Shown piece by piece: positions 1-64,000 of a stretch of DNA of 64,000 nucleotides. The notes below the pieces were generated by a model. The model searched no databases. It was not told the DNA's origin and was given only the letters and a program-made list of their open reading frames with translations. Made by a program: the position numbers and the translations under genes. This DNA comes from a virus, in IMG/VR virus record IMGVR_UViG_3300048818_000230, positions 1 to 64,000 of that record. One strand, written 5' to 3'. How positions within the stretch are numbered: the stretch's first letter is position 1; the number at the start of each line of letters is the position of its first letter.

Positions 1-465
1 GGGGTTTGCGTTCAGCATCTGCCCGGGAGACTGGCTTGCATCAGGCATCCCGAGCGTGTGAGCGTATTCATGGCCGAACGTCGTGCAGATCGCATACTCC
101 ATGGCTGGATTCGTCGATTGCAGCGAACGCCACATCGAACCAGAGATGTCGATCGTGCATTGGTCGAGAGCGGTCTCAGCCCAGATCAGCGATGCGGGGA
201 CGTTCGTCCCATCGTTGCCTGCTGCATCGATCATCGGCGTGATCAGCACGCGCTCCGGCGAGCACGGCGCGCGTAGTGAGGGATAGATCGCGCGCCAGTA
301 GGTCGCAGCGAGCGCTAGGTCGCGCTGGACAACCCTGTTCGCAGTCACGTCGGTCGTCGGGTTGCCCGGTCCGGCAGCGCTCGAGAGTGCTGGAACCGCT
401 AGACCCACGATGATCGCCGTGGCCAGCGCAGAACGGCAGATAGCTTTGCGAGAACGCTTCTCCAT
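1..465 (-). CDS. secreted HExxH metallopeptidase-like protein, partial (open to window start; absent from ORF track)
   Basis: Manual minus-strand translation from ATG 465: MEKRSRKAICRSALATAIIVGLAVPALSSAAGP... has a signal-peptide-like N-terminus. It stays open to nt 1 and contains TTFGHEYAH (HExxH). Confidence 0.55.
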   Translation of the reverse strand, partial: MEKRSRKAICRSALATAIIVGLAVPALSSAAGPGNPTTDVTANRVVQRDLALAATYWRAIYPSLRAPCSPERVLITPMIDAAGNDGTNVPASLIWAETALDQCTIDISGSMWRSLQSTNPAMEYAICTTFGHEYAHTLGMPDASQSPGQMLNANP

Positions 466-511
466 ACCTCCATGATAGCAGCTAACCTAGCTAGTAGGTT
501 TAGAACTTTGC

Positions 512-790
512 TCAGAGGTTGAAGTCGACTGGGTCGAGCCCGAGTGCTTCGATGATCCGAAGCGCTGATGCGCGATGAATTCTGGGTTCCCAATGAGCAG
601 CTCTGTGGCGCTGGCTGAGACCCAGCTTCCTTTTCAGTTGCGTGGGATCCCCGTTGCTCCCCTTCATGTAGCCGCAAGCTCGAGCGAGCGCTGCCCAGCT
701 CGCGAATTGCCCGGAGGCGATTGCGCGCTCGCATGGACCGCGAAGTTCAAAGGCTGCGAAGCTCTCATCGGGCAGATAGAAGAGCCTCAT
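512..790 (-). CDS. small HTH-like protein, paralog of 14918..15181
   Basis: 92-aa ORF. Shares the QF.SWAA.A.ACGY core and the C-terminal ALGLDPVDF[ND]L with 14918..15181. Confidence 0.55.
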   Translation of the reverse strand: MRLFYLPDESFAAFELRGPCERAIASGQFASWAALARACGYMKGSNGDPTQLKRKLGLSQRHRAAHWEPRIHRASALRIIEALGLDPVDFNL

Positions 791-947
791 CTGTGTTTGG
801 ATCGTCTTGCGGCCCTCCTCCTCGGGGCGCGCAGAATAGCTAGCCGAGAACAGCTTTGCAAGCAGCGAAAATCCTTGCTATCGCTGGTACAATCGCGCTT
901 TGCGAGCACGCGAGGCGGCTCCCCTCCTCGAGTAGACAGGGAAGTGG

Positions 948-1739
948 ATGAGATTGCGGAGTGGTTTCGAGCGTGTCTCTATAGATGACGTTGGTCTCCG
1001 TGATTACATCGACGCACAGTTCCGTAGCGAGAAGGAGCGAGTCGATGTCCTGTTCCGCGAGAAGGAACGCGCGCTCGACATGGCGAGCAACGAGCGCGAC
1101 CGGGCTGCGGAGGTGCTGCGTGATGAGCAACGTCGCGCAATCGCTACCGCAGAGACGGAGCGCGAGAAGGCCGCTTCGGCACTGCGCGACGGCACGGCCC
1201 GGTCAATCTCCGACAACTACGCACGGCTGACCGAACTCGTCGGGGCAACCCGCGACTTCCTGATGGCGAAGATCGAGAGCACTCAGCGTGAGGCGACGCA
1301 TGCGCAGGCCGCATCCGAGAAGGCGATCTTGAAGGCTGAGGCGTCGGACTCCGAACGGTTTCATTCCCATAACGGGCTGATCGAGCAGATGCGCCAGCAG
1401 GCCGAGAAGTCGGAACAGAACGCACAGGCCGCGGCAGCCGAGTTCGCGCAGCGTGATCTCGTAGACCAGGCATTCAAAGATCTGCAGCGGCAGATCACCG
1501 AATTGCATGAGAATGTTGCTGTTGGCCCGGCTGACCTCAAGATGCTGCGGTCTACTTCCGACCAGCAGGAGGGTCATAGAGCGCAGGCCGCAGAGTCCTC
1601 AACCCAGCAAAAGGCGAGTACCGGCCTGTGGATAACTCTGGCCGGCGTGATCGTCGCTGCAGCAACTATCGTGGCGATCGTCCTGAGCAGCCACTCTGGG
1701 ACGCTCTGCGTGGTAGCAGGCAAGGTCGTCGGCTGCTGA
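948..1739 (+). CDS. coiled-coil protein with C-terminal transmembrane anchor
   Basis: 263-aa ORF, E/R/A/Q-rich heptad-like sequence, C-terminal LWITLAGVIVAAATIVAIVL hydrophobic helix. Confidence 0.55.
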   Translation: MRLRSGFERVSIDDVGLRDYIDAQFRSEKERVDVLFREKERALDMASNERDRAAEVLRDEQRRAIATAETEREKAASALRDGTARSISDNYARLTELVGATRDFLMAKIESTQREATHAQAASEKAILKAEASDSERFHSHNGLIEQMRQQAEKSEQNAQAAAAEFAQRDLVDQAFKDLQRQITELHENVAVGPADLKMLRSTSDQQEGHRAQAAESSTQQKASTGLWITLAGVIVAAATIVAIVLSSHSGTLCVVAGKVVGC

Positions 1740-2059
1740 TGAGGCGCAACGATGACTGGCTCCTGCTGCTCATCGACTCTGAGCGTCGTCGCGTCAACGC
1801 GTTGCTCGGAGTGGTGTTCTTGGTGGCCGCGTTCGTCTGGCTCGAGCTCGGACGCCGTCTCGGTTTCGCGGGGCGTGTCGCCGACGAACGCGCGACGGTC
1901 GTCAACACCCGCTTGGACACGCTCACCGGCGACCAGCTCGGTCACGAGGGCCGCAGCCAGGGTGTCTCGAGCGTCTTCAAGGCAGCCGCCACGATCCTCA
2001 GCACCTTCGCCGTGCTTCTTGCGATCTTCATTCCGCTGATCGCCACCCACAATCTCTGA
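1739..2059 (+). CDS. membrane protein
   Basis: Internal ATG overlaps the upstream stop (TGATG). Two hydrophobic helices (LLGVVFLVAAFVWL; ILSTFAVLLAIFIPLIA). Confidence 0.45.
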   Translation: MRRNDDWLLLLIDSERRRVNALLGVVFLVAAFVWLELGRRLGFAGRVADERATVVNTRLDTLTGDQLGHEGRSQGVSSVFKAAATILSTFAVLLAIFIPLIATHNL

Positions 2060-2134
2060 TGCTTGCTGGCTGAATCCTCATGGGGCTGCTGGTGGCAACT
2101 TGGATCGGTGGCCATCTCTATCTAGGAGACGCCG

Positions 2135-2500
2135 ATGAACGACGACAAGCCCACCCCGTTGTGGCAGAAGGTCATCGCCGGGGTCTTGGTTGTGATTGTG
2201 GGACTCACCCTGATCTTCGGATGGTCGCGCATTGGCCCCGACGCATGGCCACCCGATAGGAGTTTCGTAGGGCCAAATCTGGTCGCCGCGATCGTCCAGT
2301 GGATGATCATTTTCGTCGTTGGCGTGCTTGTCTGGCCGCCGACACGACGGCGAATGCATCGGTTCGTCGACCACAAGATCGCACCGCTTCATGCAAAGCT
2401 CGATGCCCACGAGGAGATGCACAAAGAGCACGCTGACAAGCTCGATCACCTGGCGGAACGGCTCGAAGCCCTGCACGCCAAGCACGAGAATCGTTCCTAG
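2135..2500 (+). CDS. membrane protein
   Basis: 121-aa ORF, AGGAGA upstream, two TM helices (VIAGVLVVIVGLTLIFGW; LVAAIVQWMIIFVVGVLVW). Confidence 0.5.
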   Translation: MNDDKPTPLWQKVIAGVLVVIVGLTLIFGWSRIGPDAWPPDRSFVGPNLVAAIVQWMIIFVVGVLVWPPTRRRMHRFVDHKIAPLHAKLDAHEEMHKEHADKLDHLAERLEALHAKHENRS

Positions 2501-2599
2501 AGACACGGCGACCTCCGTACTTCTCGACTAGCACGGAGGCCGCGGCGCGATCTGGGAGGCGAGGGAGGAGAGTTCTCGCCGGCCGATCGTAGCAAATCC

Positions 2600-2628
2600 T
2601 TGCGATCCTAGCTAGTCCTTGCGATACT
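2600..2628 (+). promoter_or_regulatory. sigma70-like promoter TTGCGA-N17-GATACT, 11 nt upstream of helicase start
   Basis: Hexamers read directly. Embedded in a tandem TCCTTGCGAT repeat (2597 and 2616). Confidence 0.35.
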
Positions 2629-2639
2629 AATAGCTAGGT

Positions 2640-4085
2640 TTGCGCGCATCGATCTCATCCCACATCGCTATCGCGCAAGACGCGATCCCTCCCGCGCTGC
2701 GCGAGGAGATCTGCGCCGCTCTAACGATCCGCAACCCCGACAAGGACCGAGCGCTCTCCGAGCACATCCGAGGGGCTGCAGACCTCCCTGACGAGCTGTG
2801 GCTGTGGTCTGAGCGCGGCGGCAGGTTGATCCTTCCGCGCGGATTCGCACACAGGCTCCAGACGATCGCCCTGCACCACCACGAGCAGGTCGAGTGGAAG
2901 TCAGGCATGAGGCTCTATCCCCCGTCTCAGCGCTGCTTCGCCGATTGGCCGCAGATCGAGCTCCGTGACTACCAGGCGCAAGCCCGCAACGAGATGCTCG
3001 ATTGGGCCAGCGGCATCTGCATGGCGCCGACAGGAGTTGGCAAGACGAGGATCGCGCTCGAGGTCGCGCGCTGGGCCGGTCAGCCGACGCTGGTGATCGT
3101 CGACAAGATCTCGCTGGCGAAGCAGTGGATGACGGTGATCGCTGATTCCTACGGCTACGAGGCTGGCTTCATCGGCGATGGAGTCTGGAAGGAGCAGCAC
3201 TTCACGGTGGCGCTGAGGCAATCGCTGTGGGCGCGTCGTGAGAACACCCCCGCTGGCTTCTGGACCTACTGGGGAATGCTGATTCTCGATGAGGTCCACC
3301 ACGCGTCTGCAGAGACGCTTACGGATCTGATCCAGCGCTTCACAGCCTTCTACCGCCTCGGTTATTCGGCGACTCCGGTCATGAACGAGGATCTGTTTTC
3401 CACCATTGAGGCGATCGTTGGCCCAATCGTCCATCGCACGCTTGCGGCAGATGTCGCCGAGGTGCTCGTCAAGCCGAGCGTCGTGGTCGTTCCGACGGCC
3501 TTCGAGTTCGACTTCGTCCCGACGCACATGCGTGGCCACCAGAGGGTGCAGAACAACTACACCGCGGTGATGGCGGCGCTCTGCGCCGACGATAGACGCA
3601 ACAACCTGATCGTCGATATCGCGCTCGAGGAAGCCGACGCAGGCCATCACGTGCTGATCACGACTCGTCGGGTCGAGCACGTCGAGCGGATCATCGAGAA
3701 GATCGCTCTGCGCGTTGCGGTCCAGGACATCGCTCCGTTCCTCTACGTCCTCACCGGCAAGCAGAGCAAGATCTACGAGGAGACTCGCCGAGCGATTGCT
3801 TCAGCAACCACGGGTACGATCCTTGTCTCGACGATCGCCGACGAAGCGCTTGACATCCCCCGTCTCGATCGGCTGATCATGGCCTACCCGGCTCGTCGCG
3901 TCCCGCTTGTCGAGCAGCAGATCGGCCGCATAGGACGCCCCGCCGGAGGCAAGACCGACGCCATCGTCTTCGACATCTACGACGAGAAGATCGGCGTCAT
4001 GAAGGGACAACATCGCGATAGATCTCAGCAGCTCTATCTGCGCCGGCGCTGGGCAATCGAGCGTCGCGAGTCAGTGGTGGCGTGA
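2640..4085 (+). CDS. superfamily 2 DEAD/DEAH-type DNA helicase
   Basis: Walker A APTGVGKT, motif II LILDEVHH, motif III SATP, motif VI QQIGRIGR. TTG start. Confidence 0.85.
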   Translation: MRASISSHIAIAQDAIPPALREEICAALTIRNPDKDRALSEHIRGAADLPDELWLWSERGGRLILPRGFAHRLQTIALHHHEQVEWKSGMRLYPPSQRCFADWPQIELRDYQAQARNEMLDWASGICMAPTGVGKTRIALEVARWAGQPTLVIVDKISLAKQWMTVIADSYGYEAGFIGDGVWKEQHFTVALRQSLWARRENTPAGFWTYWGMLILDEVHHASAETLTDLIQRFTAFYRLGYSATPVMNEDLFSTIEAIVGPIVHRTLAADVAEVLVKPSVVVVPTAFEFDFVPTHMRGHQRVQNNYTAVMAALCADDRRNNLIVDIALEEADAGHHVLITTRRVEHVERIIEKIALRVAVQDIAPFLYVLTGKQSKIYEETRRAIASATTGTILVSTIADEALDIPRLDRLIMAYPARRVPLVEQQIGRIGRPAGGKTDAIVFDIYDEKIGVMKGQHRDRSQQLYLRRRWAIERRESVVA

Positions 4086-4510
4086 AGGCGACGGCTTGGA
4101 TTGATGGAGGCAATAGAGGCGCTCCTGGGCCTCATGGCTGTGCGGTTGTCTTGGTGCTCGACGATGGACCGACGATCGAGAAGGCGGTCTATCTCGGCGA
4201 TCACGGGACGAACAACCAAGCCGAATACGGCGCCTTGATCCTAGCTCTGAAGCTAAGTGCTCAGCATGGCGTGACGATGCTCAAGATTCGTAGCGATTCT
4301 CGTTTGATCGTTGAGCAAGTTATCGGCGCGTGGCGCGTCAAAGAACCGTCTCTGAGGCCGTTCGTCGACCGTGCGCGCGCGCTTGCTGCGACGTTCGAGC
4401 AGATCGAGATCAGGCATGTTCCTCGTGAGCAGAACAGCGCCGCAGATGCGCTTGTCACAGCCCTCCTCGACGAGAAGGTAGGCAAGAAGCGCGGCGAGAG
4501 AAGGGCATGA
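4082..4510 (+). CDS. rnhA: ribonuclease HI
   Basis: WIDGGNRG...NNQAEYGALILAL...IRSDSRLIV...QNSAADALV matches the RNase H type 1 D-E-D-D layout. GTGA overlap with the helicase stop. Confidence 0.8.
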   Translation: MKATAWIDGGNRGAPGPHGCAVVLVLDDGPTIEKAVYLGDHGTNNQAEYGALILALKLSAQHGVTMLKIRSDSRLIVEQVIGAWRVKEPSLRPFVDRARALAATFEQIEIRHVPREQNSAADALVTALLDEKVGKKRGERRA

Positions 4511-5187
4511 AGCTCATTGGGTTGATGGCGTGGTTTGACGAAGAGCCACTCAGGCTCCATGAGTCGATTGGAGACCTCGCGCTTCTCGGCGTGACTGATC
4601 TGATCGCGCTTGATGGCCCCTACGCCAACTTTCCCCACGGCCGCACGCTGTCGCGCCAGAGCGAGCCCGATGCAATCGTCGCCGGCTGTGCTTCGCACGG
4701 CATCTCGCTGACGCTGCAGCGGCCAGTGAGCGCTTGGATCGGTGATGAAGTCGCCAAGCGCCAGCGGTTGCTTGATCTGGCGCACATCGTTGCTGCCGAC
4801 GAGCCAGCGTGGCTATGCATCTGGGATGCCGACTGGCGTCTGGAACCACCGTTTGACGCAAGCAGCATCTGGCCGGCTGAGAACTTGCCGCGGAGTGTCG
4901 ATGTGAGCATTTGCGACGACCCGGTCCACGGCGAGCCTCCAGAGGCTGCTTGGTACCCGATGAAGATGCTGATGCGATTCGAGCCGGGGATGCATATGGG
5001 CTCTGCCCACTACATCTACGCCTATCCGGACGGCTTCGAGCAGTGGATTCTTCCGCGGCGCGAGCAAGACGTAGCTCCGCTCTCAGGAGTCCGTGTACGC
5101 CATCTGAAGTACCGGCGCCATCCGGCGCGTCTCAAGCGCCAGGCTGCATATTACGAGGTCAGAGATGGCGAAGGACTCGAGTCCTGA
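4507..5187 (+). CDS. putative GT-A fold glycosyltransferase
   Basis: 226-aa ORF coupled by ATGA. IWDADW is DxD-like. Function is inferred only from the motif and its neighbours. Confidence 0.4.
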   Translation: MKLIGLMAWFDEEPLRLHESIGDLALLGVTDLIALDGPYANFPHGRTLSRQSEPDAIVAGCASHGISLTLQRPVSAWIGDEVAKRQRLLDLAHIVAADEPAWLCIWDADWRLEPPFDASSIWPAENLPRSVDVSICDDPVHGEPPEAAWYPMKMLMRFEPGMHMGSAHYIYAYPDGFEQWILPRREQDVAPLSGVRVRHLKYRRHPARLKRQAAYYEVRDGEGLES

Positions 5188-5190
5188 GAT

Positions 5191-5418
5191 GTGTTCGAGC
5201 GCGTCGCCCCGCACACGCTGGTCTGGCGTCTCTACCCCAACGGCGGCCGTATTGCTGCTGTCGCGATACCGCTCGAGGAGGCTGATCGCATAGCTGCTCG
5301 CGGTTGGATCAAGATCAATGGTCATCGTGCGCAGATCGCCGAGAGATTCCCGGACGAGGTCTACAACGCTACTTTCCGCATCGCCTTCGACGAACCCTAC
5401 TCAGATCCGCACCCCTAA
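5191..5418 (+). CDS. hypothetical protein
   Basis: 75-aa ORF, GTG start 4 nt after the upstream stop, same-strand operon. Confidence 0.4.
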   Translation: MFERVAPHTLVWRLYPNGGRIAAVAIPLEEADRIAARGWIKINGHRAQIAERFPDEVYNATFRIAFDEPYSDPHP

Positions 5419-5419
5419 C

Positions 5420-6067
5420 ATGCCAATGAGACCGCTCCTGATCGTCCTGAATCCGCGCAAGATCCAGCCCGTGCTCGAGGCTTTCGACGCGCTGCACATC
5501 GAGAAGGCGTACGTCAGCGGCTACACCGAGCTCGAACTCGTTCCGGTGCTTGCTCAGCTCGTCGAAAGCACCGACTACAGCCACTACCTCGTGGTCTCTG
5601 ACGATGTGATCGTGAGCCAGCAGGCGCTTGATTCGGTGCTGTGGCTGCTCGAGACTCATCCGGTGGCGACAGCGTGGTGCAAGCTGGACTCCAGCAAGGA
5701 GTGCGAATCGGTCAACATCGTTCGTTCGCCGCTCAGGCTTCCCGTCCCCACGATGGATTCCTACGATTTCTACCGCCAGGACGATGTTCTCTACTGGCAC
5801 CATGAGGTCGTCCCTACGTGGTTCGCCGGCATGGCGCCGCAGGGAATGTCGCGCAAGCTCTGGCAGCAATTCCCCTTCGACACCTACTCGAGCGGCTGGG
5901 CCGGGGACTACCACGTCTCCTGGCGGCTGCAGAAGGCCGGGATTCCCATCGTCTCGGCGAGATCTGCCTTCACGCAGCACCTGAAACAGCGCTGGAACTT
6001 CCCAGACTCCAACCCCGACTACCGCCTACATCTCGGCGTCGAGCACCAGGGAGTGCGGTTCTCGTGA
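5420..6067 (+). CDS. putative GT-A fold glycosyltransferase
   Basis: Internal ATG 5420 directly after the upstream stop. LVVSDDVIV (DxD-like) and GDYHVSWRLQKAGIPI resemble family-2 glycosyltransferases. Confidence 0.4.
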   Translation: MPMRPLLIVLNPRKIQPVLEAFDALHIEKAYVSGYTELELVPVLAQLVESTDYSHYLVVSDDVIVSQQALDSVLWLLETHPVATAWCKLDSSKECESVNIVRSPLRLPVPTMDSYDFYRQDDVLYWHHEVVPTWFAGMAPQGMSRKLWQQFPFDTYSSGWAGDYHVSWRLQKAGIPIVSARSAFTQHLKQRWNFPDSNPDYRLHLGVEHQGVRFS

Positions 6068-6297
6068 TCGTCTGCGGCATCACGCTTGGAGACGTACCTG
6101 AGACCAGTACGCCGATCGAGGTAATCGTCATCTTCAAGGCACTCAATGCCAACGGAGAGAGCTGCATCTACCACCGAGCGAGCGCTGGTCTGGCCATCTG
6201 GGATGAGATCGGCTTGCTGACTCTAGTCCTTGATCGGAAGCGAGACGAGACGAAAAGAGGTTATGACCGCGACCCCGGCGACGAGACCAACGAATGA
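6064..6297 (+). CDS. hypothetical protein
   Basis: 77 aa, GTGA overlap upstream and ATGA overlap downstream. Confidence 0.4.
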   Translation: MIVCGITLGDVPETSTPIEVIVIFKALNANGESCIYHRASAGLAIWDEIGLLTLVLDRKRDETKRGYDRDPGDETNE

Positions 6298-7334
6298 GGG
6301 TCATCGTTTACCCGTCAGACATGAGCGGCTGCAGCTACTACCGCGTGCTCGAGCCTGTTGCCGCGGCTTGTAGAGCCGGCGTCGACGCGAGCGTCTCCTA
6401 CCGCTTCCCGAACAAGCTCAAGCCGTTGCCTAACGGCATCGACAAGGTCACGGGGCTGCTCGCCGAGCTCGATGCCGATGTCGTCGTCTTCCATCGGCCG
6501 CTGGATTACCGCATCGTCGACTCGATCAAGTTCCTGCGCAAGGCCGGAATCGGAGTCGTCGTGGATCTCGACGATGATCTCCTCTCGGCCGATCCATCCT
6601 CGCTCTTCGTCCGGTTGCACAGCCCAGAGAACAACCCGCGCGAGAACTGGCAGCACTGCATCCGCGCCTGCAAGCTGGCTGACGTCGTGACCTGCTCAAC
6701 GCCGGCGATCGAGCGTAGATGGGGCTTCGGCCATGGCGTTGTAGCCCGCAATGGAATCCCGCCGTGGGTGCTCGAGCTCGTCCACGTCGGTGGCGGAGGA
6801 ATCGGTTGGTCAGGGCTCACGCACATGCATGGCGGGGACCTCGAGATCGTCGGGGACGGCGTACAGCGTGCTCTGGACGCCACAGGACTCTCTTTCACGG
6901 CTGTCGGCAATGGAATCGACGTCCAGGAGCGTCTCGGCCTCACGCGCCCTCCCAAGATCACCGGCTGGACATCGGCCGGAGAGCACTACGCGAACATCGC
7001 CAAGCTCGATATCGGCATCGCTCCGCTCGCCGATACGCCGTTCTCTCAGGCCCGCTCGGCGATCAAGGTACTCGAGTATGCAGCACTCGGTATCCCCTCT
7101 GTGGCTTCTCCGCTGCCCGAGTACGAGCTGGTTGCGCAGGATGGTCTCTGCGTGATTGCTCGAGATCCACAGGAGTGGTTTGAGCAGATCTGCCGTATAG
7201 ATGCTGGCTACAAGCTCTTTGGACTTCGCGCCAGAATCCGCGCAAAGCACACCACAGACACCACGATCACGACGTGGATCGACGCTTGGGAGCTGGCTCA
7301 GGCGAAAGCTCTTCGGCGCCTCGCGCGCGCGTAA
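6294..7334 (+). CDS. GT-B fold glycosyltransferase (GT1/GT4-like)
   Basis: C-terminal IGIAPLADTPFSQARSAIKVLEYAALGIPSVAS matches the E..G...lE..a.G.P motif of GT-B enzymes. Confidence 0.65.
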   Translation: MRVIVYPSDMSGCSYYRVLEPVAAACRAGVDASVSYRFPNKLKPLPNGIDKVTGLLAELDADVVVFHRPLDYRIVDSIKFLRKAGIGVVVDLDDDLLSADPSSLFVRLHSPENNPRENWQHCIRACKLADVVTCSTPAIERRWGFGHGVVARNGIPPWVLELVHVGGGGIGWSGLTHMHGGDLEIVGDGVQRALDATGLSFTAVGNGIDVQERLGLTRPPKITGWTSAGEHYANIAKLDIGIAPLADTPFSQARSAIKVLEYAALGIPSVASPLPEYELVAQDGLCVIARDPQEWFEQICRIDAGYKLFGLRARIRAKHTTDTTITTWIDAWELAQAKALRRLARA

Positions 7335-7383
7335 TCTGTTTCACCGTCGAGAAGACGAGCACGTTTCACGTGAAACGTTCCCG

Positions 7384-7812
7384 TCAAATGCAGGCTAAAT
7401 GCGGAACGCGCGGCGGGGCATCGAAGGTGATCTCTATCCAACGTGCTTCGTGCTCGCGAAGCCATTCTGGTTGGCCTGCTCTGATCTTCGCGGTCGATCT
7501 GCGGTTGCGCAGATTGTCGGCTTTGGTTCCCGGCCGGAGGTTTATGCGGCGGTTGTCGAGCTTGTCGTGGTTGAGATGGTCGACCTCCAACGGATCTCCT
7601 GGCCAGAGATCGCAGATCGCGCGATGCATCGAGCGTGTGCGCGTTGAGCACTCGGAGCGATAGGCGCTCCGCACGGCGTAGCCATCGCTCCATGTCCAGC
7701 GCCAGCCAGAAACGATCGCCAGATCGTCTTCGTCAACGACCGCTTCCGCGATGATGGCGCCTGCTCGATTAGTGATTGGCACCAGCACATACGACGCTCG
7801 CTCTTGCAGCAC
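7384..7812 (-). CDS. HNH homing-type endonuclease
   Basis: EVDHLNHDKLDNRRINLR HNH core. Paralog of 45422..45952. GTG start 6 nt after a TATGCT -10-like hexamer. Confidence 0.75.
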   Translation of the reverse strand: MLQERASYVLVPITNRAGAIIAEAVVDEDDLAIVSGWRWTWSDGYAVRSAYRSECSTRTRSMHRAICDLWPGDPLEVDHLNHDKLDNRRINLRPGTKADNLRNRRSTAKIRAGQPEWLREHEARWIEITFDAPPRVPHLACI

Positions 7813-7857
7813 CTAGTAAGCATAGTAGCTTTCAGCGCCAGCTTCCCTCGTAGCGAC

Positions 7858-8253
7858 TCAAGCTGCTGAACGAGTCCAGTAGCCCTTCTCGGGAGAGCCT
7901 TCGAGCAGACGGTCTTTGACCATCCGCGGAAGCCGGCGAGAGAGACCTCGAGTGTCGAGTTCCATTCCCTCGGCGATTGCCGAAGCCAGCATCGGATTCT
8001 GTTCGCCAGCGTTAGCCGCCAGGAACGAGATGATGTCGGAGTCAGCCACAGAACGGGAGCCGAAAGTCCCTGTCTGCTGAGCCGCTAAAGACGCACGTAG
8101 GCGACGAACTTTCTCGCGTTGCGCGTCAAGTGGAACCTCCATCTTGTGCAAAACCTCCTCTTCCGCAGCGAGCTTATCTTTCAAGAAGCGGATCACTTCA
8201 TCGTCACCCATATGACACAAGCCTCCTTCCCCGGAAAGTGGATCAATACCCAA
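7858..8253 (-). CDS. putative winged-helix DNA-binding protein
   Basis: 131-aa ORF. C-terminal half is MarR-like (SAIAEGMELDTRGLSRRLPRMVKDRLLEG). Operator-like repeats lie at its 5' end. Confidence 0.45.
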   Translation of the reverse strand: MGIDPLSGEGGLCHMGDDEVIRFLKDKLAAEEEVLHKMEVPLDAQREKVRRLRASLAAQQTGTFGSRSVADSDIISFLAANAGEQNPMLASAIAEGMELDTRGLSRRLPRMVKDRLLEGSPEKGYWTRSAA

Positions 8254-8301
8254 GTAATATCAGTACAGAACAGCTTAGTATTGATGTCCTAAGTATTGAT
8301 G
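8241..8301. repeat. three copies of RGTATTGATS (8241-8250 inverted; 8277-8286 and 8292-8301 direct), operator-like
   Basis: gatcaatacc / agtattgatg / agtattgatg read directly at the 5' end of the wHTH gene. Confidence 0.5.
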
Positions 8302-8382
8302 CTACTTCTACAACTTCCTACCCAGTTATGTAAAGTGGGTAGGTTTCTCCCCACTATCATAGCAGGAGAAACGGCATCGATG

Positions 8383-8404
8383 TAGAAGAGCGATCTCTAT
8401 TGAG
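8383..8404 (+). repeat. TAGAAGAGC + CGATCTCTATTGAG motif, shared with 43611-43619, 43667-43680 and 43781-43794
   Basis: Exact string matches seen by eye in two lower-GC non-coding regions 35 kb apart. Confidence 0.5.
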
Positions 8405-8502
8405 GTTAGGCGACTGCTTCCAGCTTTCTAGGTGAGATTCCTGCTACTGGGATGAGAAATTTCTTGAATCTTCTTTTCAGCTCTCAAACGTTGAGCGCCG
8501 GA

Positions 8503-8522
8503 GGGAGGACCTTAGTCCTCCC
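8503..8522. terminator. GC-rich hairpin GGGAGGAC-CTTA-GTCCTCCC
   Basis: Perfect 8-bp stem with a tetraloop in a non-coding region. No clear U-tract. Confidence 0.3.
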
Positions 8523-9067
8523 GACTAGGCGCTCGAGATCGAATCTACCAAAACGCGCCAGATATTCTTCTAATTCCTTCCGAAGCCGTCCGCAGGACGT
8601 GCATTCTCCAGTCTGACCCCGTCTCCTCCGACTCGCCCTTCGGGCTCGTCTCCGTCGAGGGGTCAAAAGGCCGAATTTGTTCCGCTCGCCAATAGGAAAA
8701 ACGCGCGCGCGTGATGCGCGACGATGGTGGTCTACATAGCCGGTCTGAGCTCCATCCCCCGCCTGTACCCTCCTTTCGTGGGCCTCGGTGAACCGTCCTT
8801 GGAACGGGATTGGCTGTAGCGACAGCGGTTGTCGGCCGGCGCAGACGTCTAGGCGCCCGATCCTGATGCGCGTTTGGATGCCGTCATCGCCGGGACTCCG
8901 GGCAAAGACGAGATGAAGCTCTGTTGGTACTTCATGTGGTATCCTGACTCCTAGCGTTTCCCGCGCTTAGCGTAGCAAACTTCGTACGTTCAGTCGAGAG
9001 CCTCGTGTGGTAGCGGGGCTCTCGATCGTTCTGGGACGAAGCTCGCGCAATAGCTTGGGACAAAGCC

Positions 9068-9096
9068 TTGACGGAAGCTCGCCGAAAAGCTATCGT
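9068..9096 (+). promoter_or_regulatory. promoter TTGACG-N17-TATCGT; ATG 9104 lies 7 nt after the -10 (leaderless-type)
   Basis: Hexamers and spacing counted directly. Confidence 0.45.
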
Positions 9097-9103
9097 GCGA
9101 GGA

Positions 9104-9298
9104 ATGGCCAAGAAGAATGATCTCGTCCGCGGGCCGATTGGCTGCTTCATCTGCGCGGCGCCAGTAGGGACGAGGGAAGCGCTCTTCGATGTCCACGCCG
9201 CCGGCGAGGACCACGACACCTACCGCCTATGCGAACGCTGTGGGCTCGTCGTGCTCGAGAAGATCGAGAGCTTGGCCAGATCTCGAGGCCCGCGATGA
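9104..9298 (+). CDS. small Cys-rich (zinc-ribbon-like) protein
   Basis: MAKKNDLVRGPIGCFICAAP...YRLCERCG carries CxxC ... CxxC. First gene after the promoter. Confidence 0.45.
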   Translation: MAKKNDLVRGPIGCFICAAPVGTREALFDVHAAGEDHDTYRLCERCGLVVLEKIESLARSRGPR

Positions 9299-9543
9299 GG
9301 GCTATGCCGCTAGCAGTTGCTCTTGCTACCGCCGTAGGAGTCATCGCCTACAAGCGGCGCAGGATGCTCGACGCCGTGGTCTGGGGGTACGTTGGCCGCC
9401 GGGTCGAGCCTTATGTCCCGGCGCGCCACTCCACGGTGCTTACGGGCCTGCATGTTGTTGGCGGTCAAAACGGGCCAGCGATCAACCTAGAGGCAGATGG
9501 CAGCGTCCGGTTTGCGCCGGGAACAAGGCTGAGTGGCGCGTGA
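9295..9543 (+). CDS. membrane-anchored hypothetical protein
   Basis: ATGA overlap. N-terminal MPLAVALATAVGVIAY helix. Confidence 0.4.
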   Translation: MRAMPLAVALATAVGVIAYKRRRMLDAVVWGYVGRRVEPYVPARHSTVLTGLHVVGGQNGPAINLEADGSVRFAPGTRLSGA

Positions 9544-9755
9544 CCGACGAGGACCGCAAGAGCGACTCCGAGGAGCCGAGCTGGTGGAATGGCGGTACGC
9601 CGCGCAAGACCTCGTTGAGTCTTCGCGTGGACGGCTGTTATCAGGGCGTCGAGGCACGGCTGCCGCTCAGCGACGGGACGTGGGACATTCACGTCTCGGA
9701 CTCGCGCGACTGCGTGATCCTGTTCGCCCGGCGCGACCGTGAGGCGCCGCTATGA
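9540..9755 (+). CDS. hypothetical protein
   Basis: GTGA overlap upstream, ATGA overlap downstream. Confidence 0.35.
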   Translation: MTDEDRKSDSEEPSWWNGGTPRKTSLSLRVDGCYQGVEARLPLSDGTWDIHVSDSRDCVILFARRDREAPL

Positions 9756-10057
9756 CCGAGGCTGAACGCCGCATCTACATCGGCGAGCTCGCAGAGATGG
9801 TCGACCGCCGCGTGAACACCGTAAGACAGTGGGAGCGCTCGGGCCGTCTTCCTGAGCATCTGCGGTCGATTCGCGCCGATACAGATAGCGGCCACGGTTG
9901 GCGCCACTGGACCCCTGAGCAGGTCGCCGAGATCGTCAAGTGGATGAAGAAGGAGCGTCTCTACCCCGGCGCCGGCCTGGCGAATTTCGATCCAGATCCA
10001 GCGCGCATCGAAGAGATGCTCGCTGCGCTGCGCTCGAAGAAGGGCGCGGCGGCGTAA
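9752..10057 (+). CDS. MerR/excisionase-type HTH DNA-binding protein
   Basis: YIGELAEMVDRRVNTVRQWERSGRLP is a typical MerR-like HTH. Confidence 0.55.
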   Translation: MTEAERRIYIGELAEMVDRRVNTVRQWERSGRLPEHLRSIRADTDSGHGWRHWTPEQVAEIVKWMKKERLYPGAGLANFDPDPARIEEMLAALRSKKGAAA

Positions 10058-10296
10058 TGGCGCAGGAAGCACGCAAGAACAGCGGATTCAGACTACGCCG
10101 CTGGGCTGTCTGGTCGCTGATCTACCGCGACGATCAGCTCGTCAGCGCAAAGCCACGCTCGCGTTGGTTCACACATCGCGGTGCCGAGCGCGAGGCTCGT
10201 CGCTTGGAGTGCGATCCAGGCATCCTGTCGCGGACGATCGAATCATGGGCTACGGGCCATCCGATTCGCTGCGAGTGCGAGGTACGGCCCGCATGA
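10057..10296 (+). CDS. hypothetical protein
   Basis: TAATG overlap, 79 aa. Confidence 0.4.
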   Translation: MAQEARKNSGFRLRRWAVWSLIYRDDQLVSAKPRSRWFTHRGAEREARRLECDPGILSRTIESWATGHPIRCECEVRPA

Positions 10297-10442
10297 TCTT
10301 CATCTGGACCGCGCTCATCGTTGTTCTCGTGTCGGCGTTGATCCGCTCTGAGGTTCGCCGCTACAAGGCCGGGAAGCTCGCCGGTCAGCTCATGATCGAT
10401 CGCGATCGTGCCTTCCGCCTGCGTCAACGCGGCGGAATGTGA
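10293..10442 (+). CDS. small membrane protein
   Basis: ATGA overlap. MIFIWTALIVVLVSALI helix. Confidence 0.35.
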   Translation: MIFIWTALIVVLVSALIRSEVRRYKAGKLAGQLMIDRDRAFRLRQRGGM

Positions 10443-10537
10443 TGAGGCTCTTCTGGTTCGCGATCTTCGTGCTCGTTCTTTGGGTGTTGATTGCGCTGGC
10501 CGTCGTCGGTTTCCTCGACGTAACGGGCCTGCGATGA
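10442..10537 (+). CDS. 31-aa single-pass membrane peptide (below ORF-track cutoff)
   Basis: Manual translation MRLFWFAIFVLVLWVLIALAVVGFLDVTGLR. Overlapping stop/start codons at both ends. Confidence 0.3.
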   Translation: MRLFWFAIFVLVLWVLIALAVVGFLDVTGLR

Positions 10538-10788
10538 GCAGCTCGGGCCAGAGCAGCGGCGTGCTGACGCCTGCACAGCTTGAGAGAGCCAAGCAACGAG
10601 GAGGGCGCGTGACCATCTCAATCAGCGTGACCCCGGAGATCTATGGACGTATCTGCGAACTCGCGTGTGATGGCGACTTCAAACCGGGGCGTCTAGCTGG
10701 AGATTTGCTTGGCGAACTCGTCCCAACGATCACGAGCGTGCGCGCCCGCTTGCAGATCACTCGCGAGAAGAAGCTCGATGCCTCCTGA
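10534..10788 (+). CDS. hypothetical protein
   Basis: ATGA overlap, 84 aa. Confidence 0.4.
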   Translation: MSSSGQSSGVLTPAQLERAKQRGGRVTISISVTPEIYGRICELACDGDFKPGRLAGDLLGELVPTITSVRARLQITREKKLDAS

Positions 10789-10809
10789 CCTGTCCAGCGG
10801 TATCGCGCG

Positions 10810-10971
10810 ATGAGCAAGCGCCAAGCCAAGCGGACGAAGCAAGGACTCCAGACTCGTCAGCGGGACTTCGATCTGACGAGCGCGGGGACGCGCCAAGGCC
10901 GAACTCGTCCGGGGTCATTGAACCGCAAGAAGGGCGGATCCTCGAACGCCAGCAGGAAGGGCAAGCGCTGA
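10810..10971 (+). CDS. 53-aa highly basic protein (below ORF-track cutoff)
   Basis: Manual translation MSKRQAKRTKQGLQTRQRDFDLTSAGTRQGRTRPGSLNRKKGGSSNASRKGKR. TGATG overlap with the next gene. Confidence 0.35.
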   Translation: MSKRQAKRTKQGLQTRQRDFDLTSAGTRQGRTRPGSLNRKKGGSSNASRKGKR

Positions 10972-11267
10972 TGCCCACTCCTAACGAGCGCTTCAACGAT
11001 CTCTTCACGACGCGGGCGGTCATCGTCGATCTCCCGGTCGGTGTCGAACGGCGCGTCAAGGCATACCTGCATCGGCTCAATGCAGAGCTTGTGAGCAACA
11101 ACTACGAGGACATGCTGGTCCATCTCAACGACGACTTCGATCTGGCGATGACGTTGGTCTCGCTCGCCGAGCAGTCGCTCGAGCGCTCCGAGGAAGAGAT
11201 CGGCACGCGCTATGACACGTGCACGGGACGACCCGTTGCCGAACTTGAACAACTAGAGGAGGCATAA
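10971..11267 (+). CDS. hypothetical protein
   Basis: 98-aa ORF in the operon. Confidence 0.45.
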   Translation: MPTPNERFNDLFTTRAVIVDLPVGVERRVKAYLHRLNAELVSNNYEDMLVHLNDDFDLAMTLVSLAEQSLERSEEEIGTRYDTCTGRPVAELEQLEEA

Positions 11268-11269
11268 CG

Positions 11270-11635
11270 ATGGCCGGAGGGGCGGAAGGACCGCAGACTC
11301 GACAGGCTCTTGCTGATGGCGAGCGCACAGGAAACGTCTCGCTGAAGGGAGATGACTTCGATTGGCCGCGAGACATGCGCAACAACCCGATGATCAAGAT
11401 CACCTGCGCTGCAGCAGAACTCATCCCTACCGTCCAGTACGGCAACGTCACCGTCGGCCCCGTGACCGTGACGCGCTTCGTGCGCGATCTCGGCGATCAG
11501 AATGAGCTCGAGCCCGAGGATCTGCTCAAGCAGATCAATGCCGTCCAGACCGTCTGCGAGCGCGCGGTGGCTGAGGAGCGCCAGAGCATCCAGGCGCTTA
11601 TGCGCTCACGTATCGAGCGTTCAGCAGCAGCGTAG
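11270..11635 (+). CDS. hypothetical protein
   Basis: 121-aa ORF, GAGGAGG upstream. Confidence 0.45.
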   Translation: MAGGAEGPQTRQALADGERTGNVSLKGDDFDWPRDMRNNPMIKITCAAAELIPTVQYGNVTVGPVTVTRFVRDLGDQNELEPEDLLKQINAVQTVCERAVAEERQSIQALMRSRIERSAAA

Positions 11636-11638
11636 CCG

Positions 11639-12907
11639 GTGAACATTGAGAAGGCGTGTCTCGCCAAAGCTCTTCAGGTTGGTGGGATCGCAACGCTGCT
11701 CGCGCGCGGGATCGAACCACATCTGTTCAGTTCCACACCAGAGGGCCAAGCCGACGCGGAGGTCTTCCAGTGGGCTGCGGAGCATGCGCGCCGGCACAAC
11801 GTCTCTCCATCCCCAGCCTTCGTCAAGGAACGCTGGCCGAACTGGCACGGAGAGTCCTCCTCGGATCCGCTCGAGGCGCTCGTCGATGCCTTCGTCGGCA
11901 ACGTCAAACGTCGCTACTTCGCCTCGAAGGTGCGCGAGTTGGCGGTCGCCGGCGACGATCCTGCGCAGTGGGGGCGCCTTGACGAGGTTCTGATCGACGC
12001 TAGCAGGGATTTCGCCTCGCTGATTTCCTCTTCGCGCGCGTCGAGGCTCTCGGAGATGGAAGCGCGGATCGCTCAGTACGAGATCGAGAAAGCAACTGGG
12101 CAGCCTCCTGGGTTCGAGCTTGGGATTCCTGCGTTCGACGAGATGATTGGTGGGATCAGACCTGGAAACGTCGTCGTTTTGAGCGGATTTTTGGGAATCG
12201 GCAAGTCGGCACTCGGAGGATGGATCACTCTGAATGTCGTCGAACAGGGTCATTCAGCGCTCTTCCTGTCGCTTGAGATGAGTCGGCGTGAGGTGCTCGA
12301 GCGCATCGACACGATGATCACCCACTTCTCGCACAAGCTGCTGCGGATCCAGCAGCTACCGGACGAGGAAGTGGCCAAATGGCGCCGTCTGGCCAAGCAA
12401 TTCCGCGCGCTCGAGCACGATCTCGTCGTCCTCGACGGACTCGGCGGCCTGACGATCGACCGTCTTTACGCCGAGATCAGCCGACACAAGCCCCACTTCA
12501 CGGTCGTCGACTACGTCCAGCTCATGCGGCGCTCGAGAGCATCGATGCAGTCCTGGGAAGGGCTCGTCGAGATCACCAACGAGTGTAAGTCGATCGCGCT
12601 GGCCACCGAGAGCGTGATCATGCTCGTCAGTCAGGACAACCGCGAGGCCGCCGCGGGCGGATCGACGCTTGCGAGCATCGGCGGCTCGATCTCCGTCGGC
12701 CAGGTCGGCGATGTCTACCTCGGCATGCACCAAGACGACGAGATGCGCGCGCAGAATCGTATGGCCGTGAAGCTGCTCAAGGTGCGCAGCGGCCCGAGAG
12801 ACAAGACCGTTGATCTCCTCTGGGATCCGGCGCACATGCGCTTCGGAGCCGCACTGGAAGGCGCAGAGGCGTTCACGAGGGATGCTCCGCGCGATGCCCC
12901 GGCGTGA
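11639..12907 (+). CDS. dnaB: DnaB-family replicative helicase
   Basis: Walker A GFLGIGKSALG, SLEMS, Walker B FTVVDYVQLM, SQDNR (H3). Confidence 0.85.
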   Translation: MNIEKACLAKALQVGGIATLLARGIEPHLFSSTPEGQADAEVFQWAAEHARRHNVSPSPAFVKERWPNWHGESSSDPLEALVDAFVGNVKRRYFASKVRELAVAGDDPAQWGRLDEVLIDASRDFASLISSSRASRLSEMEARIAQYEIEKATGQPPGFELGIPAFDEMIGGIRPGNVVVLSGFLGIGKSALGGWITLNVVEQGHSALFLSLEMSRREVLERIDTMITHFSHKLLRIQQLPDEEVAKWRRLAKQFRALEHDLVVLDGLGGLTIDRLYAEISRHKPHFTVVDYVQLMRRSRASMQSWEGLVEITNECKSIALATESVIMLVSQDNREAAAGGSTLASIGGSISVGQVGDVYLGMHQDDEMRAQNRMAVKLLKVRSGPRDKTVDLLWDPAHMRFGAALEGAEAFTRDAPRDAPA

Positions 12908-13907
12908 TCTCTCCTATGTCGACGCCGAGGATCTGCTCCGAGCGACCGGCACGAAGCGAGTCAACCGTTCTGGCAACGAGATCGATTTCAGTTGTCCTTC
13001 TGCAAATCATCTGAACGGCGATCAGACACCCAGCGCGCGCATGAATGCGCAAACGACCCTCTGGCTGTGCCACAACCCAGCTTGCGGCCTGCGTGGGGAT
13101 GCCATAACGTTTCTTGTCGCCTTCCATGGCCTGACCGAGTCCGAGGCACAGCGTGTCATCGACGAGCGCTACGGTGGCTCTCAGCTCTCCGTGGAGGCTG
13201 GTGGTCTGCAGGCTGAGGTCGAGCGGATCATCGGCGGTCCGATCGCGGACGATCTCAGACGCGTGGCTCCCGATGGAGTATGGCTCGAGCGTTTCTGTAT
13301 TGCATTCTGGGCCACTCCGCAGGCGCTGAACTACATGGACGAGCGTGGTTTCTGGCCGGAGACGCTCGAGGCTTGGCAGATCGGCTGGGACGAGCTGTCG
13401 CAGCGCATCGCTATCCCGGTGTTCGACGAAGACGGTGCTCTGATCGGATTCAAGGGCCGCGCGTGGCACGAGAGCCAGCACCCGAAGTACCTGCATCTGG
13501 GCGATTCTCGTAATCGGAGCACGCCGCGATACGGCTTCGATACCTACGCCAAGAGCAAAGTCGTCTTCGCGCTCGATTGCGCGCAAGGCCAGAGAGCGGT
13601 CATCGTCGAAGGCGAGCTCAACGCGATCATGCTCCACCAGCACGGCGAGACCGGAGCAGTCTCGGTCGCCGGCTCAGAGTTCTCGCAGACCCAGGCCGAG
13701 CTGATCATCCGGCGCTTCTCCTCGGCGGTCGTCTACTTCGACGGCGACGAAGCCGGCCGACATGGCACTAAGAAGGTCGTCGAAGCACTCTCTCCCTACC
13801 TCCCGGTCTCGATCGTTGTCGATCCTCCTGACGATGCTGCGGCGCTTGGTGCCGATGCGATCGCGCTGATTGCTGGCGCGATTCCTGCTTTACAAGCTGC
13901 GATCTAG
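12882..13907 (+). CDS. dnaG: DnaG-type DNA primase (CHC2 zinc finger + TOPRIM)
   Basis: FSCPSANHLNGDQTPSARMN...LCHNPACGLRGD zinc finger; VIVEGELNAIML and VYFDGDEAG TOPRIM motifs. Start is 12882 or 12894. Confidence 0.8.
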   Translation: MLRAMPRRDLSYVDAEDLLRATGTKRVNRSGNEIDFSCPSANHLNGDQTPSARMNAQTTLWLCHNPACGLRGDAITFLVAFHGLTESEAQRVIDERYGGSQLSVEAGGLQAEVERIIGGPIADDLRRVAPDGVWLERFCIAFWATPQALNYMDERGFWPETLEAWQIGWDELSQRIAIPVFDEDGALIGFKGRAWHESQHPKYLHLGDSRNRSTPRYGFDTYAKSKVVFALDCAQGQRAVIVEGELNAIMLHQHGETGAVSVAGSEFSQTQAELIIRRFSSAVVYFDGDEAGRHGTKKVVEALSPYLPVSIVVDPPDDAAALGADAIALIAGAIPALQAAI

Positions 13908-13917
13908 CAGCTAAGCT
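13889..13917 (+). promoter_or_regulatory. promoter TTTACA-N17-TAAGCT
   Basis: Counted directly. Lies in the 3' end of the primase gene, upstream of the small basic ORF and the SSB gene. Confidence 0.4.
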
Positions 13918-13955
13918 ATCGGGCGAGATTTCAACTCGACAGAGGAGGTCAAGCC

Positions 13956-14078
13956 ATGGCCGACAAGCCGAAGCCCAAGAGCAAGCAGCCATTCGGTGGT
14001 AAGCAAGCAGCTCCGTTTAAGGCCGGACGCGGACGGGTCAAGAAGCCGGCTGCGAAGCCCGCGCCGAAGAAGAAGTAG
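13956..14078 (+). CDS. 40-aa lysine-rich basic peptide (below ORF-track cutoff)
   Basis: GAGGAGG 7 nt upstream. MADKPKPKSKQPFGGKQAAPFKAGRGRVKKPAAKPAPKKK. Confidence 0.4.
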   Translation: MADKPKPKSKQPFGGKQAAPFKAGRGRVKKPAAKPAPKKK

Positions 14079-14126
14079 ACCAACCCGCAGCCCATCGAAG
14101 GCTGCCGCAAGTAAAGGAGAAAACGC

Positions 14127-14912
14127 ATGCCAACTGGCATCGAGGCTTTTCAACGCAAGCAGGCTGCAAAGAAGCAACAGCAGGCCGCGCAAGGCGGCGG
14201 CGGTAGTAGCATCAAGGCTGACTGGTTCGGGCTCAAGGGGGGCACCTTTGCGGTGGTTCGTTTTCTCGAGCAGGGGAACGATCTGACCTTCGCTGATGTT
14301 CATCGGATCCCGGTCGGTCGTCGCTGGCCAGCTGACTTCATCTGCCTCGACACTAATGACGATGGCACACCATGTCCCGCCTGCCAGAGCGAGAACAACG
14401 ACATTCGTCGGCGCACGACGAAGGGTTTTCTCAACTTGATCTGGCGTGAAGGTCCGGTCTACGAGCGCAATGATTTCGGGACACCCAAGAAGAACGGAAC
14501 CGATCCTATTATCACTGGTCGCGCCGATGGCGTTTTTCTCTGGAAATGCTCCGGCACTGTGTATCAGGAACTAGTCGAGAAGGACTCGAAGTACAAGGGT
14601 CTAATGTCACGCGATTTCGAGATCAAGCGGGTCGGCACGACGAAGGACGACACCAAGTATTTCATCGATCCGGCCGATGTAGATGGCGGTCAACAGCCGA
14701 TGACGATCGCCGATCAAGCCCTCGCCGAGAAGAAGTACAACCTGATCGAGCTGACGACACCGCTCAGCTTCCAGGACTTCTCGATCGCGATGGTCGGAGC
14801 GCCGGCGACGGAAGGCCCGCAGCCAACGATGGATCGGAGCCAGCTCACTACGGCTGACAACGTGTTCCAAGGCGCGCCCCCAGTCCGTGCGAGCGCCTTC
14901 ACGCGCGGCTAA
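14127..14912 (+). CDS. putative gp32-like single-stranded DNA-binding protein
   Basis: AAGGAGA RBS. Cys cluster FICLDTNDDGTPCPACQ resembles the zinc site of T4 gp32-family SSBs. Sits between the primase and polymerase genes. Confidence 0.45.
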   Translation: MPTGIEAFQRKQAAKKQQQAAQGGGGSSIKADWFGLKGGTFAVVRFLEQGNDLTFADVHRIPVGRRWPADFICLDTNDDGTPCPACQSENNDIRRRTTKGFLNLIWREGPVYERNDFGTPKKNGTDPIITGRADGVFLWKCSGTVYQELVEKDSKYKGLMSRDFEIKRVGTTKDDTKYFIDPADVDGGQQPMTIADQALAEKKYNLIELTTPLSFQDFSIAMVGAPATEGPQPTMDRSQLTTADNVFQGAPPVRASAFTRG

Positions 14913-14917
14913 GACCG

Positions 14918-15181
14918 ATGACGCGTGAACTGGTGGATGTCGCGCCGATACGTGTTGCGTGCGAGAAAGCGATGGCCGTGAGGCAGTTTGAGAGCTGGGC
15001 GGCTATCGCTGCAGCTTGTGGCTATATCCATTCGGGCTCGACTAAGGGGGACGTTTCTCGTCTTAGACGCCGATTAGGTGCTACCCAATGCGATGGCCGA
15101 AAGTCGATGCATATTAGCTATGAGGTTGCGCTGCTCATCGTCAATGCTCTAGGGCTGGATCCTGTCGACTTCGATCTGTGA
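14918..15181 (+). CDS. small HTH-like protein, paralog of 512..790
   Basis: QFESWAAIAAACGY...ALGLDPVDFDL. ATGA-coupled to dnaE. Confidence 0.55.
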   Translation: MTRELVDVAPIRVACEKAMAVRQFESWAAIAAACGYIHSGSTKGDVSRLRRRLGATQCDGRKSMHISYEVALLIVNALGLDPVDFDL

Positions 15182-18100
15182 TGGATTTCTGCAATCTGCA
15201 CAGACACAGCGATGCTTCGCCACTCGACGGTGCTGGTACGAGCTGGCAGTTTGCTGAGCGGGCTGCGGAGTTCGGGCAAACATATCTTGCGCAGACAGAT
15301 CACGCCACCATGGGAGGTGCCTTGAAGCATCTCAAGGCGTGTCAGGAGAACGGAATCATTCCGATCCAAGGCGTTGAAGCGTATTGGCGTCCTGATCGTC
15401 ATGTACGCGGCGCCGAGTGGCGCTATCGAAGATGGCACATGGTCTTGTTGGCGACGAATCTCAAGGGCTGGCACAACTTGATCAGAATTACGTCGGCGAG
15501 CTATGTCGATGGCTTTTACCAGAATCCGTGCGTAGACTGGGAATTGCTCGAGCAGTATCAAGAAGGTCTCATCTGTACTACGGCGTGTGCTCTTGGCCCG
15601 GTCGCCTATCTGCTCGAGAACGGAACAGATCAGACCGTCAACGACTTCCTTGATCGGGCGCTGGAGATCTTCGGTGACCGCTTCTTCGTCGAGCTGATGC
15701 CTCACGATTGGGACCGGCAACGCTCGCTGAATCTCGAGCTTGTGTCGCTTGCAGATTGTCGAGGAATCGGTTACTACGCCACCGTCGACTCCCACTACGT
15801 CGATGCAGACTGGGCCGATACGCAGAAGATCATTACGCTGATCGGCACCAACACCACCGTCGCTGAGGCTGCGGCGAAGAACCGTGAGCGGCTCGAGCAT
15901 GGCGACGAGGTCTACGAGCTCGGCCACGAGGGACTGCATCTGATGTCCGGTGACGAGGTCCGCGAGCGCTTCATGCGCTTTCATCCTGATCTCGGAGCAC
16001 AGGTCGTCGATCGCGCCATCGCAACGACGATGGATGTGGCTCGAATGGTCAAGCCCTACCTCATGGATCGTGCGCTGAAGATGCCCAAGAGCGTCGAGGA
16101 TCCAGAGCGCGACATCATCGTGTGGTGCCGTCAGGGCATGGAGCGCATCGGGAAGGCCGGCGACGATGTCTACGAGCGCCAGCTCGACTACGAACTCTCG
16201 GTCATCCGTGCGCGCAAGAACTTCTCCTACATGTGGCTCGTCGGGGACCTCGTGCGTTGGGCAAAGTCCGATGCAGCGCTGCCGCCGTCCGAGGATGAGC
16301 CGAATCCGCAGCCCAAGAAGCCGATCAGGATTGGCCCAGGACGAGGATCAGCCGCTGGCTCGCTGGTTTCCTACCTCTGCGGCATCACGTCGATCGATCC
16401 TCTGCGCCACAAGCTCAAGTTTGAACGCTTCCTGAATCCTGAGCGTCACGGGCTGCCCGATGTCGATATCGACTTCGAGTCGGTGAAGGTCGATGGCTAC
16501 AACCGCCGGCCAGAGTGCAAGGAGTATCTCGTGCGCAAGCACGGCCGCGGCGCCGTCGCTGACGTCGTTTCCTATTCGACCTACCAGCCGCGTGCAGCGA
16601 TCAAGGACGTAGCTCGGATCATGGGCATCGACTTCAAGCGCACTGAGGACGTCATCAAGCTGATTGATCCCGTGCAGGACTCCGATCTCGAGGAGATGTG
16701 CGGTCGAATCCCTGCGCTCTATACGTGGTCACGTGACTTTCCTGAGGCGTGGACGCACGCTTCGCGCCTCGAGAACGCTGGAAATGCGCTGGTCTCGAGG
16801 ATGAGCAAACACGCTGCAGGAGTCGTGATCGTTCCCGGCGACGTTGTCGACTTCATGCCGGTTGTGCGAGCTGCCGAAGGCGAGATCGGCTACCGGACTG
16901 CCTGGTCGGAGACGCCTCAGATCTCGATCTGCGATGACTTCGGCTTCGTGAAGATCGACATCCTCGGTCTCGCCGGCATCGCGCGGCAGCAGATGGCGAT
17001 CGATTCCATCCGCGAGCTGAGCGGAGAGGTCGTCGATCTCGATGCGTTGCCGGCGCTGCGTGATCCCTATGACGTGGATCCCGAGGTCATGCGCGTCTTT
17101 CAAGACGGCCATACGCTCGGACTCAACCAGTTCGGTGGCGGCAACATCACCTCGTTTCTGCGTCAGATGCGGCCGGAGAATATCGTCGACCTCGCTGCCG
17201 CCAACGCTCTTTTCCGCCCTGGACCGATCGGCAGCGGCGCTCCGTGGAGCTACGCCAAGCGCAAGAACGGCGAGGAAGAATGGGAAGTCCCCGATCAGCT
17301 CAAGGATGTGCTCGGCGAGACCTACGGGATTTGTTGCTTTCAGGAGCAGGTCATGGAGGTCTTCCAAGTGCTCGCTGGCTACTCGGCTGGCCGCGCAGAT
17401 GATGTCCGCAAGATCATCGCGAAGCTCTATCGGGAGAAGGGTGACCGCGCCAAGCGCGAGCTGCGTGCGCTCTACGAGGAGTTCGAACCAAAAGCGCGCG
17501 AGAGAGATATGTCGTCCGAGCAGATCGCCGACATCTGGGCGCAGATCCTTCCCTTCTCGGGCTACTCATTCGGCCGAGGACATGCCTCTGGCTACAGTTG
17601 TCAGGGCTACCAGGATGCCTACCTCAAGCGCTACTACCCGATCCATTTTTACGCGGCGCTGCTGACCACCTCGAACGACCTCGCGTTGCAGGCCACGCGC
17701 GAGGCACGCTTCTTCGACGTCGGTGTACTACCGCCAGACATCAACATCTCCCGTCCCGGCTTCACGGTCGACTACGAGAGCAACGCTCTGCGCTACGGGT
17801 TGTGCAGCGTCAAGGGCGTCGGAGATGCTGCGGCTGAACAGGTGATCGCCGATCGTCCCTACGCGAGCCTCGAGGACTTCGAGCAGCGTTCCTCGCGCAA
17901 GTACAGCAAGGTCAACAAGGGTTCCCGCGAGAAGCTCCTGCAGGTCGGAGCGCTCGATTGCTTCGGCGCGCGCATCACTTGGGATCCGATCGACCGCGCG
18001 AAGGCTGAGCTCGAGCTGCTCGGCGTCGCGCTCGAGCCCGGTGGTCTGCTTGGCGAGGATGCTGCGCTGATCTGGGAGAACGTCTACACCGAGCAGGAGA

Positions 18101-18408
18101 TCGAAGAGCTGCCAGAGGATTCCGACGTGATCATCGGCGGCGCCGTCATCGAGACGCGCACGACCACTGTCAAGCGCGGCCGGCAGAAAGGCGAGGAGAT
18201 GGCTTTCGTGAAGCTGAGTCTCGATCTCGAGAGCTACAGCATCACGTGCTTCCCCGATGCATGGGCTTCGATGCGGTCTCTGGTTGAGTCTGGCGAGATG
18301 CTGCTGGTACGTGGTCGTTGCGATGATCGTGGCTCGATCATCGCCCAGCGAATGATGAAAATGGACGACTACATTTCCCAAAAAAGAGAACAGGTGGTGG
18401 CTGCATAG
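15178..18408 (+). CDS. dnaE: DNA polymerase III alpha subunit (DnaE-type, PHP domain)
   Basis: PHP LHRHSDASPLDG; palm GPGRGSAAGSLVSYLCGITSIDPL and LPDVDIDFE; 1076 aa. Confidence 0.9.
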   Translation: MMDFCNLHRHSDASPLDGAGTSWQFAERAAEFGQTYLAQTDHATMGGALKHLKACQENGIIPIQGVEAYWRPDRHVRGAEWRYRRWHMVLLATNLKGWHNLIRITSASYVDGFYQNPCVDWELLEQYQEGLICTTACALGPVAYLLENGTDQTVNDFLDRALEIFGDRFFVELMPHDWDRQRSLNLELVSLADCRGIGYYATVDSHYVDADWADTQKIITLIGTNTTVAEAAAKNRERLEHGDEVYELGHEGLHLMSGDEVRERFMRFHPDLGAQVVDRAIATTMDVARMVKPYLMDRALKMPKSVEDPERDIIVWCRQGMERIGKAGDDVYERQLDYELSVIRARKNFSYMWLVGDLVRWAKSDAALPPSEDEPNPQPKKPIRIGPGRGSAAGSLVSYLCGITSIDPLRHKLKFERFLNPERHGLPDVDIDFESVKVDGYNRRPECKEYLVRKHGRGAVADVVSYSTYQPRAAIKDVARIMGIDFKRTEDVIKLIDPVQDSDLEEMCGRIPALYTWSRDFPEAWTHASRLENAGNALVSRMSKHAAGVVIVPGDVVDFMPVVRAAEGEIGYRTAWSETPQISICDDFGFVKIDILGLAGIARQQMAIDSIRELSGEVVDLDALPALRDPYDVDPEVMRVFQDGHTLGLNQFGGGNITSFLRQMRPENIVDLAAANALFRPGPIGSGAPWSYAKRKNGEEEWEVPDQLKDVLGETYGICCFQEQVMEVFQVLAGYSAGRADDVRKIIAKLYREKGDRAKRELRALYEEFEPKARERDMSSEQIADIWAQILPFSGYSFGRGHASGYSCQGYQDAYLKRYYPIHFYAALLTTSNDLALQATREARFFDVGVLPPDINISRPGFTVDYESNALRYGLCSVKGVGDAAAEQVIADRPYASLEDFEQRSSRKYSKVNKGSREKLLQVGALDCFGARITWDPIDRAKAELELLGVALEPGGLLGEDAALIWENVYTEQEIEELPEDSDVIIGGAVIETRTTTVKRGRQKGEEMAFVKLSLDLESYSITCFPDAWASMRSLVESGEMLLVRGRCDDRGSIIAQRMMKMDDYISQKREQVVAA

Positions 18409-20564
18409 TGTCTCCGGTCGATTCGTCCACCCTTGATGATGACCTTCGCGCGATAAACGAGCGTCGCGGTCCTGATTCGATTCGCCGGGGCAACGAGCAA
18501 CCGCCAATTGATCGCATCCCGCTGCTCTCGCCAGCGCTCATGCGGATCACATCTGGTGGTATTCCTCTTGGTCGTGTCACGCGTCTGTGGGGAGATCCCG
18601 GAACCGGCAAGGCTCTGGCTATTGATACTTCGCTTCCTACGCCAACTGGTTGGACGACGATGGGCGATGTGCAGATTGGCGATCAGTTACTTGATGAGCG
18701 TGGCAGACCATGCAGTGTGGTTGGCAAGAGTGACGTGATGTACGACCATGATGTCTATGTGGTCGAGTTTGACGATGGCAGTGAGATTCGTGCCGACGCA
18801 GAACATCGTTGGCTGACGACGACGCGTGCAGCGCGCGTATCTGCTGGCAGGTCCACGGGAGGCGGGTATGGCGGCGTTGGGCGTGCGACATTCCAAGAGT
18901 CGCAGCGCCGTCACTTTCCAGAAGTGGTTACGACTGAGGAGATTGTCGATACGCTGCGGTGCAGTGATGGTCGACTCAATCATTCGGTGGCTGTGGCGGA
19001 GCCACTGCAATTGGCTGAGGATGGTCTTCCGCTCGAACCGTATCTGCTCGGCGTGTGGCTTGGAGATGGGACTCGAGGACAAGGAAACTTCACATCTATG
19101 GACTCTGAGATCGTGGAAGCCTTTAGCCAGCATGGCTTTGTCGTTCGCCAACATTCATATCTTGGTAGCGGCCGTGCTAGACGGTATGGGGTGTTGGGCC
19201 TCGCTGCGCTGCTCAAGCAGGTTGGTGTGTTTGAGCATAAGCACATTCCGCTTTCATACCTACGAGCGTCGGTGTCTCAGCGTTGGGAGTTGCTGCGTGG
19301 ACTGATGGATACGGATGGAACCGTGAGTGTTCATGGCTCCTGTTCGTTCACACAGGCTGATCCGGGCATGATGCGTGGCTTCCGAGAGTTGCTGTCGGGG
19401 TTGGGGTTGAAGAGTTCTCTCGGTTCTACTAAACGACTTGCCATCGGTAGCAAGACATACTTTTCTCAGACTTGTTTCTTCCAGTCACCAGTTCCTCCAT
19501 TCCGTCTCGTTCGGAAGATTGAACGATGGCGAGAGCCGCAGCGAGGTGTTGATAGACATCGCATGATCGTAGGTGTGCATAAGACTAAAAGCCAGCCGGT
19601 GCAGTGCGTTGCGGTGGATTCACCATCGCAACTCTATCTCGCTGGCGAGACTATGATTCCAACTCACAACACGCATGTCGGCTATCTGATCATTGCGGCG
19701 GCCCAGGCAATCCGCAACAAACGCTTCCCGAAGGGGCTCGAGGCTGCTTACTGGAACGTGGAAAAGGTCTGGGACGCTGTCCACGCGAAGAATCTCGGTG
19801 TCGACACGAAGCGGGTGCTCCTAGAGGAGATCACGATTATCGAGGACATTGCGCGTGAGATGGAGCTGCTGCTGCATTCCTGTCACGTGCACGTGCTCGA
19901 CAGTGCTTCGTCGGCGACCTGCATGGACGAACTTGCCGGCGAAGCCGAGGACTGGACGCGCGCGCTCGATGCTCGAGCGTGGAAGCGAGCCATCAGGCGT
20001 ATCGACAACGCGTTGGACAAGGACGAAAATGCCCTGATCATCATCGATCACGCTGCTCGCGATCAGCAAACCAAGCAGGAGTTCGCGCTTGGTGGCAAGG
20101 CGCTCGAGTACCGCTCGTCGATGAGCCTGCACTTTCGCAAAGGATCGTGGCTCTTCTACCACCCCACGAACGGCTACCTCGAGCGCGACGACAAGATCAA
20201 GGGCGAGACCGGAGTCTCTCCGTCAGGCCAGAAGGAAGCCGACGGCATCGAGGTCATCGTGCGCGTCAACAAATCACGCGTTTGCAGGCCATTCCGCGTC
20301 GCTCGTCTCAGGCTCGACCTCAACACCTTCCTCTTCGATACCGCATTCGAGCTGCTCGACGCCGCGACCTTCTTCGACGTCGACGGGAATGCCGCGCATC
20401 GCAGCGGTCAGCCGGCGATCGCTCAGAGATCCGGCGCGAAATCAGCCTGGTATCAGCTCCCCTCCGGCGAGAAGGTCCAAGGCGAGCCTGGGATCCGCAA
20501 GCGCATCGTCGAAGACCCGGAACTCGCCGCGATGATCACGAAGGCGATGCTCGCCGGACAGTAG
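18408..20564 (+). CDS. recA: RecA recombinase interrupted by an intein in the P-loop
   Basis: Exteins align to RecA along their length: GDPGTGK|T Walker A, AKNLGVDTKRVLL, HVLDSASSA, GGKALEYRSSMSLHFRKG, VRVNKSRVCRPF, SAWYQLPSGEKVQGEPG. Confidence 0.85.
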   Translation: MSPVDSSTLDDDLRAINERRGPDSIRRGNEQPPIDRIPLLSPALMRITSGGIPLGRVTRLWGDPGTGKALAIDTSLPTPTGWTTMGDVQIGDQLLDERGRPCSVVGKSDVMYDHDVYVVEFDDGSEIRADAEHRWLTTTRAARVSAGRSTGGGYGGVGRATFQESQRRHFPEVVTTEEIVDTLRCSDGRLNHSVAVAEPLQLAEDGLPLEPYLLGVWLGDGTRGQGNFTSMDSEIVEAFSQHGFVVRQHSYLGSGRARRYGVLGLAALLKQVGVFEHKHIPLSYLRASVSQRWELLRGLMDTDGTVSVHGSCSFTQADPGMMRGFRELLSGLGLKSSLGSTKRLAIGSKTYFSQTCFFQSPVPPFRLVRKIERWREPQRGVDRHRMIVGVHKTKSQPVQCVAVDSPSQLYLAGETMIPTHNTHVGYLIIAAAQAIRNKRFPKGLEAAYWNVEKVWDAVHAKNLGVDTKRVLLEEITIIEDIAREMELLLHSCHVHVLDSASSATCMDELAGEAEDWTRALDARAWKRAIRRIDNALDKDENALIIIDHAARDQQTKQEFALGGKALEYRSSMSLHFRKGSWLFYHPTNGYLERDDKIKGETGVSPSGQKEADGIEVIVRVNKSRVCRPFRVARLRLDLNTFLFDTAFELLDAATFFDVDGNAAHRSGQPAIAQRSGAKSAWYQLPSGEKVQGEPGIRKRIVEDPELAAMITKAMLAGQ
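18612..19670 (+). mobile_element. intein (353 aa), class 3 WCT-type candidate, with a double-motif LAGLIDADG endonuclease
   Basis: Ala1 (ALAIDT), block B AEHRW, block F VQCVAVDS, block G IPTHN then +1 Thr. LAGLIDADG motifs LLGVWLGDG and LRGLMDTDG. Confidence 0.8.
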
Positions 20565-20742
20565 CTTGTTGCTCGAGCGCCATCTGCGGGACCCTCCCTT
20601 GTAACGCGACGTGCAGCAATAATCGGCCTGCCGCCGAGAGCGAACCGTGGCCCATATCGGCCGCGTAGGCGACGAGCGTTGCATAGTCCTCCTCGTTGAG
20701 GTAGACGATGACCGGCTTCTTGTTGGCTGTGTCAGCCGGCAC
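20536..20742 (-). CDS. ribbon-helix-helix (CopG/Arc-like) DNA-binding protein
   Basis: KKPVIVYLNEEDYATLVAYAADMGHGSLSAAGRLLLHVAL fits a strand-helix-helix pattern. Start uncertain (GTG 20742, or ATG 20778 in the ORF track). Confidence 0.45.
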   Translation of the reverse strand: MPADTANKKPVIVYLNEEDYATLVAYAADMGHGSLSAAGRLLLHVALQGRVPQMALEQQATVRRASPS

Positions 20743-20974
20743 TCGCAGGGACCTTCTCGAGCGAGACATAGAAGTCATCGCCGGGCTGGAACTGCTCTGC
20801 GGCGACTTCGTTCTTGATGCTCATCCACATCTCACCGCTTGGCGTGGCGGCGAAGAATGCAGCGATCTCCTCGCTGTGCGGGTCATCCGTCGTAATGACT
20901 GGTCGGAGCGTGACCTTGGTGTCCCAGCCTCGCAGCGCGACCTCGCTGACCTTCATGCGCGCGACGACAGCCAT
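20732..20974 (-). CDS. hypothetical protein
   Basis: 80-aa ORF, GGAGG upstream. One of only two minus-strand genes inside the plus-strand replication block. Confidence 0.45.
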   Translation of the reverse strand: MAVVARMKVSEVALRGWDTKVTLRPVITTDDPHSEEIAAFFAATPSGEMWMSIKNEVAAEQFQPGDDFYVSLEKVPASAG

Positions 20975-21041
20975 AGCAGCCTCCTGACTCGAAGTGACTT
21001 GGAACGAGTCAGTCTAGCGTACTCGCCGCGATAATCCCTAC

Positions 21042-21070
21042 TGGACAAGCTACTGCCCAGAAGCTATCAT
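21042..21070 (+). promoter_or_regulatory. promoter TGGACA-N17-TATCAT
   Basis: Counted directly. Divergent region that also holds the inverted repeat CTGACTCG-N13-CGAGTCAG. Confidence 0.4.
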
Positions 21071-21078
21071 GCGAGGTT

Positions 21079-22143
21079 ATGGGAATCTCGCGCTTAGCTC
21101 TCTATGCAGAACTCGCTGGCATTTCGGTCGTCGAGCCGATCCTCGTTGCTGCTTACGAGCGCGAGGAAGAGCGCATCTGGCGCGAAGGATCAGGGGATTC
21201 GCCGCACGGGCAGCCTTGGTCGACCTCCTTTCACGCATCTGCTTTTCCCGGCGAGGATTCGCTGGCTTGCGCTCGGCAAGCCGTCTATGGCCTGATGGGG
21301 CTTCCCAATCCAGAGCCCTTCTCCCCTCGTGTACGCGCGATGTTCGACCTCGGAAAAAATTTAGAGCTGGATTGGGTCCGGCGATTCGCCAGCGAAGGCA
21401 CGTTGTTGAGCGCCGATCAGACGGCCAGCGATGACATCCAGACGAGCTTTGCCGATCCAGAGCACTGGCTCACTGGAGCAAGCGACGCGATCATCCTGCC
21501 GGCGTTCTGGCGCAAGGGGCACTGTGTGGAAGTGAAAACCACGTCGGCTGAGAAGGTGGCGGCGATGCGTAACGACCTCACGCAGACACCGTATTCGCAC
21601 GCGAAGTACATCCGGCAGCTCAAGACTTACATCTCGCTCGCTAACGAGGCGCCGTTCGCACCCACGGTGTTTCTCTGTAGCGATTCATGGGCCATTACCA
21701 AAGAGATCGTTCCCGGTAGTCCGCTGCGCTGGTGCCCAGTTCACGAGAACGTCGGCTGCCCAATCCAGGAGGTCGAACTTGAGCCACCTGATGACGGCAC
21801 GCTGATCTACAGCTCGCGTGAAGAACCGCTGACCACTGCGAGCTACTACTTCTGTCTCGACGAAGAGCACATGGCTGCTGGTCGAGCGAAGCTCGCTGAG
21901 TATCGCGAAGCGTTTCTCGCCGGGACGATTCCTGAGCATCCGCTTGAAGGTCAGAGTAAGAAATGGTCAGCCCAACCGTGTTTATGGTGTGATTTCAAGA
22001 AATTGGGCTGCAAAGCAGACTATCTCGCCAAGGTGAAGATGCTTGCTGACTCAAATGTCATCGTAAGCGCCCAAGGGATCCGCGAAAACTACGACTACGA
22101 AGCAGCTCGAGCAGCGGTGTTGAGTCGATGGGAGACAAAATGA
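21079..22143 (+). CDS. Cas4/RecB-family PD-(D/E)XK exonuclease
   Basis: SDAIILP...HCVEVKTTS (D...ExK), RQLKTY (QxxxY), one N-terminal Cys plus C-terminal CLWCDFKKLGC consistent with a Cas4-type Fe-S cluster. Confidence 0.65.
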   Translation: MGISRLALYAELAGISVVEPILVAAYEREEERIWREGSGDSPHGQPWSTSFHASAFPGEDSLACARQAVYGLMGLPNPEPFSPRVRAMFDLGKNLELDWVRRFASEGTLLSADQTASDDIQTSFADPEHWLTGASDAIILPAFWRKGHCVEVKTTSAEKVAAMRNDLTQTPYSHAKYIRQLKTYISLANEAPFAPTVFLCSDSWAITKEIVPGSPLRWCPVHENVGCPIQEVELEPPDDGTLIYSSREEPLTTASYYFCLDEEHMAAGRAKLAEYREAFLAGTIPEHPLEGQSKKWSAQPCLWCDFKKLGCKADYLAKVKMLADSNVIVSAQGIRENYDYEAARAAVLSRWETK

Positions 22144-22310
22144 GCTTCAAGGGAACATGGCGTATGCACAACGAGGGTCCGATGATCCACCAGCAGACGG
22201 GGCCAAACTCCGTCACGTGGCAGAACGTGCCGGATGAGTACATCGAGGATGACGGTAAACCCTTCGAGGATGGCGAAGAAGTCGAGTTGCTTGTTAGGCG
22301 CGTGCAGTGA
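22140..22310 (+). CDS. hypothetical protein
   Basis: ATGA overlap with the nuclease stop, 56 aa. Confidence 0.35.
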   Translation: MSFKGTWRMHNEGPMIHQQTGPNSVTWQNVPDEYIEDDGKPFEDGEEVELLVRRVQ

Positions 22311-22311
22311 G

Positions 22312-25191
22312 ATGGCAGTAGCCGATCGCGTGTTCCCTCTGACCGAAGACCAAGTCAACACGATCCTCCAAGAGGGGCTGCAGCGCGCGCTCTTGGAGGC
22401 CGACGTTGAGGGAAATCTTCCCGCCGAAGCGAGCGAGCGCATGGCGATGGCACAGACACTCGTCGGCATGGCCGATCTCGCCTACAAAGCAGGCTCACGA
22501 GACGACGATGTGGCGACAGTGCTTTTTATCGCGGAAGTCGGCTACCAAACTCAGATTGTGAAACAGACAGGAGGAGACGACGTGGCAACAGAAATGACGG
22601 CGTTGGGCGACGAAACGCTCATCAAGATTGAGGGTGCCCTGTCGAAGTTGGGCGAAGAGGAAAGCGGCGAAGAGCTTCAGTTCGTGCGAGCCGAGCTCGA
22701 ACGACGCGGACTGCGCCAAGCCGACTCAGGCGCGAGCAATGGTGGTGCACAAGAGCCGGAGGCAGCAGCGGAGGCGCCAGAAGAGGGTGACACCGAACGC
22801 ACAGCGCTCGAGGACCGTCTGACGATTGGCATCATGCGCACGCACGGGATCGACCCGTCGGAGATCTCGAATCTGTCGATGGAGGGGCTGCGGTGGGTCG
22901 TCGAGCATCCTGATGCCCCTGCTGATCAGCCGCATGTGCTGGTCGTAGAACCTACTCCGTCACCAGAGGTCGCTGCAGCGGAGGAACCCGATCCTGGTTA
23001 CATCGAGACAGTGCGGATCCTGCCGGCGCAATCACCCGCGTCAGAGCCTGTGACCGCTCCTGAAGACGACGGCGAGGAAACGATCTCGGCCGAGCGCGAA
23101 GACCTCGAGGGTCGTGTGACAGGACCGATGCTCAAGTGCGTGGCGGTCGGCCAGCGTGTTCTTATGTCTGATGGCTCGAGTCGCGCGATCGAAAATGTGC
23201 GCATCGGTGACGAAGTTCTAAGTTCGGATGGTGTCCGTATTTGCGGCGATGTTGTCTCGGGCTTCTGGCATTCTGGCTACAAGGAGATCGTCCAGATTCG
23301 TCTTGCTGATGGTCGACAGATTCGCGTCAGTAAGGAACATCCAATTTATGGGTGGGACAGATGGGTGGCCGCTGGAGAACTACAGCTTGGTGATGCGATC
23401 TGCGTACCGTCGGTTACCAAGAGTGCTGTAGAGGGTTCGGCAGGCGTATCACTTGACGATGCCTTTTTGCTTGCTCTTTGGCTTGCTGAGGGCCTGAAAA
23501 ACATTACCCGCTACCAAGCGCTGAGATACACCAACGCCGACGATGGCGTTCATGAGCGTGTTGCTCGCATCGCAAACGAACGTGGTTGGGATGTGCCGAC
23601 ATATGCCAACCCGATCAACAGATCGATCATTCGGCGAAAAGGTGCTCCTCTTCTGGAAGGGAGTCCTTTGGAATTCCTACGTGGATACGGAATGAATGGT
23701 CTGGCCGTGGACACGATTCATGTGCCGGAAGCAATCATGCGTTCCAACACGGATGTGATAGCTGAATTTCTCGGTACATATATTTCCTGCGACGGTTGCG
23801 TCCAAATGAATAAGTCTGGGCGCCGGAACGGTGGATTGACGGTCAGTTCTGCGAGCGAGCGCTTAGTGCGAGATTTGCAGATATTGTCCGCGCGTCTAGG
23901 TGTGAGGTCGACTGTTGGCTCGGGGGAATCTCCCAGTCGACGTGGCTATCGAGTTGTATGGTCGTGGTACGTGAACACCATCGACTCGATCAAGGAAATG
24001 AGCAAGGTGGTTGTAGTTCCTGGCAAGCAGCACAAATTCGATGCGATAATGTCGTCAATCGAACTCAAGCGCACCTATGCTTCTCAGCTACCACCAGAGT
24101 TTCGCGATCAGTTCAAGACCAAGTCTCCCAAGCATGGACCTCGTGCTGTCATAGGCACGTGGATTACGCGCGACAAGGCGCTGGCATTGTGTGATCTTCC
24201 TCGTAACAACGTTGTTGCCGAGGGCATACGCGAGCTACTAGATGGTGGTCTTGGTTGGGCACGTGTAGCCGAGATTCGCGATGGAGGGATCGAATATACG
24301 GTTGATCTGGAGACTAGCCAGCATCATGCGTTCTTCTTGGAGGGCGCTTTGACGCACAATTCCTTTGGTCGCGGCCGAAACGATGTCCCTGGTATCGGCG
24401 ACAACGAGCTGCGCTTCATGCTCGAGAACCCCGAGGGTCGCGTGACGAAGGAGCAGCTTCTCGCTGCGCGCGAACTTGACGAGGTAGCAGCCGCTGGTGG
24501 GCCTGCGGTGCAGCGCGAGGAACCCAATCCGAGGCTGGCTGCCATCGAGGAAGCAATCGCCGAGGAAGAGGCGGCTGCTCACGGCGGCCCAGAGGCTGTC
24601 CATCAGCCCGATGGCTTTGCGCCGCCTGTTGCCGAACCAACACCAGTTTTGGAACCGGGCGGTATGAAGAAACTGGTTGAGGAAAAGATTGCGCCAGTAG
24701 ATCTTCATGTGCCCGAGGAGGCCACGCGAGATGCGCGTGAGCACTTCGACGCGCTGATCAAGCGTGAGCATCTTCCGATACCGCCAGACATTGAGGAAGA
24801 GCCACCGCGGCTGCCCTTCGATATGTCGAAATGTTCGGTCGAGGAACTCTACTCACTGCATGCTCGTTTCCACGCTTGTGAGGCGCGGATCTCTTTTCTG
24901 ATCACTAACGAGGAGGACTCTATTGGTGACCTTGAGAAAATGCGCCACGGGCGTGAGGTCGAAGTAGCGAACGAGTTGCCGACGACTATCGATCGCAAGA
25001 GACCTACTGAGGCCCAGCGAACATCTCTGATCGCTGCGGATCCACAGGTCCAGATCTATCTGACTGCCGAGCACAACATCGCAAAAACCTTGAGGAAATT
25101 GAAGGTGCTGCGCGATTCTTATCACAGAGATTGCGAGAGAAGCAGCCGCCAGTTGACGCGTTTCTCACAAGAGTTCGCCGGCACCAAATGA
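22312..25191 (+). CDS. acidic protein of unknown function interrupted by an intein
   Basis: ATG 22312 follows the upstream stop. Exteins are E/D/A/P-rich with a C-terminal coiled-coil-like region. Possible HhH-like VPGIGDNELRFM just after the splice site. Confidence 0.65.
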   Translation: MAVADRVFPLTEDQVNTILQEGLQRALLEADVEGNLPAEASERMAMAQTLVGMADLAYKAGSRDDDVATVLFIAEVGYQTQIVKQTGGDDVATEMTALGDETLIKIEGALSKLGEEESGEELQFVRAELERRGLRQADSGASNGGAQEPEAAAEAPEEGDTERTALEDRLTIGIMRTHGIDPSEISNLSMEGLRWVVEHPDAPADQPHVLVVEPTPSPEVAAAEEPDPGYIETVRILPAQSPASEPVTAPEDDGEETISAEREDLEGRVTGPMLKCVAVGQRVLMSDGSSRAIENVRIGDEVLSSDGVRICGDVVSGFWHSGYKEIVQIRLADGRQIRVSKEHPIYGWDRWVAAGELQLGDAICVPSVTKSAVEGSAGVSLDDAFLLALWLAEGLKNITRYQALRYTNADDGVHERVARIANERGWDVPTYANPINRSIIRRKGAPLLEGSPLEFLRGYGMNGLAVDTIHVPEAIMRSNTDVIAEFLGTYISCDGCVQMNKSGRRNGGLTVSSASERLVRDLQILSARLGVRSTVGSGESPSRRGYRVVWSWYVNTIDSIKEMSKVVVVPGKQHKFDAIMSSIELKRTYASQLPPEFRDQFKTKSPKHGPRAVIGTWITRDKALALCDLPRNNVVAEGIRELLDGGLGWARVAEIRDGGIEYTVDLETSQHHAFFLEGALTHNSFGRGRNDVPGIGDNELRFMLENPEGRVTKEQLLAARELDEVAAAGGPAVQREEPNPRLAAIEEAIAEEEAAAHGGPEAVHQPDGFAPPVAEPTPVLEPGGMKKLVEEKIAPVDLHVPEEATRDAREHFDALIKREHLPIPPDIEEEPPRLPFDMSKCSVEELYSLHARFHACEARISFLITNEEDSIGDLEKMRHGREVEVANELPTTIDRKRPTEAQRTSLIAADPQVQIYLTAEHNIAKTLRKLKVLRDSYHRDCERSSRQLTRFSQEFAGTK
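23137..24360 (+). mobile_element. intein (408 aa), class 1, with a double-motif LAGLIDADG endonuclease
   Basis: Cys1 CVAVGQRVLMSDG, block B VSKEHPIYGW, C-terminal FFLEGALTHN then +1 Ser. LAGLIDADG motifs LLALWLAEG and FLGTYISCDG. Confidence 0.8.
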
Positions 25192-25424
25192 GGTGGATTG
25201 GAAGGATCTTGCGCCGACGAGCGCTCGGCACTGAAGCGACGTACCGCGTCGTTGGTGTTGATGGCGATCTCGTGAAGGCGGTTGTGATCTCAGCGCCTGG
25301 TTTGCAACCGGGGCGCGACATCACTTTCACGATTGCAGCCGCGAGTCGTATGCGCTTCGCTGGCATCAATGACGGAGATATGGTGCTCGCCATCGATCTA
25401 TCTTCAACCGAATGGCCACCTTGA
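25188..25424 (+). CDS. hypothetical protein
   Basis: ATGA overlap, 78 aa. Confidence 0.4.
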   Translation: MRWIGRILRRRALGTEATYRVVGVDGDLVKAVVISAPGLQPGRDITFTIAAASRMRFAGINDGDMVLAIDLSSTEWPP

Positions 25425-25465
25425 ACCACCAAGAGTTTGCAAAACAAACAAGGAGGATCATCACG

Positions 25466-26080
25466 ATGCATCGTTTCTCACGGCTGCAGACCGCAGCCAT
25501 CGCAGTATTTGTCTCGCTCGGCATCGGTGCCGGCGTGGCTGGTGCGTTCGGTCTGATCACCGGCAAGCAGATTGCCGGGCACACGATCGGTCTCTACAAC
25601 CTCAACAGCAACGTCACCCACGAGCTCGGCAAGCCCGGTGCTCCTGGCGCGAACGGCGCGAACGGCACCAACGGCGTACCCGGTCCTGTCGGCCCCGCCG
25701 GTACCAATGGAACGCCCGGTGGTCCTCCCGGTCCGGTCGGTGCTGCTGGCGCAACTGGAGCTGCTGGAGCCAACGGTACGAATGGCACCGATGGATCCAA
25801 CGGCGGCTTCGATCTCTCGAAGATCGTGCATGTCACGGGTACCGCGACGCTCGTCGGAGGTTCCTCAACCGCCACCGTCACGACTGACTGCCCTGCAGGA
25901 GACAGCATCATCGGCGGCGGCGAGAGCGGAGCGACGTTCACGGTCGACGAGTCCTATCCGAGCTTGACGAACGGGCTGGGCGGAATCTTCTTCCTGCCCG
26001 ATCGTTGGTCGGCGAGGGTGACCAACACGAGTGGTAGCAACGAGAACATCACTGTCTACGCGATCTGCGCGAGCGCGTAG
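25466..26080 (+). CDS. secreted collagen-like repeat protein
   Basis: AAGGAGGA RBS. Signal/anchor MHRFSRLQTAAIAVFVSLGIGAGVAGA, then about 20 Gly-X-Y triplets and a Cys-containing C-terminal domain. Confidence 0.65.
   Translation: MHRFSRLQTAAIAVFVSLGIGAGVAGAFGLITGKQIAGHTIGLYNLNSNVTHELGKPGAPGANGANGTNGVPGPVGPAGTNGTPGGPPGPVGAAGATGAAGANGTNGTDGSNGGFDLSKIVHVTGTATLVGGSSTATVTTDCPAGDSIIGGGESGATFTVDESYPSLTNGLGGIFFLPDRWSARVTNTSGSNENITVYAICASA
25628..25807 (+). repeat. Gly-X-Y collagen-like coding repeat
   Basis: GKPGAPGANGANGTNGVPGPVGPAGTNGTPGGPPGPVGAAGATGAAGANGTNGTDGSNG. Confidence 0.7.
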
Positions 26081-26156
26081 GTAAAGGCTTCACGCGGGCG
26101 AGTGGGGTTCTTGGATAAGGCCCCCGGCCGGATGCGGCTAGCCCGCGTGAACACTT

Positions 26157-26630
26157 ATGAAAATCATCGGTATCGATCCGTCGTCCTCTTGCTGCGGCGT
26201 CGCGCTCGTGGTGGATGACGAGCCAACGATGCTCGACGCGTGGGACCGGCCGAAGGTAGGCTCTGCGCCGGCGAGGCTCACGGAATACTTCGTCTGGTTA
26301 CGCACATGGCTCGCGCTGAACAAGCCAGACATGGCCTGCGTTGAGTTTCTCAGCGTCGAGCGCAATGCACAGACGACGAGGATCATCGCCCACTACCAGG
26401 CTGCCAGCGTTATCGCCTGCAAGCTCAAGGGGCTCGTCGTCGTCGAAGCGCGCGTGACCTCAGCGCGCAAAGCGGTCCTCGGCGATGGCTCACTGGCCAA
26501 GCCCAAGGTCTTCGAGCAGATGAAGAAGCGCTATCCAGAGCTTGACTTTGGACGCTTTGATCGCGGCGGTGGAGATCGCGCTGATGCTTTGGTGCTTGCT
26601 CTGGCCGGTCCTGCAATCGCAGAGCAGTAA
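26157..26630 (+). CDS. ruvC: RuvC-like Holliday junction resolvase
   Basis: MKIIGIDPSSSCCGVALV (Asp7), VEFLSVERNAQTT (Glu), GGDRADALVLA (Asp). Confidence 0.75.
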   Translation: MKIIGIDPSSSCCGVALVVDDEPTMLDAWDRPKVGSAPARLTEYFVWLRTWLALNKPDMACVEFLSVERNAQTTRIIAHYQAASVIACKLKGLVVVEARVTSARKAVLGDGSLAKPKVFEQMKKRYPELDFGRFDRGGGDRADALVLALAGPAIAEQ

Positions 26631-26654
26631 TTTGAGTGTAAACTTCTAGGTGTT

Positions 26655-26732
26655 TGGTCCGGCGCGGCTGGGCTAGGTCTGGCGGGGCAAGGTTCGGTCT
26701 GGTCTGGCACGGCAGGGCGTGGCGTGGTATGG
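26655..26732 (+). repeat. G-rich tract with GGTCTGG x3 and GGCGTGG x2 upstream of terS (pac/cos-type recognition candidate)
   Basis: GGTCTGG at 26676, 26696 and 26701, then GGCGTGGCGTGG, read directly. Confidence 0.4.
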
Positions 26733-26735
26733 GAG

Positions 26736-26783
26736 TCCTTGCTCTGATCCTTGCGATTGGCGCAGGGACTCAGGTATCCTTGC
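26736..26783 (+). repeat. three TCCTTGC copies (26736, 26748, 26777) directly upstream of terS
   Basis: The same heptamer also occurs at 872, 2597 and 2616, always in upstream regions. Confidence 0.5.
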
Positions 26784-26790
26784 CGTAACG

Positions 26791-27300
26791 ATGGCCGATC
26801 TCCCCGAGACTCGCCCCGATTCTGGCTTCTCGCGAACTGGGTGGACGCCGGAAATGCGCGAGCGCAAGAGAGAGATAGCTTTGCGGCTCGTCGCCGATGG
26901 CAAGTTCGGCGGCGCTGTGGCAGGACGTCTCGGTGGCTACCGCACGCATCAGGCGTATCACCGCAAGGTGCTCATGCAGGAAGCGGTCGCCGAGAATGCT
27001 CGGAAGAACACCCAGGGCATCATCAAAGCGCTCGAGGGGATGCTCAACTCCGGCGACAAGCGGATCCAGCTCGAGGCCATTCGTGAGTACCGCGCCGTCG
27101 AGGACTGGACGCAGAAGAATCTGCGCGAGGAAGAGCGCGAGCTGCGCAACCTCAAGGGAGACGAGCTCGACGACGCGCTGAAGGACGCTCTCGCCTCGGT
27201 GCTTGGCGTCGACCTCGCTCTGCTCGAGTCGATCGATGGCGAGGCCGAGGAGATCGATGAGCAGGGCGAGCTGGTGAGCAGTGTCGACGACAACGAATAG
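26791..27300 (+). CDS. putative terminase small subunit
   Basis: Immediately upstream of and overlapping TerL. Basic N-terminal half, acidic coiled C-terminus. Assigned by position only. Confidence 0.45.
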   Translation: MADLPETRPDSGFSRTGWTPEMRERKREIALRLVADGKFGGAVAGRLGGYRTHQAYHRKVLMQEAVAENARKNTQGIIKALEGMLNSGDKRIQLEAIREYRAVEDWTQKNLREEERELRNLKGDELDDALKDALASVLGVDLALLESIDGEAEEIDEQGELVSSVDDNE

Positions 27301-29164
27301 CCTCGGCATCGACGTAGAAGCGCTCCGTGAGCTTCTGCCGACACTCGACGACGAGGGCAAGCGCCGGCTGCTGAGCAAGATCAACGTTCTTACGAAGGAT
27401 AAGCGTGGAACGCCAGCGGAAGCCGCGCGCCGCATTCCGACGACCGATGATGAACTTCATGCCTTTATCCTGCGGGAGACTGGCTACGACATCCCACGCG
27501 TTGCCGTATGCCCTGATCATCAGGCACCATTTGACTTCGTCGCAGATGCTTTTTTTGAGCGTTATGACGCGCTGTTTCTCTTAGGGTCACGCAGCTTGGG
27601 AAAAACGATCTCAGTCTCTCTAGTGCACTGGGTAAATGCTGAGGTGAGACCGGGCGCGACCGCATGTACGTTCGGCGCTATCGAATCACAGGCAGAGCGT
27701 GCTTACGCTCACGTGAAGTCGTTCGTGTATACGACCGACATGAACGGCCACAAGACACTAAACCCTCAGATGGTCGGTGAACCGCTGCGCAAGAAGACCG
27801 AATGGAAGACTGGTTCGACCATAGAAATTCTGGTTGGGTCGAAGAGCGGCGTGAACTCGCCGCATCCGCATAAGGTGCATGCAGACGAGGTTGACCTCAT
27901 GGACGAGGAAGTTTGGAACGAGAGTAGGTCGATGGCCAGCGGTAGTGTGGTAAATGGAAAGCGCATCGCGGCGCAAAACTTTGCGACCTCTACGCTGAAG
28001 TCAGCTAACGGTCTAGTGGCTAGCATTCTCAAGGAATGCGCGGATTCAGACGAGAAGGGATTTGTTCCTCCTTGGAAAATTTACCGGAGCTGCTGTTTTG
28101 AGAGCGCTGAGGAAGTTCCCAACTGCCAGTGCGCTCCAGAGGATGAACGTAGAGCGCGTCTAACGGAGCTGAATCTGGACCCAGATAGTCGTTGCGAATG
28201 TGACAGAATTGTGAAAGGTGAATGGGGTGAGGACAACCCTCGCACACTCGCCTCGGTATGCAAAGGCAAGTTTTTTCGCTCGCGTGGTTGGATGGTTCAC
28301 AACGACGTGATGCAGAAGTTCATGCAGAACACTCGCATCGTCTGGGACGCGCAGATGGAATGTCGTCGCCCGATGGCTGATGGGCTCTACCTTGAAGGAT
28401 GGGTCAGAGAACGGTTTTGCGTGAAGAATTGGGCGCCGAAGCCTGAGTACGGGAGCGTGTTTACTGCGACTGACTGGGGAGGCGGTGCGGAGAGCGCTGT
28501 CCTTTGGATACAAGGCCCGCTGCGTGTGCCTGTGCAGATTGCCGGAGTTGGTGGTGAACTGGTGACTGTCCCGAAGGGAGCGCACGTTACCTTCGACGAA
28601 TACCTCAAGGCTGGTATCGGAGCAACGAAGCTCGCCGACGAGGTATGCGCCCGAGAGGTCTACTGGCGACGTAGGGTCCAAGGCTTCCGAGTTGCAGCGC
28701 GCTTCGCCGATATGGCAGGGCGCCAGCAACGTGACGATTGGCGTGAGCACACTCCGCCGCTGCGCACCGTCTGGTGGCTCAGCTCGCGTGACTTCGATCC
28801 GCAAGTTGAGTCGCTTCAGGATCTGGTTGGCGACGGCCACTACTGGGTGGACATCGATCGTTGCTCTCGTCATTGCGACGATATCGAGTCCTGGAGACAG
28901 AAAAATGGTAGAGAAATTCACGACGCCTCGAGCCATTCCTGCGCTGCGGCGCGCTACGGCCATGCGTCGATAGTTTCGCGCGAGTTGCGGCGAGGTAACA
29001 GGGAGCAAAGCAGAGCTGTGGATCCGGTGGTTGTCCAACGCGGTGAAGCTAGCGCACCGTCCGCTATGGCTCACGCCGGTGATGGTTTTGATGGCGAGCG
29101 CCGTTGGCGTGAGCAGGTAGGGCAATACTTCCCCGATAGGAGCCCAGGCCCATGGCAACGATAA
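27281..29164 (+). CDS. terL: terminase large subunit
   Basis: Walker A LLGSRSLGKT, Walker B KVHADEVDLMDE, C-terminal nuclease-like region. Followed by the portal gene. Confidence 0.85.
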   Translation: MSTTTNSLGIDVEALRELLPTLDDEGKRRLLSKINVLTKDKRGTPAEAARRIPTTDDELHAFILRETGYDIPRVAVCPDHQAPFDFVADAFFERYDALFLLGSRSLGKTISVSLVHWVNAEVRPGATACTFGAIESQAERAYAHVKSFVYTTDMNGHKTLNPQMVGEPLRKKTEWKTGSTIEILVGSKSGVNSPHPHKVHADEVDLMDEEVWNESRSMASGSVVNGKRIAAQNFATSTLKSANGLVASILKECADSDEKGFVPPWKIYRSCCFESAEEVPNCQCAPEDERRARLTELNLDPDSRCECDRIVKGEWGEDNPRTLASVCKGKFFRSRGWMVHNDVMQKFMQNTRIVWDAQMECRRPMADGLYLEGWVRERFCVKNWAPKPEYGSVFTATDWGGGAESAVLWIQGPLRVPVQIAGVGGELVTVPKGAHVTFDEYLKAGIGATKLADEVCAREVYWRRRVQGFRVAARFADMAGRQQRDDWREHTPPLRTVWWLSSRDFDPQVESLQDLVGDGHYWVDIDRCSRHCDDIESWRQKNGREIHDASSHSCAAARYGHASIVSRELRRGNREQSRAVDPVVVQRGEASAPSAMAHAGDGFDGERRWREQVGQYFPDRSPGPWQR

Positions 29165-32100
29165 GCGTTGGCGATCTTGCATCGTTGGATCCGGTTCTCA
29201 CGCAGGCGACGGAAGGTCCATCGCCGACGCAGGAGAAGGTCATCGAGGCCACGAACGCCGTGGGCATCAAGACTCGTGTGGCGGAAGCTGCGGCAGCAGG
29301 CCCGACGACGCGGCAGCGTACACAGTCAGAGATTCTCGACCTCGAACTCGTCCGCTGGCGTCGCAACGATCCCTTCAGCGTTCGCCATATCCCCTTCGAT
29401 CAGCTCCGCGAGATGACCACCGATCTGATGCTGGGATTCGGGTGGTTCTTTACGGTCGCACCGTTGTGTCGTGCGGATTGGTTGATCGAATGTCCAGACG
29501 CGCAATTGGCAGCGGCTGTGGATGCAGCTTTCAGGCCAATCTCCACTGCGACGTATCTGAACTTCTCCAACGTTCTGTGGTATGGGCATCAGCCGCTCGT
29601 CAAGCGCTTCAAGCTAGCAAAGCTAGGCGGGTATTACCGCGACCCGCAGGCTGCGGATCCAAGCAAGGACATCCCGATTTGGACATCGAGTGCAGATGCT
29701 CTCTTGTGGAAGACACCGATGGCGGTCAATCCATCCCACTGTCTTCCGATGTGGGACGACGACGGCGACATGATTGGTTTCAAGTTCTCCACTCTCCCGA
29801 TCCCAAACTTCGATCTGATCAGCGCTGCTAGCGCGTACGGCTACATGGTCATTTCGGGAAGTGTCATCGACGATGATTACGCTCTGTGGCCAACGAATGA
29901 GGCTGAGTTGAACTTCGGATCCATCTACGGTTCACCGAGAACGAAGCGTGCATATCGCTACTGGTGGTGTAACCCGCCTGAGACTCCGATCCTTATGAGC
30001 GACTATACGCTACGTCCGCTCGGCAGCATTGAGGAGGGCGACGAGATCATCGGTTGGGAGCCAAAGATGGGCCGACGTGCATCTGGTTTGTATGCGCCTC
30101 GTGTTTGCATGACAAAGTCCATAGTCACAGCCGTGTCGAAGCGTGCAAAGCAAAAGATGGTCAAGGTTACGTTCGAGTCGGGCCATGTGATTCGCTGTAC
30201 TCCGAATCATGTCTGGAATCTGCATCCAACTGCTCAGAATAATGTCAGGCCAGGTAGGGATTCGGAGTGGGGGGTTGTCGAGGTTGGTCGCGAGATCAGT
30301 CGAGTCATTGATCTTCATGCCGGCGAACGTCCCTTCATCTACGAAGCTCTTGATGAGGAACAACAGATCGCTGCCAATTGGCTTGGGGGGCTGTATGACG
30401 GTGAAGGAAGTGGTGCTTTCATCGGACAATCAGAAAGTCACAATGGCCCTGTTCGCGAGCGCATGAAAGAATCATTGGACCTGCTGGGCTTTCAATACAC
30501 GTGTAATCCAGATTCATTCTGGATCAAGGGCGGCCGTGAAGAGTTGATGCGATTCGCTCGCCTCACACGTCCTACTCGCGTTTATGCGATGGATCGTCTT
30601 ATCATCGACAACAATAGTGCCAGCGGTGGTGGGTTTCGTTTTCGTCGCCCAGACAAGATCGTTTCCATCGAGCCTGACGGCGAGGATGTGGCGATTGGTC
30701 TTACGACAACTACGGGAAATTACATAGCGTGGGGTCTTGCGTCGAAGAACTCATACTGGTATCGCTGGGCTCTTGCCGATCGCGCGTTCGAGAACCACGT
30801 CGATCCGGCTAAGATCGTCTACTACCCAACTGACTTTGAAGAGTTCCTCGACAGCGAAGACAACCCGACCAATCAGATTACTCTGGCGCGCGAGAAGGCC
30901 ATCAGGCTTGGCGAAGCCACACGCTCAGGAGCTACGATTGCACTGCCTGCAGACTTCATCGAAGGGCCGGATGGTAAGCCAACTTCTGCCCGCAAATGGG
31001 AGATCACTCCGTACGCCTCGGGCCAGCAGCACTTCTCAGATCTCGATCAGACCTTCGCGCACCTCGACACGCTGAAGCTGCGGGCGTGGTTGATTCCTGA
31101 GCAGGCCTTCATCGAGGGAAGAGGGGCCTGTCTCCTAAAGACGACTCTGATACTAGCACCTCGAGATCACGATCTCTACCCAGACGGCATCCCCATGGAA
31201 GAGCTCAAGGATGGCCAGCTCGTCTGGTCCTATAACGAGCACGAAGCGCGCTTCCAACTGTGGCCCATCAAGGAAGTCGGCCCCACGAAGACGGACGATG
31301 TCTTCAAGCTCACGCTCGATAACGGTCAGACGATCACGGGGACTGCTGATCATCCCTTCATGCGTCGTGATGGTCGCTGGACAACGCTCGCGCTACTGAA
31401 GCCCGGCGACTCGCTGATGCCACTCTACGAGAAGATCGATCATGAGAAGCAGTACAACGGAAAGCCGATCAAGGAAGGCGATTCAGAGCCGTGGATTGCG
31501 GTTGGCCCCGGAAAGATCTACACGCCTGAGTTCAGGGCGGTGGGAGATCATTTTGGTTGGACGCGTCAGGGCCAAGGATTTGGCATCCATCACAAGGACG
31601 AACGTCACGCCAACTCGTCGATCGAGAATCTCGTCTTTCTGACTAACGGCGCACATACGGCTGAGCACTTCAAGAATCCTGAGTTCGCAGCTCGTCACAG
31701 CGAACTTGGTTCTGCTGCGATGGCTGAGTTCCAAGCTGGGAATACGCCTGTGGAGAATTTCGAGTTCGCTTCTGCGCGATCTCAGAAGGGCTGGGACAAC
31801 GGACGCACGAAGCAGCGCTGGAAGGACAAGGCTTGCGCGACGTGCGGGACGATGTTCACGCCGAATTCTGCACGCCAGAAGTATTGCGCGGATCACTCGG
31901 CGAAGATCCAGAAGAACGAAGCCACTCCGTATCAGGGGCGCATCAAGACGCCGCGGCCGTACAAGCTGAAGGACTGCATCGATTGCGGCAACGCTTTCTA
32001 TCCGACGAGTGGCGTGCAGAAGCGCTGCGAGGAATGCCAGGTCGCCTACAAGAAGAACTTCTCGCGCGACCGCAGGCTCGCCGAGATCTCTGATAACGCT

Positions 32101-33684
32101 CCCAACAACCACAAGGTCGTCTCAGTCGAGTACGCCGGCGTCGCAGAGGTCTGGGATATCATCATGGATGCTCCGGCGCACTGCAAGAACTATGTCGCCG
32201 AGGGCGTCGTCGTCCACAACACTTCGAGCCGCCTGATCGCCACTCAGCTCGGCGAGGTCTACCAAGAGTCTCAGCAGTTGCTGCTTGACGGCTGGGATGC
32301 CTATGTATCCGAGCACATGTTCCCGCAGTTCATCGCGGCGAACTTCCCGGAGAAGATTGGCACTCCCTGTCGGCGTGTCTCGAGCGGTCTCGGCGCGATC
32401 GACGAGCAGCTTCGCCAAACCGTGCTGACGTTGATCGGTCAGGTTCGAGGCAACGTGCTGCCTGTCGATATGCGCACGTTGCTGGCGCAGAGCGGAATCC
32501 CGCTGCTCAACGAGGCGCAGATGCGCCAGGAAATGAAGAACATCGCTGAGCTTTCGGCCGCCACAGGACCACCCGTTACTCCTCCTTCTGGGCAGGGACT
32601 CCAGGGTTACAACGCCGGTGTCGAACGCGTTGGCGTCGTGCGCACGCCGATGGGCGAGTCCCGTTATGAGACTCGTTACTTCCAACCGCCGCAGAGGATC
32701 CTTCTGGCCGAGTCCGATGGCTTCATGAATGAGCTGCCAGACACTCCCCACTACCGCGATGCCGGAGTACGCTCGGCGATCGTGCGGCTACGGAGGCTTT
32801 TCGTCGAGCGCTACAGCGATCAGTACGCCTCGTTCGCGAAGTTCTTGGAGGCTCAGCCAACCCTTCATCTCGCTGACGCTACGCAGCCGCAGGGCGTCTC
32901 TCAGGGCAACGCCAAGACAGCAGCAGCCGCGATCATCGCTGCGTGGGCTGCTGCGAATGCTCCTGGTGTCGTCGGCTCTCCGATCGAGGCGATCGGGACC
33001 GCAGGATCGACGGCGGCGAAGATGTCAGACCTCATCGGCAAGATCGGGCTCGCTGGTGGTGTCGGCGCACTGAAGGGAGCTCGACTCGACGCTGAGGACT
33101 TCGGCGCCGGCGTCTTGAAGCCGTGGGTGCAGCAGCGAGTCGGTAGCTCGCTCTCTTCGATCGACGATACCGTGCGTTCAGAAGCACAGAACTGGCTCGA
33201 GGATCAGCTCCAGCAGAGCGTGGATCCGCGCGCGGTAGCTGCTGCAGCCAAAGAGCACTTCGCTGATTTTCCGGCTACCCATGCTGATCGTGTGGCTCGT
33301 ACGGAAGTCCGCGATGCCTACAATCGCGGCACGCTCGAGGCTCTTCATCTCGCCGGCGTCGAACAGGTCCAGGCTCACGATGCTTCCGATGGCTCGAACG
33401 AGTTGACCGACGCTGAATGTCTGGCCAGAGACGGCAAGATCATGGGCGTGCAAGACGCGATGAGCGCTGATGAACACCCGAATGGGACGCTGTGGTTCAG
33501 CCCGCTCTCGACTGATCATCTGCGCGTCGAGCGCGTCGACGAGCTGCCGCTGCACCTCGACCAGAACGGTGCTCAGGTTGCCTACGACTCGCGCGAAGAG
33601 ATCCTCTACCTCCTGAGCGACGTCGACGCTGAGCATGAACGCATGTATCTGCTCATGCTGGGCGACCAGATCAGCTATCGCTGA
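29152..33684 (+). CDS. portal protein (Mu gp29/DUF935-like) fused to a MuF-like head morphogenesis domain, interrupted by two inteins
   Basis: Follows TerL. Extein is 885 aa after removing the inteins. C-terminal HADRVARTEVRDAYNRG...ECLARDGKIM...HPNG resembles the Phage_Mu_F domain. Confidence 0.75.
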   Translation: MATISVGDLASLDPVLTQATEGPSPTQEKVIEATNAVGIKTRVAEAAAAGPTTRQRTQSEILDLELVRWRRNDPFSVRHIPFDQLREMTTDLMLGFGWFFTVAPLCRADWLIECPDAQLAAAVDAAFRPISTATYLNFSNVLWYGHQPLVKRFKLAKLGGYYRDPQAADPSKDIPIWTSSADALLWKTPMAVNPSHCLPMWDDDGDMIGFKFSTLPIPNFDLISAASAYGYMVISGSVIDDDYALWPTNEAELNFGSIYGSPRTKRAYRYWWCNPPETPILMSDYTLRPLGSIEEGDEIIGWEPKMGRRASGLYAPRVCMTKSIVTAVSKRAKQKMVKVTFESGHVIRCTPNHVWNLHPTAQNNVRPGRDSEWGVVEVGREISRVIDLHAGERPFIYEALDEEQQIAANWLGGLYDGEGSGAFIGQSESHNGPVRERMKESLDLLGFQYTCNPDSFWIKGGREELMRFARLTRPTRVYAMDRLIIDNNSASGGGFRFRRPDKIVSIEPDGEDVAIGLTTTTGNYIAWGLASKNSYWYRWALADRAFENHVDPAKIVYYPTDFEEFLDSEDNPTNQITLAREKAIRLGEATRSGATIALPADFIEGPDGKPTSARKWEITPYASGQQHFSDLDQTFAHLDTLKLRAWLIPEQAFIEGRGACLLKTTLILAPRDHDLYPDGIPMEELKDGQLVWSYNEHEARFQLWPIKEVGPTKTDDVFKLTLDNGQTITGTADHPFMRRDGRWTTLALLKPGDSLMPLYEKIDHEKQYNGKPIKEGDSEPWIAVGPGKIYTPEFRAVGDHFGWTRQGQGFGIHHKDERHANSSIENLVFLTNGAHTAEHFKNPEFAARHSELGSAAMAEFQAGNTPVENFEFASARSQKGWDNGRTKQRWKDKACATCGTMFTPNSARQKYCADHSAKIQKNEATPYQGRIKTPRPYKLKDCIDCGNAFYPTSGVQKRCEECQVAYKKNFSRDRRLAEISDNAPNNHKVVSVEYAGVAEVWDIIMDAPAHCKNYVAEGVVVHNTSSRLIATQLGEVYQESQQLLLDGWDAYVSEHMFPQFIAANFPEKIGTPCRRVSSGLGAIDEQLRQTVLTLIGQVRGNVLPVDMRTLLAQSGIPLLNEAQMRQEMKNIAELSAATGPPVTPPSGQGLQGYNAGVERVGVVRTPMGESRYETRYFQPPQRILLAESDGFMNELPDTPHYRDAGVRSAIVRLRRLFVERYSDQYASFAKFLEAQPTLHLADATQPQGVSQGNAKTAAAAIIAAWAAANAPGVVGSPIEAIGTAGSTAAKMSDLIGKIGLAGGVGALKGARLDAEDFGAGVLKPWVQQRVGSSLSSIDDTVRSEAQNWLEDQLQQSVDPRAVAAAAKEHFADFPATHADRVARTEVRDAYNRGTLEALHLAGVEQVQAHDASDGSNELTDAECLARDGKIMGVQDAMSADEHPNGTLWFSPLSTDHLRVERVDELPLHLDQNGAQVAYDSREEILYLLSDVDAEHERMYLLMLGDQISYR
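29968..30750 (+). mobile_element. intein 1 in portal (261 aa), single LAGLIDADG-like motif, penultimate Lys
   Basis: CNPPETPILMSDYT (block A), RCTPNHVW (block B), WLGGLYDGEGS, DVAIGLTTTTGNYIAWGLASKN then +1 Ser. Confidence 0.7.
31129..32220 (+). mobile_element. intein 2 in portal (364 aa) carrying an HNH endonuclease and Cys4 zinc-ribbon repeats
   Basis: CLLKTTLILA, GTADHPFM (block B), GIHHKDERHANSSIENLVFLTNGAHTAEH (HNH), CATCG...CADH and CIDCG...CEEC, EGVVVHN then +1 Thr. Confidence 0.8.
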
Positions 33685-33693
33685 GGATTTCAG

Positions 33694-33722
33694 TTGCTGT
33701 CGGAATAGCTTTTCGGTATGCT
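33694..33722 (+). promoter_or_regulatory. promoter TTGCTG-N17-TATGCT
   Basis: Counted directly, 10 nt after the portal stop. Confidence 0.45.
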
Positions 33723-33768
33723 GTAGCACGCAATTCGCGTCATGCGATGCAGACCGAAAGGAACCCTT

Positions 33769-34188
33769 ATGAGCACTGTTCTGGACAATTTCAACAGCGA
33801 GCTGACCAAGCGTTTGGCGGAGCTCGAGCCGATGGTCGAAGAGCATCGTCAACTCTCCGCGATCGCCGAGAAGCTCGGCACCATCCCGACGTCATCCAAC
33901 GGCCACACCGCTCCCAAGCGTGAGCGCGCTGCGCGGAAGCCCGCTGGCGCCCCCACGGGCAAGCGCGGTCGTCCCGCTGGCAGCGGCAAGCGTGGTCTCG
34001 AAGTCATCGAGGTCATCAAGACCAATCCGGGGATCACGGTCACCGGCATCGCCGAGAAGCTCGCGATCAAGCCGAACTACCTCTACCGGGTCCTCCCCGG
34101 CCTCGAGAAGGCTGGCCAAGTCGTCAAGGACGGCAAGGGCTACCGCGAGCACACAAGTAGCGATGAGGTTGCTTCAATAGCAGCTTAG
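33769..34188 (+). CDS. winged-helix DNA-binding protein
   Basis: GAAAGGA RBS. C-terminal EVIKTNPGITVTGIAEKLAIKPNYLYRVLPGLEKAGQVVKDGKGY is MarR-like wHTH. Basic AT-hook-like KRGRPAGSGKRG. Confidence 0.55.
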   Translation: MSTVLDNFNSELTKRLAELEPMVEEHRQLSAIAEKLGTIPTSSNGHTAPKRERAARKPAGAPTGKRGRPAGSGKRGLEVIEVIKTNPGITVTGIAEKLAIKPNYLYRVLPGLEKAGQVVKDGKGYREHTSSDEVASIAA

Positions 34189-34198
34189 GTGGTAAGCT
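34169..34198 (+). promoter_or_regulatory. promoter TTGCTT-N18-TAAGCT; GTG 34205 lies 6 nt after the -10 (leaderless-type)
   Basis: Counted directly. Confidence 0.45.
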
Positions 34199-34204
34199 GT
34201 AGCG

Positions 34205-34402
34205 GTGAGTTGTCTCAGCAGCGACCTCACCGTGCGGCAATTCGATCGTCTCGGCACGCTTGAGAAATACGTGCCGTCTTGTCGCATCGTCGGGTATCGC
34301 AGGTGGGATGACCTTCATATCTCTCCGCTCGTCGCGATGCCTGGCGGCGACACGATCGAGCTCCGGCCGAATGGTCGGCTGACTCGGGATCGAGAGGTCT
34401 AA
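34205..34402 (+). CDS. hypothetical protein
   Basis: 65-aa ORF, GTG start next to the promoter. Confidence 0.4.
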   Translation: MSCLSSDLTVRQFDRLGTLEKYVPSCRIVGYRRWDDLHISPLVAMPGGDTIELRPNGRLTRDREV

Positions 34403-34596
34403 TGCGACTGTTCTTTCTGCTCCGAGGCATCTGCTTCGGCATCGCGCTCGTCGTTGCGCTGACGAGCAGTTCTTTCCTCATCGACCCCCTCACGTGGGCC
34501 TTCTGTGGTCTTTGCGCGTGGTGGCTGGATGAGGCGTTCCCAGGGCGTTTTGTGCTTGGAGCGCCGGCTCAGCAACCACAACGCCCAGTGGCCTAG
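34402..34596 (+). CDS. small membrane protein (holin-like position)
   Basis: TAATG overlap. Two hydrophobic helices (LLRGICFGIALVVAL; TWAFCGLCAWWL). Confidence 0.4.
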   Translation: MRLFFLLRGICFGIALVVALTSSSFLIDPLTWAFCGLCAWWLDEAFPGRFVLGAPAQQPQRPVA

Positions 34597-34609
34597 ACAG
34601 GAGAACAGC

Positions 34610-35020
34610 ATGATTCCGAAGCTCTCAGCGCCTCTTTCAAAAGCGATCCGCACGAGCGAGGGAATCGCTGTGTGGGCGATCAACATCGCTCTGGGTATCG
34701 CTGCTGCGATCCCTAGCACGCATCTCACGGTCAAGGAAGCAGGGATCCTCGCGACGATCACCACGGGGCTGCACGTCGCCTCGCGGACCGCGCTCAAGGT
34801 CACTGCGGTGGCCAAGGCTGCCGGACTTCCGCCAATCGCCTTCGCGCCGTCGGCTGCTCTCGCGGCTGGCGTGGCTGACGCTCCTGCGCTGGTGACCTAC
34901 GCGGCAGAAGATGCTGCTGCGGCTCCTTCAGTCGATCAGGCGATAGAGCAGGCCCAGACAGTCGTCACGGATGTCCAGGAGATCGCGTCGCCGCCTCCAG
35001 TGCCTACTCCGGTTCCATGA
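34610..35020 (+). CDS. membrane protein, holin candidate
   Basis: AGGAGAA RBS. TM helices IAVWAINIALGIAAAI and GILATITTGL. ATGA-coupled to the lysozyme gene. Confidence 0.45.
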   Translation: MIPKLSAPLSKAIRTSEGIAVWAINIALGIAAAIPSTHLTVKEAGILATITTGLHVASRTALKVTAVAKAAGLPPIAFAPSAALAAGVADAPALVTYAAEDAAAAPSVDQAIEQAQTVVTDVQEIASPPPVPTPVP

Positions 35021-35727
35021 ACATCAGCGCAGCAGGGCTGAAGCTCATCGAGTGGTTCGAGTGGGGCAACCAGTTCAACGGCGCTCCCTACCAAGACGCT
35101 GTCGGCGTGTGGACGATCGGCTATGGCCACACGCACGACGTCGGTCCGAGCACTCCGCCGATCACCCAGCAGCAAGCTGTTGTGCTGCTTCAGCAGGATG
35201 TCGATGATGAGTATGGAGCAGCCGTCAACGATCTCAGGCTGCCGCTCAACCAGAACCAATTCGATGCGACGACGAGCTTCGTCTACAACCTCGGCCCTGG
35301 TGTGCTCGAGACCTCGAGCACGTTCGGCTCGTATCTGCGCGTGCGGGACTGGGTAGCCGCTGCGAACTCGATGATGGGCTATGTCTACGCTGACGGTCGT
35401 GTTCTTCCTGGGCTCGTCACACGTCGACAGATGGAGCGTGCTCTGTTCTTGGCGCCTGTCGCGAAGCCACCGGAACCGCTCAACGTCCTGACCCACAACG
35501 AGCGTCGTCTTGTCGCTGCCTATACGCAGGCGGTCAAGCATCCGCATCTGCATGCGCATGAGCTGAAAGGGCTACGCGCTGCGCTGGTCGAGTCTCGCCA
35601 AGCTGTGTGGCTCGCCGCCGTCAAGGGACTGACTGCTGATGGGAAGCACCTGCAGCCAGGCTGGGATATCGAGAACCGCAATCAGCGCTATCGGATCCTC
35701 AGCGCTCTGATCCCAGCAACGGCATGA
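35017..35727 (+). CDS. endolysin, GH24 (T4-type) lysozyme domain
   Basis: GLKLIEWFEW...YQDAVGVWTIGYGHT gives the Glu/Asp/Thr catalytic layout of T4 lysozyme; FDATTSFVYNLG. Confidence 0.8.
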   Translation: MNISAAGLKLIEWFEWGNQFNGAPYQDAVGVWTIGYGHTHDVGPSTPPITQQQAVVLLQQDVDDEYGAAVNDLRLPLNQNQFDATTSFVYNLGPGVLETSSTFGSYLRVRDWVAAANSMMGYVYADGRVLPGLVTRRQMERALFLAPVAKPPEPLNVLTHNERRLVAAYTQAVKHPHLHAHELKGLRAALVESRQAVWLAAVKGLTADGKHLQPGWDIENRNQRYRILSALIPATA

Positions 35728-36332
35728 GCGACATCGTCGACATCATCATCGACCACCTCGCTGATCGCATCAGCGCATCTCTCCAAGCCTCTCTTCACAT
35801 CCTCAATAAGAAAGTAGATCACATGGCTGACGCACTCGTAGGTATCGCAGCGGACGAAACATCACTCGCGGCTTCGGTGCCGGCGCTGGTTAGTGCGCTC
35901 ACCGCCGCTCAGGCTGCTGCAGCTTCGGCTGCTGCTGCTCTCGCCGCGCAGATCGCGCTCGGCGTCCCTGTCAACGCGTCCGAGCTCGCCTCGATCCAGG
36001 CTGGTCTCGACACCGCGGCTGCCGAGGCAACGGCTGCTCTGCCGGTCGTGACGCCTCCCCCGCCTCCGCCTCCGGTCGTTGGACCGCCCACGGTGACGAT
36101 CGAATCGCCGACTGATGGATCAGCGTTCGCCGTCGGCCAGGTCGTGTCGACGAGCTTCGTCGCTGTCGATGGTCCCGGCGGCTCCGGCATCGCTTCTTGC
36201 GTCGATGGCGCCGGCAGCTCGAGCCCCGGCACGCTCGATACGACAGCGGCTGGATCCTTCAGCTACACGGTGACCGCGACAAGCTCCGATGGTCAGAGCA
36301 CCACGGTATCGGTCGGCTACACGGTTTCGTAG
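35724..36332 (+). CDS. Ala/Pro-rich protein with C-terminal Ig-like beta domain
   Basis: ATGA overlap. PPPPPPP linker, then TVTIESPTDGSAF...SFSYTVTATSSDGQSTTVSVGYTV. Confidence 0.5.
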   Translation: MSDIVDIIIDHLADRISASLQASLHILNKKVDHMADALVGIAADETSLAASVPALVSALTAAQAAAASAAAALAAQIALGVPVNASELASIQAGLDTAAAEATAALPVVTPPPPPPPVVGPPTVTIESPTDGSAFAVGQVVSTSFVAVDGPGGSGIASCVDGAGSSSPGTLDTTAAGSFSYTVTATSSDGQSTTVSVGYTVS

Positions 36333-36423
36333 ATGTCCATTCTGCTCATCGTCGTGATCGTGATTCTTGCGGTAGTAGTTGCACGTAGTTTCTAGCCCCC
36401 ACCCCGATAGAAAGGGGAAGCTC

Positions 36424-37263
36424 GTGAGCTTCAAGATCCAGTCCATCAGCGCCGAGGCTCACGAGCTCGAGGCGAAGGTCGAAGCAGCCGAGGGCCGCGC
36501 GACGAAGATCGCGCAGGTCATCGCCAAGCACGTCGAGGAGATCGCCAAGGAGATCGGTGGCTACATCACGATCTCTGGCGGCGGCCATCTCAATTCCGTC
36601 GAAGGACAGCCCGGAGACAGCGTGGTGCTCAACATCAACTCGCTGCCCAACCCCGCGAAGCCGACGCCCAGTGGGTTGTACCCGCCGGAAGCTAGTGGCG
36701 CGAATCCGCAGCCTGCGGATGGTTCGCCGGCCGCGCGTCAAGAAGCAGTCCCTCAGCCGCTTGTGATTGGCATGGAAGACGGTGATCAACCGCCGATCGT
36801 TCCTGATCGCGATCCAGCCACTCAGGCGCAGCCTCAGCTTCCTGATTCGCAGGTCGAGAAGGCTGATCGGGAAGCTGCTCTCGCAGCTCATCCCGATCAT
36901 CCAGTCGGATGGGAAGGCGCAGCGACAAACCCCGACGGAACGACCGCCGAAAACCCAGATCTCACATACTCCGGTATTGGCAGCCAGTTGCCTGCCGAGA
37001 GCAACCTGCCTGATCCAAGTAATTTCCCTCTGGTCACTGGGGATGCTTCTACGTTCTCCTCAGCGCCAGTGGTATTAGAGCCGGCCGCAGAACCGTATCC
37101 AACGGCGCTGCCAGTCGAGTCTGAGCCAGTTCCTCCGCCAGCAGATGCGCCCCAGACATGGGCTCCTGTCGAGCCAGCCGTCGATATCAGTGTGCCGGCG
37201 CCGCCGTTTAGCGATCCACCTGCGCCGGCTCAGCCGCTTGCACCAGGGGATCTTGCGCAGTAG
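36424..37263 (+). CDS. proline-rich hypothetical protein
   Basis: GTG after AAAGGGGAAG. N-terminal coiled region, then a long P-rich low-complexity tail. Confidence 0.45.
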   Translation: MSFKIQSISAEAHELEAKVEAAEGRATKIAQVIAKHVEEIAKEIGGYITISGGGHLNSVEGQPGDSVVLNINSLPNPAKPTPSGLYPPEASGANPQPADGSPAARQEAVPQPLVIGMEDGDQPPIVPDRDPATQAQPQLPDSQVEKADREAALAAHPDHPVGWEGAATNPDGTTAENPDLTYSGIGSQLPAESNLPDPSNFPLVTGDASTFSSAPVVLEPAAEPYPTALPVESEPVPPPADAPQTWAPVEPAVDISVPAPPFSDPPAPAQPLAPGDLAQ

Positions 37264-37682
37264 TGCCTGATCGCGAGGCAATCCAGCAGGGCTTGGACTT
37301 CGAGAAAGCGGTGAGCGAGTCTCTTGGGCTCGATCTCACCGTTGCCTCGGGGAATCGCTGGAACGATCGCGGAGACGCGCGCGGACTGGGATTGCGGCCG
37401 AGCTGCAAGAGCAATTCGATCACGAAGCGCACATGGCCACGGACGAGAGAGCAGCTCCGAGAGGCAATCGACATGGCCAGCGGCACCGGACAGCTTCCTC
37501 TGCTTGCTATCCAAGACCAGGATGGCTCTCAGCTCGTCCTGCTGCGTCTCGAGGACTTCGCCGAGGTCCTGCAAGGGAATCATGCTCAGACACCCTCGCA
37601 GCGCCGCTCAGAGCGCGTGAGGGCTGCTGCAGCCATTCCTCTGATGCGACGTCAGCAAACTGAGAAGTCGAAATTTTCCTAG
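37263..37682 (+). CDS. hypothetical protein (weak PD-(D/E)XK/Hjc-like resemblance)
   Basis: GLDFEKAV...ASGNRWNDRGD...SCKS pattern only. Function very uncertain. Confidence 0.4.
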   Translation: MPDREAIQQGLDFEKAVSESLGLDLTVASGNRWNDRGDARGLGLRPSCKSNSITKRTWPRTREQLREAIDMASGTGQLPLLAIQDQDGSQLVLLRLEDFAEVLQGNHAQTPSQRRSERVRAAAAIPLMRRQQTEKSKFS

Positions 37683-37717
37683 AGGTGGTTTCTCCCAGAA
37701 CTTTGTGTCATTCCGCA

Positions 37718-38158
37718 CTAACTATTAGGCCAGTGTCGGACGATCATGCCGGTGGTATCGAGAGTCATCCATCCCACATCTGCTCCGGTGTGAGGTGCCT
37801 GCCACCACTCATGCTCGAAGAAACGCGGATTGAACCAGAGTCCGGTATGCTCTTCGACGGCGTCGTTGCGGACGTAGACGCTCATGTAGAGGCCGAGTCC
37901 TTCCTCACCCCACTCCATGAGATTGCCTGTTGAGAGCGGGAATGGTGGTCGAGGGTTCCAGCACATGCCGCCCGCGCGCAGAACGATCGACACGCCGGAT
38001 GAGCAGTCGACTCCTGCGCCCTTCGTGCCGATTCCCTGAGCGAAGCTCAGCGACGGCAGCCAGAGCGAGTTGTGGCCGCCCGAGAAGACGTAGGGAAGGC
38101 CGACGAGTGATCCAGCCTTCGCGTAGCACAGCTTGACGCGCGGCAGCATGTCAGTCAT
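37718..38158 (-). CDS. NlpC/P60-family cell-wall peptidase
   Basis: GLPYVFSGGH...GVDCSSGVSIVL matches the NlpC/P60 catalytic-Cys motif. AGGAGG RBS overlaps the upstream stop. Confidence 0.65.
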   Translation of the reverse strand: MTDMLPRVKLCYAKAGSLVGLPYVFSGGHNSLWLPSLSFAQGIGTKGAGVDCSSGVSIVLRAGGMCWNPRPPFPLSTGNLMEWGEEGLGLYMSVYVRNDAVEEHTGLWFNPRFFEHEWWQAPHTGADVGWMTLDTTGMIVRHWPNS

Positions 38159-38167
38159 CGAGTCCTC

Positions 38168-38749
38168 CTAACCGAGGCATCCCGAGAAGGTCACCCACCG
38201 CGATGCTTGGCCCTGCGACCAGTACCACATGGCGGCGAGGCTCGACCACAGCGGATCCCATACGCTATGCGCTGCGTACGGCGAGCTAGCCCATGTCCCA
38301 TCGTCGAACTGCCAGAGCCCATGGTGCGTGGGGTTGGCGTTGTTTGCTGGGTCATTGCCTGATTCATCACGCGCAACGCATTCCGCAGTTGAGATCGATT
38401 GGTGATATTTCCTCGCCGCGTAGACGATGCACGGGAGGACGTTGGTGCTCGAGCATCCGGCTGTAGCTCGAGCTAGACGCCGTATCGCTGCCGCGCGCGC
38501 TCGACCAACCTCGTAGTACCTCCAGATCGCGCAATGGACCGGATCCCCAGTCTCTCCGCAGAGGTGATGAGCTAGATGGGCGATACATTTGCGGTCGGAG
38601 TGGCAAACGATTCGTGCCTTCCCTGGCTTGATCTGCGTCCCGCCTGTACGGTGGTCAATGGCTGGATGGTGATGAACGCCGCTGTCCGCTATCCCTGGAG
38701 CTGCGAGGAAGAGCGCAAGTGCAGCGATTGCGATGGGAATGCGGTGCAG
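38168..38749 (-). CDS. secreted SLT/Rpf-like lytic transglycosylase, CTG start (absent from ORF track)
   Basis: Manual translation gives a 193-codon open frame. GGAGG lies 9 nt upstream of CTG 38749. Signal peptide (M)HRIPIAIAALALFLAAPGIA/DSG; AECVARDESGNDPANNANPTHHGLWQFDDGTW. Confidence 0.6.
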   Translation of the reverse strand: MHRIPIAIAALALFLAAPGIADSGVHHHPAIDHRTGGTQIKPGKARIVCHSDRKCIAHLAHHLCGETGDPVHCAIWRYYEVGRARAAAIRRLARATAGCSSTNVLPCIVYAARKYHQSISTAECVARDESGNDPANNANPTHHGLWQFDDGTWASSPYAAHSVWDPLWSSLAAMWYWSQGQASRWVTFSGCLG

Positions 38750-38846
38750 GACATCTGACCTCCGCTTCGGGTTGGGCCACCTCTATGGCCCCGAACTGCG
38801 CAATAGGCAGTCATCGCCCCATTCTGAGGCGGCATTTGCTACGTGT

Positions 38847-39158
38847 CTAACCCCAGAAGATCTCTCCCGTGGGAGTTCCGGATGTGAAGCTGATGTAGAT
38901 CGACCCGGAGTCGACCTCGAGAGGATCAGGAAACTCGATCGTCTGCTCTACGCCGGCAGCGAGCTCGACGGTGTCAAGCAGAACGCCGCCCGTAGAGGTC
39001 CCGTCGTAGATCGCGAAGACAGAAGCAGCCGCAGAGAAGGCGCTCCAGCCCCACAGAGCAGTCGGTTTGACCGCAACAGGATCTCCGCCGCCATCTGCAT
39101 CGACGGTGCAAACCAGCAACCCGCTTGAACCGGGAATCGCAGCAGATTTGGCCGCCAT
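38847..39158 (-). CDS. hypothetical beta-rich protein
   Basis: Internal ATG 39158 overlaps the upstream stop (ATGA). The longer ORF-track N-terminus is Arg-rich junk. Confidence 0.45.
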   Translation of the reverse strand: MAAKSAAIPGSSGLLVCTVDADGGGDPVAVKPTALWGWSAFSAAASVFAIYDGTSTGGVLLDTVELAAGVEQTIEFPDPLEVDSGSIYISFTSGTPTGEIFWG

Positions 39159-39382
39159 CAGACCGTGTTCTGAAGGATCGTCAGAATGTTCGTGACGTTC
39201 AGCGCCTGGATCGGCGGCGTATCGCCCGGCTCTGACGTATTGGCGTTTGGCGTCACGATGAGGAAGCCGTTGGCGATTCCTGCGATTGCCAGTGCAGGCG
39301 TCGCGAAGGTATCGGTGTCGACGTACTCCGGCGACGCGCCGGCGCCTGGGAACGAGAGCATCCTGATGCGTACTCCGGCCAT
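39158..39382 (-). CDS. hypothetical protein
   Basis: 74 aa, GAAGGAG RBS. Confidence 0.45.
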   Translation of the reverse strand: MAGVRIRMLSFPGAGASPEYVDTDTFATPALAIAGIANGFLIVTPNANTSEPGDTPPIQALNVTNILTILQNTV

Positions 39383-39492
39383 GGGGGCTCCTTCGGTTTG
39401 CTGGGAAGATCTTCGCTGTGAAGCCTACCAACTCGTAGCGAGAATCGCTACTATGCACTGACCCCCGGCACAGGGTCTCCGGTTCCATGGCA

Positions 39493-39531
39493 GAAGCGCG
39501 CGTCGGTACCCCACATCTGACGCGCGTCTTC
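39493..39531 (-). terminator. long GC hairpin GAAGACGCGCGTC-N14-GACGCGCGCTTC
   Basis: About 12-bp stem read directly, downstream of the 39567 stop on the minus strand. Confidence 0.4.
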
Positions 39532-39566
39532 TGCTTGCTTGCTGCCGGGAGATCGGCTAGAATGCT

Positions 39567-39794
39567 CTAGTAGACGCGCGGGAGATCCCCGTCGTCTCGT
39601 CTCTCGATCGAGCGCCTGCGGTTAGTCACCGCATCAAAGGCGCTCGATCGCTTTACTGGCTTGCCCAGCACCTCGATCTTCGCGCCGTTGCGCAGAAGCG
39701 CCGGATCCACGAAGCGAACCGTCATCTCGTGGTAGCGACCTTCGAGTTCTGCGAGCTCACGGATGGCGCGGTTCATGACCTGAGTGCTGTTCAT
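39567..39794 (-). CDS. hypothetical protein
   Basis: Internal ATG (MNSTQVMNRAIRELAELEGRYHE...), 75 aa. Confidence 0.4.
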   Translation of the reverse strand: MNSTQVMNRAIRELAELEGRYHEMTVRFVDPALLRNGAKIEVLGKPVKRSSAFDAVTNRRRSIERRDDGDLPRVY

Positions 39795-39930
39795 ATGCTT
39801 GCCGCGATGACCCGAGAGTGTTATGGAAGCACCTCGCCCGGCAGGGTCCTTACGCCGGTCCAGAGCAAGAAGCGGTTGTGAGCCCAGAACCACTCAGGGA
39901 TGATGCTTTTGCCTGGCTGCGTCTGCTCGC

Positions 39931-40143
39931 TCACGAATGAACCTCATCACCACGCGACCACGGACAGCGCGCGCAGCCAGGATTGCGACGAGAGTTGGCA
40001 TGCGGGAGGAATTCGTGTGCTTCCCTGCGCCGCAGAGGAACGATCTCGAGGCCGACTTCGGCGAGAGAAGCGATCAGCCTGCGCGTATGTTCCTGATCGA
40101 GGAGGTCTGGAGCGCGGTGGTCGATGACAGCCATGGGGCTCAT
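39931..40143 (-). CDS. hypothetical protein
   Basis: 70-aa ORF. Composition only moderately protein-like. Confidence 0.3.
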   Translation of the reverse strand: MSPMAVIDHRAPDLLDQEHTRRLIASLAEVGLEIVPLRRREAHEFLPHANSRRNPGCARCPWSRGDEVHS

Positions 40144-40177
40144 TGTAATACCACGATAACGCTAGAAGCAAGTAGCT

Positions 40178-41104
40178 TCACAAGCTAGAAATCGGTGGGG
40201 TTGTGAAGTCGAAGCTCGTAGGCACCAAGATGCTGCTGCGGTTGTTGCCGCCTAGTTTCGTCTGAGCTGCCATCACGGTAAACTTCTCGAGGTCGGCGTC
40301 CTTGTAGTGCTCCATCGTCTGGCCGGTGACTTGGTTGTATCGCTCGGCGGTGATGTACGAGCTGAGTTCCGTGCTCTGCTGGGTGTAGCAAGCGACGGTG
40401 AAGCCCTGATTGCGCGTCCACGAGAGCGTGTGCCCAGGACCGACTCCAGCGGTGTAGTGACCGCCTTCAGCGGTCGCGTTCGCCACGTACTGCCATGGCT
40501 GGCCAGCGTCGAACTGGTTCATCATCTGGTCCGTGAAGTTCCAAGCGATGCCGCTGATCTCGAAGAGGTAGGTAATCTCGCAGTAGGTCTGGTAATCGCT
40601 GGGCTCGGCGAAGAAGTAGACGCCGATCTTGTAGTTCTTCCCAGCCTTGTCGGTGATACCAGTCTTCTGGGCGTAGTCGAGCACCGTGCGCGTGTCCAGA
40701 CCGTTGTCGTTGGCGCCGGTCTGCGCGTTGTAGCCGCTGAGCAGCGAGTAGATGTTCACGGCGCTCGTGCCGTCGAGACCCACGGGAAGCGGTCGACCAG
40801 CGTTGTGGGAGTCGATGTAGAGCTCGTTGAGCTTGCCGGCGATCTCGCAGTCTCCGCAACCCTGATTCGCCAGACCATCGGCCGAGGGATCAGGCCCATT
40901 CGCCCACATTGGGTAGACCGGGAAGTCATTGCCGTGGCCCCAGACGGCAGGAATGTTGACGCCGGGGATCGGCACCAAGCCGGCCTTCACAAGCGCAGGA
41001 CGGAAATCGGTGTAGCGGATGTCTCGAGCATCGAACGGCGTGGGGTTGTGGCCGAGACGAACGTACCCGTCGAGACTGTGGCTGTAGAGGATTCTGGTGC
41101 TCAT
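40178..41104 (-). CDS. papain-like (C1-like) cysteine peptidase candidate
   Basis: NQGCGDCEIAG resembles Q..CGSCWA, and EGGHYTAGVG resembles the catalytic-His strand. AAAGGAG RBS. Confidence 0.5.
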   Translation of the reverse strand: MSTRILYSHSLDGYVRLGHNPTPFDARDIRYTDFRPALVKAGLVPIPGVNIPAVWGHGNDFPVYPMWANGPDPSADGLANQGCGDCEIAGKLNELYIDSHNAGRPLPVGLDGTSAVNIYSLLSGYNAQTGANDNGLDTRTVLDYAQKTGITDKAGKNYKIGVYFFAEPSDYQTYCEITYLFEISGIAWNFTDQMMNQFDAGQPWQYVANATAEGGHYTAGVGPGHTLSWTRNQGFTVACYTQQSTELSSYITAERYNQVTGQTMEHYKDADLEKFTVMAAQTKLGGNNRSSILVPTSFDFTTPPISSL

Positions 41105-41256
41105 GAAGGCAGGTCTCCTTTTTCTCCGCTGGTCGCGCGCAGGGGATTGTTCCTCTTATCGATAGCCTTTAGCGTCTTTATCCGCCGTGCGTAGATGCCT
41201 GCGAGAGTGAGCGTCGCGAGATACTGCGCGTAGGCTTTGGTGATTGGCGTGCTCAT
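41101..41256 (-). CDS. 51-aa protein (below ORF-track cutoff)
   Basis: Manual translation MSTPITKAYAQYLATLTLAGIYARRIKTLKAIDKRNNPLRATSGEKGDLPS. ATGA overlaps at both ends. Confidence 0.35.
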   Translation of the reverse strand: MSTPITKAYAQYLATLTLAGIYARRIKTLKAIDKRNNPLRATSGEKGDLPS

Positions 41257-41615
41257 GAGGCTTCCTCCTGCCATTCGACCTCAGTAACCCTGCGCAAGGC
41301 CACGACCTTGAGCATCGGATCCGCCATGACCGCCAAGTAGTGTGGACACTCGAGCGAATGCACCATCAGCGGACCGAGGCCGGGAAGACCTCCTTGCGGA
41401 CTCGGCACGGTGTTGTCGCGTCGTATGTAAAGAAGTCGTCCTTCGTCGCGGATTCTCTCGCCGCACTGGCACAGCACCTGAGCTGCAATGAGCTGCTGGT
41501 TGAAGGCTTCGTCAGCGACTTTCTTGGGAGCGCCTTTGAGCGCGCTGAGGTCGACTGCGCCGGCAGACGGTGGTGGCTGGGAGATCGGACTCACTTGGAG
41601 TTTGTGGTTGCTCAT
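41253..41615 (-). CDS. hypothetical protein
   Basis: 120-aa ORF, ATGA-coupled. Confidence 0.45.
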   Translation of the reverse strand: MSNHKLQVSPISQPPPSAGAVDLSALKGAPKKVADEAFNQQLIAAQVLCQCGERIRDEGRLLYIRRDNTVPSPQGGLPGLGPLMVHSLECPHYLAVMADPMLKVVALRRVTEVEWQEEAS

Positions 41616-41968
41616 CCGAAGTAGCTCGCTGCGTCGTCGGTGCTGATCGAGATGATGTCGTCGGCAGCTATTTCGAGTGTGCTGATCAGATGGTCGATCT
41701 GGACAGTGTTCAGACGCGGTTTCTCTGGCGGGCTCGCTTGCAGCGGCACATGGAGACCTTTGTAGTCTGTGCTTGGAAGTTTGCCGGTGTCGAGAGCGGC
41801 GAGCGTCTTCTTGAGCGCGCTTCCGGCGGATGCCTTGTAGGTATCGAGCCGCTTCTCGTACGACGCAGCGTCGCGTTCATGGGCGGCGATGATCTTCTTC
41901 CGCTGATCACGAACCGCCTTGAGCAGATCCTCGGTGTTGACTCTGACCTTCATCGACGTGTTTCTCAT
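41612..41968 (-). CDS. hypothetical protein
   Basis: 118-aa ORF, ATGA-coupled. Confidence 0.45.
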   Translation of the reverse strand: MRNTSMKVRVNTEDLLKAVRDQRKKIIAAHERDAASYEKRLDTYKASAGSALKKTLAALDTGKLPSTDYKGLHVPLQASPPEKPRLNTVQIDHLISTLEIAADDIISISTDDAASYFG

Positions 41969-42285
41969 GTCTCCTCCTCGTGTGTGGCGCCGTTATTGCT
42001 CTCAAGCGAGCGGCGGATGGTCACTAGACTCTGGTACGTCAGCTCGACGACCTCGCAGATCTGCGTGTACTTCATTCCGCCGGCGCGTGCGGAATCGATC
42101 GTTTCGATGAGAGCTCGATTCGCTTCCATGTGGATCCTCTTCGCGCGAGCTTGTTCAGCCGCCTGAGCTTCGGCGGCAGCGGTCCTGATAGCTCGAGCCT
42201 CGCCGAGAGTCTTCTGACGGACATCCGCAGTAGTCATCAGCGCGAAGACCGCTGCACTGACTGTGTCTCGGTCGGTGGTGGTCAT
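41965..42285 (-). CDS. hypothetical protein with C-terminal HTH-like segment
   Basis: Probable start MTTTDRD. GMKYTQICEVVELTYQSLVTIRRSL is HTH-like. Confidence 0.4.
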   Translation of the reverse strand: MTTTDRDTVSAAVFALMTTADVRQKTLGEARAIRTAAAEAQAAEQARAKRIHMEANRALIETIDSARAGGMKYTQICEVVELTYQSLVTIRRSLESNNGATHEEET

Positions 42286-42427
42286 CGCTTGCAATCCCAA
42301 ATGATGATCGGCTGCACAACCCAGCGACCCGGAAGGTGGGGGGTGCTGTGCCGATAGATCTGGAGTCGTACTTGCAACCTTCCCAGCCGCACGTTCCATC
42401 TGCGCGACCATGTTCCGGGTCTGCCGT

Positions 42428-42631
42428 TCATCCCCACCACGACTCCTCGATCATCTGGGCGCCGGCTTGTGTCGTAATCAAGATGGCCGGATCAAACGGA
42501 TTTCGATCGACCGGCCGCAAATAGAACTCCGGCAAACCAATCCCCTTCCACCAGCAGCGAAGACCGGCCCAACGGTCATACCAAGTGATGGAGAGACGGC
42601 CGATACGTAAGCCGTAGCGGGAGAAGGTCAT
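42428..42631 (-). CDS. hypothetical protein
   Basis: 67-aa Trp-rich ORF. Confidence 0.35.
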   Translation of the reverse strand: MTFSRYGLRIGRLSITWYDRWAGLRCWWKGIGLPEFYLRPVDRNPFDPAILITTQAGAQMIEESWWG

Positions 42632-42662
42632 CTGACGCTAACACCCGAACTCGGCAGCCCAG

Positions 42663-43034
42663 TCATAGCCCGACCGCTTCGCCAGCATGGTGCTCCAATT
42701 GGCTCTGCGTGGGGTTCTCAACCTCAGCGATGCGGATGAATGGATGCGGCTCTAGAACCTCGTCGCGGAGCTTGATCCACTCATGCCAGCGCAGCACGAG
42801 CCGCCCGGCGCGACCACCAAATGCGGGATCGCTGCCGTGGAAGCGCGTGACGTGACGGCCGCTGAAGATGTCGAGATGCGCGTGGTCGCCGAGACGCACG
42901 CACGCGACGGTAAAGCCGATTCCCGCGTACTCCGACGGAATGTACGCATTGAAGGTGTAGCCGCCCGGAGGATCGCTGCGGTTGCGCTCCGCAGTCTCCG
43001 GTTCGACTAGGTTTCGACTGGCGTTTTGCCCCAT
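42663..43034 (-). CDS. hypothetical protein
   Basis: 123 aa. Begins MGQNASR, encoded by a 20-bp repeat shared with the upstream gene. Confidence 0.45.
   Translation of the reverse strand: MGQNASRNLVEPETAERNRSDPPGGYTFNAYIPSEYAGIGFTVACVRLGDHAHLDIFSGRHVTRFHGSDPAFGGRAGRLVLRWHEWIKLRDEVLEPHPFIRIAEVENPTQSQLEHHAGEAVGL
43014..43033. repeat. 20-bp direct repeat TCGACTGGCGTTTTGCCCCA, copy 1
   Basis: Identical to 43310..43329. Confidence 0.8.
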
Positions 43035-43354
43035 CAGGACTCGTGCTCCGGGACGCGGCCGATCAGATCAAGGTCGCCAATCTCCACCTGGTGCTCGACC
43101 ATGTGGAAGTCCTGAGCATCTTGAAATGTCGCGGCGTTCTCGCCACGAGCGCAGACGTGCGCGATCACCGACGCCCACGTGTTCGCGTCGAGCGTCACGT
43201 CCTCTTGGTCAGGCCCGTTGCCGTGGCGAACGACTACGGAGCCATCGGCGCCGCGTCGGAAATACCAGCCTTGGATCGCATGAAAATCTCCCATCACAGC
43301 CTCCGGATCTCGACTGGCGTTTTGCCCCACTTGTGGCAGTTGAGAATCGCTCAC
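43034..43354 (-). CDS. hypothetical protein
   Basis: 106 aa. Contains VGQNASR encoded by the same 20-bp repeat. Confidence 0.45.
   Translation of the reverse strand: MSDSQLPQVGQNASRDPEAVMGDFHAIQGWYFRRGADGSVVVRHGNGPDQEDVTLDANTWASVIAHVCARGENAATFQDAQDFHMVEHQVEIGDLDLIGRVPEHES
43310..43329. repeat. 20-bp direct repeat TCGACTGGCGTTTTGCCCCA, copy 2
   Basis: Identical to 43014..43033. Confidence 0.8.
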
Positions 43355-43531
43355 GCGAAGTAGCGTATCAAGCTAGGACCACAATAGAAAGACCTAAAGT
43401 GTTGCGATTGGACGGATAGCTCGGTCGAGGCTACAAGCGAGGCCACGGGCGCATAGTTATCGTGCCTCGAAGGAAGCAGCTATGCCCTTGAGAAGCCCCG
43501 CTGCTGCTGGACGCGCGCTCGTCCTGAGCCG

Positions 43532-43573
43532 ATCATAATCCGCGTGTCGGGGGTTCGAGTCCCTCCTCCGGCA
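43532..43573 (+). other. tRNA-Met(CAU) 3'-half-like segment (anticodon loop to discriminator), attP/att core candidate
   Basis: AUCAUAA loop, UCCGC, GUGUC, T-arm GGGGG-UUCGAGU-CCCUC, acceptor 3' strand CUCCGGC-A. No matching 5' half (GCCGGAG, GCGGA) upstream. Confidence 0.5.
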
Positions 43574-43666
43574 CTGAGTTTACTGGGGTTTAGCTTAGTC
43601 AGGTTGTGACTAGAAGAGCTCCAGGCCACGATTTGGCCACCATCGGGAAGCTCTTTCAATAGCTAT

Positions 43667-43680
43667 CGATCTCTATTGAG
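43667..43680 (+). repeat. CGATCTCTATTGAG motif copy inside the AGCTATC/GATAGCT inverted repeat
   Basis: Exact match to 8391..8404. Confidence 0.5.
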
Positions 43681-43775
43681 ATAGCTCGGCGCCGAAAGCC
43701 AATCTGCTGCAGACGCGCTCTCGGCGCCATGCGGAAGACTACAGGGCAAATCGCAGTGGTCTTAGCGTCTTAGTT

Positions 43776-43794
43776 GAGATCGATCTCTACTGAG
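43776..43794 (+). repeat. GAGATCGATCTC palindrome plus CGATCTCTACTGAG motif copy
   Basis: 13/14 match to 8391..8404. The 12-bp perfect palindrome was read directly. Confidence 0.5.
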
Positions 43795-43868
43795 GTGCTG
43801 ACGGCTCCCAGTGAACGACATAGTCGAACGGGTCGCCTCGACGATGTCGGGGATCGAAGGGTGCCTAG

Positions 43869-44099
43869 TCAGGCGAGGCGACGCATCGTCTTAGGCTTCA
43901 CGTCCCACCGCCAATAACGACGGGCGGCCTCGGCCAGCGAGAGATATTCGGGCTCGGGCCACACGTTCTCGTCGACTTCGTTCCATTCGTATCTGGTCCC
44001 GTACCACTCCCCACGGTGGTTGCCTTCGTGGCCGTGGGGTAGCTTGCACGGCCAATCCCCAAACATAGCGGCTTGACACCGAGCTGCCTCTTGGCTCAT
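43869..44099 (-). CDS. hypothetical Cys/His/Trp-rich protein
   Basis: Internal ATG 44099 overlaps the upstream stop (ATGA). MSQEAARCQAAMFGDWPCKLPHGHEGNH... Confidence 0.4.
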   Translation of the reverse strand: MSQEAARCQAAMFGDWPCKLPHGHEGNHRGEWYGTRYEWNEVDENVWPEPEYLSLAEAARRYWRWDVKPKTMRRLA

Positions 44100-44377
44100 C
44101 AGATCAGGTCTTCCGCGCGTTTGACAGCGATGATCGAGGCAAGATTGACGATGGTTTGTGCTGCCGCAGCGACCTCGTCCCATTCGTCGGAATTCAGGTA
44201 GAACGAAGAATCGACGTGCTTCCCGCGGTCAGTGTTGCCATCTTCTAGCGGCACGCCTTGGTCGGTGAGATGCCCGTAGAGGGTCTTGAAGGCGTCGAGC
44301 ACCCACTTAGCATGGACCGCACGGCTGGTGTATCCCAGATCGTGAAGCCGCTTTGCGTCGTCCTGTAGATCGCTCAT
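44099..44377 (-). CDS. hypothetical protein
   Basis: 92-aa ORF, ATGA-coupled. Confidence 0.45.
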   Translation of the reverse strand: MSDLQDDAKRLHDLGYTSRAVHAKWVLDAFKTLYGHLTDQGVPLEDGNTDRGKHVDSSFYLNSDEWDEVAAAAQTIVNLASIIAVKRAEDLI

Positions 44378-44529
44378 CCGGTGTTCCTACTCAGTGTCTG
44401 TACGGATCTCGCGTAGGAGGATCTCGCGTAGAACGCGAGCAGCTCTTGCGACTGCTTCATTGTTTGTAGATCGGCCGCGGTGTAGCTTTCCATCATGAGC
44501 AGCAGCGGGGGTTTGAATTCGTCGCTCAT
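44374..44529 (-). CDS. 51-aa protein (below ORF-track cutoff)
   Basis: Manual translation MSDEFKPPLLLMMESYTAADLQTMKQSQELLAFYARSSYARSVQTLSRNTG. ATGA overlaps at both ends. Confidence 0.35.
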   Translation of the reverse strand: MSDEFKPPLLLMMESYTAADLQTMKQSQELLAFYARSSYARSVQTLSRNTG

Positions 44530-44774
44530 TCAGTCACGTCGATCTTGTGGAGCTGCAGCGGATACCAGTAGCTACCCCCGTCACCGGCGAGAGCAATCGT
44601 CGTCGTGCCCTCGGAGTCTTCCTTCATATATTGCTCCTCGAGGATTGGGCGTTCATTCGCCATCGCGGCTTCTCTGAATGCCTCACGGGCTTTCTGCTCG
44701 TCCGCGTCCCCTAGGACGGTAGACGGCTCATTGCACTCGAGACAGCCGACATCTAGGAGTACGTAGTAGCTCAT
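44526..44774 (-). CDS. hypothetical protein
   Basis: 82-aa ORF, ATGA-coupled to the JAB gene. Confidence 0.45.
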   Translation of the reverse strand: MSYYVLLDVGCLECNEPSTVLGDADEQKAREAFREAAMANERPILEEQYMKEDSEGTTTIALAGDGGSYWYPLQLHKIDVTE

Positions 44775-45175
44775 CCGGTCACGATTTCTACTTCTGCAAA
44801 GAGGCGTCCAATCCAGAGAACCTTATGGTCAACAATCCCATATGCGCGTATCTGTGGTCTCTTGCCGAGGCCGATGATCACGTAGAGCAGATCTGGATCG
44901 AACGCTAGTCGAAGATCGACCTCAGACGGGTAGGGCTCGCTCACCGGATGCGAATGGTAGACGGCGCCGATAGACGATCCACTCTCGGCGTAGATCTGGA
45001 ACTGTTCTTGGGCGCTGATCTCGTATTCGTGTTCCTTGTCGGCCGCAGAATTCGTCGCTCGATAGACCTTCGCCGGCTCTCCGTTCTCGAAGGCGATCAT
45101 CCCGCAAGCCTCGCGTGGAGATTCCTCGAGCGCATGCTCGATCAACTCGTCGAAGAGCGCGCGAGAGATCCTCAT
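44771..45175 (-). CDS. JAB/MPN (JAMM) metalloprotease-domain protein
   Basis: ESPREACG (Glu) and AVYHSHPVSEPYPSEVD (HxHx7Sx2D JAMM motif). Confidence 0.8.
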   Translation of the reverse strand: MRISRALFDELIEHALEESPREACGMIAFENGEPAKVYRATNSAADKEHEYEISAQEQFQIYAESGSSIGAVYHSHPVSEPYPSEVDLRLAFDPDLLYVIIGLGKRPQIRAYGIVDHKVLWIGRLFAEVEIVTG

Positions 45176-45378
45176 GCGATCTCAGCCCACCAATCCTGTC
45201 GCGGCCCATAGCCGGTACCGTGCACCAAATAGTTTCCGACGCCCTCTCCAACGTCGTAGAAAAAGGTCACGTATTTCTCGTACCAACCATTTGGGCGCGG
45301 CTCCCACAGCGAAACGACGAGAACGCATTTCAAGTCAGAGCTGATGATCGCGTGGCCTACTGACCGATCGCTCACCAC
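45172..45378 (-). CDS. hypothetical protein
   Basis: 68-aa ORF, ATGA-coupled. Confidence 0.4.
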   Translation of the reverse strand: MVSDRSVGHAIISSDLKCVLVVSLWEPRPNGWYEKYVTFFYDVGEGVGNYLVHGTGYGPRQDWWAEIA

Positions 45379-45421
45379 CGATACTCCTTCCCGCGCACGA
45401 TGATGCTGCCGGAGTTGAGCT

Positions 45422-45952
45422 TCATGCCGAGGATCCTACGTGGATTGGCATATCGGCTAGGCGTTCAGTGCGGCGCGCGTAGTGGTAGAGGTCTCGATGT
45501 TTATCGCTGCAGTAGCGTCGGTTGCGGTAGCCCTCGATGATCAACGCACCGCAGTAACGACACAAGACTTCGAGCCCAGCAGGTCTCGCGCCTAGGCGCG
45601 TCGGAGCCTCATGGATGGCTTCGATGATCGACACAGGAACATCGTAGTAGGCCGCGAGATCGTCTGTGGATGATGGCGATGCTCTACGGATTGCTGGCCT
45701 GAGATTGTGTCGGCGGTTATCTAGTTTGTCGCGATTGACGTGATCGACCTCACGGGTGTCTGCCGCATCAAGTCTCAAGACTGCATGATGGAGGTATACA
45801 TTCCGGTTGTTTTCTGCCGTTGGTGTGCTGCGCTGTACGTAGCCACCGCTATGTTGACGCCAGCGGAACAACGCGAGATTCGCGTCCTCGTCATCGATCA
45901 CCGCGTAGGCTCTGATCGAACCATCCTGTTTTCTCAAAGGTAGGTAGATCAC
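45422..45952 (-). CDS. HNH endonuclease with C-terminal zinc-ribbon-like tail
   Basis: EVDHVNRDKLDNRRHNLR; CRYCGALIIEGYRNRRYCSDKH. Paralog of 7384..7812. Confidence 0.75.
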   Translation of the reverse strand: MIYLPLRKQDGSIRAYAVIDDEDANLALFRWRQHSGGYVQRSTPTAENNRNVYLHHAVLRLDAADTREVDHVNRDKLDNRRHNLRPAIRRASPSSTDDLAAYYDVPVSIIEAIHEAPTRLGARPAGLEVLCRYCGALIIEGYRNRRYCSDKHRDLYHYARRTERLADMPIHVGSSA

Positions 45953-47229
45953 GGCTCGACTTCTGCCTCACTGCCGAGCTGAGCTAGCAGGTCTCGCTCG
46001 CGCTGGGTAAGGTGTTTGAAGCGTTCCTCGTCCGGTAGCATGATTGGTTCGCTCATCGGATTGACTTCTCTGTCGATGAGAGCTCCGAGTTGTTCAGCTG
46101 CCTGGGTATGCGGCTTGTGGTGCACATAAATCATAGTTGTTGACACAGAAGCGTGTCCCGCATAAGCCATGACATCGCTTAGCGGCCAGATTTGAACCCA
46201 CATACAAATTGCCGTGTGGCGCAAATCGTGGAAGCGTAGCCGACGTAGCCCTGCTCTCTCGGCTGCACCGAGGTAGCGTTTGTAGAGTGCTGAGCCGTCG
46301 ATCACGCCGCCTACAGGATTGCAGAAGACGAGCCAGTCTACCTCCGTGAAATACTCTCGACGCGAAAGGTTCTCGAGCGCCTGGGCAGCTTGAGGAACGA
46401 GCGGAACGGATCTCCCTCGGCCAGACTTTGTACGCCCGAAGCTACCCTCGTCCGTGTAGCCGCCGCGCACGAAGATCGTCGACTTGACGAAGTCGATGTC
46501 GCGCCAGCGCAAAGCACGGAGCTCAGAGCGCCGCAGGCCGGCCAGAGCAGCCACGAGATAGATCGCGGCGTCCTGCTCATCGGCAGCAGCGCGCGCAAGA
46601 GCCAAGACCTCAGCCGGCGAGTAGACATCGATGTGCGATTGAGGCTTGATCCTCGAGTGCTCGAACTCCACAGTCGGATCCGGCCCGGAATATCCTCGCG
46701 CCTTCTTCGCGAACTTGTAGATGCCGACGAGCATCGTCCGGGTCTGGTTCAGCGTCGATGCAGAGAGCTGTGTCGGCTGATCGCCGGGTTTGGCGCCACG
46801 GCGGTAGGCAGGACGGCTGATCATCTCGTTGCGGATCGCCATGATGTCTCTCGGGCCGATCGTACTCAACTGGCGCTCGCCGAGAGCGGGTAGAAGATCG
46901 CGCTCGATGATCGAGGAGTACCTGCGCAGAGTAGAAGCACGAAGACCTTGGTGGCGCTCGAGATAGCCAAGATATTCAGCAGCAGCGACAGAGAAGCTCG
47001 GGTTGGAACCGCGCGAGATATTGGCATACTTGACAAGATTCTTCTCCAGCACTTCGCGAGCCATCGTCGCCGTGAAATATCCCTCCGGCGGCCTTCCGCT
47101 GCCCTTCCATGCCAGACCGATACGTCGCTTCAGATGACCATCGCCGGTTCTTATCTGAAAATACCAAGTCGTCCTCTCCGGCGATCTGAGGAAAATGCTG
47201 CCTGCTAATTGACCTGAACGCTTAGCCAT
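45949..47229 (-). CDS. int: tyrosine recombinase / phage integrase
   Basis: LRRSELRALRWRDID (Arg), RFHDLRHTAI (HxxR), GHASVSTTMIYVH (Tyr). Start taken at MAKRSGQ. Confidence 0.85.
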   Translation of the reverse strand: MAKRSGQLAGSIFLRSPERTTWYFQIRTGDGHLKRRIGLAWKGSGRPPEGYFTATMAREVLEKNLVKYANISRGSNPSFSVAAAEYLGYLERHQGLRASTLRRYSSIIERDLLPALGERQLSTIGPRDIMAIRNEMISRPAYRRGAKPGDQPTQLSASTLNQTRTMLVGIYKFAKKARGYSGPDPTVEFEHSRIKPQSHIDVYSPAEVLALARAAADEQDAAIYLVAALAGLRRSELRALRWRDIDFVKSTIFVRGGYTDEGSFGRTKSGRGRSVPLVPQAAQALENLSRREYFTEVDWLVFCNPVGGVIDGSALYKRYLGAAERAGLRRLRFHDLRHTAICMWVQIWPLSDVMAYAGHASVSTTMIYVHHKPHTQAAEQLGALIDREVNPMSEPIMLPDEERFKHLTQRERDLLAQLGSEAEVEP

Positions 47230-47437
47230 GTGCTTCCCGAGCTTCAGATACAAACGCAACAATCGCGTCCCATTCTTCGCGGATGTAACTGAGTCGTTCT
47301 TCGCCCCCAGCATTCCAGATTAGTTGCAATGTTACGCCGCCGTCGTCGTGTGCGTAAACGGCCAAATCGCCATTATGTACGCCATCTCTCCAGCGTCGTA
47401 TAAGTGCATCACCGGAGCGCTCGATGATCTTAGACAT
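47222..47437 (-). CDS. hypothetical protein
   Basis: 71-aa ORF between the xis-like gene and int. Confidence 0.45.
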   Translation of the reverse strand: MSKIIERSGDALIRRWRDGVHNGDLAVYAHDDGGVTLQLIWNAGGEERLSYIREEWDAIVAFVSEAREAHG

Positions 47438-47612
47438 TCTGTTCTCTCTCCTTTATCCATGCATCGACCGACTCGCGCCGAAAGCGAATGTACCTTCCCA
47501 GCCTCAAATTCGGGATTTCCCCTCGCTTGACCGCACGTTGCACCCAGGAACGGTTCACTCCAAGCAGCTCAGCTACCTCGGGTACGGTCAAGAGGACTTC
47601 GGTCTGAGTCAT
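47430..47612 (-). CDS. xis: excisionase-family HTH protein
   Basis: LLTVPEVAELLGVNRSWVQRAVKRGEIPNLRLGRYIRFRRESVDAWI is a typical HTH_17/Xis fold. Confidence 0.7.
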   Translation of the reverse strand: MTQTEVLLTVPEVAELLGVNRSWVQRAVKRGEIPNLRLGRYIRFRRESVDAWIKEREQNV

Positions 47613-47800
47613 GACGCGGTCGGATGAGGTTGGAAGTCATAATCAGCCAATCTTCTACGCAGTTGCCGCTGTAGTGCGGAGTAGCAGCGCTCGTTTGGAT
47701 GTACCACGTACAGCGACAGCTTGTCGGCGTCAAGCGTCCAAGGTTTCACATCCGAACTGATCGCGTGTCCGCACCCATCACAAAACTCTTTGGCCCTCAC
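47609..47800 (-). CDS. hypothetical Cys-containing protein
   Basis: 63-aa ORF, ATGA-coupled; CDGCGH...C. Confidence 0.4.
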   Translation of the reverse strand: MRAKEFCDGCGHAISSDVKPWTLDADKLSLYVVHPNERCYSALQRQLRRRLADYDFQPHPTAS

Positions 47801-48000
47801 CTCTTCACCGGCCTTCCCGCAATTATCCCGACGCCGCCGATAAGCACCAACACACCAATCGAAGCATGTGCCAACAAACCAATACCGACGATAACAGCGA
47901 CAAGACCAACCATGAAGGCTACGCCGGCGATAGTGTCGCTACGAGATTCGCGCTTCGATGGCATCTCTCGGCCTCCATTGGTGACACTCATGAGCGCCAC
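47797..48000 (-). CDS. small membrane protein
   Basis: Two helices (IAGVAFMVGLVAVIVGIGLLA; VLVLIGGVGIIA). Confidence 0.45.
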   Translation of the reverse strand: MALMSVTNGGREMPSKRESRSDTIAGVAFMVGLVAVIVGIGLLAHASIGVLVLIGGVGIIAGRPVKR

Positions 48001-49046
48001 CGATCACAGATAGTCTGAATTTCAGCCGAATTCACAAAAGCACCTTGGAAACGCACACACGGCGCACCACCCATAGAGAACAGACCGTCACCATTACCCA
48101 AAAGTGCCTCGGCACCATTCTTGTCAAGAGCTACCCTAGAGTCTGTCATCGAACTCACTCGAAAGCAGATCCGTGAAGGGATGTTAGCTTTCAGTAATCC
48201 AGTGAAGATTTGCACTCTAGGTGATTGTGTCGCTAATACAAGATGGATGCCGACAGCGCGAGATTTCTGAGCCAACCGCACGATCAGCGACTCACTCTCC
48301 TTGCGGCTGCTCATCATCAGATCGGCCAGCTCGTCGATTACGACGACGATGTACGGACAAGGTGCGTATCCGGCAGCCTCGAGTTTCGTGTTGAACTCGG
48401 GTAACGAGCGCGCGGAAAACTTCTGCATGACGTCGTAGCGCATCTCCATGAGCTTGACGGTAGAGCGCAGACGAGCAAGCGCCGAGTCGACATCAGTGGC
48501 GATTGGCGCGAGCAACTGACTGATGCCCTCATAAGGCGCCAGCTCGACTTGCTTGGGATCGATCAGCACGAGACCAAGCTCATCGGGACCAAAGCGGCTC
48601 AGAAACGAGCAGAGCATGGCGTTGATCGCGGCACTTTTCCCAGAGCCAGTTTCGCCCAGAATGCCTAGATGCGGCGATTCGGCGAGGTTGCAGAAGATCG
48701 GGTTGCCATCCATATCCGGACCGAGCGGGAAGCTCAGCGGTTCAATCGGTGGCGGCATCGCGGCAAGATGCTCGATCCTGCGGTCGTTGCGTGCAACCTC
48801 GACGCCGATTTCGCCGGCTTTCCCAGCTAGCGGTGCCAGGATCTTCACGCGCGCTCCCAGCGCGAATTCCAGATCGACGCCCATGCGGTTGTACTCGCGC
48901 ATTCGCATCGGGGTAGACGGTTTCAGCTCGAAACGGTCTGACTGCGGCCCTGCAACGGTGCGCAGGAGCTCGCAGGAGCCACCGAGAGCGTCAAGAGCGC
49001 CCAAGAGCACGTCTTCCCTCGATGGTTCCGCGAGAACGGCGCTCAT
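47988..49046 (-). CDS. FtsK/SpoIIIE-family DNA translocase ATPase
   Basis: Walker A LGILGETGSGKSAAINAM, Walker B YIVVVIDELADLMM, HLVLATQSP. Confidence 0.85.
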   Translation of the reverse strand: MSAVLAEPSREDVLLGALDALGGSCELLRTVAGPQSDRFELKPSTPMRMREYNRMGVDLEFALGARVKILAPLAGKAGEIGVEVARNDRRIEHLAAMPPPIEPLSFPLGPDMDGNPIFCNLAESPHLGILGETGSGKSAAINAMLCSFLSRFGPDELGLVLIDPKQVELAPYEGISQLLAPIATDVDSALARLRSTVKLMEMRYDVMQKFSARSLPEFNTKLEAAGYAPCPYIVVVIDELADLMMSSRKESESLIVRLAQKSRAVGIHLVLATQSPRVQIFTGLLKANIPSRICFRVSSMTDSRVALDKNGAEALLGNGDGLFSMGGAPCVRFQGAFVNSAEIQTICDRWRS

Positions 49047-49270
49047 GACGTCTCCGCATTGCGGTTGCGTATACGGAATTCGTAGGTGAAGTGCGGCATT
49101 CCGGCCTCATAGATGAACTTCCATCCCATCGTCTTGTAGATAGCTTGATCGGCGAGCGGGCCGGGAATGGGTAGCAGCGACAGACCGACGATAAAGCGCA
49201 GCGGCTTAGGGATGCGCTTGTCGCGAGCTACGATCTTCGCGGCTCTGATTGCGCGCTTGATCTTGCTCAT
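49043..49270 (-). CDS. hypothetical protein
   Basis: 75-aa ORF, ATGA-coupled. Confidence 0.4.
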   Translation of the reverse strand: MSKIKRAIRAAKIVARDKRIPKPLRFIVGLSLLPIPGPLADQAIYKTMGWKFIYEAGMPHFTYEFRIRNRNAETS

Positions 49271-49506
49271 GCCTCTCTCCTCTCTGCCGGTTCGTACGCG
49301 ACGATGCGAACGGACAATGGGTCGATTCTCTTGCCGTCGACCAAAATCCCAAAGCCGACGAGCGCGGCATCGAGTAGTGCTCTGTGCTCATCAGTCAGAC
49401 CGTTCACGCGGCCATTCTCGATCTCGCGCGCAAGATCCTCGTGGCCGTCATTGCGAAGACGCTCCACAAACTCTGTCACGCTTGGACGGGTAGGTTCTGT
49501 GCTCAT
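49267..49506 (-). CDS. hypothetical protein
   Basis: 79-aa ORF, ATGA-coupled. Confidence 0.4.
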   Translation of the reverse strand: MSTEPTRPSVTEFVERLRNDGHEDLAREIENGRVNGLTDEHRALLDAALVGFGILVDGKRIDPLSVRIVAYEPAERREA

Positions 49507-49829
49507 CGGTTTGTTGCTCGGATCTCGTTCAGCATTGCTCGCTTCTCGTCATCTAGGCGATCCCGGTCGATCTCGAAATACTCGGCCAGAATGCGGTCGA
49601 TTGTCCGGTACGTCGGGTGCCATTCGGTGATTCGGACGACTCCGTCAACGGCGATCGCTCCAAATGGCAGTAACTGCGTGGTCATCGTGAGCGGCGGTTG
49701 AGGCTGATGCAGGATCCTCTCGCGCGGCTTGATCCCGCAAGCGATCATGTCTGCTTGAGCATCTGCTCTCGTCAGCGGAGGCTTTTGCGGCGCTGCTAGG
49801 ACTTCAAGTTTTGGCGTGGCTCGATCCAT
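49503..49829 (-). CDS. hypothetical protein
   Basis: 108-aa ORF downstream of the promoter at 49897-49925. Confidence 0.4.
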   Translation of the reverse strand: MDRATPKLEVLAAPQKPPLTRADAQADMIACGIKPRERILHQPQPPLTMTTQLLPFGAIAVDGVVRITEWHPTYRTIDRILAEYFEIDRDRLDDEKRAMLNEIRATNR

Positions 49830-49896
49830 CGATTGATCGTCTCCATTCGTCTCGTGGGTAGAACGCGGCTAGTCGACCGCGCCAAATCTACTAGCT

Positions 49897-49925
49897 AGCT
49901 TACCGATGCTCGGTAGCTCCGTCAA
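49897..49925 (-). promoter_or_regulatory. promoter TTGACG-N17-TAAGCT followed by AGCTAGTAG
   Basis: Counted on the minus strand. Confidence 0.45.
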
Positions 49926-49958
49926 GTGCTGCGAAAATCCCTGCTATGCCGCGAAGGA

Positions 49959-50093
49959 TCAACCCATGATTCCACTTCTGTAGAGGTCTGCTCGGACGGC
50001 CATCGTCTCACGACGGACCAGGGCAAACTGTTGATCCGTGTTCAGCGGTCGCTTAGGCGGTATCGGCTTGGGTTGCTTCTTGGCTGGCTTCAT
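49959..50093 (-). CDS. 44-aa basic protein (below ORF-track cutoff)
   Basis: Manual translation MKPAKKQPKPIPPKRPLNTDQQFALVRRETMAVRADLYRSGIMG. ATGA overlap upstream. Confidence 0.3.
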   Translation of the reverse strand: MKPAKKQPKPIPPKRPLNTDQQFALVRRETMAVRADLYRSGIMG

Positions 50094-50353
50094 GCGCTTC
50101 TCCCCTCCGGATCACTCGGCAAAATTCCGCCAGGCGCGTTATAGCGTGCTATCAGCTCTTCGCAGAGGGCAGGGAACGCGCGATATAGCGCGTCTGCGTT
50201 ATACGTGTCCGCCTGCCGGAACGCTGCCATAATCAGGGCATAGAACGGCAGATCATCGGAAATCAGTTTGCGCGAGATTTTGTAGTCGTAAAGGCTCACT
50301 GCGTCGTCTCCTCGGCGATCGGCACGTACTTCAAACCCAAAGAGACGTACCAA
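50090..50353 (-). CDS. hypothetical protein
   Basis: 87-aa ORF. Confidence 0.4.
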   Translation of the reverse strand: MVRLFGFEVRADRRGDDAVSLYDYKISRKLISDDLPFYALIMAAFRQADTYNADALYRAFPALCEELIARYNAPGGILPSDPEGRSA

Positions 50354-50522
50354 TGACCGTTGCGGTGCGCTCGTCCAGCACGCCTATGGCGCGTATATAG
50401 CAACTATTTTTGCACGCCTTGGAAAATCTGTGGGCATTGATTGGCGACTCAAACGCCCAAATCTCCGGCTCGGTGTCGTCATTGTCCACAATTACTAGGT
50501 AGACGCTCATTGCTTCGCTCAT
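50331..50522 (-). CDS. hypothetical protein
   Basis: 63-aa ORF. Confidence 0.4.
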   Translation of the reverse strand: MSEAMSVYLVIVDNDDTEPEIWAFESPINAHRFSKACKNSCYIRAIGVLDERTATVIGTSLWV

Positions 50523-50716
50523 CTCTCAGCCTCCTTATCGTGTCGCGCGTAATCGACAAACTGCCGTCTGATCTTGTCCAGCGTCGAGCATTGCCAACCG
50601 GCCGCACAAGATCGAACGGCCATCAGCTCATCATCTGTCATCGTCGGCGCGATCTTGCACGTACATGTGAGACGTGCGTCTAGAATCGCTTGGATTGAGT
50701 CTGTGCGCGCGCTCAT
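50519..50716 (-). CDS. hypothetical Cys-rich protein
   Basis: Internal ATG 50716 overlaps the upstream stop. MSARTDSIQAILDARLTCTCK... Confidence 0.35.
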   Translation of the reverse strand: MSARTDSIQAILDARLTCTCKIAPTMTDDELMAVRSCAAGWQCSTLDKIRRQFVDYARHDKEAER

Positions 50717-50985
50717 GCATGTTTCGGGGTAGTAGGATCGTTCGCTAGCGCTGTGTCGACCATATCGGCGACGATTACGATTGTGTCGGCGTTCCATTCG
50801 TAGTAATCGTCACCCGTTGAATAATTCGGATGATCGGCTACTTGCTTAGCCGGGTAGATCTCCGGGTAGAGGTAGCGATGAATCTTACGCAGCGCCGCTA
50901 GCGCTTTCAATCCGCGCTCGATCTCTTTGTGCTCGGCGTTTGCAAAAGCATTGTCGCTGATCCTCTTACCATAATCGTCAGTCAT
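50713..50985 (-). CDS. hypothetical protein
   Basis: 90-aa ORF, ATGA-coupled. Confidence 0.4.
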   Translation of the reverse strand: MTDDYGKRISDNAFANAEHKEIERGLKALAALRKIHRYLYPEIYPAKQVADHPNYSTGDDYYEWNADTIVIVADMVDTALANDPTTPKHA

Positions 50986-51455
50986 CGTGTCTCCTCTCTC
51001 AGCTCCGCATTCGCTAGGACATATGCCAGCGCGTCCTCGAGACTTTCATGCGTGCAGTGGTAGTAGATTCCATCCTTGGCGGATCGCACGGAGATATGTG
51101 CTTGCACGCTCACGCCTAGTGGCCGCGGCTTATAGATCATGTCGCCATCGCTGCGCTCACAAATCAGCCGGTAGCGTTCCTCCGTCCGTTCCGTATTCTC
51201 GCTCGCGCATAGACCGATCTCGCTATTGCGGCCGATCCCGTCGACCTCATGCGTTTTCAGCCAAGCGCCGCCAGAGAGCCGGTCGGAATTGAAGCGGATC
51301 ACAACGGGTAGACCGTAGGCATCGCGCAGCATCTCTGCGGCGCGCTGTACGGTCGCGTCAAGCTCATCGCTACGGCCGCTATAGCCTCCTCCGACAATCG
51401 CGGGTAGCGTGCCGATGCTCACGACCAGGCCAGCGCTACGTTCGATCTCGCTCAT
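50982..51455 (-). CDS. hypothetical protein
   Basis: 157-aa ORF, ATGA-coupled. Confidence 0.45.
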   Translation of the reverse strand: MSEIERSAGLVVSIGTLPAIVGGGYSGRSDELDATVQRAAEMLRDAYGLPVVIRFNSDRLSGGAWLKTHEVDGIGRNSEIGLCASENTERTEERYRLICERSDGDMIYKPRPLGVSVQAHISVRSAKDGIYYHCTHESLEDALAYVLANAELREETR

Positions 51456-51568
51456 CGCCGCTTGCCCCCGTACTTTTCCGCGCGGGTAGCCTTGCGCTCG
51501 ATAGTCGTCGCTCGTGCATCGCGTGAGCGCTTAGGGTCGGAGGGTTGGTAGTCATTTGTCTTGCGCAT
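51452..51568 (-). CDS. 38-aa basic protein
   Basis: Internal ATG of ORF-track 51452..51745: MRKTNDYQPSDPKRSRDARATTIERKATRAEKYGGKRR. The upstream part is Arg-rich junk. Confidence 0.3.
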   Translation of the reverse strand: MRKTNDYQPSDPKRSRDARATTIERKATRAEKYGGKRR

Positions 51569-51656
51569 AGTCGTGCGCTCCTGTCTCGTCTCATTGCCGC
51601 TCGGTAGTGAGCGGGTGAGAGGATTCGACTCGCGCCAAATCCTCGCATCCGTTCCG

Positions 51657-51911
51657 CTACTTGCCAAATACTGTCTTGGGTACGGGGTCGCCAGTTTTCC
51701 AGCGCGACGTTCCGAACGCATAGAACACCGCGCGCGAGTTTGCATCCTGCGCCAAGCGCGTCCCGCGCTTGACGTTCGCTAGCGCTTCGCCGTGCGTGCT
51801 GTACGGACCGAGCAGGAAACCAGTGCGGCCAGCATCCCGCACGGTCACATAGAACAGGCGCGCTGTAGTTCCTGGAGGGATTGCGCGAGCTCGCTGGACT
51901 AGATCGCTCAT
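51657..51911 (-). CDS. hypothetical protein
   Basis: 84-aa ORF with normal composition. Confidence 0.45.
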   Translation of the reverse strand: MSDLVQRARAIPPGTTARLFYVTVRDAGRTGFLLGPYSTHGEALANVKRGTRLAQDANSRAVFYAFGTSRWKTGDPVPKTVFGK

Positions 51912-52237
51912 CGTGGCACCCCGAATGCTTGGCGCAGCTCGCTTTCGCGCTTAGCGTCGATCTTGCGCGCGCTGAGCAGTCGGCGGCTATGTCCGCCCCA
52001 TTGACGAACTGAGCCATGATCTAGGTCGCGGATGAATCCGTGGCCGAAGTCGGCGCCGTCGACAATCTCCGCCAGGGAAACGCAGCGGTGAGCATTCCAG
52101 CGCGTTACGGCGCCGAGAATCGTCCACTTGCCACTGTAGTTCCAGCCGCGCGGACCATCGGAACGCGCGACGACATCGCCGCTATCAGTCAACAGATAGC
52201 GCGTATGGTCTCGTGTCGTCAGCTCGATCATCGCCAC
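51908..52237 (-). CDS. hypothetical protein
   Basis: 109 aa from GTG 52237. Alternative ATG 52231 overlaps the stop of a 23-codon mini-ORF (52228..52299) that follows the conserved leader. Confidence 0.45.
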   Translation of the reverse strand: MAMIELTTRDHTRYLLTDSGDVVARSDGPRGWNYSGKWTILGAVTRWNAHRCVSLAEIVDGADFGHGFIRDLDHGSVRQWGGHSRRLLSARKIDAKRESELRQAFGVPR

Positions 52238-52323
52238 ACCGCGATGTAGTTCGGTCGCACGATTCGGACTTCCTTGGGTGGTTTTGCTTTTGTGCGCATC
52301 GTCTCGTCTCTCTGTTTGGACTT

Positions 52324-52384
52324 GGCATCGTCAGACGCGGGCAGTCAATCCCGCGCGACGCCGCATAAGCGGCGTTTCGCCTAT
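52324..52384 (-). ncRNA. type II hammerhead ribozyme candidate HH-1 (one extra U after A9)
   Basis: AGGC-GAA-ACGCCGC-UUAU-GCGGCGU-C(52357)-GCGCGGG-AUUGACUG-CCCGCGU-CUGACGA-U-GCC, read on the minus strand. Confidence 0.55.
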
Positions 52385-52554
52385 AGCTCGGTAACGTCTT
52401 CGCGCATATGGCGATTGCGGTAGTTCACGACGGCATCGGCAATCTTGCGATCTTCGAACGTGTCATAAACCACGCTATCGCGGACCACTTCATAGACCCG
52501 ATCGGTGCCAGATACGCGGGCGAATCGCTCCTGTACGTACCACTGGTCGGTCAT
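52381..52554 (-). CDS. 57-aa protein (below ORF-track cutoff)
   Basis: Manual translation MTDQWYVQERFARVSGTDRVYEVVRDSVVYDTFEDRKIADAVVNYRNRHMREDVTEL. Preceded by a 28-codon ORF (52551..52637) with ATGA overlaps. Confidence 0.35.
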   Translation of the reverse strand: MTDQWYVQERFARVSGTDRVYEVVRDSVVYDTFEDRKIADAVVNYRNRHMREDVTEL

Positions 52555-52633
52555 AGCTGCCCCTTTCTATGCTCAGCTTCGCCGAGCGCGTACAGGAGAC
52601 CGCTCAGCGCTTGCAGGATGCGTTTCCGCTTGC

Positions 52634-53014
52634 TCATACCGGGACGCACACTCCCTCATTGCCCCAGTCGTCATAGAGCGAGCTCCATTCGCCCGGCGCC
52701 GTGATCTTGACCGTGCATCCGCGCGGATCGCCCTGGAAGACGACGCCGAACGGGCCATCGTCGGTCGCGGGCAAATCCTGCACGAGCGAGCGAATGCGGG
52801 CCTCGATCTTCTCTTCGCGCGCATCAGCGCGATTCGACGCCGCTTCATCCCAGCTACCGTCATACGTCTGATAGCCGTTACACGCTTGCTCCTGGAGTCG
52901 ATGATGCGTTGTCGCGTGCCTGCAAATCAGCGAGCAAGTCTCGGTGATCGCCCGTGTGGTACCGATTGCCGGCGCTAGCTTGAACGCCAATTCACGACCT
53001 TTATTCGTCGCCAT
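52634..53014 (-). CDS. hypothetical protein
   Basis: 126-aa ORF with normal composition. Confidence 0.45.
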   Translation of the reverse strand: MATNKGRELAFKLAPAIGTTRAITETCSLICRHATTHHRLQEQACNGYQTYDGSWDEAASNRADAREEKIEARIRSLVQDLPATDDGPFGVVFQGDPRGCTVKITAPGEWSSLYDDWGNEGVCVPV

Positions 53015-53132
53015 AATCTCGTCTCTCTCTAGTTTGTGGAATCGGCCGGAAAGTCACTCCGGCAAGCCGCATGATCTCATCCGATGAGAAAGCCTCGCGC
53101 TCTAACGCATGCGGCGACAGTCTTAGGGTCGG

Positions 53133-53477
53133 TCAGTCGGTCGCCTCCGTGTCTGCGTTGTAGATATTGCGGCGCGTCGTGATTGGATCTCCGTCCGCGG
53201 TTGCTTCCATGAAACGGTCAATTCTGGCGTTCGCGTCGAATTGCCCGACTGTCACGAGAAACGCGCGCACAGTCGAAAGCTCCGCGACCGCCTGCTCTAG
53301 ATCGCGCGCGACGAGCTCAAGCGATGCGTTTAGGTCGTGCCCGTAGCCGTCGCGGATAGCGCCGTATTCGCGGATCTCGTCAATACGCATTCCGGCTACC
53401 TTCGCCGCGACTCCGGCCGTTCCCAGCCAATCGCGCACACTTCCACCGTTAGACATCTTGCGGTCTAGATCAGTCAT
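53133..53477 (-). CDS. hypothetical protein
   Basis: 114-aa ORF. Its ATG lies 12 nt after HH-2. Confidence 0.45.
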   Translation of the reverse strand: MTDLDRKMSNGGSVRDWLGTAGVAAKVAGMRIDEIREYGAIRDGYGHDLNASLELVARDLEQAVAELSTVRAFLVTVGQFDANARIDRFMEATADGDPITTRRNIYNADTEATD

Positions 53478-53489
53478 CTAATCGTCTCC

Positions 53490-53557
53490 CTGTTAGCTCA
53501 TCAGCGCGAGATAGTCTGTCTCGCGGACACTCGCTCTAGCGCGAGTGTTTCGCTCAG
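53490..53557 (-). ncRNA. type II hammerhead ribozyme candidate HH-2 (fully canonical core)
   Basis: CUGAGC-GAA-ACACUCGC-GCUAGA-GCGAGUGU-C(53526)-CGCGAGA-CAGACUA-UCUCGCG-CUGAUGA-GCU-AA-CAG, read on the minus strand. Confidence 0.7.
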
Positions 53558-53802
53558 TCGGTCGGTAGAAACGTGCTCGATATCGAGCAATCTTGAGTCG
53601 AAGTCGTCACGTGCGGTACGCCTAGTAGCTCGGTGTCAGTGCCGACATACGGGCCGCTCACGCGGAGCTGTATCGTCCAACCGCGCCGATACTCGATGAT
53701 TCGACCAGTTGGGAACCCGTGCGCTTGCGCGTGCTCGACTGCATCCGCGCGTGTAGCGAAGTAGCGGATGCCCTTATGTAGCTTGCTCGTCTGCTCAGTC
53801 AT
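53554..53802 (-). CDS. hypothetical protein
   Basis: Internal ATG (MTEQTSKLHKGIRYFATRADAVEHAQAHGF...) with an 8-nt overlap onto the upstream gene. Confidence 0.4.
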   Translation of the reverse strand: MTEQTSKLHKGIRYFATRADAVEHAQAHGFPTGRIIEYRRGWTIQLRVSGPYVGTDTELLGVPHVTTSTQDCSISSTFLPTD

Positions 53803-54028
53803 CGCTACTCGCAGTCTGTAGAAAGCCGAATGCGCCGCAGTAGACCGCAACGTGAGTCCACTTCGCGCCTGTCACCGTATAGACGTTGTAAGTCTCGGCC
53901 GGATCAGTCCGGCGCTGGAGCATGTAGCGCGTGCAAGTAGCGAGCGATTGATAGTTGCCCGCGACTGTGCCGAGCGAACCTAGTCGGTCGCGACCGTTTG
54001 CGTCTGTCGGTCGCGCTATATAGCGCAT
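53795..54028 (-). CDS. hypothetical protein
   Basis: Internal ATG (MRYIARPTDANGRD...), 2 nt after the upstream stop. Confidence 0.4.
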   Translation of the reverse strand: MRYIARPTDANGRDRLGSLGTVAGNYQSLATCTRYMLQRRTDPAETYNVYTVTGAKWTHVAVYCGAFGFLQTASSDD

Positions 54029-54030
54029 CG

Positions 54031-54219
54031 CTACAGCTCCTCTGCGTAGTTGTGGACGGGATAGCAATGCTGCGCGGAGAATGCGTCAACCCGCGCGATG
54101 AAGTCGTCGACAACGTCGTGAGAGCGCTCGATATACGGGCGCGCGCAAGGATGATCGTCTGTATCGACGGCCGGATAAGGAACGTATACCGGCCACTCGC
54201 TAGTCAATGTCTGTACCAT
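54031..54219 (-). CDS. hypothetical protein
   Basis: Start MVQTLTSEW follows the conserved leader CAGAGAGACGAGACG directly after HH-3. Confidence 0.4.
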   Translation of the reverse strand: MVQTLTSEWPVYVPYPAVDTDDHPCARPYIERSHDVVDDFIARVDAFSAQHCYPVHNYAEEL

Positions 54220-54242
54220 CGTCTCGTCTCTCTGTCTCGCTT

Positions 54243-54299
54243 GGCTCGTCAGTGCGGGAGTCACCCGCAGACGGCGCTACTGCGCGCCGTTTCGCCCTA
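54243..54299 (-). ncRNA. type II hammerhead ribozyme candidate HH-3
   Basis: GGGC-GAA-ACGGCGC-GCAGUA-GCGCCGU-C(54270)-UGCGGG-UGACU-CCCGCA-CUGACGA-GCC, read on the minus strand. Confidence 0.65.
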
Positions 54300-54560
54300 T
54301 GCGAAGATGGATTCGTCGTGAGTCAACGCCCAGACAATCTGCTCGTCAGTCGCGTCCATAGCGTTGAGCGCGCTAGCAGCACCAGGGACGCCGCACAACG
54401 TCGTCCAACGGCCGATGAATTCGTACATACCGGGACCAGTGACGATGATCGTCGGCTGCTCCTGATCGGCCAGATTCGAGCCGTGCGCGTTCGGCCGGCG
54501 CCGAACAATGAAACGGCCTCGCTTCGTCTGAACCTCGCCGGATGAATCACTCTCAGTCAT
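54297..54560 (-). CDS. hypothetical protein
   Basis: 87-aa ORF. Its stop codon lies inside HH-3 stem II. Confidence 0.45.
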   Translation of the reverse strand: MTESDSSGEVQTKRGRFIVRRRPNAHGSNLADQEQPTIIVTGPGMYEFIGRWTTLCGVPGAASALNAMDATDEQIVWALTHDESIFA

Positions 54561-54671
54561 CGTCTAGCCTCTCTGCCGCTAGTCAAGCGGCCCTGCTTAG
54601 TCTCTCGCGATCAGTGCTGCAAGGCCACGCACGCGCTACAGCGAGCGCCGTGCGGGCCGAAGATCAGTCGT

Positions 54672-54833
54672 TCAGCGCTCTGAGTCGAACCTTTGCGCGA
54701 GCGCGATAACTTCCGCGCGCATCGTCTCATTGTGGAAGCGCTCATCTAGTGTCTTGCGGAGCGCCCAAGCGATCAGACCGGCTTCGCGCTCAGAGACACC
54801 AGTGATCGGCGCCGGAATACTCTGCTCAGCCAT
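54672..54833 (-). CDS. 53-aa protein, first gene of the operon (below ORF-track cutoff)
   Basis: Manual translation MAEQSIPAPITGVSEREAGLIAWALRKTLDERFHNETMRAEVIALAQRFDSER. Leader GGGAGACGATGAGCG upstream. Confidence 0.35.
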   Translation of the reverse strand: MAEQSIPAPITGVSEREAGLIAWALRKTLDERFHNETMRAEVIALAQRFDSER

Positions 54834-54891
54834 CGCTCATCGTCTCCCTAGATCGTCTCTCGCGCTAGTCTCACGCGCGTCTGATAGATGG

Positions 54892-54919
54892 ATCATACAC
54901 ATCTACATAGCTACGTCAA
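54892..54919 (-). promoter_or_regulatory. promoter TTGACG-N16-TATGAT for the minus-strand small-gene operon
   Basis: Counted on the minus strand. An AT-rich tract (CTTTTATTAGAAG) lies just upstream. Confidence 0.45.
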
Positions 54920-55518
54920 GGCTACTGTGATCACTTCTAATAAAAGGCTTTCGCCAGAGGGAAAGCACACCGCAGACAGGCGCTCAGCCATTGCTACGTA
55001 CTGATGCGAGACCTACTGTCGACGGAGAGCGGGAGAATCGCTCAGACCGCGCCGAAAGACTCTCTCTCAACCTTCCGGCCCTCTCAGTCACTACCTAGAG
55101 CGTGTCTCGTGAGTGCTCTAGCTTGTTTCACCGGACATAAGTGCTTGCGCTAGCTAGCAGTCTCTCTGTCACCTTCGCGCACTGCCGGCCGCGCGTACAA
55201 AACCCTGGACGCCGGAGCTCGGTCACCGGAAAGTATGTGATCCGATGTCCAAGAGAGCCCCGCCAACACTGAACGCGAACGCGGATTGAGAATCCCCCGA
55301 CCCTCCCCAGGGGTCTGCCTCTTGGCCATGCCGGCGCGCGATTCGACCCCGGATGGTAGACAGCTTGAGAACTCGCCAACAGAGCATTCCAACTCGCTCA
55401 GCAGAGGTCGTGTCATCGCTCAGAAGCGCATTGCGATGAGGAAGAGCTGCCCGAGCAAGCACCTACGCCGGCTATCAGAGCAGTGCTCTACTGACGGTAG
55501 GAAGGGGTCTGAGAGGGT

Positions 55519-55558
55519 CTTCGGGCCGATCTGGGAGGATTTCGGCCGATTTAGGGCC
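55519..55558 (+). repeat. tandem TTCGG(G)CCGATnTnGGG repeat inside the 0.95-kb non-coding region
   Basis: ttcgggccgatctggg / ttcggccgatttaggg. GGGTCT recurs at 55311, 55505, 55515 and 55645; GAGGATTTCG recurs twice in the region (within 55531-55550 and near 55701). Confidence 0.45.
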
Positions 55559-55831
55559 TTTTCGACGAGGTGCGTTTCGACAAAGTCCCTGCATAGCGTG
55601 GGTTTTGACCCCCTCTGTGCTCGGATCCGGCTACCCCTCCCCTAGGGTCTTCTACCGGCTGAGTCCTCTTGCGCAGATTCCTCCGGCGGAATCTGAGATT
55701 TTCGAGGATTTCGCTACTCCCTCTATGTATGAGGAAGCTAAGTATTTAGCTCGATGCTATTGCTCAGATGAGCATCGCCACGAAGATCTGCCTAAAGTGC
55801 GCGATCACTCTGCGATGACTAGCTTCCGACC

Positions 55832-55860
55832 TTGCTGTCTGGAGAAGCTGCTGCTAAGCT
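55832..55860 (+). promoter_or_regulatory. promoter TTGCTG-N17-TAAGCT followed by GATCTAGTAGG
   Basis: Counted directly, upstream of the 55906 operon. Confidence 0.45.
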
Positions 55861-55905
55861 GATCTAGTAGGTAGGTTCTTGGCGGCTACTGGGGAAGGAG
55901 TTGTT

Positions 55906-56427
55906 GTGGGCGAGCCTGAACGTTGGGACATGGACGAGCGAGAGCTTGCTTGGGTGGAGGGGATTACCCGCAGTGGCCTGGACTTGAACTTCTTCCATGC
56001 CGAACAGTGCATTCTCCGTTTGCGCGAGGTCGATGCTTTCTCTGACGCGCAGGCTCTGTCAGACCGCGCGGTCTTCCGCATCCGCTGCCGCTGTACCGAT
56101 GTCCTCGCCGTCGACCTCGAGCGTATGTGTGTGCAGCTTGTGCCGCGGACGAGAGTGCTCGAACTCAAACAGATCACAGAGCCGGCCGCTGCCGACAAGA
56201 TCACAGTCACTCCTGCAGGAGTGTTTCCCGGCGAGGATCCCAACATTGCCGCAAGTGAACTTAGTGAAGACGAAGTCCGCGCGTTGTTACAGGGCGCGAC
56301 GATTACCGAGTTGGTCGAGCATCTGCATCCCGTCGAGGGTGATCGTCTCCAACTGACACTCGCAAGCGGCTACTCCGTGCAGATCGCTGCTCAGCGTCTA
56401 CGATTGAGCGCGGTGAAGATCGCGTGA
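55906..56427 (+). CDS. hypothetical protein
   Basis: GTG after GAAGGAG, 173 aa. Confidence 0.45.
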   Translation: MGEPERWDMDERELAWVEGITRSGLDLNFFHAEQCILRLREVDAFSDAQALSDRAVFRIRCRCTDVLAVDLERMCVQLVPRTRVLELKQITEPAAADKITVTPAGVFPGEDPNIAASELSEDEVRALLQGATITELVEHLHPVEGDRLQLTLASGYSVQIAAQRLRLSAVKIA

Positions 56428-56436
56428 GCACGTGTA

Positions 56437-56835
56437 TTGCGCGTCGCTGCAGGTACCAGCACGGCCTCGAGCATGGGCTGTGTGCTTACCACCGCGCGTA
56501 CGCAAAAGGCCGGAGGGACCGAAAGCATGGTTGCTGGGCAAGATCGCTTTGTGGATAGCTCCGTGGTTGGCATGAGCGACGAACACCAACTGCCGAGTAT
56601 GGGGCAATCCGCCAGTCGAGAATTGATCTGCGGCATCGTGTCCGAGTCTGGACCGAACCGTGAGCCGCTTGCGTGTGGCTACAAGAAGGGCCACGTCGGG
56701 GCGCATGCGTGGTACTCGCTGCCGACGTTTGTCAATGGCGAGGCCCAGGAGGTGCGGGCTCTCAGGGCGCGTTTGGCCCAGTCGGAGTGGATTGTCTGCG
56801 CTGAGGCCGAGCGCATGCTGGGGCCAACCCCGTGA
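56437..56835 (+). CDS. hypothetical protein (start uncertain)
   Basis: ORF-track frame. ATG 56527 has GGAGGG upstream. An alternative 44-codon Cys/His-rich ORF (GTG 56424..56558) overlaps the 5' part. Confidence 0.35.
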   Translation: MRVAAGTSTASSMGCVLTTARTQKAGGTESMVAGQDRFVDSSVVGMSDEHQLPSMGQSASRELICGIVSESGPNREPLACGYKKGHVGAHAWYSLPTFVNGEAQEVRALRARLAQSEWIVCAEAERMLGPTP

Positions 56836-56919
56836 GCCGCCGATCCGAGGACTCAGTGATTGAGCCGGGCCAGGTCTACGAGGCGCGGCGATGACCGGCC
56901 GCCGAAACGGAGCGTCACG

Positions 56920-57210
56920 ATGAGCTCCGACAACTGGGCGATCTGCCCTCGCTGCCTTGCCCAAGCAAAGGAGGCTTTCGGCGCGGAGGTCGCGCGCGTC
57001 GGTGCGATGTACGGCTCCGTGCCGATCGAGGAGTTCGATGCGGCGCGCGATGCGATCAAGGCCGTCGACCCTGAGGAGTACCGGACGTTCCGTGAGGACT
57101 ACGAGTTCTACGGGGCGGAGGAAGGCGAGATCACGGCCGACTACTCGGGTCATTGCAGTAAGTGCGCCCTCGGACTTGACTTCAAGGAAGCGAGGAGGTT
57201 CTATCCATGA
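56920..57210 (+). CDS. zinc-ribbon protein
   Basis: MSSDNWAICPRC...GHCSKC (CxxC...CxxC). Confidence 0.45.
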   Translation: MSSDNWAICPRCLAQAKEAFGAEVARVGAMYGSVPIEEFDAARDAIKAVDPEEYRTFREDYEFYGAEEGEITADYSGHCSKCALGLDFKEARRFYP

Positions 57211-57506
57211 GCGAGCGCCGCCAAAACGAGGCGTTGCGATTCGCCGATTTCGAGTACCCGCAGGACCCTGGCTACGCCAAATGGCCGACCGATGACGGCT
57301 ACGACGCTTGGATGGTGATGACACCCGACCGCTGCCTGTTCATGCTGGCGAACCCCGGCTCGAACATCGGCGGCGCTGTGCATGAGGTCGAGGAGCACGA
57401 GGACGGCACGATCACCGTCGAGCCGCGCCCCGGCAACTCAAACTCGATCCTTTCGCCGAAGGGCTGGCACGGCTACATCGATCACGGCGTTTGGAGGGCC
57501 GCATGA
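57207..57506 (+). CDS. hypothetical protein
   Basis: 99-aa ORF, ATGA-coupled. Confidence 0.45.
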   Translation: MSERRQNEALRFADFEYPQDPGYAKWPTDDGYDAWMVMTPDRCLFMLANPGSNIGGAVHEVEEHEDGTITVEPRPGNSNSILSPKGWHGYIDHGVWRAA

Positions 57507-58165
57507 CCGGCCGCCAAAACGCAAGCTCGCGTCCTCGGATTTTGGACCTGTTCTGCTGCCAAGGCGGCGCAGCGATGGGCTACCACAACGCAGGCTTCGA
57601 GGTCGTCGGTGTGGACATTGATCCGCAGCCGCACTACCCCTTCGAGTTCTGGCAGATGGATGCCCTCACATGGGGCGATTGGGACTTCTTCGACGCGATC
57701 CACGCTTCTCCGCCGTGCCAGCGCTACTCGAAGGCCACGCACCTGCGTGGCTACGAGCACCCGGACCTGATCGCGGCGACGCGCGAGCTGCTGATCGCCT
57801 CCGGTCTGCCCTATGTGATCGAGAACGTCGAGGGCGCTCGCGATGAACTGGTCGATCCGGTGATGCTGTGCGGCTCGATGTTTGGGTTGCGCGTCTATCG
57901 GCACCGCTACTTCGAGACGAACTTCTCGCTCACCGCGCCGTGGCACCCGAAGCACTGGCTGCGCCAGGTGAAGATGGGCAGGCCGCCGGCGTGGGACGAG
58001 ATCCATCAGCCCGTCGGCAACTTCTCGGCAGTCGACGAGGGCCGCGAGGCGATGGAGATGCCGTGGGCGTCCAGAGACGGGCTGCGCGAGGCGATCCCGC
58101 CGCGGTATGCGGAGCACGTTGGCGGGCGCCTGATGGCCCACCTACTGAGGGAGGCTGCGGCATGA
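57491..58165 (+). CDS. DNA (cytosine-5)-methyltransferase, short form
   Basis: Motif I ILDLFCCQGG, motif IV ASPPCQRYS, motif VI YVIENV. Confidence 0.75.
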   Translation: MEGRMTGRQNASSRPRILDLFCCQGGAAMGYHNAGFEVVGVDIDPQPHYPFEFWQMDALTWGDWDFFDAIHASPPCQRYSKATHLRGYEHPDLIAATRELLIASGLPYVIENVEGARDELVDPVMLCGSMFGLRVYRHRYFETNFSLTAPWHPKHWLRQVKMGRPPAWDEIHQPVGNFSAVDEGREAMEMPWASRDGLREAIPPRYAEHVGGRLMAHLLREAAA

Positions 58166-58392
58166 CCGAGCAAGGCCGCCGATTCGAGGACTGGGCGGAT
58201 AAGCCGCGTTCGTTCCTAGCACAACACATGGCAGAGCTAACCGACGAGCGTGACCGCTACCGCGAGGCGCTGCGTCGCATCGTCGAGGTTGGTCATGGCC
58301 CGTTTGATCGCGAGATGGGACAGGCCGATCGTTGGCTACCCGCCTTGAATACGGCCACGGCTATCGCCGAGGAGGCGCTTGAGGATGTCTGA
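58162..58392 (+). CDS. hypothetical protein
   Basis: ATGA overlap, 76 aa. Confidence 0.4.
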   Translation: MTEQGRRFEDWADKPRSFLAQHMAELTDERDRYREALRRIVEVGHGPFDREMGQADRWLPALNTATAIAEEALEDV

Positions 58393-58609
58393 CCAGAGCC
58401 GCCAAAACGACGCATGGCCTGAGTACGACGCGACGAACGCCGTCCGGCTCTGCGACCGCTGCGAGGAGGAATCGGGCGTCAGCGCCGGGGCAGACGCGGG
58501 CGATCGTGCTTGCTCGATCTGCGGCTCACACGATGCGCCGCACGTCTATCCCGGTCCCGTTGGCGCGAGCACTCATCGTACCCCGAGTCGGGGGCCAAGC
58601 GAAACATGA
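58385..58609 (+). CDS. Cys-containing hypothetical protein
   Basis: GGAGG 10 nt upstream; CDRC...CSIC. Confidence 0.35.
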   Translation: MSDQSRQNDAWPEYDATNAVRLCDRCEEESGVSAGADAGDRACSICGSHDAPHVYPGPVGASTHRTPSRGPSET

Positions 58610-58857
58610 CTGAGGCCATCGAACGACAGTCCAACCGCCCCGTCATGCAGTTTTGCTCTACCTGCGGGGCGATGGCTGATTACTGGGTGACGGAGGACAA
58701 TAGGATTCCTCGGCCGATCTGCGGAAGATGTCTCGGCCGGCTCCAGGCCGCGATCGCCAAGAAGGACACCGAGAAAGCCGAGGCAGTCGCTCATGCCGCG
58801 CGCAAGAAGGTCCGCCGAGCCCAGAAAGCAGCACGACGAGTTGGGAGGCGAGGGTGA
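58606..58857 (+). CDS. zinc-ribbon protein with basic tail
   Basis: ATGA overlap; CSTCG...CGRC. Confidence 0.4.
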   Translation: MTEAIERQSNRPVMQFCSTCGAMADYWVTEDNRIPRPICGRCLGRLQAAIAKKDTEKAEAVAHAARKKVRRAQKAARRVGRRG

Positions 58858-59015
58858 CTGATGATCGAGAGCTTGCAGTTCGGCTAGTAGACCGAATGCG
58901 TGGTCTTGTGGCTCAGTACGACGCTGGCCATGAGATGTCCGAATATGAGCCTCGGCTGATGATTTACGAGGTTGAACGCCTGCAAGACATGATCAATGGC
59001 GACGAGGACGAATGA
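58854..59015 (+). CDS. hypothetical protein
   Basis: GTGA overlap, 53 aa. Confidence 0.35.
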   Translation: MTDDRELAVRLVDRMRGLVAQYDAGHEMSEYEPRLMIYEVERLQDMINGDEDE

Positions 59016-59167
59016 GACCGCCACACTGGTACTTCATCTACCGCTGGGATTGTGTGCTTTGCAGCAAGTCCGAGGAGACCCGCGAGCGCCGCTACACGCC
59101 GCGGCCTGAAGATCCAGCCGATCGCTGTGACTACGAAGAAGGCGCCTGCGAGAGCCACTTCCTATGA
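59012..59167 (+). CDS. 51-aa Cys-rich protein (below ORF-track cutoff)
   Basis: Manual translation MRPPHWYFIYRWDCVLCSKSEETRERRYTPRPEDPADRCDYEEGACESHFL. ATGA overlap. Confidence 0.3.
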   Translation: MRPPHWYFIYRWDCVLCSKSEETRERRYTPRPEDPADRCDYEEGACESHFL

Positions 59168-59180
59168 GACCTCGAGGAGA

Positions 59181-59459
59181 ATGCTCAGTACGCTGGGCTG
59201 CATATCGCGCTGGTCTTCGCCGGGATCAGCGCTATCGTGGGTGCCGCGCATGATCTATTTCCTCTTTCGCTTCCTGTTCGCCGTGATCGGCGTGATGCTG
59301 GTGCTCTCGTTCTTGGTGGTCGTGTTCACGGCGTGGGCGCTGATGTGGATCGTGGTCTTCATTTTGAGCGCCTTCTACGTCGCCTTCGACGAGAGGCGCA
59401 AGCCGAAGCGGCTCAAGCCACCATCGATTCCGCAGGCTCGCTGGAGTTCGCGTCGATAG
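59181..59459 (+). CDS. membrane protein
   Basis: MIYFLFRFLFAVIGVMLVLSFLVVVFTAWALMWIVVFILSAFYVAF contains three hydrophobic helices. Start uncertain. Confidence 0.4.
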   Translation: MLSTLGCISRWSSPGSALSWVPRMIYFLFRFLFAVIGVMLVLSFLVVVFTAWALMWIVVFILSAFYVAFDERRKPKRLKPPSIPQARWSSRR

Positions 59460-59498
59460 CTCTGTAGCAGCAGCTTTGACGTAGACTTCGATCCCAGC

Positions 59499-59897
59499 AT
59501 GATTGAGCTGGGCCTCGCTACTGACGTTGAGCTGGCCATCTTCGGCGCTGCGCGCGAAACTCCGCCCCCTGTCGGGGCTTCTGGCGTGGCATCGCTCGAC
59601 AAGGAAGGTCAAGCCGATAGGGCGAAGGATCCTTGGCGCGAGATCGCGCGGGGAATCGGCTGGTGGACTACTTGGCGCCGGCACGAGCAGAGGCTCACGG
59701 TTGGCGTCTCGCGCGTGGTCTGGGAAGAGCAGACCGTCCTGCATTTCGTCAATCTCGGCACCGACGGCTTCGCGATCGCCATCGTCGAGGGTGGCAAGTG
59801 CTTCTACGCGCGCGACGCGACGCTCATCAGCTTTGGATCCCAGGGTGGCCGAAACCATCTGCGCTTCTGGGTCTCCAAGGACGGCGGTCTGCGGTGA
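59499..59897 (+). CDS. hypothetical protein
   Basis: 132-aa ORF. Confidence 0.4.
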   Translation: MIELGLATDVELAIFGAARETPPPVGASGVASLDKEGQADRAKDPWREIARGIGWWTTWRRHEQRLTVGVSRVVWEEQTVLHFVNLGTDGFAIAIVEGGKCFYARDATLISFGSQGGRNHLRFWVSKDGGLR

Positions 59898-60313
59898 ACA
59901 TCGTTCTCGGCGTTGGAGTCAGCAAGATCGAGGACTTCGAGTCCTTCGGGCTGGATGTCGAGTATGAGGTCGAGCAAGCAGTAGCGGTCATCGCGCTGCA
60001 GCCCGATGGTGAGGCGCGCGATCTCAAGCGCGGCGACGAGATCTCCGTCTACGTTTTTGACGGCGCCGAGGGAGCGCTTTTCGAGTGTCTCGAGCAGATC
60101 AAGCTCGCGTGGGAAGACAGCGCCGCCGAGAACGGTCATCTCGGCCATGCTGCCGCCGGCCATTGGCTCTTCTACTGGATCGCGCCGGATCTCTCCTCGA
60201 TGCGTCAGCTCGTGCGCACCGGCCGTGTCGACGACCTCCGAGCAGCGGCACGCAGTTACATAGAGTCCGGCTTTGGTTCTCTGCATGGCCCGAAGATCGC
60301 TGTGTCGTCGTGA
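59894..60313 (+). CDS. hypothetical protein
   Basis: GTGA overlap, 139 aa. Confidence 0.4.
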   Translation: MNIVLGVGVSKIEDFESFGLDVEYEVEQAVAVIALQPDGEARDLKRGDEISVYVFDGAEGALFECLEQIKLAWEDSAAENGHLGHAAAGHWLFYWIAPDLSSMRQLVRTGRVDDLRAAARSYIESGFGSLHGPKIAVSS

Positions 60314-60564
60314 AGCCCAGGAGAACTCCCTCATGCAACTTCGTCTACCGCCTCGAGGACGGGAACGAGGACAGCGACCTTCACGTCCAGCAGATCGTCG
60401 AAGGCAATAAGGCGATCATCCGCTCCGTCTGGCAGCCGACTGATGGCGAGCGCGAGAAGCTGATCGCCGGCGCGAACATCGAGTTGCTCGTGTGGGGCTC
60501 AGAGACACCGCCTGTATCGGTAGGCGTCACGGATGAGCAGCCGGGGAAAAGCTGGCGCGCTTGA
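60310..60564 (+). CDS. hypothetical protein
   Basis: GTGA overlap, 84 aa. Confidence 0.4.
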   Translation: MKPRRTPSCNFVYRLEDGNEDSDLHVQQIVEGNKAIIRSVWQPTDGEREKLIAGANIELLVWGSETPPVSVGVTDEQPGKSWRA

Positions 60565-60809
60565 GTGCCATATTGACGAGCCGCCAAGCAGAGTTCCTCT
60601 CGCTCATTGCGCAGGGAATGCATCGAGCGCAGATCGCAGAGCACTGTTTCGTCTCGCCTACGACCGTGTCTACCACACTCAGTTTCGCGCGTCAGCGACT
60701 CGAAGCGAAGACGCTTGCGCACGCGGTAGCGATCGCGATCAGGCACGATTTGCTCGTTCTTGGCCCTGATGGAATCGCTTTCGTGGCGAACGATTCACCC
60801 GCGCCATAG
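60561..60809 (+). CDS. LuxR/GerE-type HTH transcriptional regulator
   Basis: LTSRQAEFLSLIAQGMHRAQIAEHCFVSPTTVSTTLSFARQRL. Confidence 0.6.
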   Translation: MSAILTSRQAEFLSLIAQGMHRAQIAEHCFVSPTTVSTTLSFARQRLEAKTLAHAVAIAIRHDLLVLGPDGIAFVANDSPAP

Positions 60810-60871
60810 CAGATTCCATTACCTATATCTGAAGTATAGGAGCCTCAAGGTGGCTGCCTCATGCTGGACAG

Positions 60872-61123
60872 ATGTCAGCGGACGCGAGGCGCCCTGAGCA
60901 AACGCTGATCGTCGGCGGAAAGCTCCGGTGTCCGCGCTGCGGGACGGTAAGCGACATCTTGAGCTACTTCGTTTTCGATCGCCCATCACCCTATGAGGAC
61001 GAGCTGAACGTCGTCCTCAAGTGCCGCGCGAGGGTGCTTCAGAACAGTGGGAAGGTCGAGCCCTGCAGGTGCATTTTCAGCCCAGGGCCGTACACCGAGG
61101 AGCTGCTCAGTGCAACCGCTTAG
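60872..61123 (+). CDS. zinc-ribbon protein
   Basis: LRCPRCG...CRARV...CRC. Confidence 0.4.
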   Translation: MSADARRPEQTLIVGGKLRCPRCGTVSDILSYFVFDRPSPYEDELNVVLKCRARVLQNSGKVEPCRCIFSPGPYTEELLSATA

Positions 61124-61685
61124 CCTCGTCGAAGCTGGCGACGCACGGCTGGAGCGCATGCTCATGGGCGAAATCGATAGTCGGCTCGAGCTACTGCTCG
61201 CCAACTATCAGCGCGTCACTGCGGACCCGCGGAAGATGGGCTATCTGCGCTTCCTGCTCAAGCACTACGCAAAGTTTCCGCATCCGTGGCACCAGTGCGT
61301 ACACGACAACATGAAGCGCTTCGGCCCTGGCAAAACCGAAGCCTTGTGTGGTGTCCTGAAGGACACGATCCGTCAGACGACGTATTGGCGCCACGGCAAG
61401 CATGGTCACTCCAAAGTTCCTGATACGGGAGCGCCTGGAGTAGCAATCGGTGAAGCCGACAAGGGCGCCGCGCAGCCAGCATGGCATGGCGGCCACGGTC
61501 TCTCTGAGCGACCGATCAGCTTGCTCGACGAACTCGACGGTGAGTTTGGCGTCGTCGACCACTGCGAGCCGATCGCCGAGGTGTTCGAGGTGCTGGCGCA
61601 ACTCTCCGAGCACTGTGACGTGTATCGAGTGCTGATTGGTCTCGATGAACCTCCCAAGATCGCGGTGGCCGCATGCCTCCTCTAA
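61110..61685 (+). CDS. hypothetical protein
   Basis: GTG 61110 in the ORF-track frame, 191 aa. Overlaps the next gene by 13 nt. Confidence 0.4.
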   Translation: MQPLSLVEAGDARLERMLMGEIDSRLELLLANYQRVTADPRKMGYLRFLLKHYAKFPHPWHQCVHDNMKRFGPGKTEALCGVLKDTIRQTTYWRHGKHGHSKVPDTGAPGVAIGEADKGAAQPAWHGGHGLSERPISLLDELDGEFGVVDHCEPIAEVFEVLAQLSEHCDVYRVLIGLDEPPKIAVAACLL

Positions 61686-63967
61686 CGATCTCCACGGAAC
61701 TCGAGCAGAAGCACCTCGAACTCGCCCAGCACAAGCACACGCCGACCAAGGCGATGACTGCCATGTCGAAGCGCGGTGTGGCTGCGTCCAAGAACCACAA
61801 GATTCCCGATGCTTCTCTCGCTGTTGGCCGCAAGATCGCCGCAGGAGGACAGCTCAGTGACGATCACGTCGAGGCGATCGCCAACTTCCACGCTGGCCAC
61901 GAGTACGACTGCACCGTTGACGACTCGGCCAAGGGCGTCGAGGACATGGTCATGGGCGGTGCACCGGGAGCAGCTTGGTCTGCCGCGCGCTCTGCGGCGA
62001 TCGATGTCACGAGTCTCTCCGAGGACTCTCTCGAGCTTGGCGCCGATGACGTTCTGAGCCTTGAGATCTTCGTCCGCGATGGCATGGGTGAGCCGGTCGA
62101 ACTCGCCGACGACGATCCTGAGTTGATCTGGGCACCGATCCTGCGCTCAGGCACGCTCGCGACGCGGCCCGGTCCCTACGGCGAGAAGCTCCGCGAGCCG
62201 CTGATCATCGTGCCCGGCCTCACCGAGTCCCCTGGCACAGAGATCGGCCTCGAGAACCTGCTCAACAACTTCAAGGCCGGCGCCGTCCAGCACGTGACGA
62301 TCCCGACGACGCACGAGAACGGCGTCCTCGAGAACAACGGCTACATCGTCGACATGAAGATCGTCGATTCGACGAAGCGTCCTGGCGAGCGAGTTCTCGT
62401 TGGCGCGCACAAGATCACCGAGCCCGACGTCCTCGGTCGTATTCAGCGCGGATCGGTAGCCAATCGCTCCTGCGGGATCCTCCACGACTACGTCAACACC
62501 GAGACCGGCGCTCAGTACGACCAAGTCATCGAGCACACGGCGCTGACGAACAAGCCGTGGGTCCGCGGGATGGCCGCCTACGGAGATCTCGCCATCGAGG
62601 ATTTCTCGGATCGCTGCATCGTTCCGATGATGCTCTCGGAGGCGCCGACGGCACCTTCCGAAACCACCACTGAGCTGTCTTGGGACGGGAGCGCTGGTCG
62701 CTTTACTGACGCGCAGTATCAGCGCTCTTGCCTGATCGACCGCAAGAACGGGAAGCCGGCGAAAGAGCGCTGCTCATTGCCGGTTCGCGAGCCAGATGGC
62801 TCGCTCAATCCCGATGGCGTCCACTCTGCCGCTGGTCGAATCGCCGCACTCGGCGATGTCTCCACACAGCAGAAGCGTGCTGCGGCGAAGAAGCTGATCG
62901 CGCTCTATCACCAGATCAAAGAGGATCCGCCGCCGAATCTGCTCAAACTCGCCTCCGTCTCAACCAAGATGAGCGAGACCGAGCTCAAGCAGGAGCTTCT
63001 CGCCGATATCCAGTGGGGCGATGAGCCGTCGCTGAACGAGATCCGCTCCCAGCTCATCAGCCAGCTCGCCGATTTCCGCAATCAGGGCGAGCCCGGTGGC
63101 TATCCCTACTACTACGTGATGGACGTGACCGCCAACAAGGCGCTCGTCCAGATCGAGTACGGCGATCCCGACGGCCAAGACGATGCGTGGGTCGTTCCGT
63201 TCGACATCGGCGCTGACAGCAAGCTCACGCTCGCTGCTTTCAGCGAATGGTCGCCGGTCACTCAGCAGTGGGTGACCGACGAAGACGCAGCGCGCGACCA
63301 AGCCGAACTTGGCGCGCTGCTCGGTTCGCAAGGACTTCCAGTTCCAACCGCGCTCTCTGAGCGCGAAACACGGTCCCAGCTTTCGCAGGGGCGCCACAAC
63401 CAGCAAGGAGGGGCGATGCCGCCCACCACTCAGGAAACGCTGGATCGGCTCGAGCTCTCCGACGAGGCGAAGGCCGTATTCCAGAAGACGATGGACGAGA
63501 ACCGTGCCCTGGTCACTCGGCTCGCCGAGACCCAGAGCCAAGCGCGCAAGGCTGCGGTCACCACGCGCGTCGCTGAGCTGCAGGAGAAGGGTTTTACCCC
63601 CGGCTTCTGTGCTGAGTACGAGCGCATCGCGCTCGGCGATGACGGGCAGCCGGCAGTCGTGCTGAACCTCTCCGAGAATGGAGTTGCTCGCGACGTCGAT
63701 CACACGGCGACTCAGCTTGCCGATCGCCTGATCGCTGCGCTGCCGTTCGATGAGAGCGGCAAGTTCGCTCTCGCCGGACAGGCAAATCTCGTCGAGTCGC
63801 CGATCAGTGGTCGCCCCGCACTCAGTGCTGAGGATGCCGCTGCAGCCGCTGGCGAGGGCAAGCCCAAGGACGGCGATGCCCTGCTTGCCGACTGGAAGAA
63901 AGCAGACCCCCGGCTCATTGCCGAGTTCGAGGCGAAGCTCGCCCCCTCCCCAACCGCCAGCGCCTAG
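61673..63967 (+). CDS. head maturation protease / scaffold fusion (Mu gpI-like)
   Basis: 764 aa. The central region LIWAPILRSGTLATRPGPYGE...VTIPTTHENG...GAHKITEPDVLGRIQRGSVANRSCGI resembles Mu-like prophage protein I. Coiled, acidic C-terminus. Followed by a probable capsid gene. Confidence 0.5.
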   Translation: MPPLTISTELEQKHLELAQHKHTPTKAMTAMSKRGVAASKNHKIPDASLAVGRKIAAGGQLSDDHVEAIANFHAGHEYDCTVDDSAKGVEDMVMGGAPGAAWSAARSAAIDVTSLSEDSLELGADDVLSLEIFVRDGMGEPVELADDDPELIWAPILRSGTLATRPGPYGEKLREPLIIVPGLTESPGTEIGLENLLNNFKAGAVQHVTIPTTHENGVLENNGYIVDMKIVDSTKRPGERVLVGAHKITEPDVLGRIQRGSVANRSCGILHDYVNTETGAQYDQVIEHTALTNKPWVRGMAAYGDLAIEDFSDRCIVPMMLSEAPTAPSETTTELSWDGSAGRFTDAQYQRSCLIDRKNGKPAKERCSLPVREPDGSLNPDGVHSAAGRIAALGDVSTQQKRAAAKKLIALYHQIKEDPPPNLLKLASVSTKMSETELKQELLADIQWGDEPSLNEIRSQLISQLADFRNQGEPGGYPYYYVMDVTANKALVQIEYGDPDGQDDAWVVPFDIGADSKLTLAAFSEWSPVTQQWVTDEDAARDQAELGALLGSQGLPVPTALSERETRSQLSQGRHNQQGGAMPPTTQETLDRLELSDEAKAVFQKTMDENRALVTRLAETQSQARKAAVTTRVAELQEKGFTPGFCAEYERIALGDDGQPAVVLNLSENGVARDVDHTATQLADRLIAALPFDESGKFALAGQANLVESPISGRPALSAEDAAAAAGEGKPKDGDALLADWKKADPRLIAEFEAKLAPSPTASA

Positions 63968-63979
63968 TAGGAGGCAATA

Positions 63980-64000
63980 ATGCCCGCAAGTCCTCAAACT
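63980..64000 (+). CDS. start of next gene (probable major capsid protein), truncated by window end
   Basis: TAGGAGG RBS 5 nt upstream of ATG 63980. Position after the protease/scaffold gene. Confidence 0.3.

Follow-up and report, generated by a model that had tools for sequence, protein, structure and literature searches.

A RecA/UvsX-like recombinase gene of an uncultured phage of about 95 kb very probably carries a full-length class 3 intein with a nested LAGLIDADG endonuclease, inserted between the Lys and Thr of its Walker A motif; this reading takes in the splicing mechanism and the homing described below. The gene lies in a window of 64,000 nucleotides (the whole stretch of DNA analyzed, positions 1 to 64,000 of IMG/VR record IMGVR_UViG_3300048818_000230), and the coordinates of all features are given on its plus strand. 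The intein is an ordinary new example in a large, well-characterized family, not a new kind of element, and existing knowledge of intein classes, mechanisms and insertion sites is unchanged by it. With it, the known hosts of class 3 P-loop inteins come to include a RecA-like recombinase of a phage, which fits the view of phages as reservoirs and vehicles for class 3 inteins.

The recombinase gene and the boundaries of the insert

The gene for the RecA-family recombinase precursor (18408-20564, stop codon included) is an uninterrupted ORF of 2,157 nucleotides that encodes 718 aa, and its GTG start overlaps the TAG stop of the DnaE-like gene upstream. The precursor is assigned to PHROG 97 (UvsX-like recombinase) and scores 57.8 bits with Pfam RecA. 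Spliced in silico, the protein scores 77.7 bits against a curated cut-off of 27 bits (PF00154), in a contiguous match of residues 9-227 to profile positions 3-222. The assignment of the host to a RecA-family gene in a phage-like genome by the first-pass annotation is supported. The host protein is about 25% identical to phage RecA/UvsX-like proteins; its score with the NCBIfam RecA equivalog TIGR02012, for which the precursor only was scanned and not the spliced protein, is 61 bits against a cut-off of 325.3. Judged by these sequence comparisons, the host belongs to the divergent RecA-like or UvsX-like recombinases of phages and is no orthologue of cellular bacterial RecA, and the label 'RecA' for this gene means RecA-family or UvsX-like. 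Rfam and tRNA scans gave no matches in or near the recombinase gene. ORFs of 155, 84, 88 and 159 aa in other frames or on the opposite strand inside the intein were rejected as spurious, having no credible Pfam match and lying in GC-rich DNA.

The Walker A motif of the precursor reads GDPGTGK, a 353-aa insert and T, with ...WGDPGTGK on one side of the insert and THVGYL on the other. Translation of 18612-19670 gives exactly 353 aa (ALAIDT...MIPTHN), and in an alignment with nine insert-free homologues (A1) the gap opens after Lys68, which is invariant, closes before the next Thr or Ser and comprises exactly these 353 residues. Because gap and insert coincide exactly, the boundaries read from the sequence are precise and not open to judgement, and the earlier placement of a 353-aa intein at GDPGTGK/T (the slash marks the junction) agrees with both the gap and the codons; class 3 homologues, the AlphaFold (AF2) model and Foldseek point to the same element. 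The N-extein (68 aa, 18408-18611) ends in the Walker A residues GDPGTGK, and the C-extein (297 aa plus stop, 19671-20564) starts with Thr+1, which is the Walker A Thr (codon ACG, 19671-19673) and completes GDPGTGKT in the alignment with insert-free homologues. Excision of 18612-19670 restores this motif and yields a 365-aa protein collinear with 116 insert-free homologues, the best of which is likewise 365 aa long and 87% identical to the spliced exteins. The exteins are full-length and keep the RecA-family columns conserved in A1. For annotation, this means that a 718-aa 'RecA/RadA recombinase' is a precursor with a predicted mature product of 365 aa. The intein-free site reconstructed for the recombinase gene is GGAGATCCCGGAACCGGCAAG/ACGCATGTCGGCTATCTGATC.

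Class 3 splicing signatures

By its sequence, the insert is a class 3 intein of full length and has every class 3 signature, namely the non-nucleophilic residue 1, WCT triplet, His-Asn and Thr+1 of the sequence criteria of Tori et al. (2010). Its similarity to class 3 inteins is far beyond chance, since phmmer against the solved class 3 intein 6bs8 gave an E-value of 3.9e-30 and BLASTP against the Bethlehem prototype one of 1e-50, with 32% identity end to end.

The N-terminal lobe of the predicted HINT domain (blocks A and B, approximately aa 1-100, 18612-18911), which holds Ala1, Asp62, His65 and Trp67, aligns without gaps to residues 1-82 of 6bs8 and contains beta-strands in the AF2 model. 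Residue 1, whose place is fixed by the gap in A1, is a non-nucleophilic Ala (GCT, 18612-18614). Block B contains His65-Arg66-Trp67 (18804-18812, with His65 at 18804-18806 and Trp67 at 18810-18812), aligned with 6bs8 and Bethlehem; 6bs8 shows H65-Q66-W67 here, and Trp67, at block B position 12, is the Trp of the WCT triplet. In the C-terminal lobe (19542-19670, aa 311-353), which holds blocks F and G, aa 319-353 align without gaps to residues 105-139 of 6bs8. Cys332 at block F position 4 (19605-19607), the predicted initiating nucleophile, aligns with Cys118 of Mycobacterium smegmatis DnaBi1 and Cys320 of Bethlehem. Block G Thr351-His352-Asn353 (19662-19670; codons at 19662-19664, 19665-19667 and 19668-19670) is also aligned with 6bs8 and Bethlehem. 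Altogether, D62, H65, W67, C332, T351, H352 and N353 fall ungapped on D62, H65, W67, C118, T137, H138 and N139 of 6bs8, and D62, H65 and W67 are residues named for M. smegmatis DnaBi1 (PMC6195587). The claims of an Ala at residue 1, a THN end followed by a +1 Thr, and WCT residues at equivalent positions thus stand, and the misalignment that would speak against the last of these was not seen.

The same residues are conserved in the intein family. His65 and Trp67 are invariant (63/63 and 283/283 members), as are the positions of Cys332 and Thr351-His352-Asn353, and HWCTHN is found in all 283 full-length members. Residue 1 is neither Cys nor Ser in 281 of the 283, and Thr or Ser stands at +1 in 281.

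An intein with Ala1 might instead splice by a non-class 3 route, such as direct attack by Thr+1 (class 2, KlbA-like), with Cys332 serving a structural or coordinating function. Ala1 by itself would fit class 2, but class 2 inteins by definition lack the WCT triplet (PMC2807308), of which the phage intein has all three residues. Likewise, the residue at block F position 4 is also coordinating in inteins of classes 1 and 2 (PMC2807308), yet Cys320 is absolutely required in the Bethlehem intein (PMC2807308) and Cys118 is described as the initiating nucleophile of M. smegmatis DnaBi1 (PMC6195587), and the phage intein has strong homology to both. A class 2 route is therefore extremely improbable, and we infer from homology that the phage RecA-like precursor splices via the block F Cys.

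Endonuclease domain and predicted fold

Between the two lobes lies a predicted LAGLIDADG homing endonuclease domain (approximately aa 101-310, 18912-19541), recognized by Pfam LAGLIDADG_3 (E = 5.4e-8; 33.4 bits, with a cut-off of 22.5), by a Foldseek match to PI-SceI and by the alpha/beta elements of the AF2 model. Both motifs reported by the first-pass annotation are present: LLGVWLGDGT in block C (aa 145-154, 19044-19073), with Asp152, and LLRGLMDTDGT in block E (aa 227-237, 19290-19322), with Asp233 and Asp235. In alignment A2, Y144, G147, W149, L150 and G151 never vary at the first motif, where conservation of D152 reaches at least 90%. At the second, G230, D233 and G236 never vary, and D235 too is conserved to at least 90%. 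Sequence and model together thus indicate a two-motif LAGLIDADG enzyme, with both motifs, conserved acidic residues and an alpha/beta domain.

The AF2 model of the intein has a pLDDT of 94.7 and a pTM of 0.92. Foldseek matched it to PI-SceI (E = 1.5e-21, TMq 0.78) and to class 3 mini-inteins (TMt 0.80-0.85), and also to I-DmoI. According to this model, the splicing domain has the HINT fold; the gap against insert-free homologues places it precisely in-frame in a conserved host protein.

Proposed splicing and homing

The proposed steps are taken from studies of the Bethlehem and M. smegmatis DnaBi1 inteins. With its P-loop split, the 718-aa precursor should be devoid of ATPase and strand-exchange activity. 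The thiol of Cys332 would attack the Lys68-Ala1 peptide bond, aided by His65 and Trp67, to give a block F thioester branched intermediate, and the N-extein would then be moved to the hydroxyl of Thr+1 as a block G branched ester. Cyclization of Asn353, aided by His352, would free the 353-aa intein, and an O-to-N acyl shift would restore GDPGTGKT in an active 365-aa recombinase. When related phages co-infect, the endonuclease probably cleaves their intein-free recA alleles at the codons of the P-loop, and the intein would be copied in as the cleaved allele is repaired. The closest intein-free allele, that of L001, has several base differences around the predicted homing site.

Distribution and origin

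The intein-bearing allele represents one phage genotype: its DNA is identical in the window, L002 and L003, and identical sequence was recovered from three or more independent samples or assemblies. Neither the closest relative, L001, nor any of 13 IMG/VR relatives has the intein, and this is the sole intein-bearing allele found within this phage RecA family, the 116 homologues and 13 IMG/VR relatives being intein-free. Megablast of the gene matched none of 50,697 GenBank phage records, which marks the phage as uncultured or undeposited. In the same records, tblastn with the full precursor found none covering at least 80%, and no equivalent intein-bearing recombinase was present. The best partial tblastn candidate, H103 (MT835760), has a class 3 P-loop intein (GTGK/ALTLDS...THN/T) and was set aside; its protein of 841 aa lacks RecA-like flanks and is extended by a long region at the N-terminus. 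The related phages of about 95 kb provide matched alleles, with the intein in the window and without it in L001, that are usable for homing and splicing work. Two more clear inteins and one candidate occur in the same phage genome.

Restriction to one genotype could mean that the intein is a remnant that was recently inactivated or does not splice, and that the RecA-like gene is a protein-level pseudogene, tolerated as phage recombinases are often dispensable. A WCT-like intein pseudogene, Arth_1007, is documented (PMC3196547). However, H65, W67, C332, T351, H352, N353 and T+1 are all intact, the ORF is uninterrupted along its 2,157 nucleotides, the exteins remain full-length, share 87% identity with an intein-free homologue and are conserved in their RecA-family columns, the AF2 model is very confident, and the same sequence recurs in the independent samples or assemblies. 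A remnant is thus very unlikely.

GC3 of the intein is 0.527 versus 0.743 for the exteins, and falls below the minimum of 0.589 among 166 equal-length control windows from nine other genes. This low GC3 suggests horizontal acquisition, and could partly stem from relaxed codon selection rather than foreign origin. The nearest relatives of the intein (43-49% identity) reside in DnaB, terminase, MCM and other ATPases; descent from host RecA class 3 inteins was rejected, as these are 33-41% identical. The class 3 family is very large, with thousands of members, and chiefly P-loop sited. The sporadic distribution and foreign codon composition indicate that the intein was gained horizontally from the large pool of P-loop-targeting class 3 inteins.

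The same two features bear on whether the intein acts as a conditional switch, for example a redox or metal switch through Cys332 that keeps the recombinase inactive until particular conditions of infection. Oxidation reversibly inhibits the homologous DnaBi1 through a Cys48-Cys118 disulfide (PMC6195587), but Cys48 is not conserved in the phage intein, which has Val48. The phage intein does have four further cysteines (C34, C117, C244 and C288); its sporadic presence and foreign GC3 nevertheless suggest a recent selfish invader rather than a co-adapted regulator, and we consider a switch highly unlikely.

Horizontal gain could go as far as a jump across families, caught at an early stage, by which a class 3 intein that targets P-loops entered a family of phage recombinases otherwise without it. 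The single genotype, the foreign GC3 and the location of the nearest relatives in DnaB, terminase and MCM, not in RecA, are the grounds for this reading, which we rate as unlikely. If it were true and the endonuclease tolerated a short conserved Walker A coding sequence, the phage of the window and L001 would form a natural pair for studying the movement of class 3 inteins between non-orthologous ATPases; if it were true, the pair might also reveal whether recombination in the phage is under conditional control by a P-loop intein.

The insertion site in RecA and RadA

The first-pass annotation had taken a P-loop site to be unusual in RecA. This view did not survive comparison with known alleles: the K/T junction corresponds to insertion point c of RecA/RadA and is not rare. 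According to Topilina et al. (2015, PMC4513877), point c is at the end of the ATPase-domain P-loop, with c1 in archaeal RadA, including that of Pyrococcus horikoshii and relatives, and c2 in RecA of the bacteria E. coli, Enterobacter, Salmonella and Thermobifida fusca, where the inteins are 422 aa long. The phage intein occupies this position, between Lys68 and Thr of GxxxxGK/T, and cellular RecA shows the same junction, GPE(G/S)SGK followed by A... or by C....

In public protein data, class 3 inteins occupy the identical site in cellular RecA of actinobacteria (GPEGSGK/ALALDTPIPTPKGWTTMG...THN/TT) in at least 57 clusters formed at 90% identity, and 12 species-representative actinomycete MAGs share the class 3 RecA P-loop junction. 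A class 1 family (CLTADTYVW...SHN/TT, modal length 430 aa) occupies site c in at least 51 actinobacterial RecA clusters; by BLASTP, these class 1 inteins have no match to the phage intein. The Pho RadA intein, a Cys1 class 1 mini-intein, is also without sequence relation to it. The published E. coli RecA intein was not recovered, recA being uninterrupted in 5,413 of the 5,415 complete E. coli genomes in which the gene was matched; DH5alpha, where the match is partial (27%), is one of the two exceptions. Insertion at the P-loop of RecA is thus already known, and the phage case is far less unusual than first thought.

Comparison with known inteins

The phage intein resembles the class 3 prototype, the Bethlehem 'DnaB' intein (MP-Be DnaB; gp11, AY500153 7260-9971, residues 141-481, 341 aa), in being full-length and phage-borne and in having a LAGLIDADG domain, a non-nucleophilic residue 1 and Thr+1. 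His65 and Trp67 have identical numbers in both, and Cys320, Thr339, His340 and Asn341 of Bethlehem correspond to Cys332, Thr351, His352 and Asn353. In contrast, the two inteins are just 32% identical, the RecA-family intein has Asp62 at block B position 7 where Bethlehem has Ser62, and the Bethlehem host gp11, which adjoins the portal gene and is annotated as 'hypothetical protein', is not RecA.

The best solved relatives are the DnaBi1 inteins of M. smegmatis and M. chimaera (6bs8, 6rix and 6riy; E = 4e-30 to 5e-28). The phage intein shares with them about 60% identity in blocks A and B, the DxxH block B motif (Asp62), the WCT positions and insertion in the P-loop after Lys, with Ser or Thr at +1. 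Unlike the phage intein, these are mini-inteins that have lost the endonuclease, and their host is a helicase of the cell, DnaB; Val48 of the phage intein stands in place of Cys48, the redox partner in the M. smegmatis intein.

With the site c inteins of RecA/RadA the phage intein shares the host superfamily and, as described in PMC4513877, the P-loop end of the ATPase core. The chromosomal RecA inteins of soil actinomycetes, for example P0357, P0385-P0449 and those in MAGs of Streptosporangiaceae and 'uncultured Actinomycetes', have the same class 3 signatures, K/T site and LAGLIDADG layout; our literature search found no paper describing class 3 P-loop inteins of actinomycete chromosomal RecA. 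Their host, however, is bona fide cellular RecA, and they are less similar to the phage intein (33-41% identity) than are the inteins of DnaB, terminase and MCM, which implies an independent invasion.

The RecA-family gene and its intein

The window encodes a RecA-family precursor of 718 amino acids (18408..20564, + strand), whose GTG start codon overlaps the TAG that ends the DnaE-like polymerase gene upstream. Within it lies an intein of exactly 353 amino acids (18612-19670, + strand; ALAIDTSLPTPTGWTTMG...LYLAGETMIPTHN), with WGDPGTGK directly before it and THVGYL directly after. In silico excision of these residues leaves a 365-aa protein that matches 116 RecA-family (PF00154) proteins in a collection of 5.8 billion proteins, none of which (0/116) has an insert at the P-loop position; the top match, P0001, has the same length of 365 aa and shares 87% identity. 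The boundaries proposed in the first-pass annotation are exact, because the gap in nine of nine aligned homologues spans precisely 353 residues, from the invariant Lys68 to the next Thr/Ser, and because the Pfam RecA match, a C-terminal fragment on the unspliced precursor (residues 442-580, 57.8 bits), becomes contiguous after in silico splicing (residues 9-227, 77.7 bits).

The gene belongs to a replication module comprising an SF2 helicase, DnaB, a primase, a PolIII-alpha/DnaE-like polymerase, the RecA-like gene and a Cas4-like exonuclease; farther downstream, a gene encodes a large protein whose portal and Mu F-like matches are weak. The IMG/VR viral contigs that carry relatives of the extein are about 67-98 kb long. 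Three sources carry the window's own RecA-like protein on contigs of about 83-95 kb, and because their DNA is identical they count as one genotype. The extein shares ~25% identity with RecA/UvsX-like proteins of cultured phages, and the precursor scores 61 bits against the NCBIfam RecA equivalog (cut-off 325 bits). The host protein is best classed as a divergent RecA-family (UvsX-like) recombinase of phages.

Class 3 identity and predicted splicing

The best solved relative of the window intein is the Mycobacterium smegmatis DnaBi1 class 3 mini-intein (6bs8; E 3.9e-30), and the M. chimaera DnaBi1 class 3 mini-inteins (6rix and 6riy) match with E values of 9e-29 and 5e-28. The HMMER alignment to 6bs8 is ungapped across blocks A/B and across blocks F/G, pairing D62, H65, W67, C332, T351, H352 and N353 with D62, H65, W67, C118, T137, H138 and N139, the residues named for the catalytic centre and WCT triplet of 6bs8 (PMC6195587). 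The prototype, the experimentally characterised Bethlehem 'DnaB' intein (341 aa), was placed at residues 141-481 of gp11 (AY500153, 7260-9971) and aligns end to end with the window intein at 32% identity (E 1e-50). With residues numbered as in PMC2807308, H65 and W67 coincide, C320 corresponds to C332, and T339-H340-N341 to T351-H352-N353. The Trp, Cys and Thr earlier assigned to the WCT triplet thus occupy equivalent positions in both alignments, and the class 3 assignment holds: by every sequence-level mark, including alignment to known class 3 inteins, the insert is a class 3 intein.

H65, W67, C332, T351, H352 and N353 are invariant in an alignment of 63 sequences, and these six positions read HWCTHN in 283 of 283 full-length relatives. 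Among the latter, intein residue 1 is neither Cys nor Ser in 281 (Ala in 226), the first C-extein residue (+1) is Thr or Ser in 281, and the two residues ahead of the intein are Gly-Lys in 215. A very confident AlphaFold2 model of the window intein (pLDDT 94.7, pTM 0.92) resembles class 3 mini-inteins (TMt 0.80-0.85) as well as PI-SceI, a bifunctional intein endonuclease (E 1.5e-21, TMq 0.78). Both LAGLIDADG motifs noted in the first-pass annotation are present with their acidic residues (D152 in LLGVWLGDGT; D233 and D235 in LLRGLMDTDGT), and the Pfam LAGLIDADG_3 match exceeds its cut-off.

Judging from its homology to the Bethlehem intein and DnaBi1, the window intein most likely follows the class 3 splicing steps: Cys332 would attack the Lys68-Ala1 bond to form a block F thioester branch, the N-extein would be handed over to Thr+1, cyclisation of Asn353 would free the intein, and an O-to-N acyl shift would regenerate GDPGTGKT. 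Since the Walker A motif is split before splicing, the unspliced precursor should lack ATPase activity. Such inactivity of the precursor has been shown for the P-loop RadA intein (PMC4513877; cited in PMC6195587). The endonuclease domain appears intact, so the intein may plausibly home into intein-free alleles when phages co-infect.

Probable horizontal acquisition of the intein

The GC3 of the intein is 0.527 versus 0.743 for the exteins, and lies under the minimum (0.589; mean 0.741) of 166 in-frame windows of equal length from nine other genes of the window. The closest relative, viral contig L001 (extein DNA identity 80%), has no intein in recA, and the P-loop intein is absent from 13/13 full-length IMG/VR relatives of the RecA-like protein. 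Composition and absence from relatives are evidence for a horizontal acquisition of the intein. The N-extein (18408-18611, 204 nt) has a GC3 of 0.56, near that of the intein (0.53) and unlike that of the C-extein (0.79), which could reflect a co-conversion tract from a homing donor or short-segment noise.

The window genotype is the sole P-loop intein carrier found within its phage RecA family. None of 50,697 GenBank phage genomes has a RecA-like gene that contains a related intein, with 0 records covering at least 80% of the precursor; the top partial candidate was an 841-aa, apparently non-RecA P-loop protein. P0242, a protein of the same family (contig L019, IMG/VR UViG_3300044838_000061; extein 55% identical), has an intact P-loop and carries a class 1 intein elsewhere (VRVNK/CVSGDT...LLTGN/SRVCRPF; slashes mark splice junctions), at a motif that corresponds to the region of M. 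tuberculosis RecA site a. The window and L001 may constitute a useful natural intein-plus/intein-minus pair.

Other inteins and elements in the window

A second, class 1 intein of 408 aa with a LAGLIDADG domain (23137-24360, + strand; LK/CVAVGQRV...EGALTHN/SFGRG) lies in ORF 22234-25191. Its Pfam Intein_splicing and LAGLIDADG_3 matches exceed their cut-offs, its GC3 is 0.53, and it is precisely missing from the 565-aa L001 orthologue. The protein that hosts this intein has no family assignment. ORF 29152-33684 (1510 aa), whose C-terminus has weak portal, head-morphogenesis and Mu F-like matches, contains a third intein, also class 1 (31129-32220, + strand, 364 aa; GRGA/CLLKTT...EGVVVHN/TSSRL; Intein_splicing 51 bits), with weak HNH (PHROG) and zinc-ribbon matches in its central insert in place of LAGLIDADG. 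A fourth intein is possible in the same ORF: this weak candidate (29968-30750, + strand, 261 aa; RYWW/CNPPETP...AWGLASKN/SYWYRW; Intein_splicing E 0.013) has a LAGLIDADG-like LGGLYDGEGS and a GC3 of 0.53 versus about 0.67-0.71 in its flanks.

L001 encodes a 990-aa protein with an Intein_splicing match (12345-15317), probably the terminase from its position; no family match supporting terminase was found. Its positional counterpart in the window, ORF 27281-29164 (627 aa), has neither a family match nor an intein; thus, intein presence varies gene by gene between the two phages. A type II hammerhead ribozyme motif (Hammerhead_II; 52315-52382, - strand) matches the full-length Rfam model with 45.2 bits (gathering threshold 37 bits, E 5e-6).

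RecA P-loop inteins elsewhere

The first-pass annotation regarded a P-loop site in RecA as unusual, a view that does not stand. Inteins occur at the P-loop more often than at any other site, and insertion between its invariant Lys and the Thr has been termed the 'classic' P-loop insertion (PMC5050341); in 2009, most of the class 3 inteins then known already sat in P-loops (PMC2807308). PMC4513877 gives five RecA/RadA insertion points (a-e), of which c lies in the P-loop, both in archaeal RadA (c1) and in bacterial RecA (c2: Escherichia coli, Enterobacter, Salmonella and Thermobifida fusca). With the precursor as query, an exhaustive HMMER search identified RecA proteins with class 3 inteins at the same K/T or K/S junction, including P0357, an actinobacterial-type cellular RecA, and the RecA-like P0335. 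A search with P0357 found at least 57 clusters with a class 3 type (GPEGSGK/ALALDTPIPTPKGWTTMG...THN/TT, modal length 391 aa) and at least 51 with a class 1 type (GPESSGK/CLTADTYVW...SHN/TT, modal length 430 aa) in the identical site, and a degenerate DNA pattern located the class 3 junction in 12 species-representative actinomycete MAGs. Public data thus commonly contain class 3 inteins at this RecA site, although our literature search found no paper describing them. The present finding would not surprise a specialist. Of the 5,415 complete E. coli genomes in which recA was matched, 5,413 have the gene uninterrupted.

In chromosomal RecA proteins of soil actinomycetes (P0385-P0503), the unrelated class 3 (ALALDT...) and class 1 (CLTADTYVW...) families share the K/T P-loop site; several of these proteins are 1030-1280 aa long, enough to accommodate another intein at a different RecA position.

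The window intein is not a close relative of the cellular RecA class 3 inteins: it shares 33-41% identity with them, against 43-49% with those that reside in DnaB, terminase, MCM and other ATPases. This lower identity to its counterparts in RecA indicates a separate invasion from the general class 3 pool.

What the first reader, a model, noticed from the sequence alone, without database searches (positions are those of the whole stretch)
49830..54930. A small-gene operon with ribozyme-punctuated spacers and an operon-specific purine-rich leader
About 25 short minus-strand ORFs run from the TTGACG-N16-TATGAT promoter (54892-54919) down to about 49.5 kb. None has a motif I recognise. Most are stop/start coupled. 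The few real spacers are all strongly structured. Eight start codons are preceded by the same purine-rich leader rather than the GGAGG seen elsewhere in the window. Examples are CAGAGAGACGAGACG-ATG at 52299 and 54219, and variants at 50985, 51568, 53014, 53477, 54560 and 54833. Three spacers hold hammerheads. The combination suggests deliberate post-transcriptional segmentation of one early transcript. I am not aware of this being described for this kind of phage.
Basis: inference. Interest (0 to 1): 0.65.

Follow-up and report, generated by a model that had tools for sequence, protein, structure and literature searches.

The report
Hammerhead ribozymes punctuating a phage operon
Three self-cleaving hammerhead RNAs sit between genes of a small-gene operon in an uncultured actinobacterial phage, each followed directly by a ribosome-binding leader; this layout was described for prophages in 2011 and I also find it, unannotated, in cultured Streptomyces phages, so it is real but not new.

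Summary
On the minus strand a sigma-70-like promoter (54919-54892) precedes 22 small ORFs that end at an FtsK-like gene. Three spacers hold type II hammerheads with intact cores: 52315-52382, 53488-53555 and 54239-54297. A GAGAC-type purine-rich leader precedes every gene that follows a real spacer. Two claims fail. The non-hammerhead spacers are not unusually structured, except spacer D. The leader is not an alternative to a Shine-Dalgarno site but a variant of one. Five of eight copies contain GGAG or GAGG, and the sister phage has GAGG where the window has GAGA. Predicted pairing to the 16S tail equals that of the other operon genes. The unit (stop codon, hammerhead, about 10-20 nt, start codon) recurs in a sister phage as conserved islands between non-homologous genes. 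It also recurs in more than 100 viral contigs and in Streptomyces phage Janus, which has 11 hammerheads in 8.3 kb. Perreault et al. 2011 described clustered type II hammerheads flanking prophage genes and proposed the same mRNA-processing role. Verdict: a new member of a known kind. Leads found in passing: a GACU-loop hairpin plus leader module shared by hammerhead and non-hammerhead spacers, and two orphan spacers (C, D) conserved as tightly as the ribozymes.

The parts
54892..54919 (-). Sigma-70-like promoter TTGACG-N16-TATGAT of the operon
   Evidence: 10 of 12 consensus positions. A terminator-like hairpin lies at 54966-54947 just upstream. Partly conserved in sister phage L084 (73%).
49043..54833 (-). 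Array of 22 small ORFs (g1-g22, 23-157 aa), 12 of them joined by ATGA overlaps, running into the FtsK-like gene at 47988-49046
   Evidence: independent gene calls. No Pfam hit and no informative PHROG among the 20 ORFs scanned; g8 and g10 were not scanned.
54239..54297 (-). HH3, type II hammerhead. Its first base is the last base of the g2 stop codon (TAG 54299-54297). Predicted cleavage is between 54270 and 54269. No loop I-tail pseudoknot.
   Evidence: Rfam 35.9 bits, E=2e-4. Own CM 55.3 bits. 93% identical to the L084 ortholog although the flanking genes are non-homologous. Pseudoknot at most 2 bp.
53488..53555 (-). HH2, type II hammerhead overlapping the g5 stop codon (TGA 53556-53554). 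Predicted cleavage is between 53526 and 53525. No pseudoknot.
   Evidence: Rfam 36.1 bits. Own CM 72.4 bits. 98.4% identical to the L084 ortholog against about 50% for g5. Pseudoknot at most 3 bp.
52315..52382 (-). HH1, type II hammerhead overlapping the g9 stop codon (TAG 52383-52381). Predicted cleavage is between 52357 and 52356. It has a 4-bp pseudoknot between loop I GACU and tail AGUC.
   Evidence: Rfam 45.2 bits, above gathering 37. Own CM 75.9 bits. The L084 ortholog has a 6-bp pseudoknot UUGACU/AGUCAA.
52300..52316 (-). Leader ACAGAGAGACGAGACG before g10 (ATG at 52299), directly after the HH1 tail
   Evidence: Predicted anti-SD pairing -7.4 kcal/mol. L084 has AGAGAGGCGACGACG at the same place.
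54220..54236 (-). Leader ACAGAGAGACGAGACG before g3 (ATG at 54219), directly after HH3
   Evidence: L084 has AGAGAGGCGAGACGAG.
53478..53493 (-). Leader CAGGGAGACGATTAG before g6 (ATG at 53477), after HH2. It contains a GGAG core.
   Evidence: -10.3 kcal/mol.
53015..53132 (-). Spacer C: a three-way-junction domain (53066-53132), then a GACU-loop hairpin (53045-53063), then the leader CTAGAGAGAGACGAGATT before g7 (ATG at 53014). No Rfam match.
   Evidence: The P1 domain is 97% identical to L084, and the indels between the two phages are not multiples of three. The downstream gene differs: g7 here, ArdA in L084. No homolog elsewhere.
51569..51656 (-). Spacer D: an 11-bp hairpin with a GCGA loop, a 6-bp hairpin (51597-51656), then the leader GAGACGAGACAGGAGC before g13 (ATG at 51568). 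No Rfam match.
   Evidence: Fold z = -2.2. The hairpin domain is 98.3% identical to L084, against 63% for g12 and 75% for g13. No homolog elsewhere.
54561..54671 (-). Spacer B: GACU-loop hairpin (54575-54591) directly followed by the leader AGAGAGGCTAGACG before g2 (ATG at 54560). Not conserved in L084.
   Evidence: (z = +0.45).
54834..54888 (-). 5' UTR: GACU-loop hairpin (54861-54877) starting about 8 nt after the predicted transcription start, then the leader GGGAGACGATGAGCG before g1 (ATG at 54833)
   Evidence: The same hairpin is present in the L084 5'UTR.
49830..49958 (-). Spacer E: possible internal promoter TTGACG-N17-TAAGCT (49925-49897, read by eye, below the scanner's threshold), GACU-loop hairpin (49862-49883), then the leader GAGACGAATGGAGACG before g20 (ATG at 49829)
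   Evidence: (z = +0.29). L084 has TTGACA-N17-TAGATT plus the hairpin at the equivalent place.

Best explanation
The region is a probably early operon of about 22 small genes in an uncultured, likely temperate actinobacterial phage. The source contig is 95 kb and the host is probably a soil Thermoleophilia/Solirubrobacterales bacterium.

Three genuine type II hammerhead ribozymes sit exactly at cistron junctions. Each begins on the stop codon of the upstream gene, and its model end lies 10-19 nt before the next start codon.

Inferred mechanism: as the polycistronic RNA is made, each ribozyme folds and cuts itself 3' of the GUC triplet. This splits the transcript into four segments: g1-g2, g3-g5, g6-g9, and g10 onward. 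Because these are type II hammerheads, the upstream product ends in the stem III hairpin with a 2',3'-cyclic phosphate. The downstream product starts with a 5'-OH directly on the stem I hairpin, followed by the ribosome-binding leader. Each segment therefore gets defined, hairpin-capped ends, and its stability and translation are uncoupled from its neighbours.

The purine-rich leader is the Shine-Dalgarno-type ribosome-loading site of every cistron that cannot use ATGA termination-reinitiation coupling. Its GAGAC flavour is lineage-specific sequence, not a separate mechanism.

Shown here: the ribozyme sequence and structure, their covariation, their positions, their conservation as islands in a sister phage, and the generality of the layout. 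Inferred: cleavage in vivo, end protection, differential expression, and early timing.
For: Identity of the hammerheads: Rfam hits with full catalytic cores. Across 25 homologous hammerheads from this and related phages, 93.6% of cells are paired against about 26-60% in slid controls, and 15 of 18 pairs show changes on both sides. No other hammerhead occurs in the window.

Placement: each overlaps a stop codon and the next start codon follows 10-19 nt after the model end.

Selection: in sister phage L084 the hammerheads are 84-98% identical islands, while several flanking genes are non-homologous or only 50-77% identical.

Generality: 3-4 same-strand hammerheads, each followed by AGGAGG and a start codon, occur in L061/L063/L064/L066. 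Of 132 unique viral hammerheads of this subtype, 122 have a start codon within 60 nt. Streptomyces phage Janus has 11 hammerheads in 8.3 kb, each in an intergenic spacer, with a 14-19 nt gap to the next start in most cases.

Leader as SD variant: it precedes all 8 genes that follow real spacers. Relatives have AGGAGG or GAGG at the same position. Mean predicted anti-SD pairing is -9.3 kcal/mol, against -9.2 for the other operon genes.

Published precedent: clustered prophage hammerheads cleave about 2 kb polycistronic RNAs in vitro, and in E. coli for the A. tumefaciens ardA cluster (PMC3088659).
Against: HH2 and HH3 score about 1 bit below Rfam gathering. They also lack the loop I-tail pseudoknot, which PMC3088659 found critical for fast cleavage of a type II hammerhead, so they may be slow, conditional or dependent on a factor. 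HH1 has an extra U between A9 and stem II, although its ortholog and the L061-group hammerheads share it. Predicted accessibility of the RBS does not change consistently on cleavage, so any benefit is not simple RBS unmasking. No transcript data exist, and early timing is inferred only from context. The 16S tail used for the pairing energies is the canonical bacterial one, not the unknown host's. The closest FtsK relative (L001) and 160 further FtsK-anchored loci have no hammerhead, so the trait is dispensable.
Confidence: 0.75

Rival explanations
1. The repeated unit that matters is the GC-rich hairpin with a GACU loop plus the purine-rich leader. It would act as an operon-wide RNA operator for a phage or host RNA-binding protein, giving translational control or 5'-end stabilisation. 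The hammerheads would be one of several ways, alongside promoters, to place that hairpin at a 5' end.
For: Seven of the 8 spacers have such a hairpin just upstream of the leader, and in 3 of them it is hammerhead stem I. Eleven of the 22 minus-strand GACU-loop hairpins in 64 kb lie in the 5.5 kb operon. The stems all differ while the loop GACU is kept. The same modules occur in sister phage L084. In HH2, HH3 and the non-hammerhead hairpins the GACU loop has no complementary tail, so pseudoknot formation cannot explain why it is kept.
Against: All copies could descend from one duplicated cassette, with the loop retained by ancestry. Only two genomes are available. GACU is 4 nt. No candidate binding protein is identifiable, because none of the 20 small ORFs scanned has an informative family hit. 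More distant hammerhead arrays use other loops (UGACC in the L061 group).
Confidence: 0.15
2. The hammerhead-plus-leader cassettes mainly serve genome evolution. As short conserved repeats between genes they would act as homology patches at which gene cassettes are swapped between phages. Ribozyme activity would be incidental or selfish.
For: In the window-versus-L084 comparison the hammerheads, spacer C and the leaders are islands of 84-98% identity flanked by non-homologous genes. Within the L061-L066 group the hammerhead copies are near-identical to each other. PMC3088659 also notes that the flanked genes 'are not constant'.
Against: The three hammerheads in the window differ in every stem through compensatory changes, so they offer little DNA homology to each other, while the catalytic core and fold are preserved. 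That pattern indicates selection at the RNA level. Placement relative to stop and start codons is too exact and too general for a mere linker.
Confidence: 0.07
3. Only HH1 is an efficient ribozyme. HH2 and HH3 are weak or inactive relics, and the operon is essentially one unprocessed polycistron with a single cut.
For: HH2 and HH3 fall just below the Rfam gathering score and lack the pseudoknot. The L084 ortholog of HH3 carries an extra C between stem I and the core.
Against: Both have complete cores and canonical helices. They are the best-conserved hammerheads between the two phages, at 98.4% and 93% against diverged flanks. PMC3088659 estimates that only about 40% of all hammerheads use a pseudoknot, although a majority of type II representatives can form one of 4 bp or more.
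Confidence: 0.12
4. Successive hammerhead cleavage followed by ligation (for example by RtcB) produces circular or spliced RNAs from the segments between ribozymes.
For: Same-strand hammerheads 0.7-1.2 kb apart give segments with 5'-OH and 2',3'-cyclic phosphate ends, which are substrates for ligation (inference). PMC3088659 raises this possibility.
Against: PMC3088659 looked for such products and found none. A chimeric junction between HH2 and HH3 would form only a 2-bp stem II (read from the sequence). Nothing in the sequence requires circularisation.
Confidence: 0.03

Closest known systems
Clustered type II hammerhead ribozymes flanking genes in prophages (Perreault et al. 2011, PMC3088659), e.g. 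the Agrobacterium tumefaciens triple hammerhead around ardA
   Same: Type II topology, very short stem II, and a loop I-tail pseudoknot in HH1. Several same-strand copies lie within a few kb, flanking single genes or short gene blocks whose identity varies between relatives. There is an association with anti-restriction genes: ArdA in the sister operon and Ocr-like genes in the region matching the Janus array in Janus relatives. The proposed role, processing a long phage transcript, is the same.
   Different: A new phage lineage: DnaE is only about 31% identical to any GenBank phage, and the host is a probable Thermoleophilia bacterium. Two of the three copies lack the pseudoknot. The leader is a GAGAC-rich SD variant. 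Non-hammerhead spacers share the stem-I-like hairpin plus leader.
Hammerhead array of Streptomyces phage Janus (NC_054660.1) and related Arquatrovirinae, detected here and not annotated in the record
   Same: Small hypothetical genes separated by 60-80 nt type II hammerheads (11 in 8.3 kb). The hammerhead starts at or within about 16 nt of the upstream stop codon in most cases and ends 14-19 nt before the next start in most cases. The leaders are purine-rich.
   Different: Denser array, canonical GAGGAG-type SD, and GCCAAGCC tails. No detectable sequence relationship between the genes. Janus is cultured, so it can be tested directly.
RNase III processing of the phage T7 early polycistronic mRNA (own knowledge: Dunn and Studier)
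   Same: It works like this: one early promoter-driven transcript encoding small host-takeover genes, including the anti-restriction gene 0.3 (ocr), is cut between cistrons at structured spacers. The cuts leave hairpin-capped, individually stable mRNAs.
   Different: In T7 the cuts are made by a host protein enzyme at long double-stranded sites. Here the RNA cuts itself, giving 5'-OH and cyclic phosphate ends.
RiboJ and related synthetic ribozyme insulators (own knowledge: Lou et al. 2012)
   Same: A hammerhead placed just upstream of an RBS removes upstream RNA context, so that the downstream cistron has a fixed 5' UTR.
   Different: RiboJ is engineered from a type III satellite-RNA hammerhead with an added hairpin. 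Here the unit is natural, type II, and repeated within one operon. Predicted RBS accessibility did not change on cleavage.

Membership tests
Hammerhead ribozyme, type II (Rfam RF02276) | Conserved catalytic core: CUGANGA, GAAA, an A15.1-U16.1 pair and a cleavable NUH triplet | tested here: met
   All three have CUGA(C/U)GA, GAAA and GUC in register (alignments). HH1 has one extra U after A9, shared with its L084 ortholog and the L061-group hammerheads.
Hammerhead ribozyme, type II (Rfam RF02276) | Three helices in type II permutation: stems I and III closed by loops, stem II open | tested here: met
   structure lines; 93.6% of cells paired over 25 sequences, 15 of 18 pairs with changes on both sides, slid controls 26-60%.
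Hammerhead ribozyme, type II (Rfam RF02276) | Score at or above the curated gathering threshold (37 bits) | tested here: inconclusive
   HH1 scores 45.2 and passes. HH2 (36.1) and HH3 (35.9) are about 1 bit short, with E about 2e-4 in a 10 kb search. Their L084 orthologs score 32.6 and 36.4.
Hammerhead ribozyme, type II (Rfam RF02276) | Pseudoknot of at least 4 bp between loop I and the 3' tail after stem II (present in most type II members and important for fast cleavage, PMC3088659) | tested here: inconclusive
   HH1 has 4 bp (GACU/AGUC) and its L084 ortholog has 6 bp. HH2 and HH3 have at most 3 bp, no better than chance. The feature is typical of the family but not obligatory.
Hammerhead ribozyme, type II (Rfam RF02276) | Site-specific self-cleavage | not testable with these tools
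   Requires in vitro transcription or in vivo mapping of RNA ends.
Clustered prophage hammerheads that process polycistronic RNA (PMC3088659) | Several same-strand hammerheads within a few kb, flanking single genes or short gene blocks in a phage or prophage, with variable gene content | tested here: met
   Three hammerheads in 2 kb on the coding strand. Phage identity. Integrase at 45949-47313. Gene content differs in sister phage L084 while the hammerheads persist.
Clustered prophage hammerheads that process polycistronic RNA (PMC3088659) | All copies lie on one transcript | tested here: inconclusive
   One strong promoter upstream and no terminator-like site on the coding strand within the operon. 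Weak internal promoter candidates in spacers B and E were seen by eye only.
Shine-Dalgarno ribosome-binding site (for the leader) | Purine tract complementary to the 16S rRNA 3' tail, about 5-12 nt upstream of the start codon, at genes that need de novo initiation | tested here: met
   The leader precedes all 8 genes that follow real spacers. Duplex energies run from -7.4 to -14.7 kcal/mol with mean -9.3, equal to the other operon genes (canonical 16S tail assumed). Relatives carry AGGAGG or GAGG at the same position.
Shine-Dalgarno ribosome-binding site (for the leader) | Canonical GGAG/GAGG core | tested here: inconclusive
   Present in 5 of 8 leaders (g1, g2, g6, g13, g20). The three exact copies before g3, g7 and g10 have GAGAGAC with no GG. 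The sister phage has GAGG at the g3 and g10 equivalents.
Other self-cleaving ribozyme classes (twister, twister-sister, pistol, hatchet, HDV-like) for spacers B-E | Match to the family covariance model | tested here: not met
   No hit at E up to 10 in 47-57 kb. No cryptic hammerhead with filters off.

The most novel reading that the evidence does not exclude
Spacers C and D are new RNA processing elements, possibly new self-cleaving motifs, that do the same job as the hammerheads. They occupy hammerhead-equivalent positions: each starts right after a stop codon and is followed by a hairpin, a leader and a start codon. Between the two phages they are conserved as tightly as the ribozymes (97-98%, against 63-75% for neighbouring genes). 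They match no Rfam family. In addition, the GACU-loop hairpin shared by all junctions would be a common recognition element for an unknown factor.
Probability: 0.1. Interest if true: 0.7.

Novelty: new member of a known kind. Interest (0 to 1): 0.35.

Why it matters
The biological role of the hundreds of bacterial and phage hammerheads is still described as largely elusive (PMC6765202). This window does not answer that question, and its phage is uncultured. It does add a clean example in a new actinophage lineage. It shows precise junction geometry (stop codon, ribozyme, SD-type leader, start codon). It also shows ribozymes conserved as islands while the genes around them are exchanged.

The more useful by-product is that cultured Streptomyces phages such as Janus carry up to 11 unannotated hammerheads in one small-gene region next to anti-restriction genes. 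That gives a tractable system in which to test whether ribozyme punctuation sets the stability and translation of individual early mRNAs. It also flags a gap in phage annotation.

Tried and rejected
(1) Decayed hammerheads in spacers B, C and D. By eye they resembled hammerheads (CUGAUCG, CGGAAC, CAAUGAGAC). The unfiltered CM gave nothing above noise; the best hit was 6 bits, E=4, for the spacer C hairpin. Rejected.

(2) Cleavage unmasks the RBS. The probability that positions -18 to +3 are unpaired, before and after cleavage, changed inconsistently: 0.43 to 0.50, 0.60 to 0.40, 0.66 to 0.61, and similarly mixed in L084. Not supported.

(3) The leader is a non-SD signal. Its predicted anti-SD pairing equals that of other genes, and relatives have an SD at the same position. 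Rejected as stated.

(4) The array is linked to the FtsK-like gene. Of 79 viral loci only about 7 have hammerheads, and 160 metagenome and genome loci (2 Mb) have none.

(5) Contexts of g14 and g12 homologs (L086-L097, L378-L380) have no hammerhead and no spacer C or D homolog.

(6) Homologs of spacers C and D in about 100 hammerhead-rich viral loci and by exact DNA pattern: none.

(7) The exact 17-mer leader in IMG/VR gave one unrelated hit, L080, downstream of a promoter-like site. Uninformative.

(8) The extra hairpin-plus-GAGACGAGACG copy at 39633-39590 lies inside a 75-aa ORF with no start codon after it. Probably coincidental.

(9) L081-L083 are 100% identical to the window, so they show no microevolution.

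(10) An integron-like cassette array was considered because of the small promoterless ORFs, structured spacers and nearby tyrosine recombinase. I did not pursue it. The spacers carry intact ribozyme cores with RNA-level covariation, and the integrase lies downstream of the array rather than adjacent and divergent at its head.

Full report
WHAT IS THERE. The window comes from a 94,971-bp scaffold of a wood-associated metagenome, and two Logan contigs are 100% identical over this region. It is a phage. It encodes an endolysin, tail-fibre-like and terminase-like proteins, DnaE, DnaB, a primase, a tyrosine integrase and an FtsK-like protein. Its DnaE is only about 31% identical to the nearest GenBank phages, which are Streptomyces phages. 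No GenBank phage matches the operon DNA. The closest genomic relatives of the FtsK-like gene, at about 50% identity, are in Solirubrobacterales, Paraconexibacteraceae and Gaiellales MAGs. The host is therefore probably a soil Thermoleophilia actinobacterium.

CHECK OF THE OBSERVATION. The promoter TTGACG-N16-TATGAT at 54919-54892 (-) is the better of the only two promoter-like sites the scan found in 9 kb, matching 10 of 12 positions, and a terminator-like hairpin lies just upstream. Downstream I map 22 small ORFs (g1-g22, 23-157 aa) that end at the FtsK-like gene. Twelve junctions are ATGA overlaps. An independent gene caller gives nearly the same map. The 20 ORFs I scanned have no Pfam hit, and only two match PHROGs of unknown function. 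Real spacers follow g1 (B, 111 nt), g2 (77), g5 (76), g6 (C, 118), g9 (81), g12 (D, 88) and g19 (E, 129).

Rfam places type II hammerheads in three of these spacers: 52315-52382 (45.2 bits, gathering 37), 53488-53555 (36.1) and 54239-54297 (35.9). All have intact CUGANGA/GAAA/GUC cores. A covariance model built from the three finds nothing else in the window, even with filters off.

The leader is real. The exact 12-mer AGAGAGACGAGA occurs three times, only in the operon. GAGACGA occurs 14 times in the operon against 16 times on both strands of the remaining 58 kb. GAGAC lies within 25 nt upstream of 10 of 23 operon starts, against about 3% expected.

One claim fails: that all spacers are strongly structured. 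The 5'UTR and spacers B, C and E fold no better than shuffled sequence (z from +1.4 to -0.26). Only spacer D (-2.2) and the hammerhead spacers (-1.1 to -2.5) do.

THE HAMMERHEADS ARE GENUINE AND UNDER SELECTION. The three paralogs share the core but differ in every stem through compensatory changes. Across 25 related hammerheads, 93.6% of cells pair, against 26-60% in slid controls, and 15 of 18 pairs change on both sides. A sister phage, L084 (94,059-bp contig), has orthologs of all three plus a fourth. In the alignment of the two operons, the hammerheads, spacer C and the leaders are islands of 84-98% identity. Several flanking genes are non-homologous or only 50-77% identical.

Each hammerhead begins on the upstream stop codon (TAG|GCGAAAC or TGA|GCGAAAC), and its model ends 10-19 nt before the next ATG. 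HH1 can form the loop I-tail pseudoknot typical of type II hammerheads: 4 bp here and 6 bp in its ortholog. HH2 and HH3 cannot. This is a caveat, because that pseudoknot was critical for fast cleavage in the type II ribozyme tested in PMC3088659.

THE LEADER IS AN SD VARIANT. It precedes exactly the eight genes that follow real spacers, which are the ones that cannot reinitiate through an ATGA overlap. Five of the eight contain GGAG or GAGG. The three GG-less copies (before g3, g7 and g10) correspond to AGAGAGGCGAGACG-type leaders with GAGG in the sister phage for g3 and g10. More distant relatives have AGGAGG at the same position after their hammerheads. GGAGAC-type sites also occur outside the operon. 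Predicted pairing to a canonical 16S tail averages -9.3 kcal/mol, against -9.2 for the other operon genes. Even AGAGAGAC reaches -7.4 by pairing with the pyrimidine-rich tail. Cleavage does not consistently change the predicted accessibility of the RBS.

HOW GENERAL, AND WHAT IS KNOWN. A pattern scan of IMG/VR found at least 119 contigs with this hammerhead subtype, with up to 5 copies per locus. Of 132 unique copies, 122 have a start codon within 60 nt, usually 13-28 nt after the tail, and often with a purine-rich ...CGAGAGGAG... leader. One of these loci is Streptomyces phage Janus. Rfam finds 11 type II hammerheads in 8.3 kb there (8 above gathering), each in a spacer between small hypothetical genes and none annotated. 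Eighty-seven Streptomyces phage records match the region, and some carry an Ocr-like anti-restriction gene.

Perreault et al. 2011 (PMC3088659) already reported type II hammerheads with this pseudoknot and clusters of hammerheads flanking genes of varying identity in prophages. They also reported cleavage of about 2 kb polycistronic RNAs in vitro, and in E. coli for an A. tumefaciens cluster flanking ardA, and an ardA association in Legionella. They proposed processing into single-gene or operon-length mRNAs. A 2019 review still calls the function largely elusive and repeats the hypothesis of different stabilities or translation efficiencies (PMC6765202). I found no paper on hammerheads in actinophages.

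MECHANISM. Shown: ribozyme identity, fold, position and conservation. Inferred: co-transcriptional self-cleavage yields four segments of about 0.6 kb, 0.74 kb, 1.17 kb and at least 4.4 kb. Because the topology is type II, the upstream fragment ends in the stem III hairpin with a cyclic phosphate. The downstream fragment starts with a 5'-OH on the stem I hairpin, 45-57 nt before its start codon. Such ends should resist 3' exonucleases and 5'-monophosphate-dependent RNases (established RNA-decay knowledge, not tested here). The functional analogue is RNase III processing of the T7 early mRNA, which also begins with an anti-restriction gene (own knowledge). The ArdA gene in the sister operon fits an early, anti-defence role.

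LEADS BEYOND THE FINDING. (i) Seven of the eight spacers carry a GC-rich hairpin with a GACU loop just before the leader. In three of them it is hammerhead stem I, and in the 5'UTR and spacer E it follows a promoter or a promoter candidate. Stems covary, the loop is fixed, and such hairpins are strongly concentrated in the operon. Every independently translated segment may therefore start with the same 5' hairpin-plus-leader module. (ii) The hairpin domain of spacer D (98.3% identical, against 63% and 75% for its flanks) and the three-way-junction domain of spacer C (97%) are conserved like the ribozymes. They have no Rfam match and no homolog outside the two phages. With only two sequences their nature cannot be decided.

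VERDICT. This is a real, well-formed example of a known arrangement in a new phage lineage. The special leader is a lineage-specific SD variant. Novelty is low to moderate. The best follow-up is experimental work on Janus-like Streptomyces phages.

Noticed in passing
window 54861-54877, 54575-54591, 54253-54269, 53505-53525, 53045-53063, 52335-52356, 49862-49883 (all minus strand): A recurring module: a GC-rich 5-8 bp hairpin whose loop contains GACU(A), followed 0-33 nt later by the purine-rich leader and ATG. Three copies are hammerhead stem I and four are in non-hammerhead spacers or the 5'UTR. The stems all differ and the loop is conserved. Eleven of the 22 such hairpins on this strand of the 64 kb lie in the operon. 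The same modules occur in sister phage L084.
   Followed up: partly
window 51597-51656 (-), spacer D: Two hairpins (11 bp with a GCGA loop, then 6 bp) starting right after the g12 stop codon. They are 98.3% identical to L084, while flanking g12 and g13 are 63% and 75% identical. Fold z = -2.2. No Rfam match and no homolog in about 120 other loci.
   Followed up: partly
window 53066-53132 (-), spacer C: A compact three-way junction: an 8-bp P1 enclosing two short hairpins. It is 97% identical to L084, and the indels between the phages are not multiples of three. The downstream gene differs (g7 here, ArdA in L084). No Rfam match.
   Followed up: partly
L377 (Streptomyces phage Janus NC_054660.1, 41806-50106): Eleven type II hammerheads (8 above Rfam gathering) in 8.3 kb, one per intergenic spacer between small hypothetical genes gp78-gp60. 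None is annotated in the record. 87 Streptomyces phage records match the region, and some have an Ocr-like anti-restriction gene there.
   Followed up: partly
window 49897-49925 (-), spacer E: A possible internal promoter TTGACG-N17-TAAGCT ahead of g20-FtsK. L084 has TTGACA-N17-TAGATT at the equivalent place. It falls below the promoter scanner's threshold. Spacer B has a weaker candidate, TTGCAG-N17-TAAGCA.
   Followed up: no
window 52551-52637 (g8, 28 aa) and 52228-52299 (g10, 23 aa), minus strand: Two mini-ORFs missed by the automatic gene caller. g8 is conserved in L084 (blastn 87%), where it directly precedes the HH1 ortholog. g10 carries the perfect leader and is ATGA-coupled to g11 but is not conserved in L084, so it may be a leader peptide or loading ORF.
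   Followed up: partly
window 54920-55905: About 1 kb without a convincing gene between the operon promoter and the divergent gene at 55906-56427. It is 76% identical to L084, where a 189-aa gene is called in the equivalent stretch, so it may be a disrupted or miscalled regulator gene.
   Followed up: no
window 18408-20564 (+): A 718-aa ORF whose N-terminal half matches terminase large-subunit PHROGs and whose C-terminal half matches a UvsX-like recombinase. This is an unusual combination, or a start or frame miscall.
   Followed up: no
L084 6390-6929; L378 6324-6914: ArdA anti-restriction genes sit in the sister phage's version of the operon, downstream of spacer C. In another phage an ArdA gene lies next to a g12 homolog with no hammerhead nearby. 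This echoes the ardA-hammerhead association noted in PMC3088659.
   Followed up: partly
L379 3700-7650: A g12 homolog sits among small genes separated by unusually long spacers of 250-500 nt, with no Rfam hit at E up to 0.05.
   Followed up: no
L084 5030-5096: The sister phage's HH3 ortholog has an extra C between stem I and the CUGACGA core, which may reduce its activity.
   Followed up: no

Follow-up and report, generated by a model that had tools for sequence, protein, structure and literature searches.

A predicted type II hammerhead ribozyme with a bulged uridine between small genes of a temperate phage-like element

Arrays of type II hammerhead ribozymes that flank genes in prophages were described in 2011, along with in vivo cleavage for one triple (PMC3088659). 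Docking of stem I on stem II in this class usually relies on a pseudoknot of loop I with the 3' tail, a contact that is required for fast cleavage at physiological Mg2+ (PMC3088659). The processing of polycistronic phage transcripts into units of differing stability or translation has been proposed as their role and is unproven (PMC3088659, PMC6765202).

The ribozyme analysed here, HH-1, lies on the minus strand of a 64,000-nt viral sequence (positions 1 to 64,000 of IMG/VR record IMGVR_UViG_3300048818_000230, hereafter the window), which contains two further copies, HH-2 and HH-3. HH-1 shares its core, stem topology and 3-bp stem II with the bacterial and prophage type II hammerheads (RF02276; PMC3088659), and the loop I/tail pseudoknot and the intercistronic location of copies flanking gene blocks with the prophage class (PMC3088659). 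Unlike the Rfam type II consensus, which has no column at this position, HH-1 features an unpaired U between A9 and G10.1. The surroundings also differ from those of the systems reported in PMC3088659, since they consist of ORFan genes without known relatives.

An extra nucleotide between A9 and G10.1 is also found in the CChMVd (+) hammerhead (De la Pena & Flores 2001, as summarised in PMC1636495 and PMC3705267). The natural insert in the viroid is an A (A10), which moderately lowers the rate and has a second role in viroid folding. Activity is retained in the presence of the insert, and U is the most favourable and best tolerated base: PMC3705267 reports a 3-4-fold increase in the trans-cleavage rate with an extra U and strongly detrimental effects of C or G at this site. 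The CChMVd ribozyme, a type III hammerhead of a viroid, has loop-loop tertiary contacts, whereas HH-1 is a type II hammerhead of a DNA phage and features a pseudoknot. Minimal hammerheads of Penelope-like retroelements (PMC4209133) differ in other respects, as they are eukaryotic type I ribozymes in which stem II is long and stem III minimal, act as dimers and occur in a genomic context unrelated to that of HH-1.

Genes in the window encode DnaE, DnaB, a primase, a Cas4-type exonuclease, an endolysin, a tyrosine integrase and an FtsK-like ATPase, and two ORFs bear inteins. No match to GenBank phages was obtained by megablast of region 48000-58000, and the window DnaE is ~31% identical to the DnaE of Streptomyces phages. 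Based on this gene content, the lack of a close GenBank phage and the DnaE similarity, the window appears to belong to a temperate phage. The three hammerheads sit in a run of small, mostly ORFan genes on the same coding strand. PHROGs returned nothing for nine of ten neighbouring small proteins, including the 57-aa protein encoded immediately upstream of HH-1. No IMG/VR relatives were found for this protein or for the 107-aa protein encoded downstream, and a search of 5.8 billion proteins with the latter retrieved one cluster only, the representative of which shows 100% identity to the query. Contigs encoding this same 107-aa protein reach 95 kb. A sigma-70-like promoter match at 54919-54892 is weak evidence, the region containing 2 such sites versus 2.7 expected in shuffles.

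Structure and class membership of HH-1

The components of HH-1 and the two genes flanking the junction are listed below.

52381-52554, minus strand: upstream 57-aa gene, the stop of which overlaps the 5' end of the ribozyme (ORF list)
52315-52382, minus strand: HH-1, complete type II hammerhead including the 3' tail (Rfam RF02276 match)
52379-52381, minus strand: 5' strand of stem II, GGC, 11.3-11.1 (sequence)
52375-52378, minus strand: core G12 A13 A14 and A15.1, GAAA, with GAA at 52378-52376 (sequence and cmscan alignment)
52358-52375, minus strand: stem III hairpin ACGCCGC-UUAU-GCGGCGU, 7 bp, basal pair A15.1-U16.1 (A52375-U52358) (sequence)
52357, minus strand: C17 of the GUC triplet (sequence and cmscan alignment)
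52335-52356, minus strand: stem I hairpin GCGCGGG-AUUGACUG-CCCGCGU, 7 bp, closing pair G52356-U52335 (sequence)
52349-52342, minus strand: loop I (sequence)
52343-52346, minus strand: pseudoknot arm GACU in loop I, forming 4 contiguous pairs with AGUC 52322-52319
52328-52334, minus strand: core C3 U4 G5 A6 C7 G8 A9, CUGACGA (sequence and cmscan alignment)
52327, minus strand: extra unpaired U between A9 and G10.1 (cmscan insert; consensus column of the viral insert-class model)
52324-52326, minus strand: 3' strand of stem II, GCC, 10.1-10.3 (sequence)
52319-52322, minus strand: pseudoknot arm AGUC in the 3' tail, one base past stem II, pairing with GACU of loop I
51908-52231, minus strand: downstream 107-aa gene, ORFan (ORF list)

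The permutation is that of type II hammerheads: loops cap stems I and III, and the two ends of the motif pair to form the open stem II. The conserved core is complete and comprises CUGACGA, GAA, the A15.1-U16.1 pair and C (not G) as H17. Stem II is closed at the core by G10.1-C11.1 (G52326-C52379), one bulged U away from A9, and G52381 is common to the 5' strand of this stem and to the TAG stop (52383-52381) of the 57-aa ORF. HH-1 would be cleaved at 52357/52356, the predicted scissile bond.

The Rfam Hammerhead_II model (RF02276), the curated gathering score of which is 37 bits, matches HH-1 with 45.2 bits (E = 5e-6) and one inserted u after CUGACGA. The sequence-only reading of this locus had described a type II hammerhead with a GUC site and C17 at 52357, a one-base insert (U52327) between A9 and G10.1 and a G-U closing pair in stem I; all of these assignments were recovered in the sequence check and the cmscan alignment. 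The range given for the motif, 52324-52384, extends two bases too far on the 5' side and omits the 3' tail.

A second covariance model, R1, was built from 24 viral insert-class copies, none of which derives from the window. R1 matches HH-1 at 52312-52382 with 47.3 bits (E ~2e-12), and U52327 falls on a consensus column. Rejection of the alignment by cmsearch had been named beforehand as an outcome that would count against the motif; both models accepted it. In the seed alignment of the 24 copies, which is ungapped, 93% of the cells are paired and 15 pairs changed on both sides, a covariation equalled by 0 of 500 shuffles and distributed over stems I, II and III and the pseudoknot, its central pairs included; the stems of the seed were partly pre-filtered, and the pseudoknot and stem II represent the more independent part of this test.

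Most type II members feature a loop I/3'-tail pseudoknot of at least 4 bp. HH-1 has one of 4 bp (GACU/AGUC), the only one among the three window copies, and the position of its tail arm is that of the class consensus (PMC3088659). HH-1 appears, from its sequence, to be a well-formed type II hammerhead and an ordinary further member of the known class. A Logan contig assembled separately from a different run (L001) matches the window with 100% identity over 241 aligned bases, which include the ribozyme and the small ORF that follows; the extra U52327 is therefore no assembly error. The weak points of HH-1 are stem II, which has 3 bp, and the pseudoknot, which has 4 bp.

The array, the leader and a 23-codon reading frame

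Four additional features define the array and the region downstream of HH-1.

53488-53555, minus strand: HH-2, type II hammerhead without insert (Rfam 36.1 bits, R1 24.2 bits)
54239-54297, minus strand: HH-3, type II hammerhead without insert, followed by the same leader (Rfam 35.9 bits, R1 25.2 bits)
52300-52315, minus strand: leader ACAGAGAGACGAGACG, RBS-like, 16 nt, identical after HH-3 (54235-54220)
52228-52299, minus strand: 23-codon mini-ORF MRTKAKPPKEVRIVRPNYIAVWR, from ATG 52299-52297 to stop TGA 52230-52228

HH-2 and HH-3 score just below the Rfam gathering score, and HH-1 is both the sole window copy above it and the best-scoring of the three with either model. The R1 alignments of HH-2 and HH-3 show a deletion at the extra-U column. 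Loop I of both copies also contains GACU, but no complementary tail was found: no AGUC lies nearby, and pseudoknots of at most 2 contiguous tail pairs were dropped as candidates. HH-1 reaches the top score despite the insert penalty because of its pseudoknot. The extra U does not make HH-1 the odd or weak copy; the copy that carries it has the best score and the only pseudoknot. A permissive Rfam scan of the window gave nothing else of note, and the best further R1 match, at 7704-7769 (15.2 bits, E = 0.02), was rejected as a fourth hammerhead since it has no CUGA box.

The predicted C17 positions of the three copies, all in the same orientation, are spaced by 743 and 1171 nt. As in phage-type arrays, all three are on the coding strand, and each has a stop codon before it and a start codon behind it. 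Each ribozyme starts inside the stop codon of the preceding gene (TAG, TGA and TAG), and the next start codon follows stem II at 24 nt in HH-1, 17 nt in HH-2 and 23 nt in HH-3. The same arrangement is found in viral copies in general. An ORF stop is present at -20..+10 of the ribozyme 5' end in 78-85% of these, versus 21% of control positions, with a peak at -5..+1, and the distance from stem II to the next start has a median of 25 nt (IQR 21-30), in the insert and canonical classes alike. This tight stop-ribozyme-start spacing is a rule of the class, one that is modestly new and usable for choosing start codons beside phage type II hammerheads. During termination at TAG 52383-52381, the ribosome would occupy the 5' portion of HH-1.

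The leader shared with HH-3 runs into ATG 52299, as had been noticed from the letters. Near-copies of the leader occur at 54576-54561 and 53030-53015, before start codons that have no ribozyme. A ribozyme-specific element was rejected on these grounds, and the leader is instead the usual translation-initiation region of the operon, lying outside the ribozyme.

ATG 52299 opens the 23-codon ORF, and the overlap of its stop with ATG 52231, also part of the earlier description, is confirmed: TGA 52230-52228 and ATG 52231-52229 form an ATGA junction with the 107-aa gene. Such four-base overlaps are usual between genes of the operon, according to the gene calls on L001. The distance of ATG 52299 from stem II is typical of the class and, along with the conservation in two relatives described below, supports the ORF. 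ATG 52231 is 92 nt away from stem II and, in our reading, has no clear Shine-Dalgarno sequence. Gene callers skipped the 23-codon ORF.

A tblastn search with the 23-residue peptide identified L233, a locus carrying a relative of the FtsK-like gene, with 82% identity over residues 6-22. The match corresponds to the C-terminus of a 47-aa ORF (L233:4153-4296), which also ends in an ATGA overlap. A third copy, the 46-aa protein P0002 in L312, has the same ATGA junction. The genes immediately downstream of the small ORF are unrelated in the window, L233 and L312. The position of the ORF is syntenic, as the same two genes, a 79-aa one and the FtsK-like one, come after it in the window and in L233. 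Back-translated VR[IV]VRPNY matched only L233's own contig in IMG/VR, and the 34 matches to VR[IV]VRPNY in a metagenome collection were all unrelated or due to chance.

Differences over the 17 shared codons are distributed by codon position as 2/2/9 and 4/2/7 (third positions, 9/13 and 7/13), and Nei-Gojobori dN/dS values in the mini-ORF frame are 0.08 (window versus L233) and 0.28 (window versus L312). In the two alternative frames the pattern is reversed, and in-frame stops occur in most of these comparisons. On a small sample of 17 codons and two relatives, the mini-ORF frame is clearly the one under purifying selection, and it looks translated. This is evidence that the skipped ORF is a genuine coding remnant or a small gene. 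The notion that the mini-ORF and the 107-aa gene are a single gene broken in assembly was rejected, since L001 is identical; it is also countered by the ATGA junctions found in L233 and L312 before unrelated genes.

The window ORF lacks the first ~29 codons of the long form, and HH-1, the leader and the five codons MRTKA are found there instead. The short form may have arisen by truncation, through insertion or recombination, or may be a stable variant. Homology of the leader-ATG segment to the L233 coding sequence ahead of the conserved block was rejected, as 12/20 identical bases are at chance level. Among 240 viral copies of type II hammerheads, 8 (~3%) are directly followed by a mini-ORF that is coupled to a larger gene.

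Predicted role and competing folds

We consider it probable that HH-1 is a functional type II hammerhead, located between cistrons of a long minus-strand small-gene operon in a temperate phage-like element. The sequence-only reading had left three options, namely, an active variant, a decaying copy or a regulated one. The evidence favours the active variant, with cleavage as a prediction, and speaks against decay, since the insert is frequent in the class.

During transcription, stems III and I would form first, followed by stem II and the pseudoknot, which would complete the core. Self-cleavage after C17 (52357) would split a polycistronic early transcript. Of the two products, the upstream one would terminate with the stem III hairpin, bearing a 2',3'-cyclic phosphate, and the downstream one would open with a 5'-OH followed by the stem I hairpin, shortly before the ribosome binding site of the mini-ORF. 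HH-1, HH-2 and HH-3 would thereby divide the transcript into blocks of few genes, each with a defined 5' end and possibly with differing stability or translation. Ribosomes would start at ATG 52299, and the ATGA stop/start would pass them to the 107-aa gene. The data establish the motif and its place in the class, the recurrence of the insert within that class, the placement between stop and start codons and selection on the frame of the mini-ORF; cleavage in vivo, an effect on expression and translational coupling are what we infer for this junction. Taken alone, HH-1 adds one member to a class that numbers thousands, and its arrangement has been known since 2011. HH-1, the small ORF and the coupled gene offer a concrete test case for the role of processing in expression.

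The distribution of the ribozymes was analysed in 79 IMG/VR loci carrying the FtsK-like gene. The loci closest by FtsK-like protein (L233-L237, L243 and L244) have no hammerhead within 10 kb. For instance, L233, the nearest relative (61% identity of the FtsK-like protein), has a syntenic region without hammerhead. Distant relatives (L293-L298, ~35% identical) carry 2-4 type II hammerheads directly upstream of the FtsK-like gene, and eleven of these exceed the Rfam gathering score, reaching up to 49.8 bits. Both forms are mixed in the L293-L298 arrays, as they are in the window, most copies having the extra U and some lacking it. Being present in distant relatives and absent from the closest ones, the ribozymes are sporadically gained and lost among related elements.

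A more far-reaching possibility, which we regard as rather unlikely, is that HH-1 together with the leader and ATG (19 nt, the same after HH-3) constitutes a portable junction module that recombined into a conserved 46-47-codon gene, leaving a 23-codon ORF in which the C-terminal 17 codons were kept, and that phage type II hammerheads act as natural insulators. The ~25-nt spacing between ribozyme and start throughout the class, the small ORF being followed by a different gene in each of three elements and the sporadic occurrence of ribozymes among related elements are all consistent with such a module. If it exists, each swapped-in gene block would receive a standard 5' end and a ribosome entry site regardless of the sequence upstream. 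RiboJ-type synthetic insulators, engineered from the hammerhead of a satellite RNA, place a self-cleaving ribozyme directly upstream of the RBS and so fix the 5' end of the cistron independently of what precedes it. HH-1 likewise sits directly before an RBS, and its position suggests an insulating role.

Returning to HH-1 as an active ribozyme, its folding was assessed with nearest-neighbour energies, none of which counts the pseudoknot. On this basis, the hammerhead fold of 52390-52300 has -30.1 kcal/mol and the minimum-free-energy fold has -33.5 kcal/mol; in the latter, GGCGUCG, which contains the cleavage site, is paired with CGAUGCC, which contains the extra U. With U52327 deleted, the misfold has -31.4 versus -30.0 kcal/mol for the hammerhead. 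The competing fold may be a weak hint of slow or conditional folding, and is no evidence against activity.

Cleavage could accordingly be conditional, gated either by the competing fold or by ribosomes terminating at the overlapping TAG, so that processing would follow upstream translation. The sequestration of C17 and the engagement of the extra U in a G-U pair in the alternative fold would agree with such gating, as would the overlap between stop codon and stem II and the class-wide occurrence of stops at -5..+1. However, prefix folding indicates that stems III and I form before the competing 3' strand exists, and the misfold keeps a similar relative stability in the U-deleted RNA, so that the U is not the source of the competition. 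Moreover, alternative folds within a few kcal/mol are common in GC-rich RNA, and an Rfam scan to E 10 found no ligand-binding or sensor element. We judge gating to be unlikely.

The extra uridine and the remaining alternatives

To place U52327 within the class, IMG/VR was searched with the pattern GGCGAAAC..GUC..CUGANGA-H-GCC, which occurs in at least 119 stretches. Among the 146 matches listed, at least 108 are well-formed insert-class type II hammerheads, in which stems III and I each have at least 4 bp and, in the copies listed, extend up to 11 bp (III) and 10 bp (I); by our own estimate, fewer than one match of this kind would be expected by chance. The inserted base in these is U in 87 copies, A in 18 and C in 3. 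In a second IMG/VR scan, the 3' side was left unconstrained. Among the 59 well-formed copies with a GGC 5' strand that it listed, 48 are canonical, 9 have a one-base U insert (~15%, a rough figure, as some contigs give several copies and the same collection order is assumed in both scans) and 2 have other stem II sequences. With a U bulge in ~15% of the sampled viral members, type II hammerheads are not defined by A9 and G10.1 being contiguous.

Near-identical ribozymes may differ solely by the insert, as do L043 (CTGACGATGCC) and L082 (CTGACGAGCC), or L048 and L154. When stem II was relaxed to any complementary triplet, 133 distinct insert-class copies were obtained, featuring the combinations GGC/GCC, GCC/GGC, GAC/GUC and GUC/GAC. 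In insert-class copies, stem II covaries around the insert. The order of the viral counts, U > A >> C, is the order of biochemical tolerance given for CChMVd in PMC3705267. The extra U52327 is best described, on comparative grounds, as a bulged, tolerated, frequent and polymorphic natural variant, and is no sign of defect or decay.

These data bear on the view that HH-1 is a decaying or inactive copy, in which the extra U would disturb the A9/G10.1 region and the motif would persist as a stable pair of hairpins. The insert does adjoin core residues and has no column in the Rfam consensus; moreover, the closest relative has no ribozyme at the position of HH-1, and the alternative fold lies 3.4 kcal/mol below the knot-free hammerhead. 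Yet all other core residues are intact in HH-1, which is the top-scoring copy and the only one of three with an intact pseudoknot. The same insert is present in ~15% of the sampled viral type II hammerheads, the stems of which covary, and is polymorphic between near-identical ribozymes, and an extra U raised the rate of the CChMVd hammerhead (PMC3705267). We therefore hold decay to be quite improbable, and retain HH-1 as a probably functional ribozyme with a natural variant at this site.

The hammerheads might also excise RNAs of 743 and 1171 nt that are then ligated into circles or spliced products, as the three same-orientation ribozymes are spaced accordingly and hammerhead cleavage ends can be joined by an RtcB-type ligase. 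This is very improbable, since the flanking sequences have no complementarity that could bring the ends together, and Perreault et al. sought spliced or circular products of prophage arrays and found none (PMC3088659).

The frequency of the insert and its U bias in phage type II hammerheads may be regarded as modestly new. Type II models without the extra column score insert copies too low.

Extra base after A9 in viral hammerheads

HH-1, a type II hammerhead candidate (52315-52382, minus strand), carries an additional U (U52327) between A9 and G10.1. Insertions at this position are also found in other viral hammerheads. Arrays of two to four type II hammerheads are located approximately 100-1800 nt upstream of an FtsK-like gene in L293-L298, which are distant relatives in IMG/VR (samples 3300045988 and 3300001525). 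In these arrays, stem II is formed by GUC/GAC and the pseudoknot by UGACC/GGUCA, and the extra U is present in some copies and absent from other copies of the same array. Moreover, two pairs of near-identical viral hammerheads, L043 and L082 (CTGACGATGCC versus CTGACGAGCC) and L048 and L154 (CTGACGAAGCC versus CTGATGAGCC), differ solely in the presence or absence of the base following A9, which shows that the insert was recently gained or lost.

Predicted folding of HH-1 and of its companions

The minimum-free-energy fold of 52300-52390 (minus strand) differs from the hammerhead, and its stability exceeds that of the ribozyme folded without the pseudoknot by 3.4 kcal/mol. In this alternative fold, GGCGUCG, which comprises the 3' stem III strand, C17 and the base that opens stem I, is paired with CGAUGCC, which extends from C7 through stem II and includes the extra U.

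Two further type II hammerhead candidates, both devoid of the extra base, map to the same strand:

53488-53555, minus strand: HH-2, Rfam score of 36.1 bits (gathering score, 37)
54239-54297, minus strand: HH-3, Rfam score of 35.9 bits (gathering score, 37)

As both scores fall just below the gathering score, default annotation would overlook the two candidates. The motif GACU is present in loop I of HH-1, HH-2 and HH-3 alike. A complementary AGUC was not found in the tails of HH-2 and HH-3. In these two candidates, docking between stems I and II may be achieved differently, or cleavage may be slow.

Leader sequence and downstream short ORFs

The 16-nt RBS-like leader (52300-52315, minus strand) preceding the 23-codon mini-ORF has near-copies in the window (GCAGAGAGGCTAGACG, AGAGAGAGACGAGATT, ATCGAGAGACGAGACG):

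54561-54576, minus strand: leader near-copy
53015-53030, minus strand: leader near-copy
39593-39608, minus strand: leader near-copy

Those at 54561-54576 and 53015-53030 are located directly 5' of start codons lacking a ribozyme. The leader thus looks like a translation-initiation sequence common to the minus-strand genes of the element.

Short ORFs (8-37 codons) follow the ribozyme in 8 of 240 viral type II hammerheads (approximately 3%), and their stop either overlaps the start of a larger gene or lies immediately next to it, an arrangement also observed for the HH-1 mini-ORF. Contigs with this hammerhead, short ORF and larger gene order include L034, L152 and L008. In L312, a small JGI contig carrying a mini-ORF homologue, an 834-nt stretch (520-1354) devoid of gene calls lies upstream of 92-aa and 46-aa ORFs; an Rfam scan of this stretch at the gathering threshold gave no match.

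Other large ORFs of the window

Three additional ORFs were noted:

22234-25191, plus strand: 985-aa ORF, intein splicing domains
29152-33684, plus strand: 1510-aa ORF, intein splicing domains
18408-20564, plus strand: 718-aa ORF, PHROG matches

One of the two very large intein-bearing ORFs also contains a LAGLIDADG homing-endonuclease domain. In the 718-aa ORF, residues 65-430, in the N-terminal part, match PHROGs of the terminase large subunit, and residues 438-713, in the C-terminal half, match a PHROG of UvsX/RecA-like recombinases. This ORF may represent a fusion or may have been joined in error.
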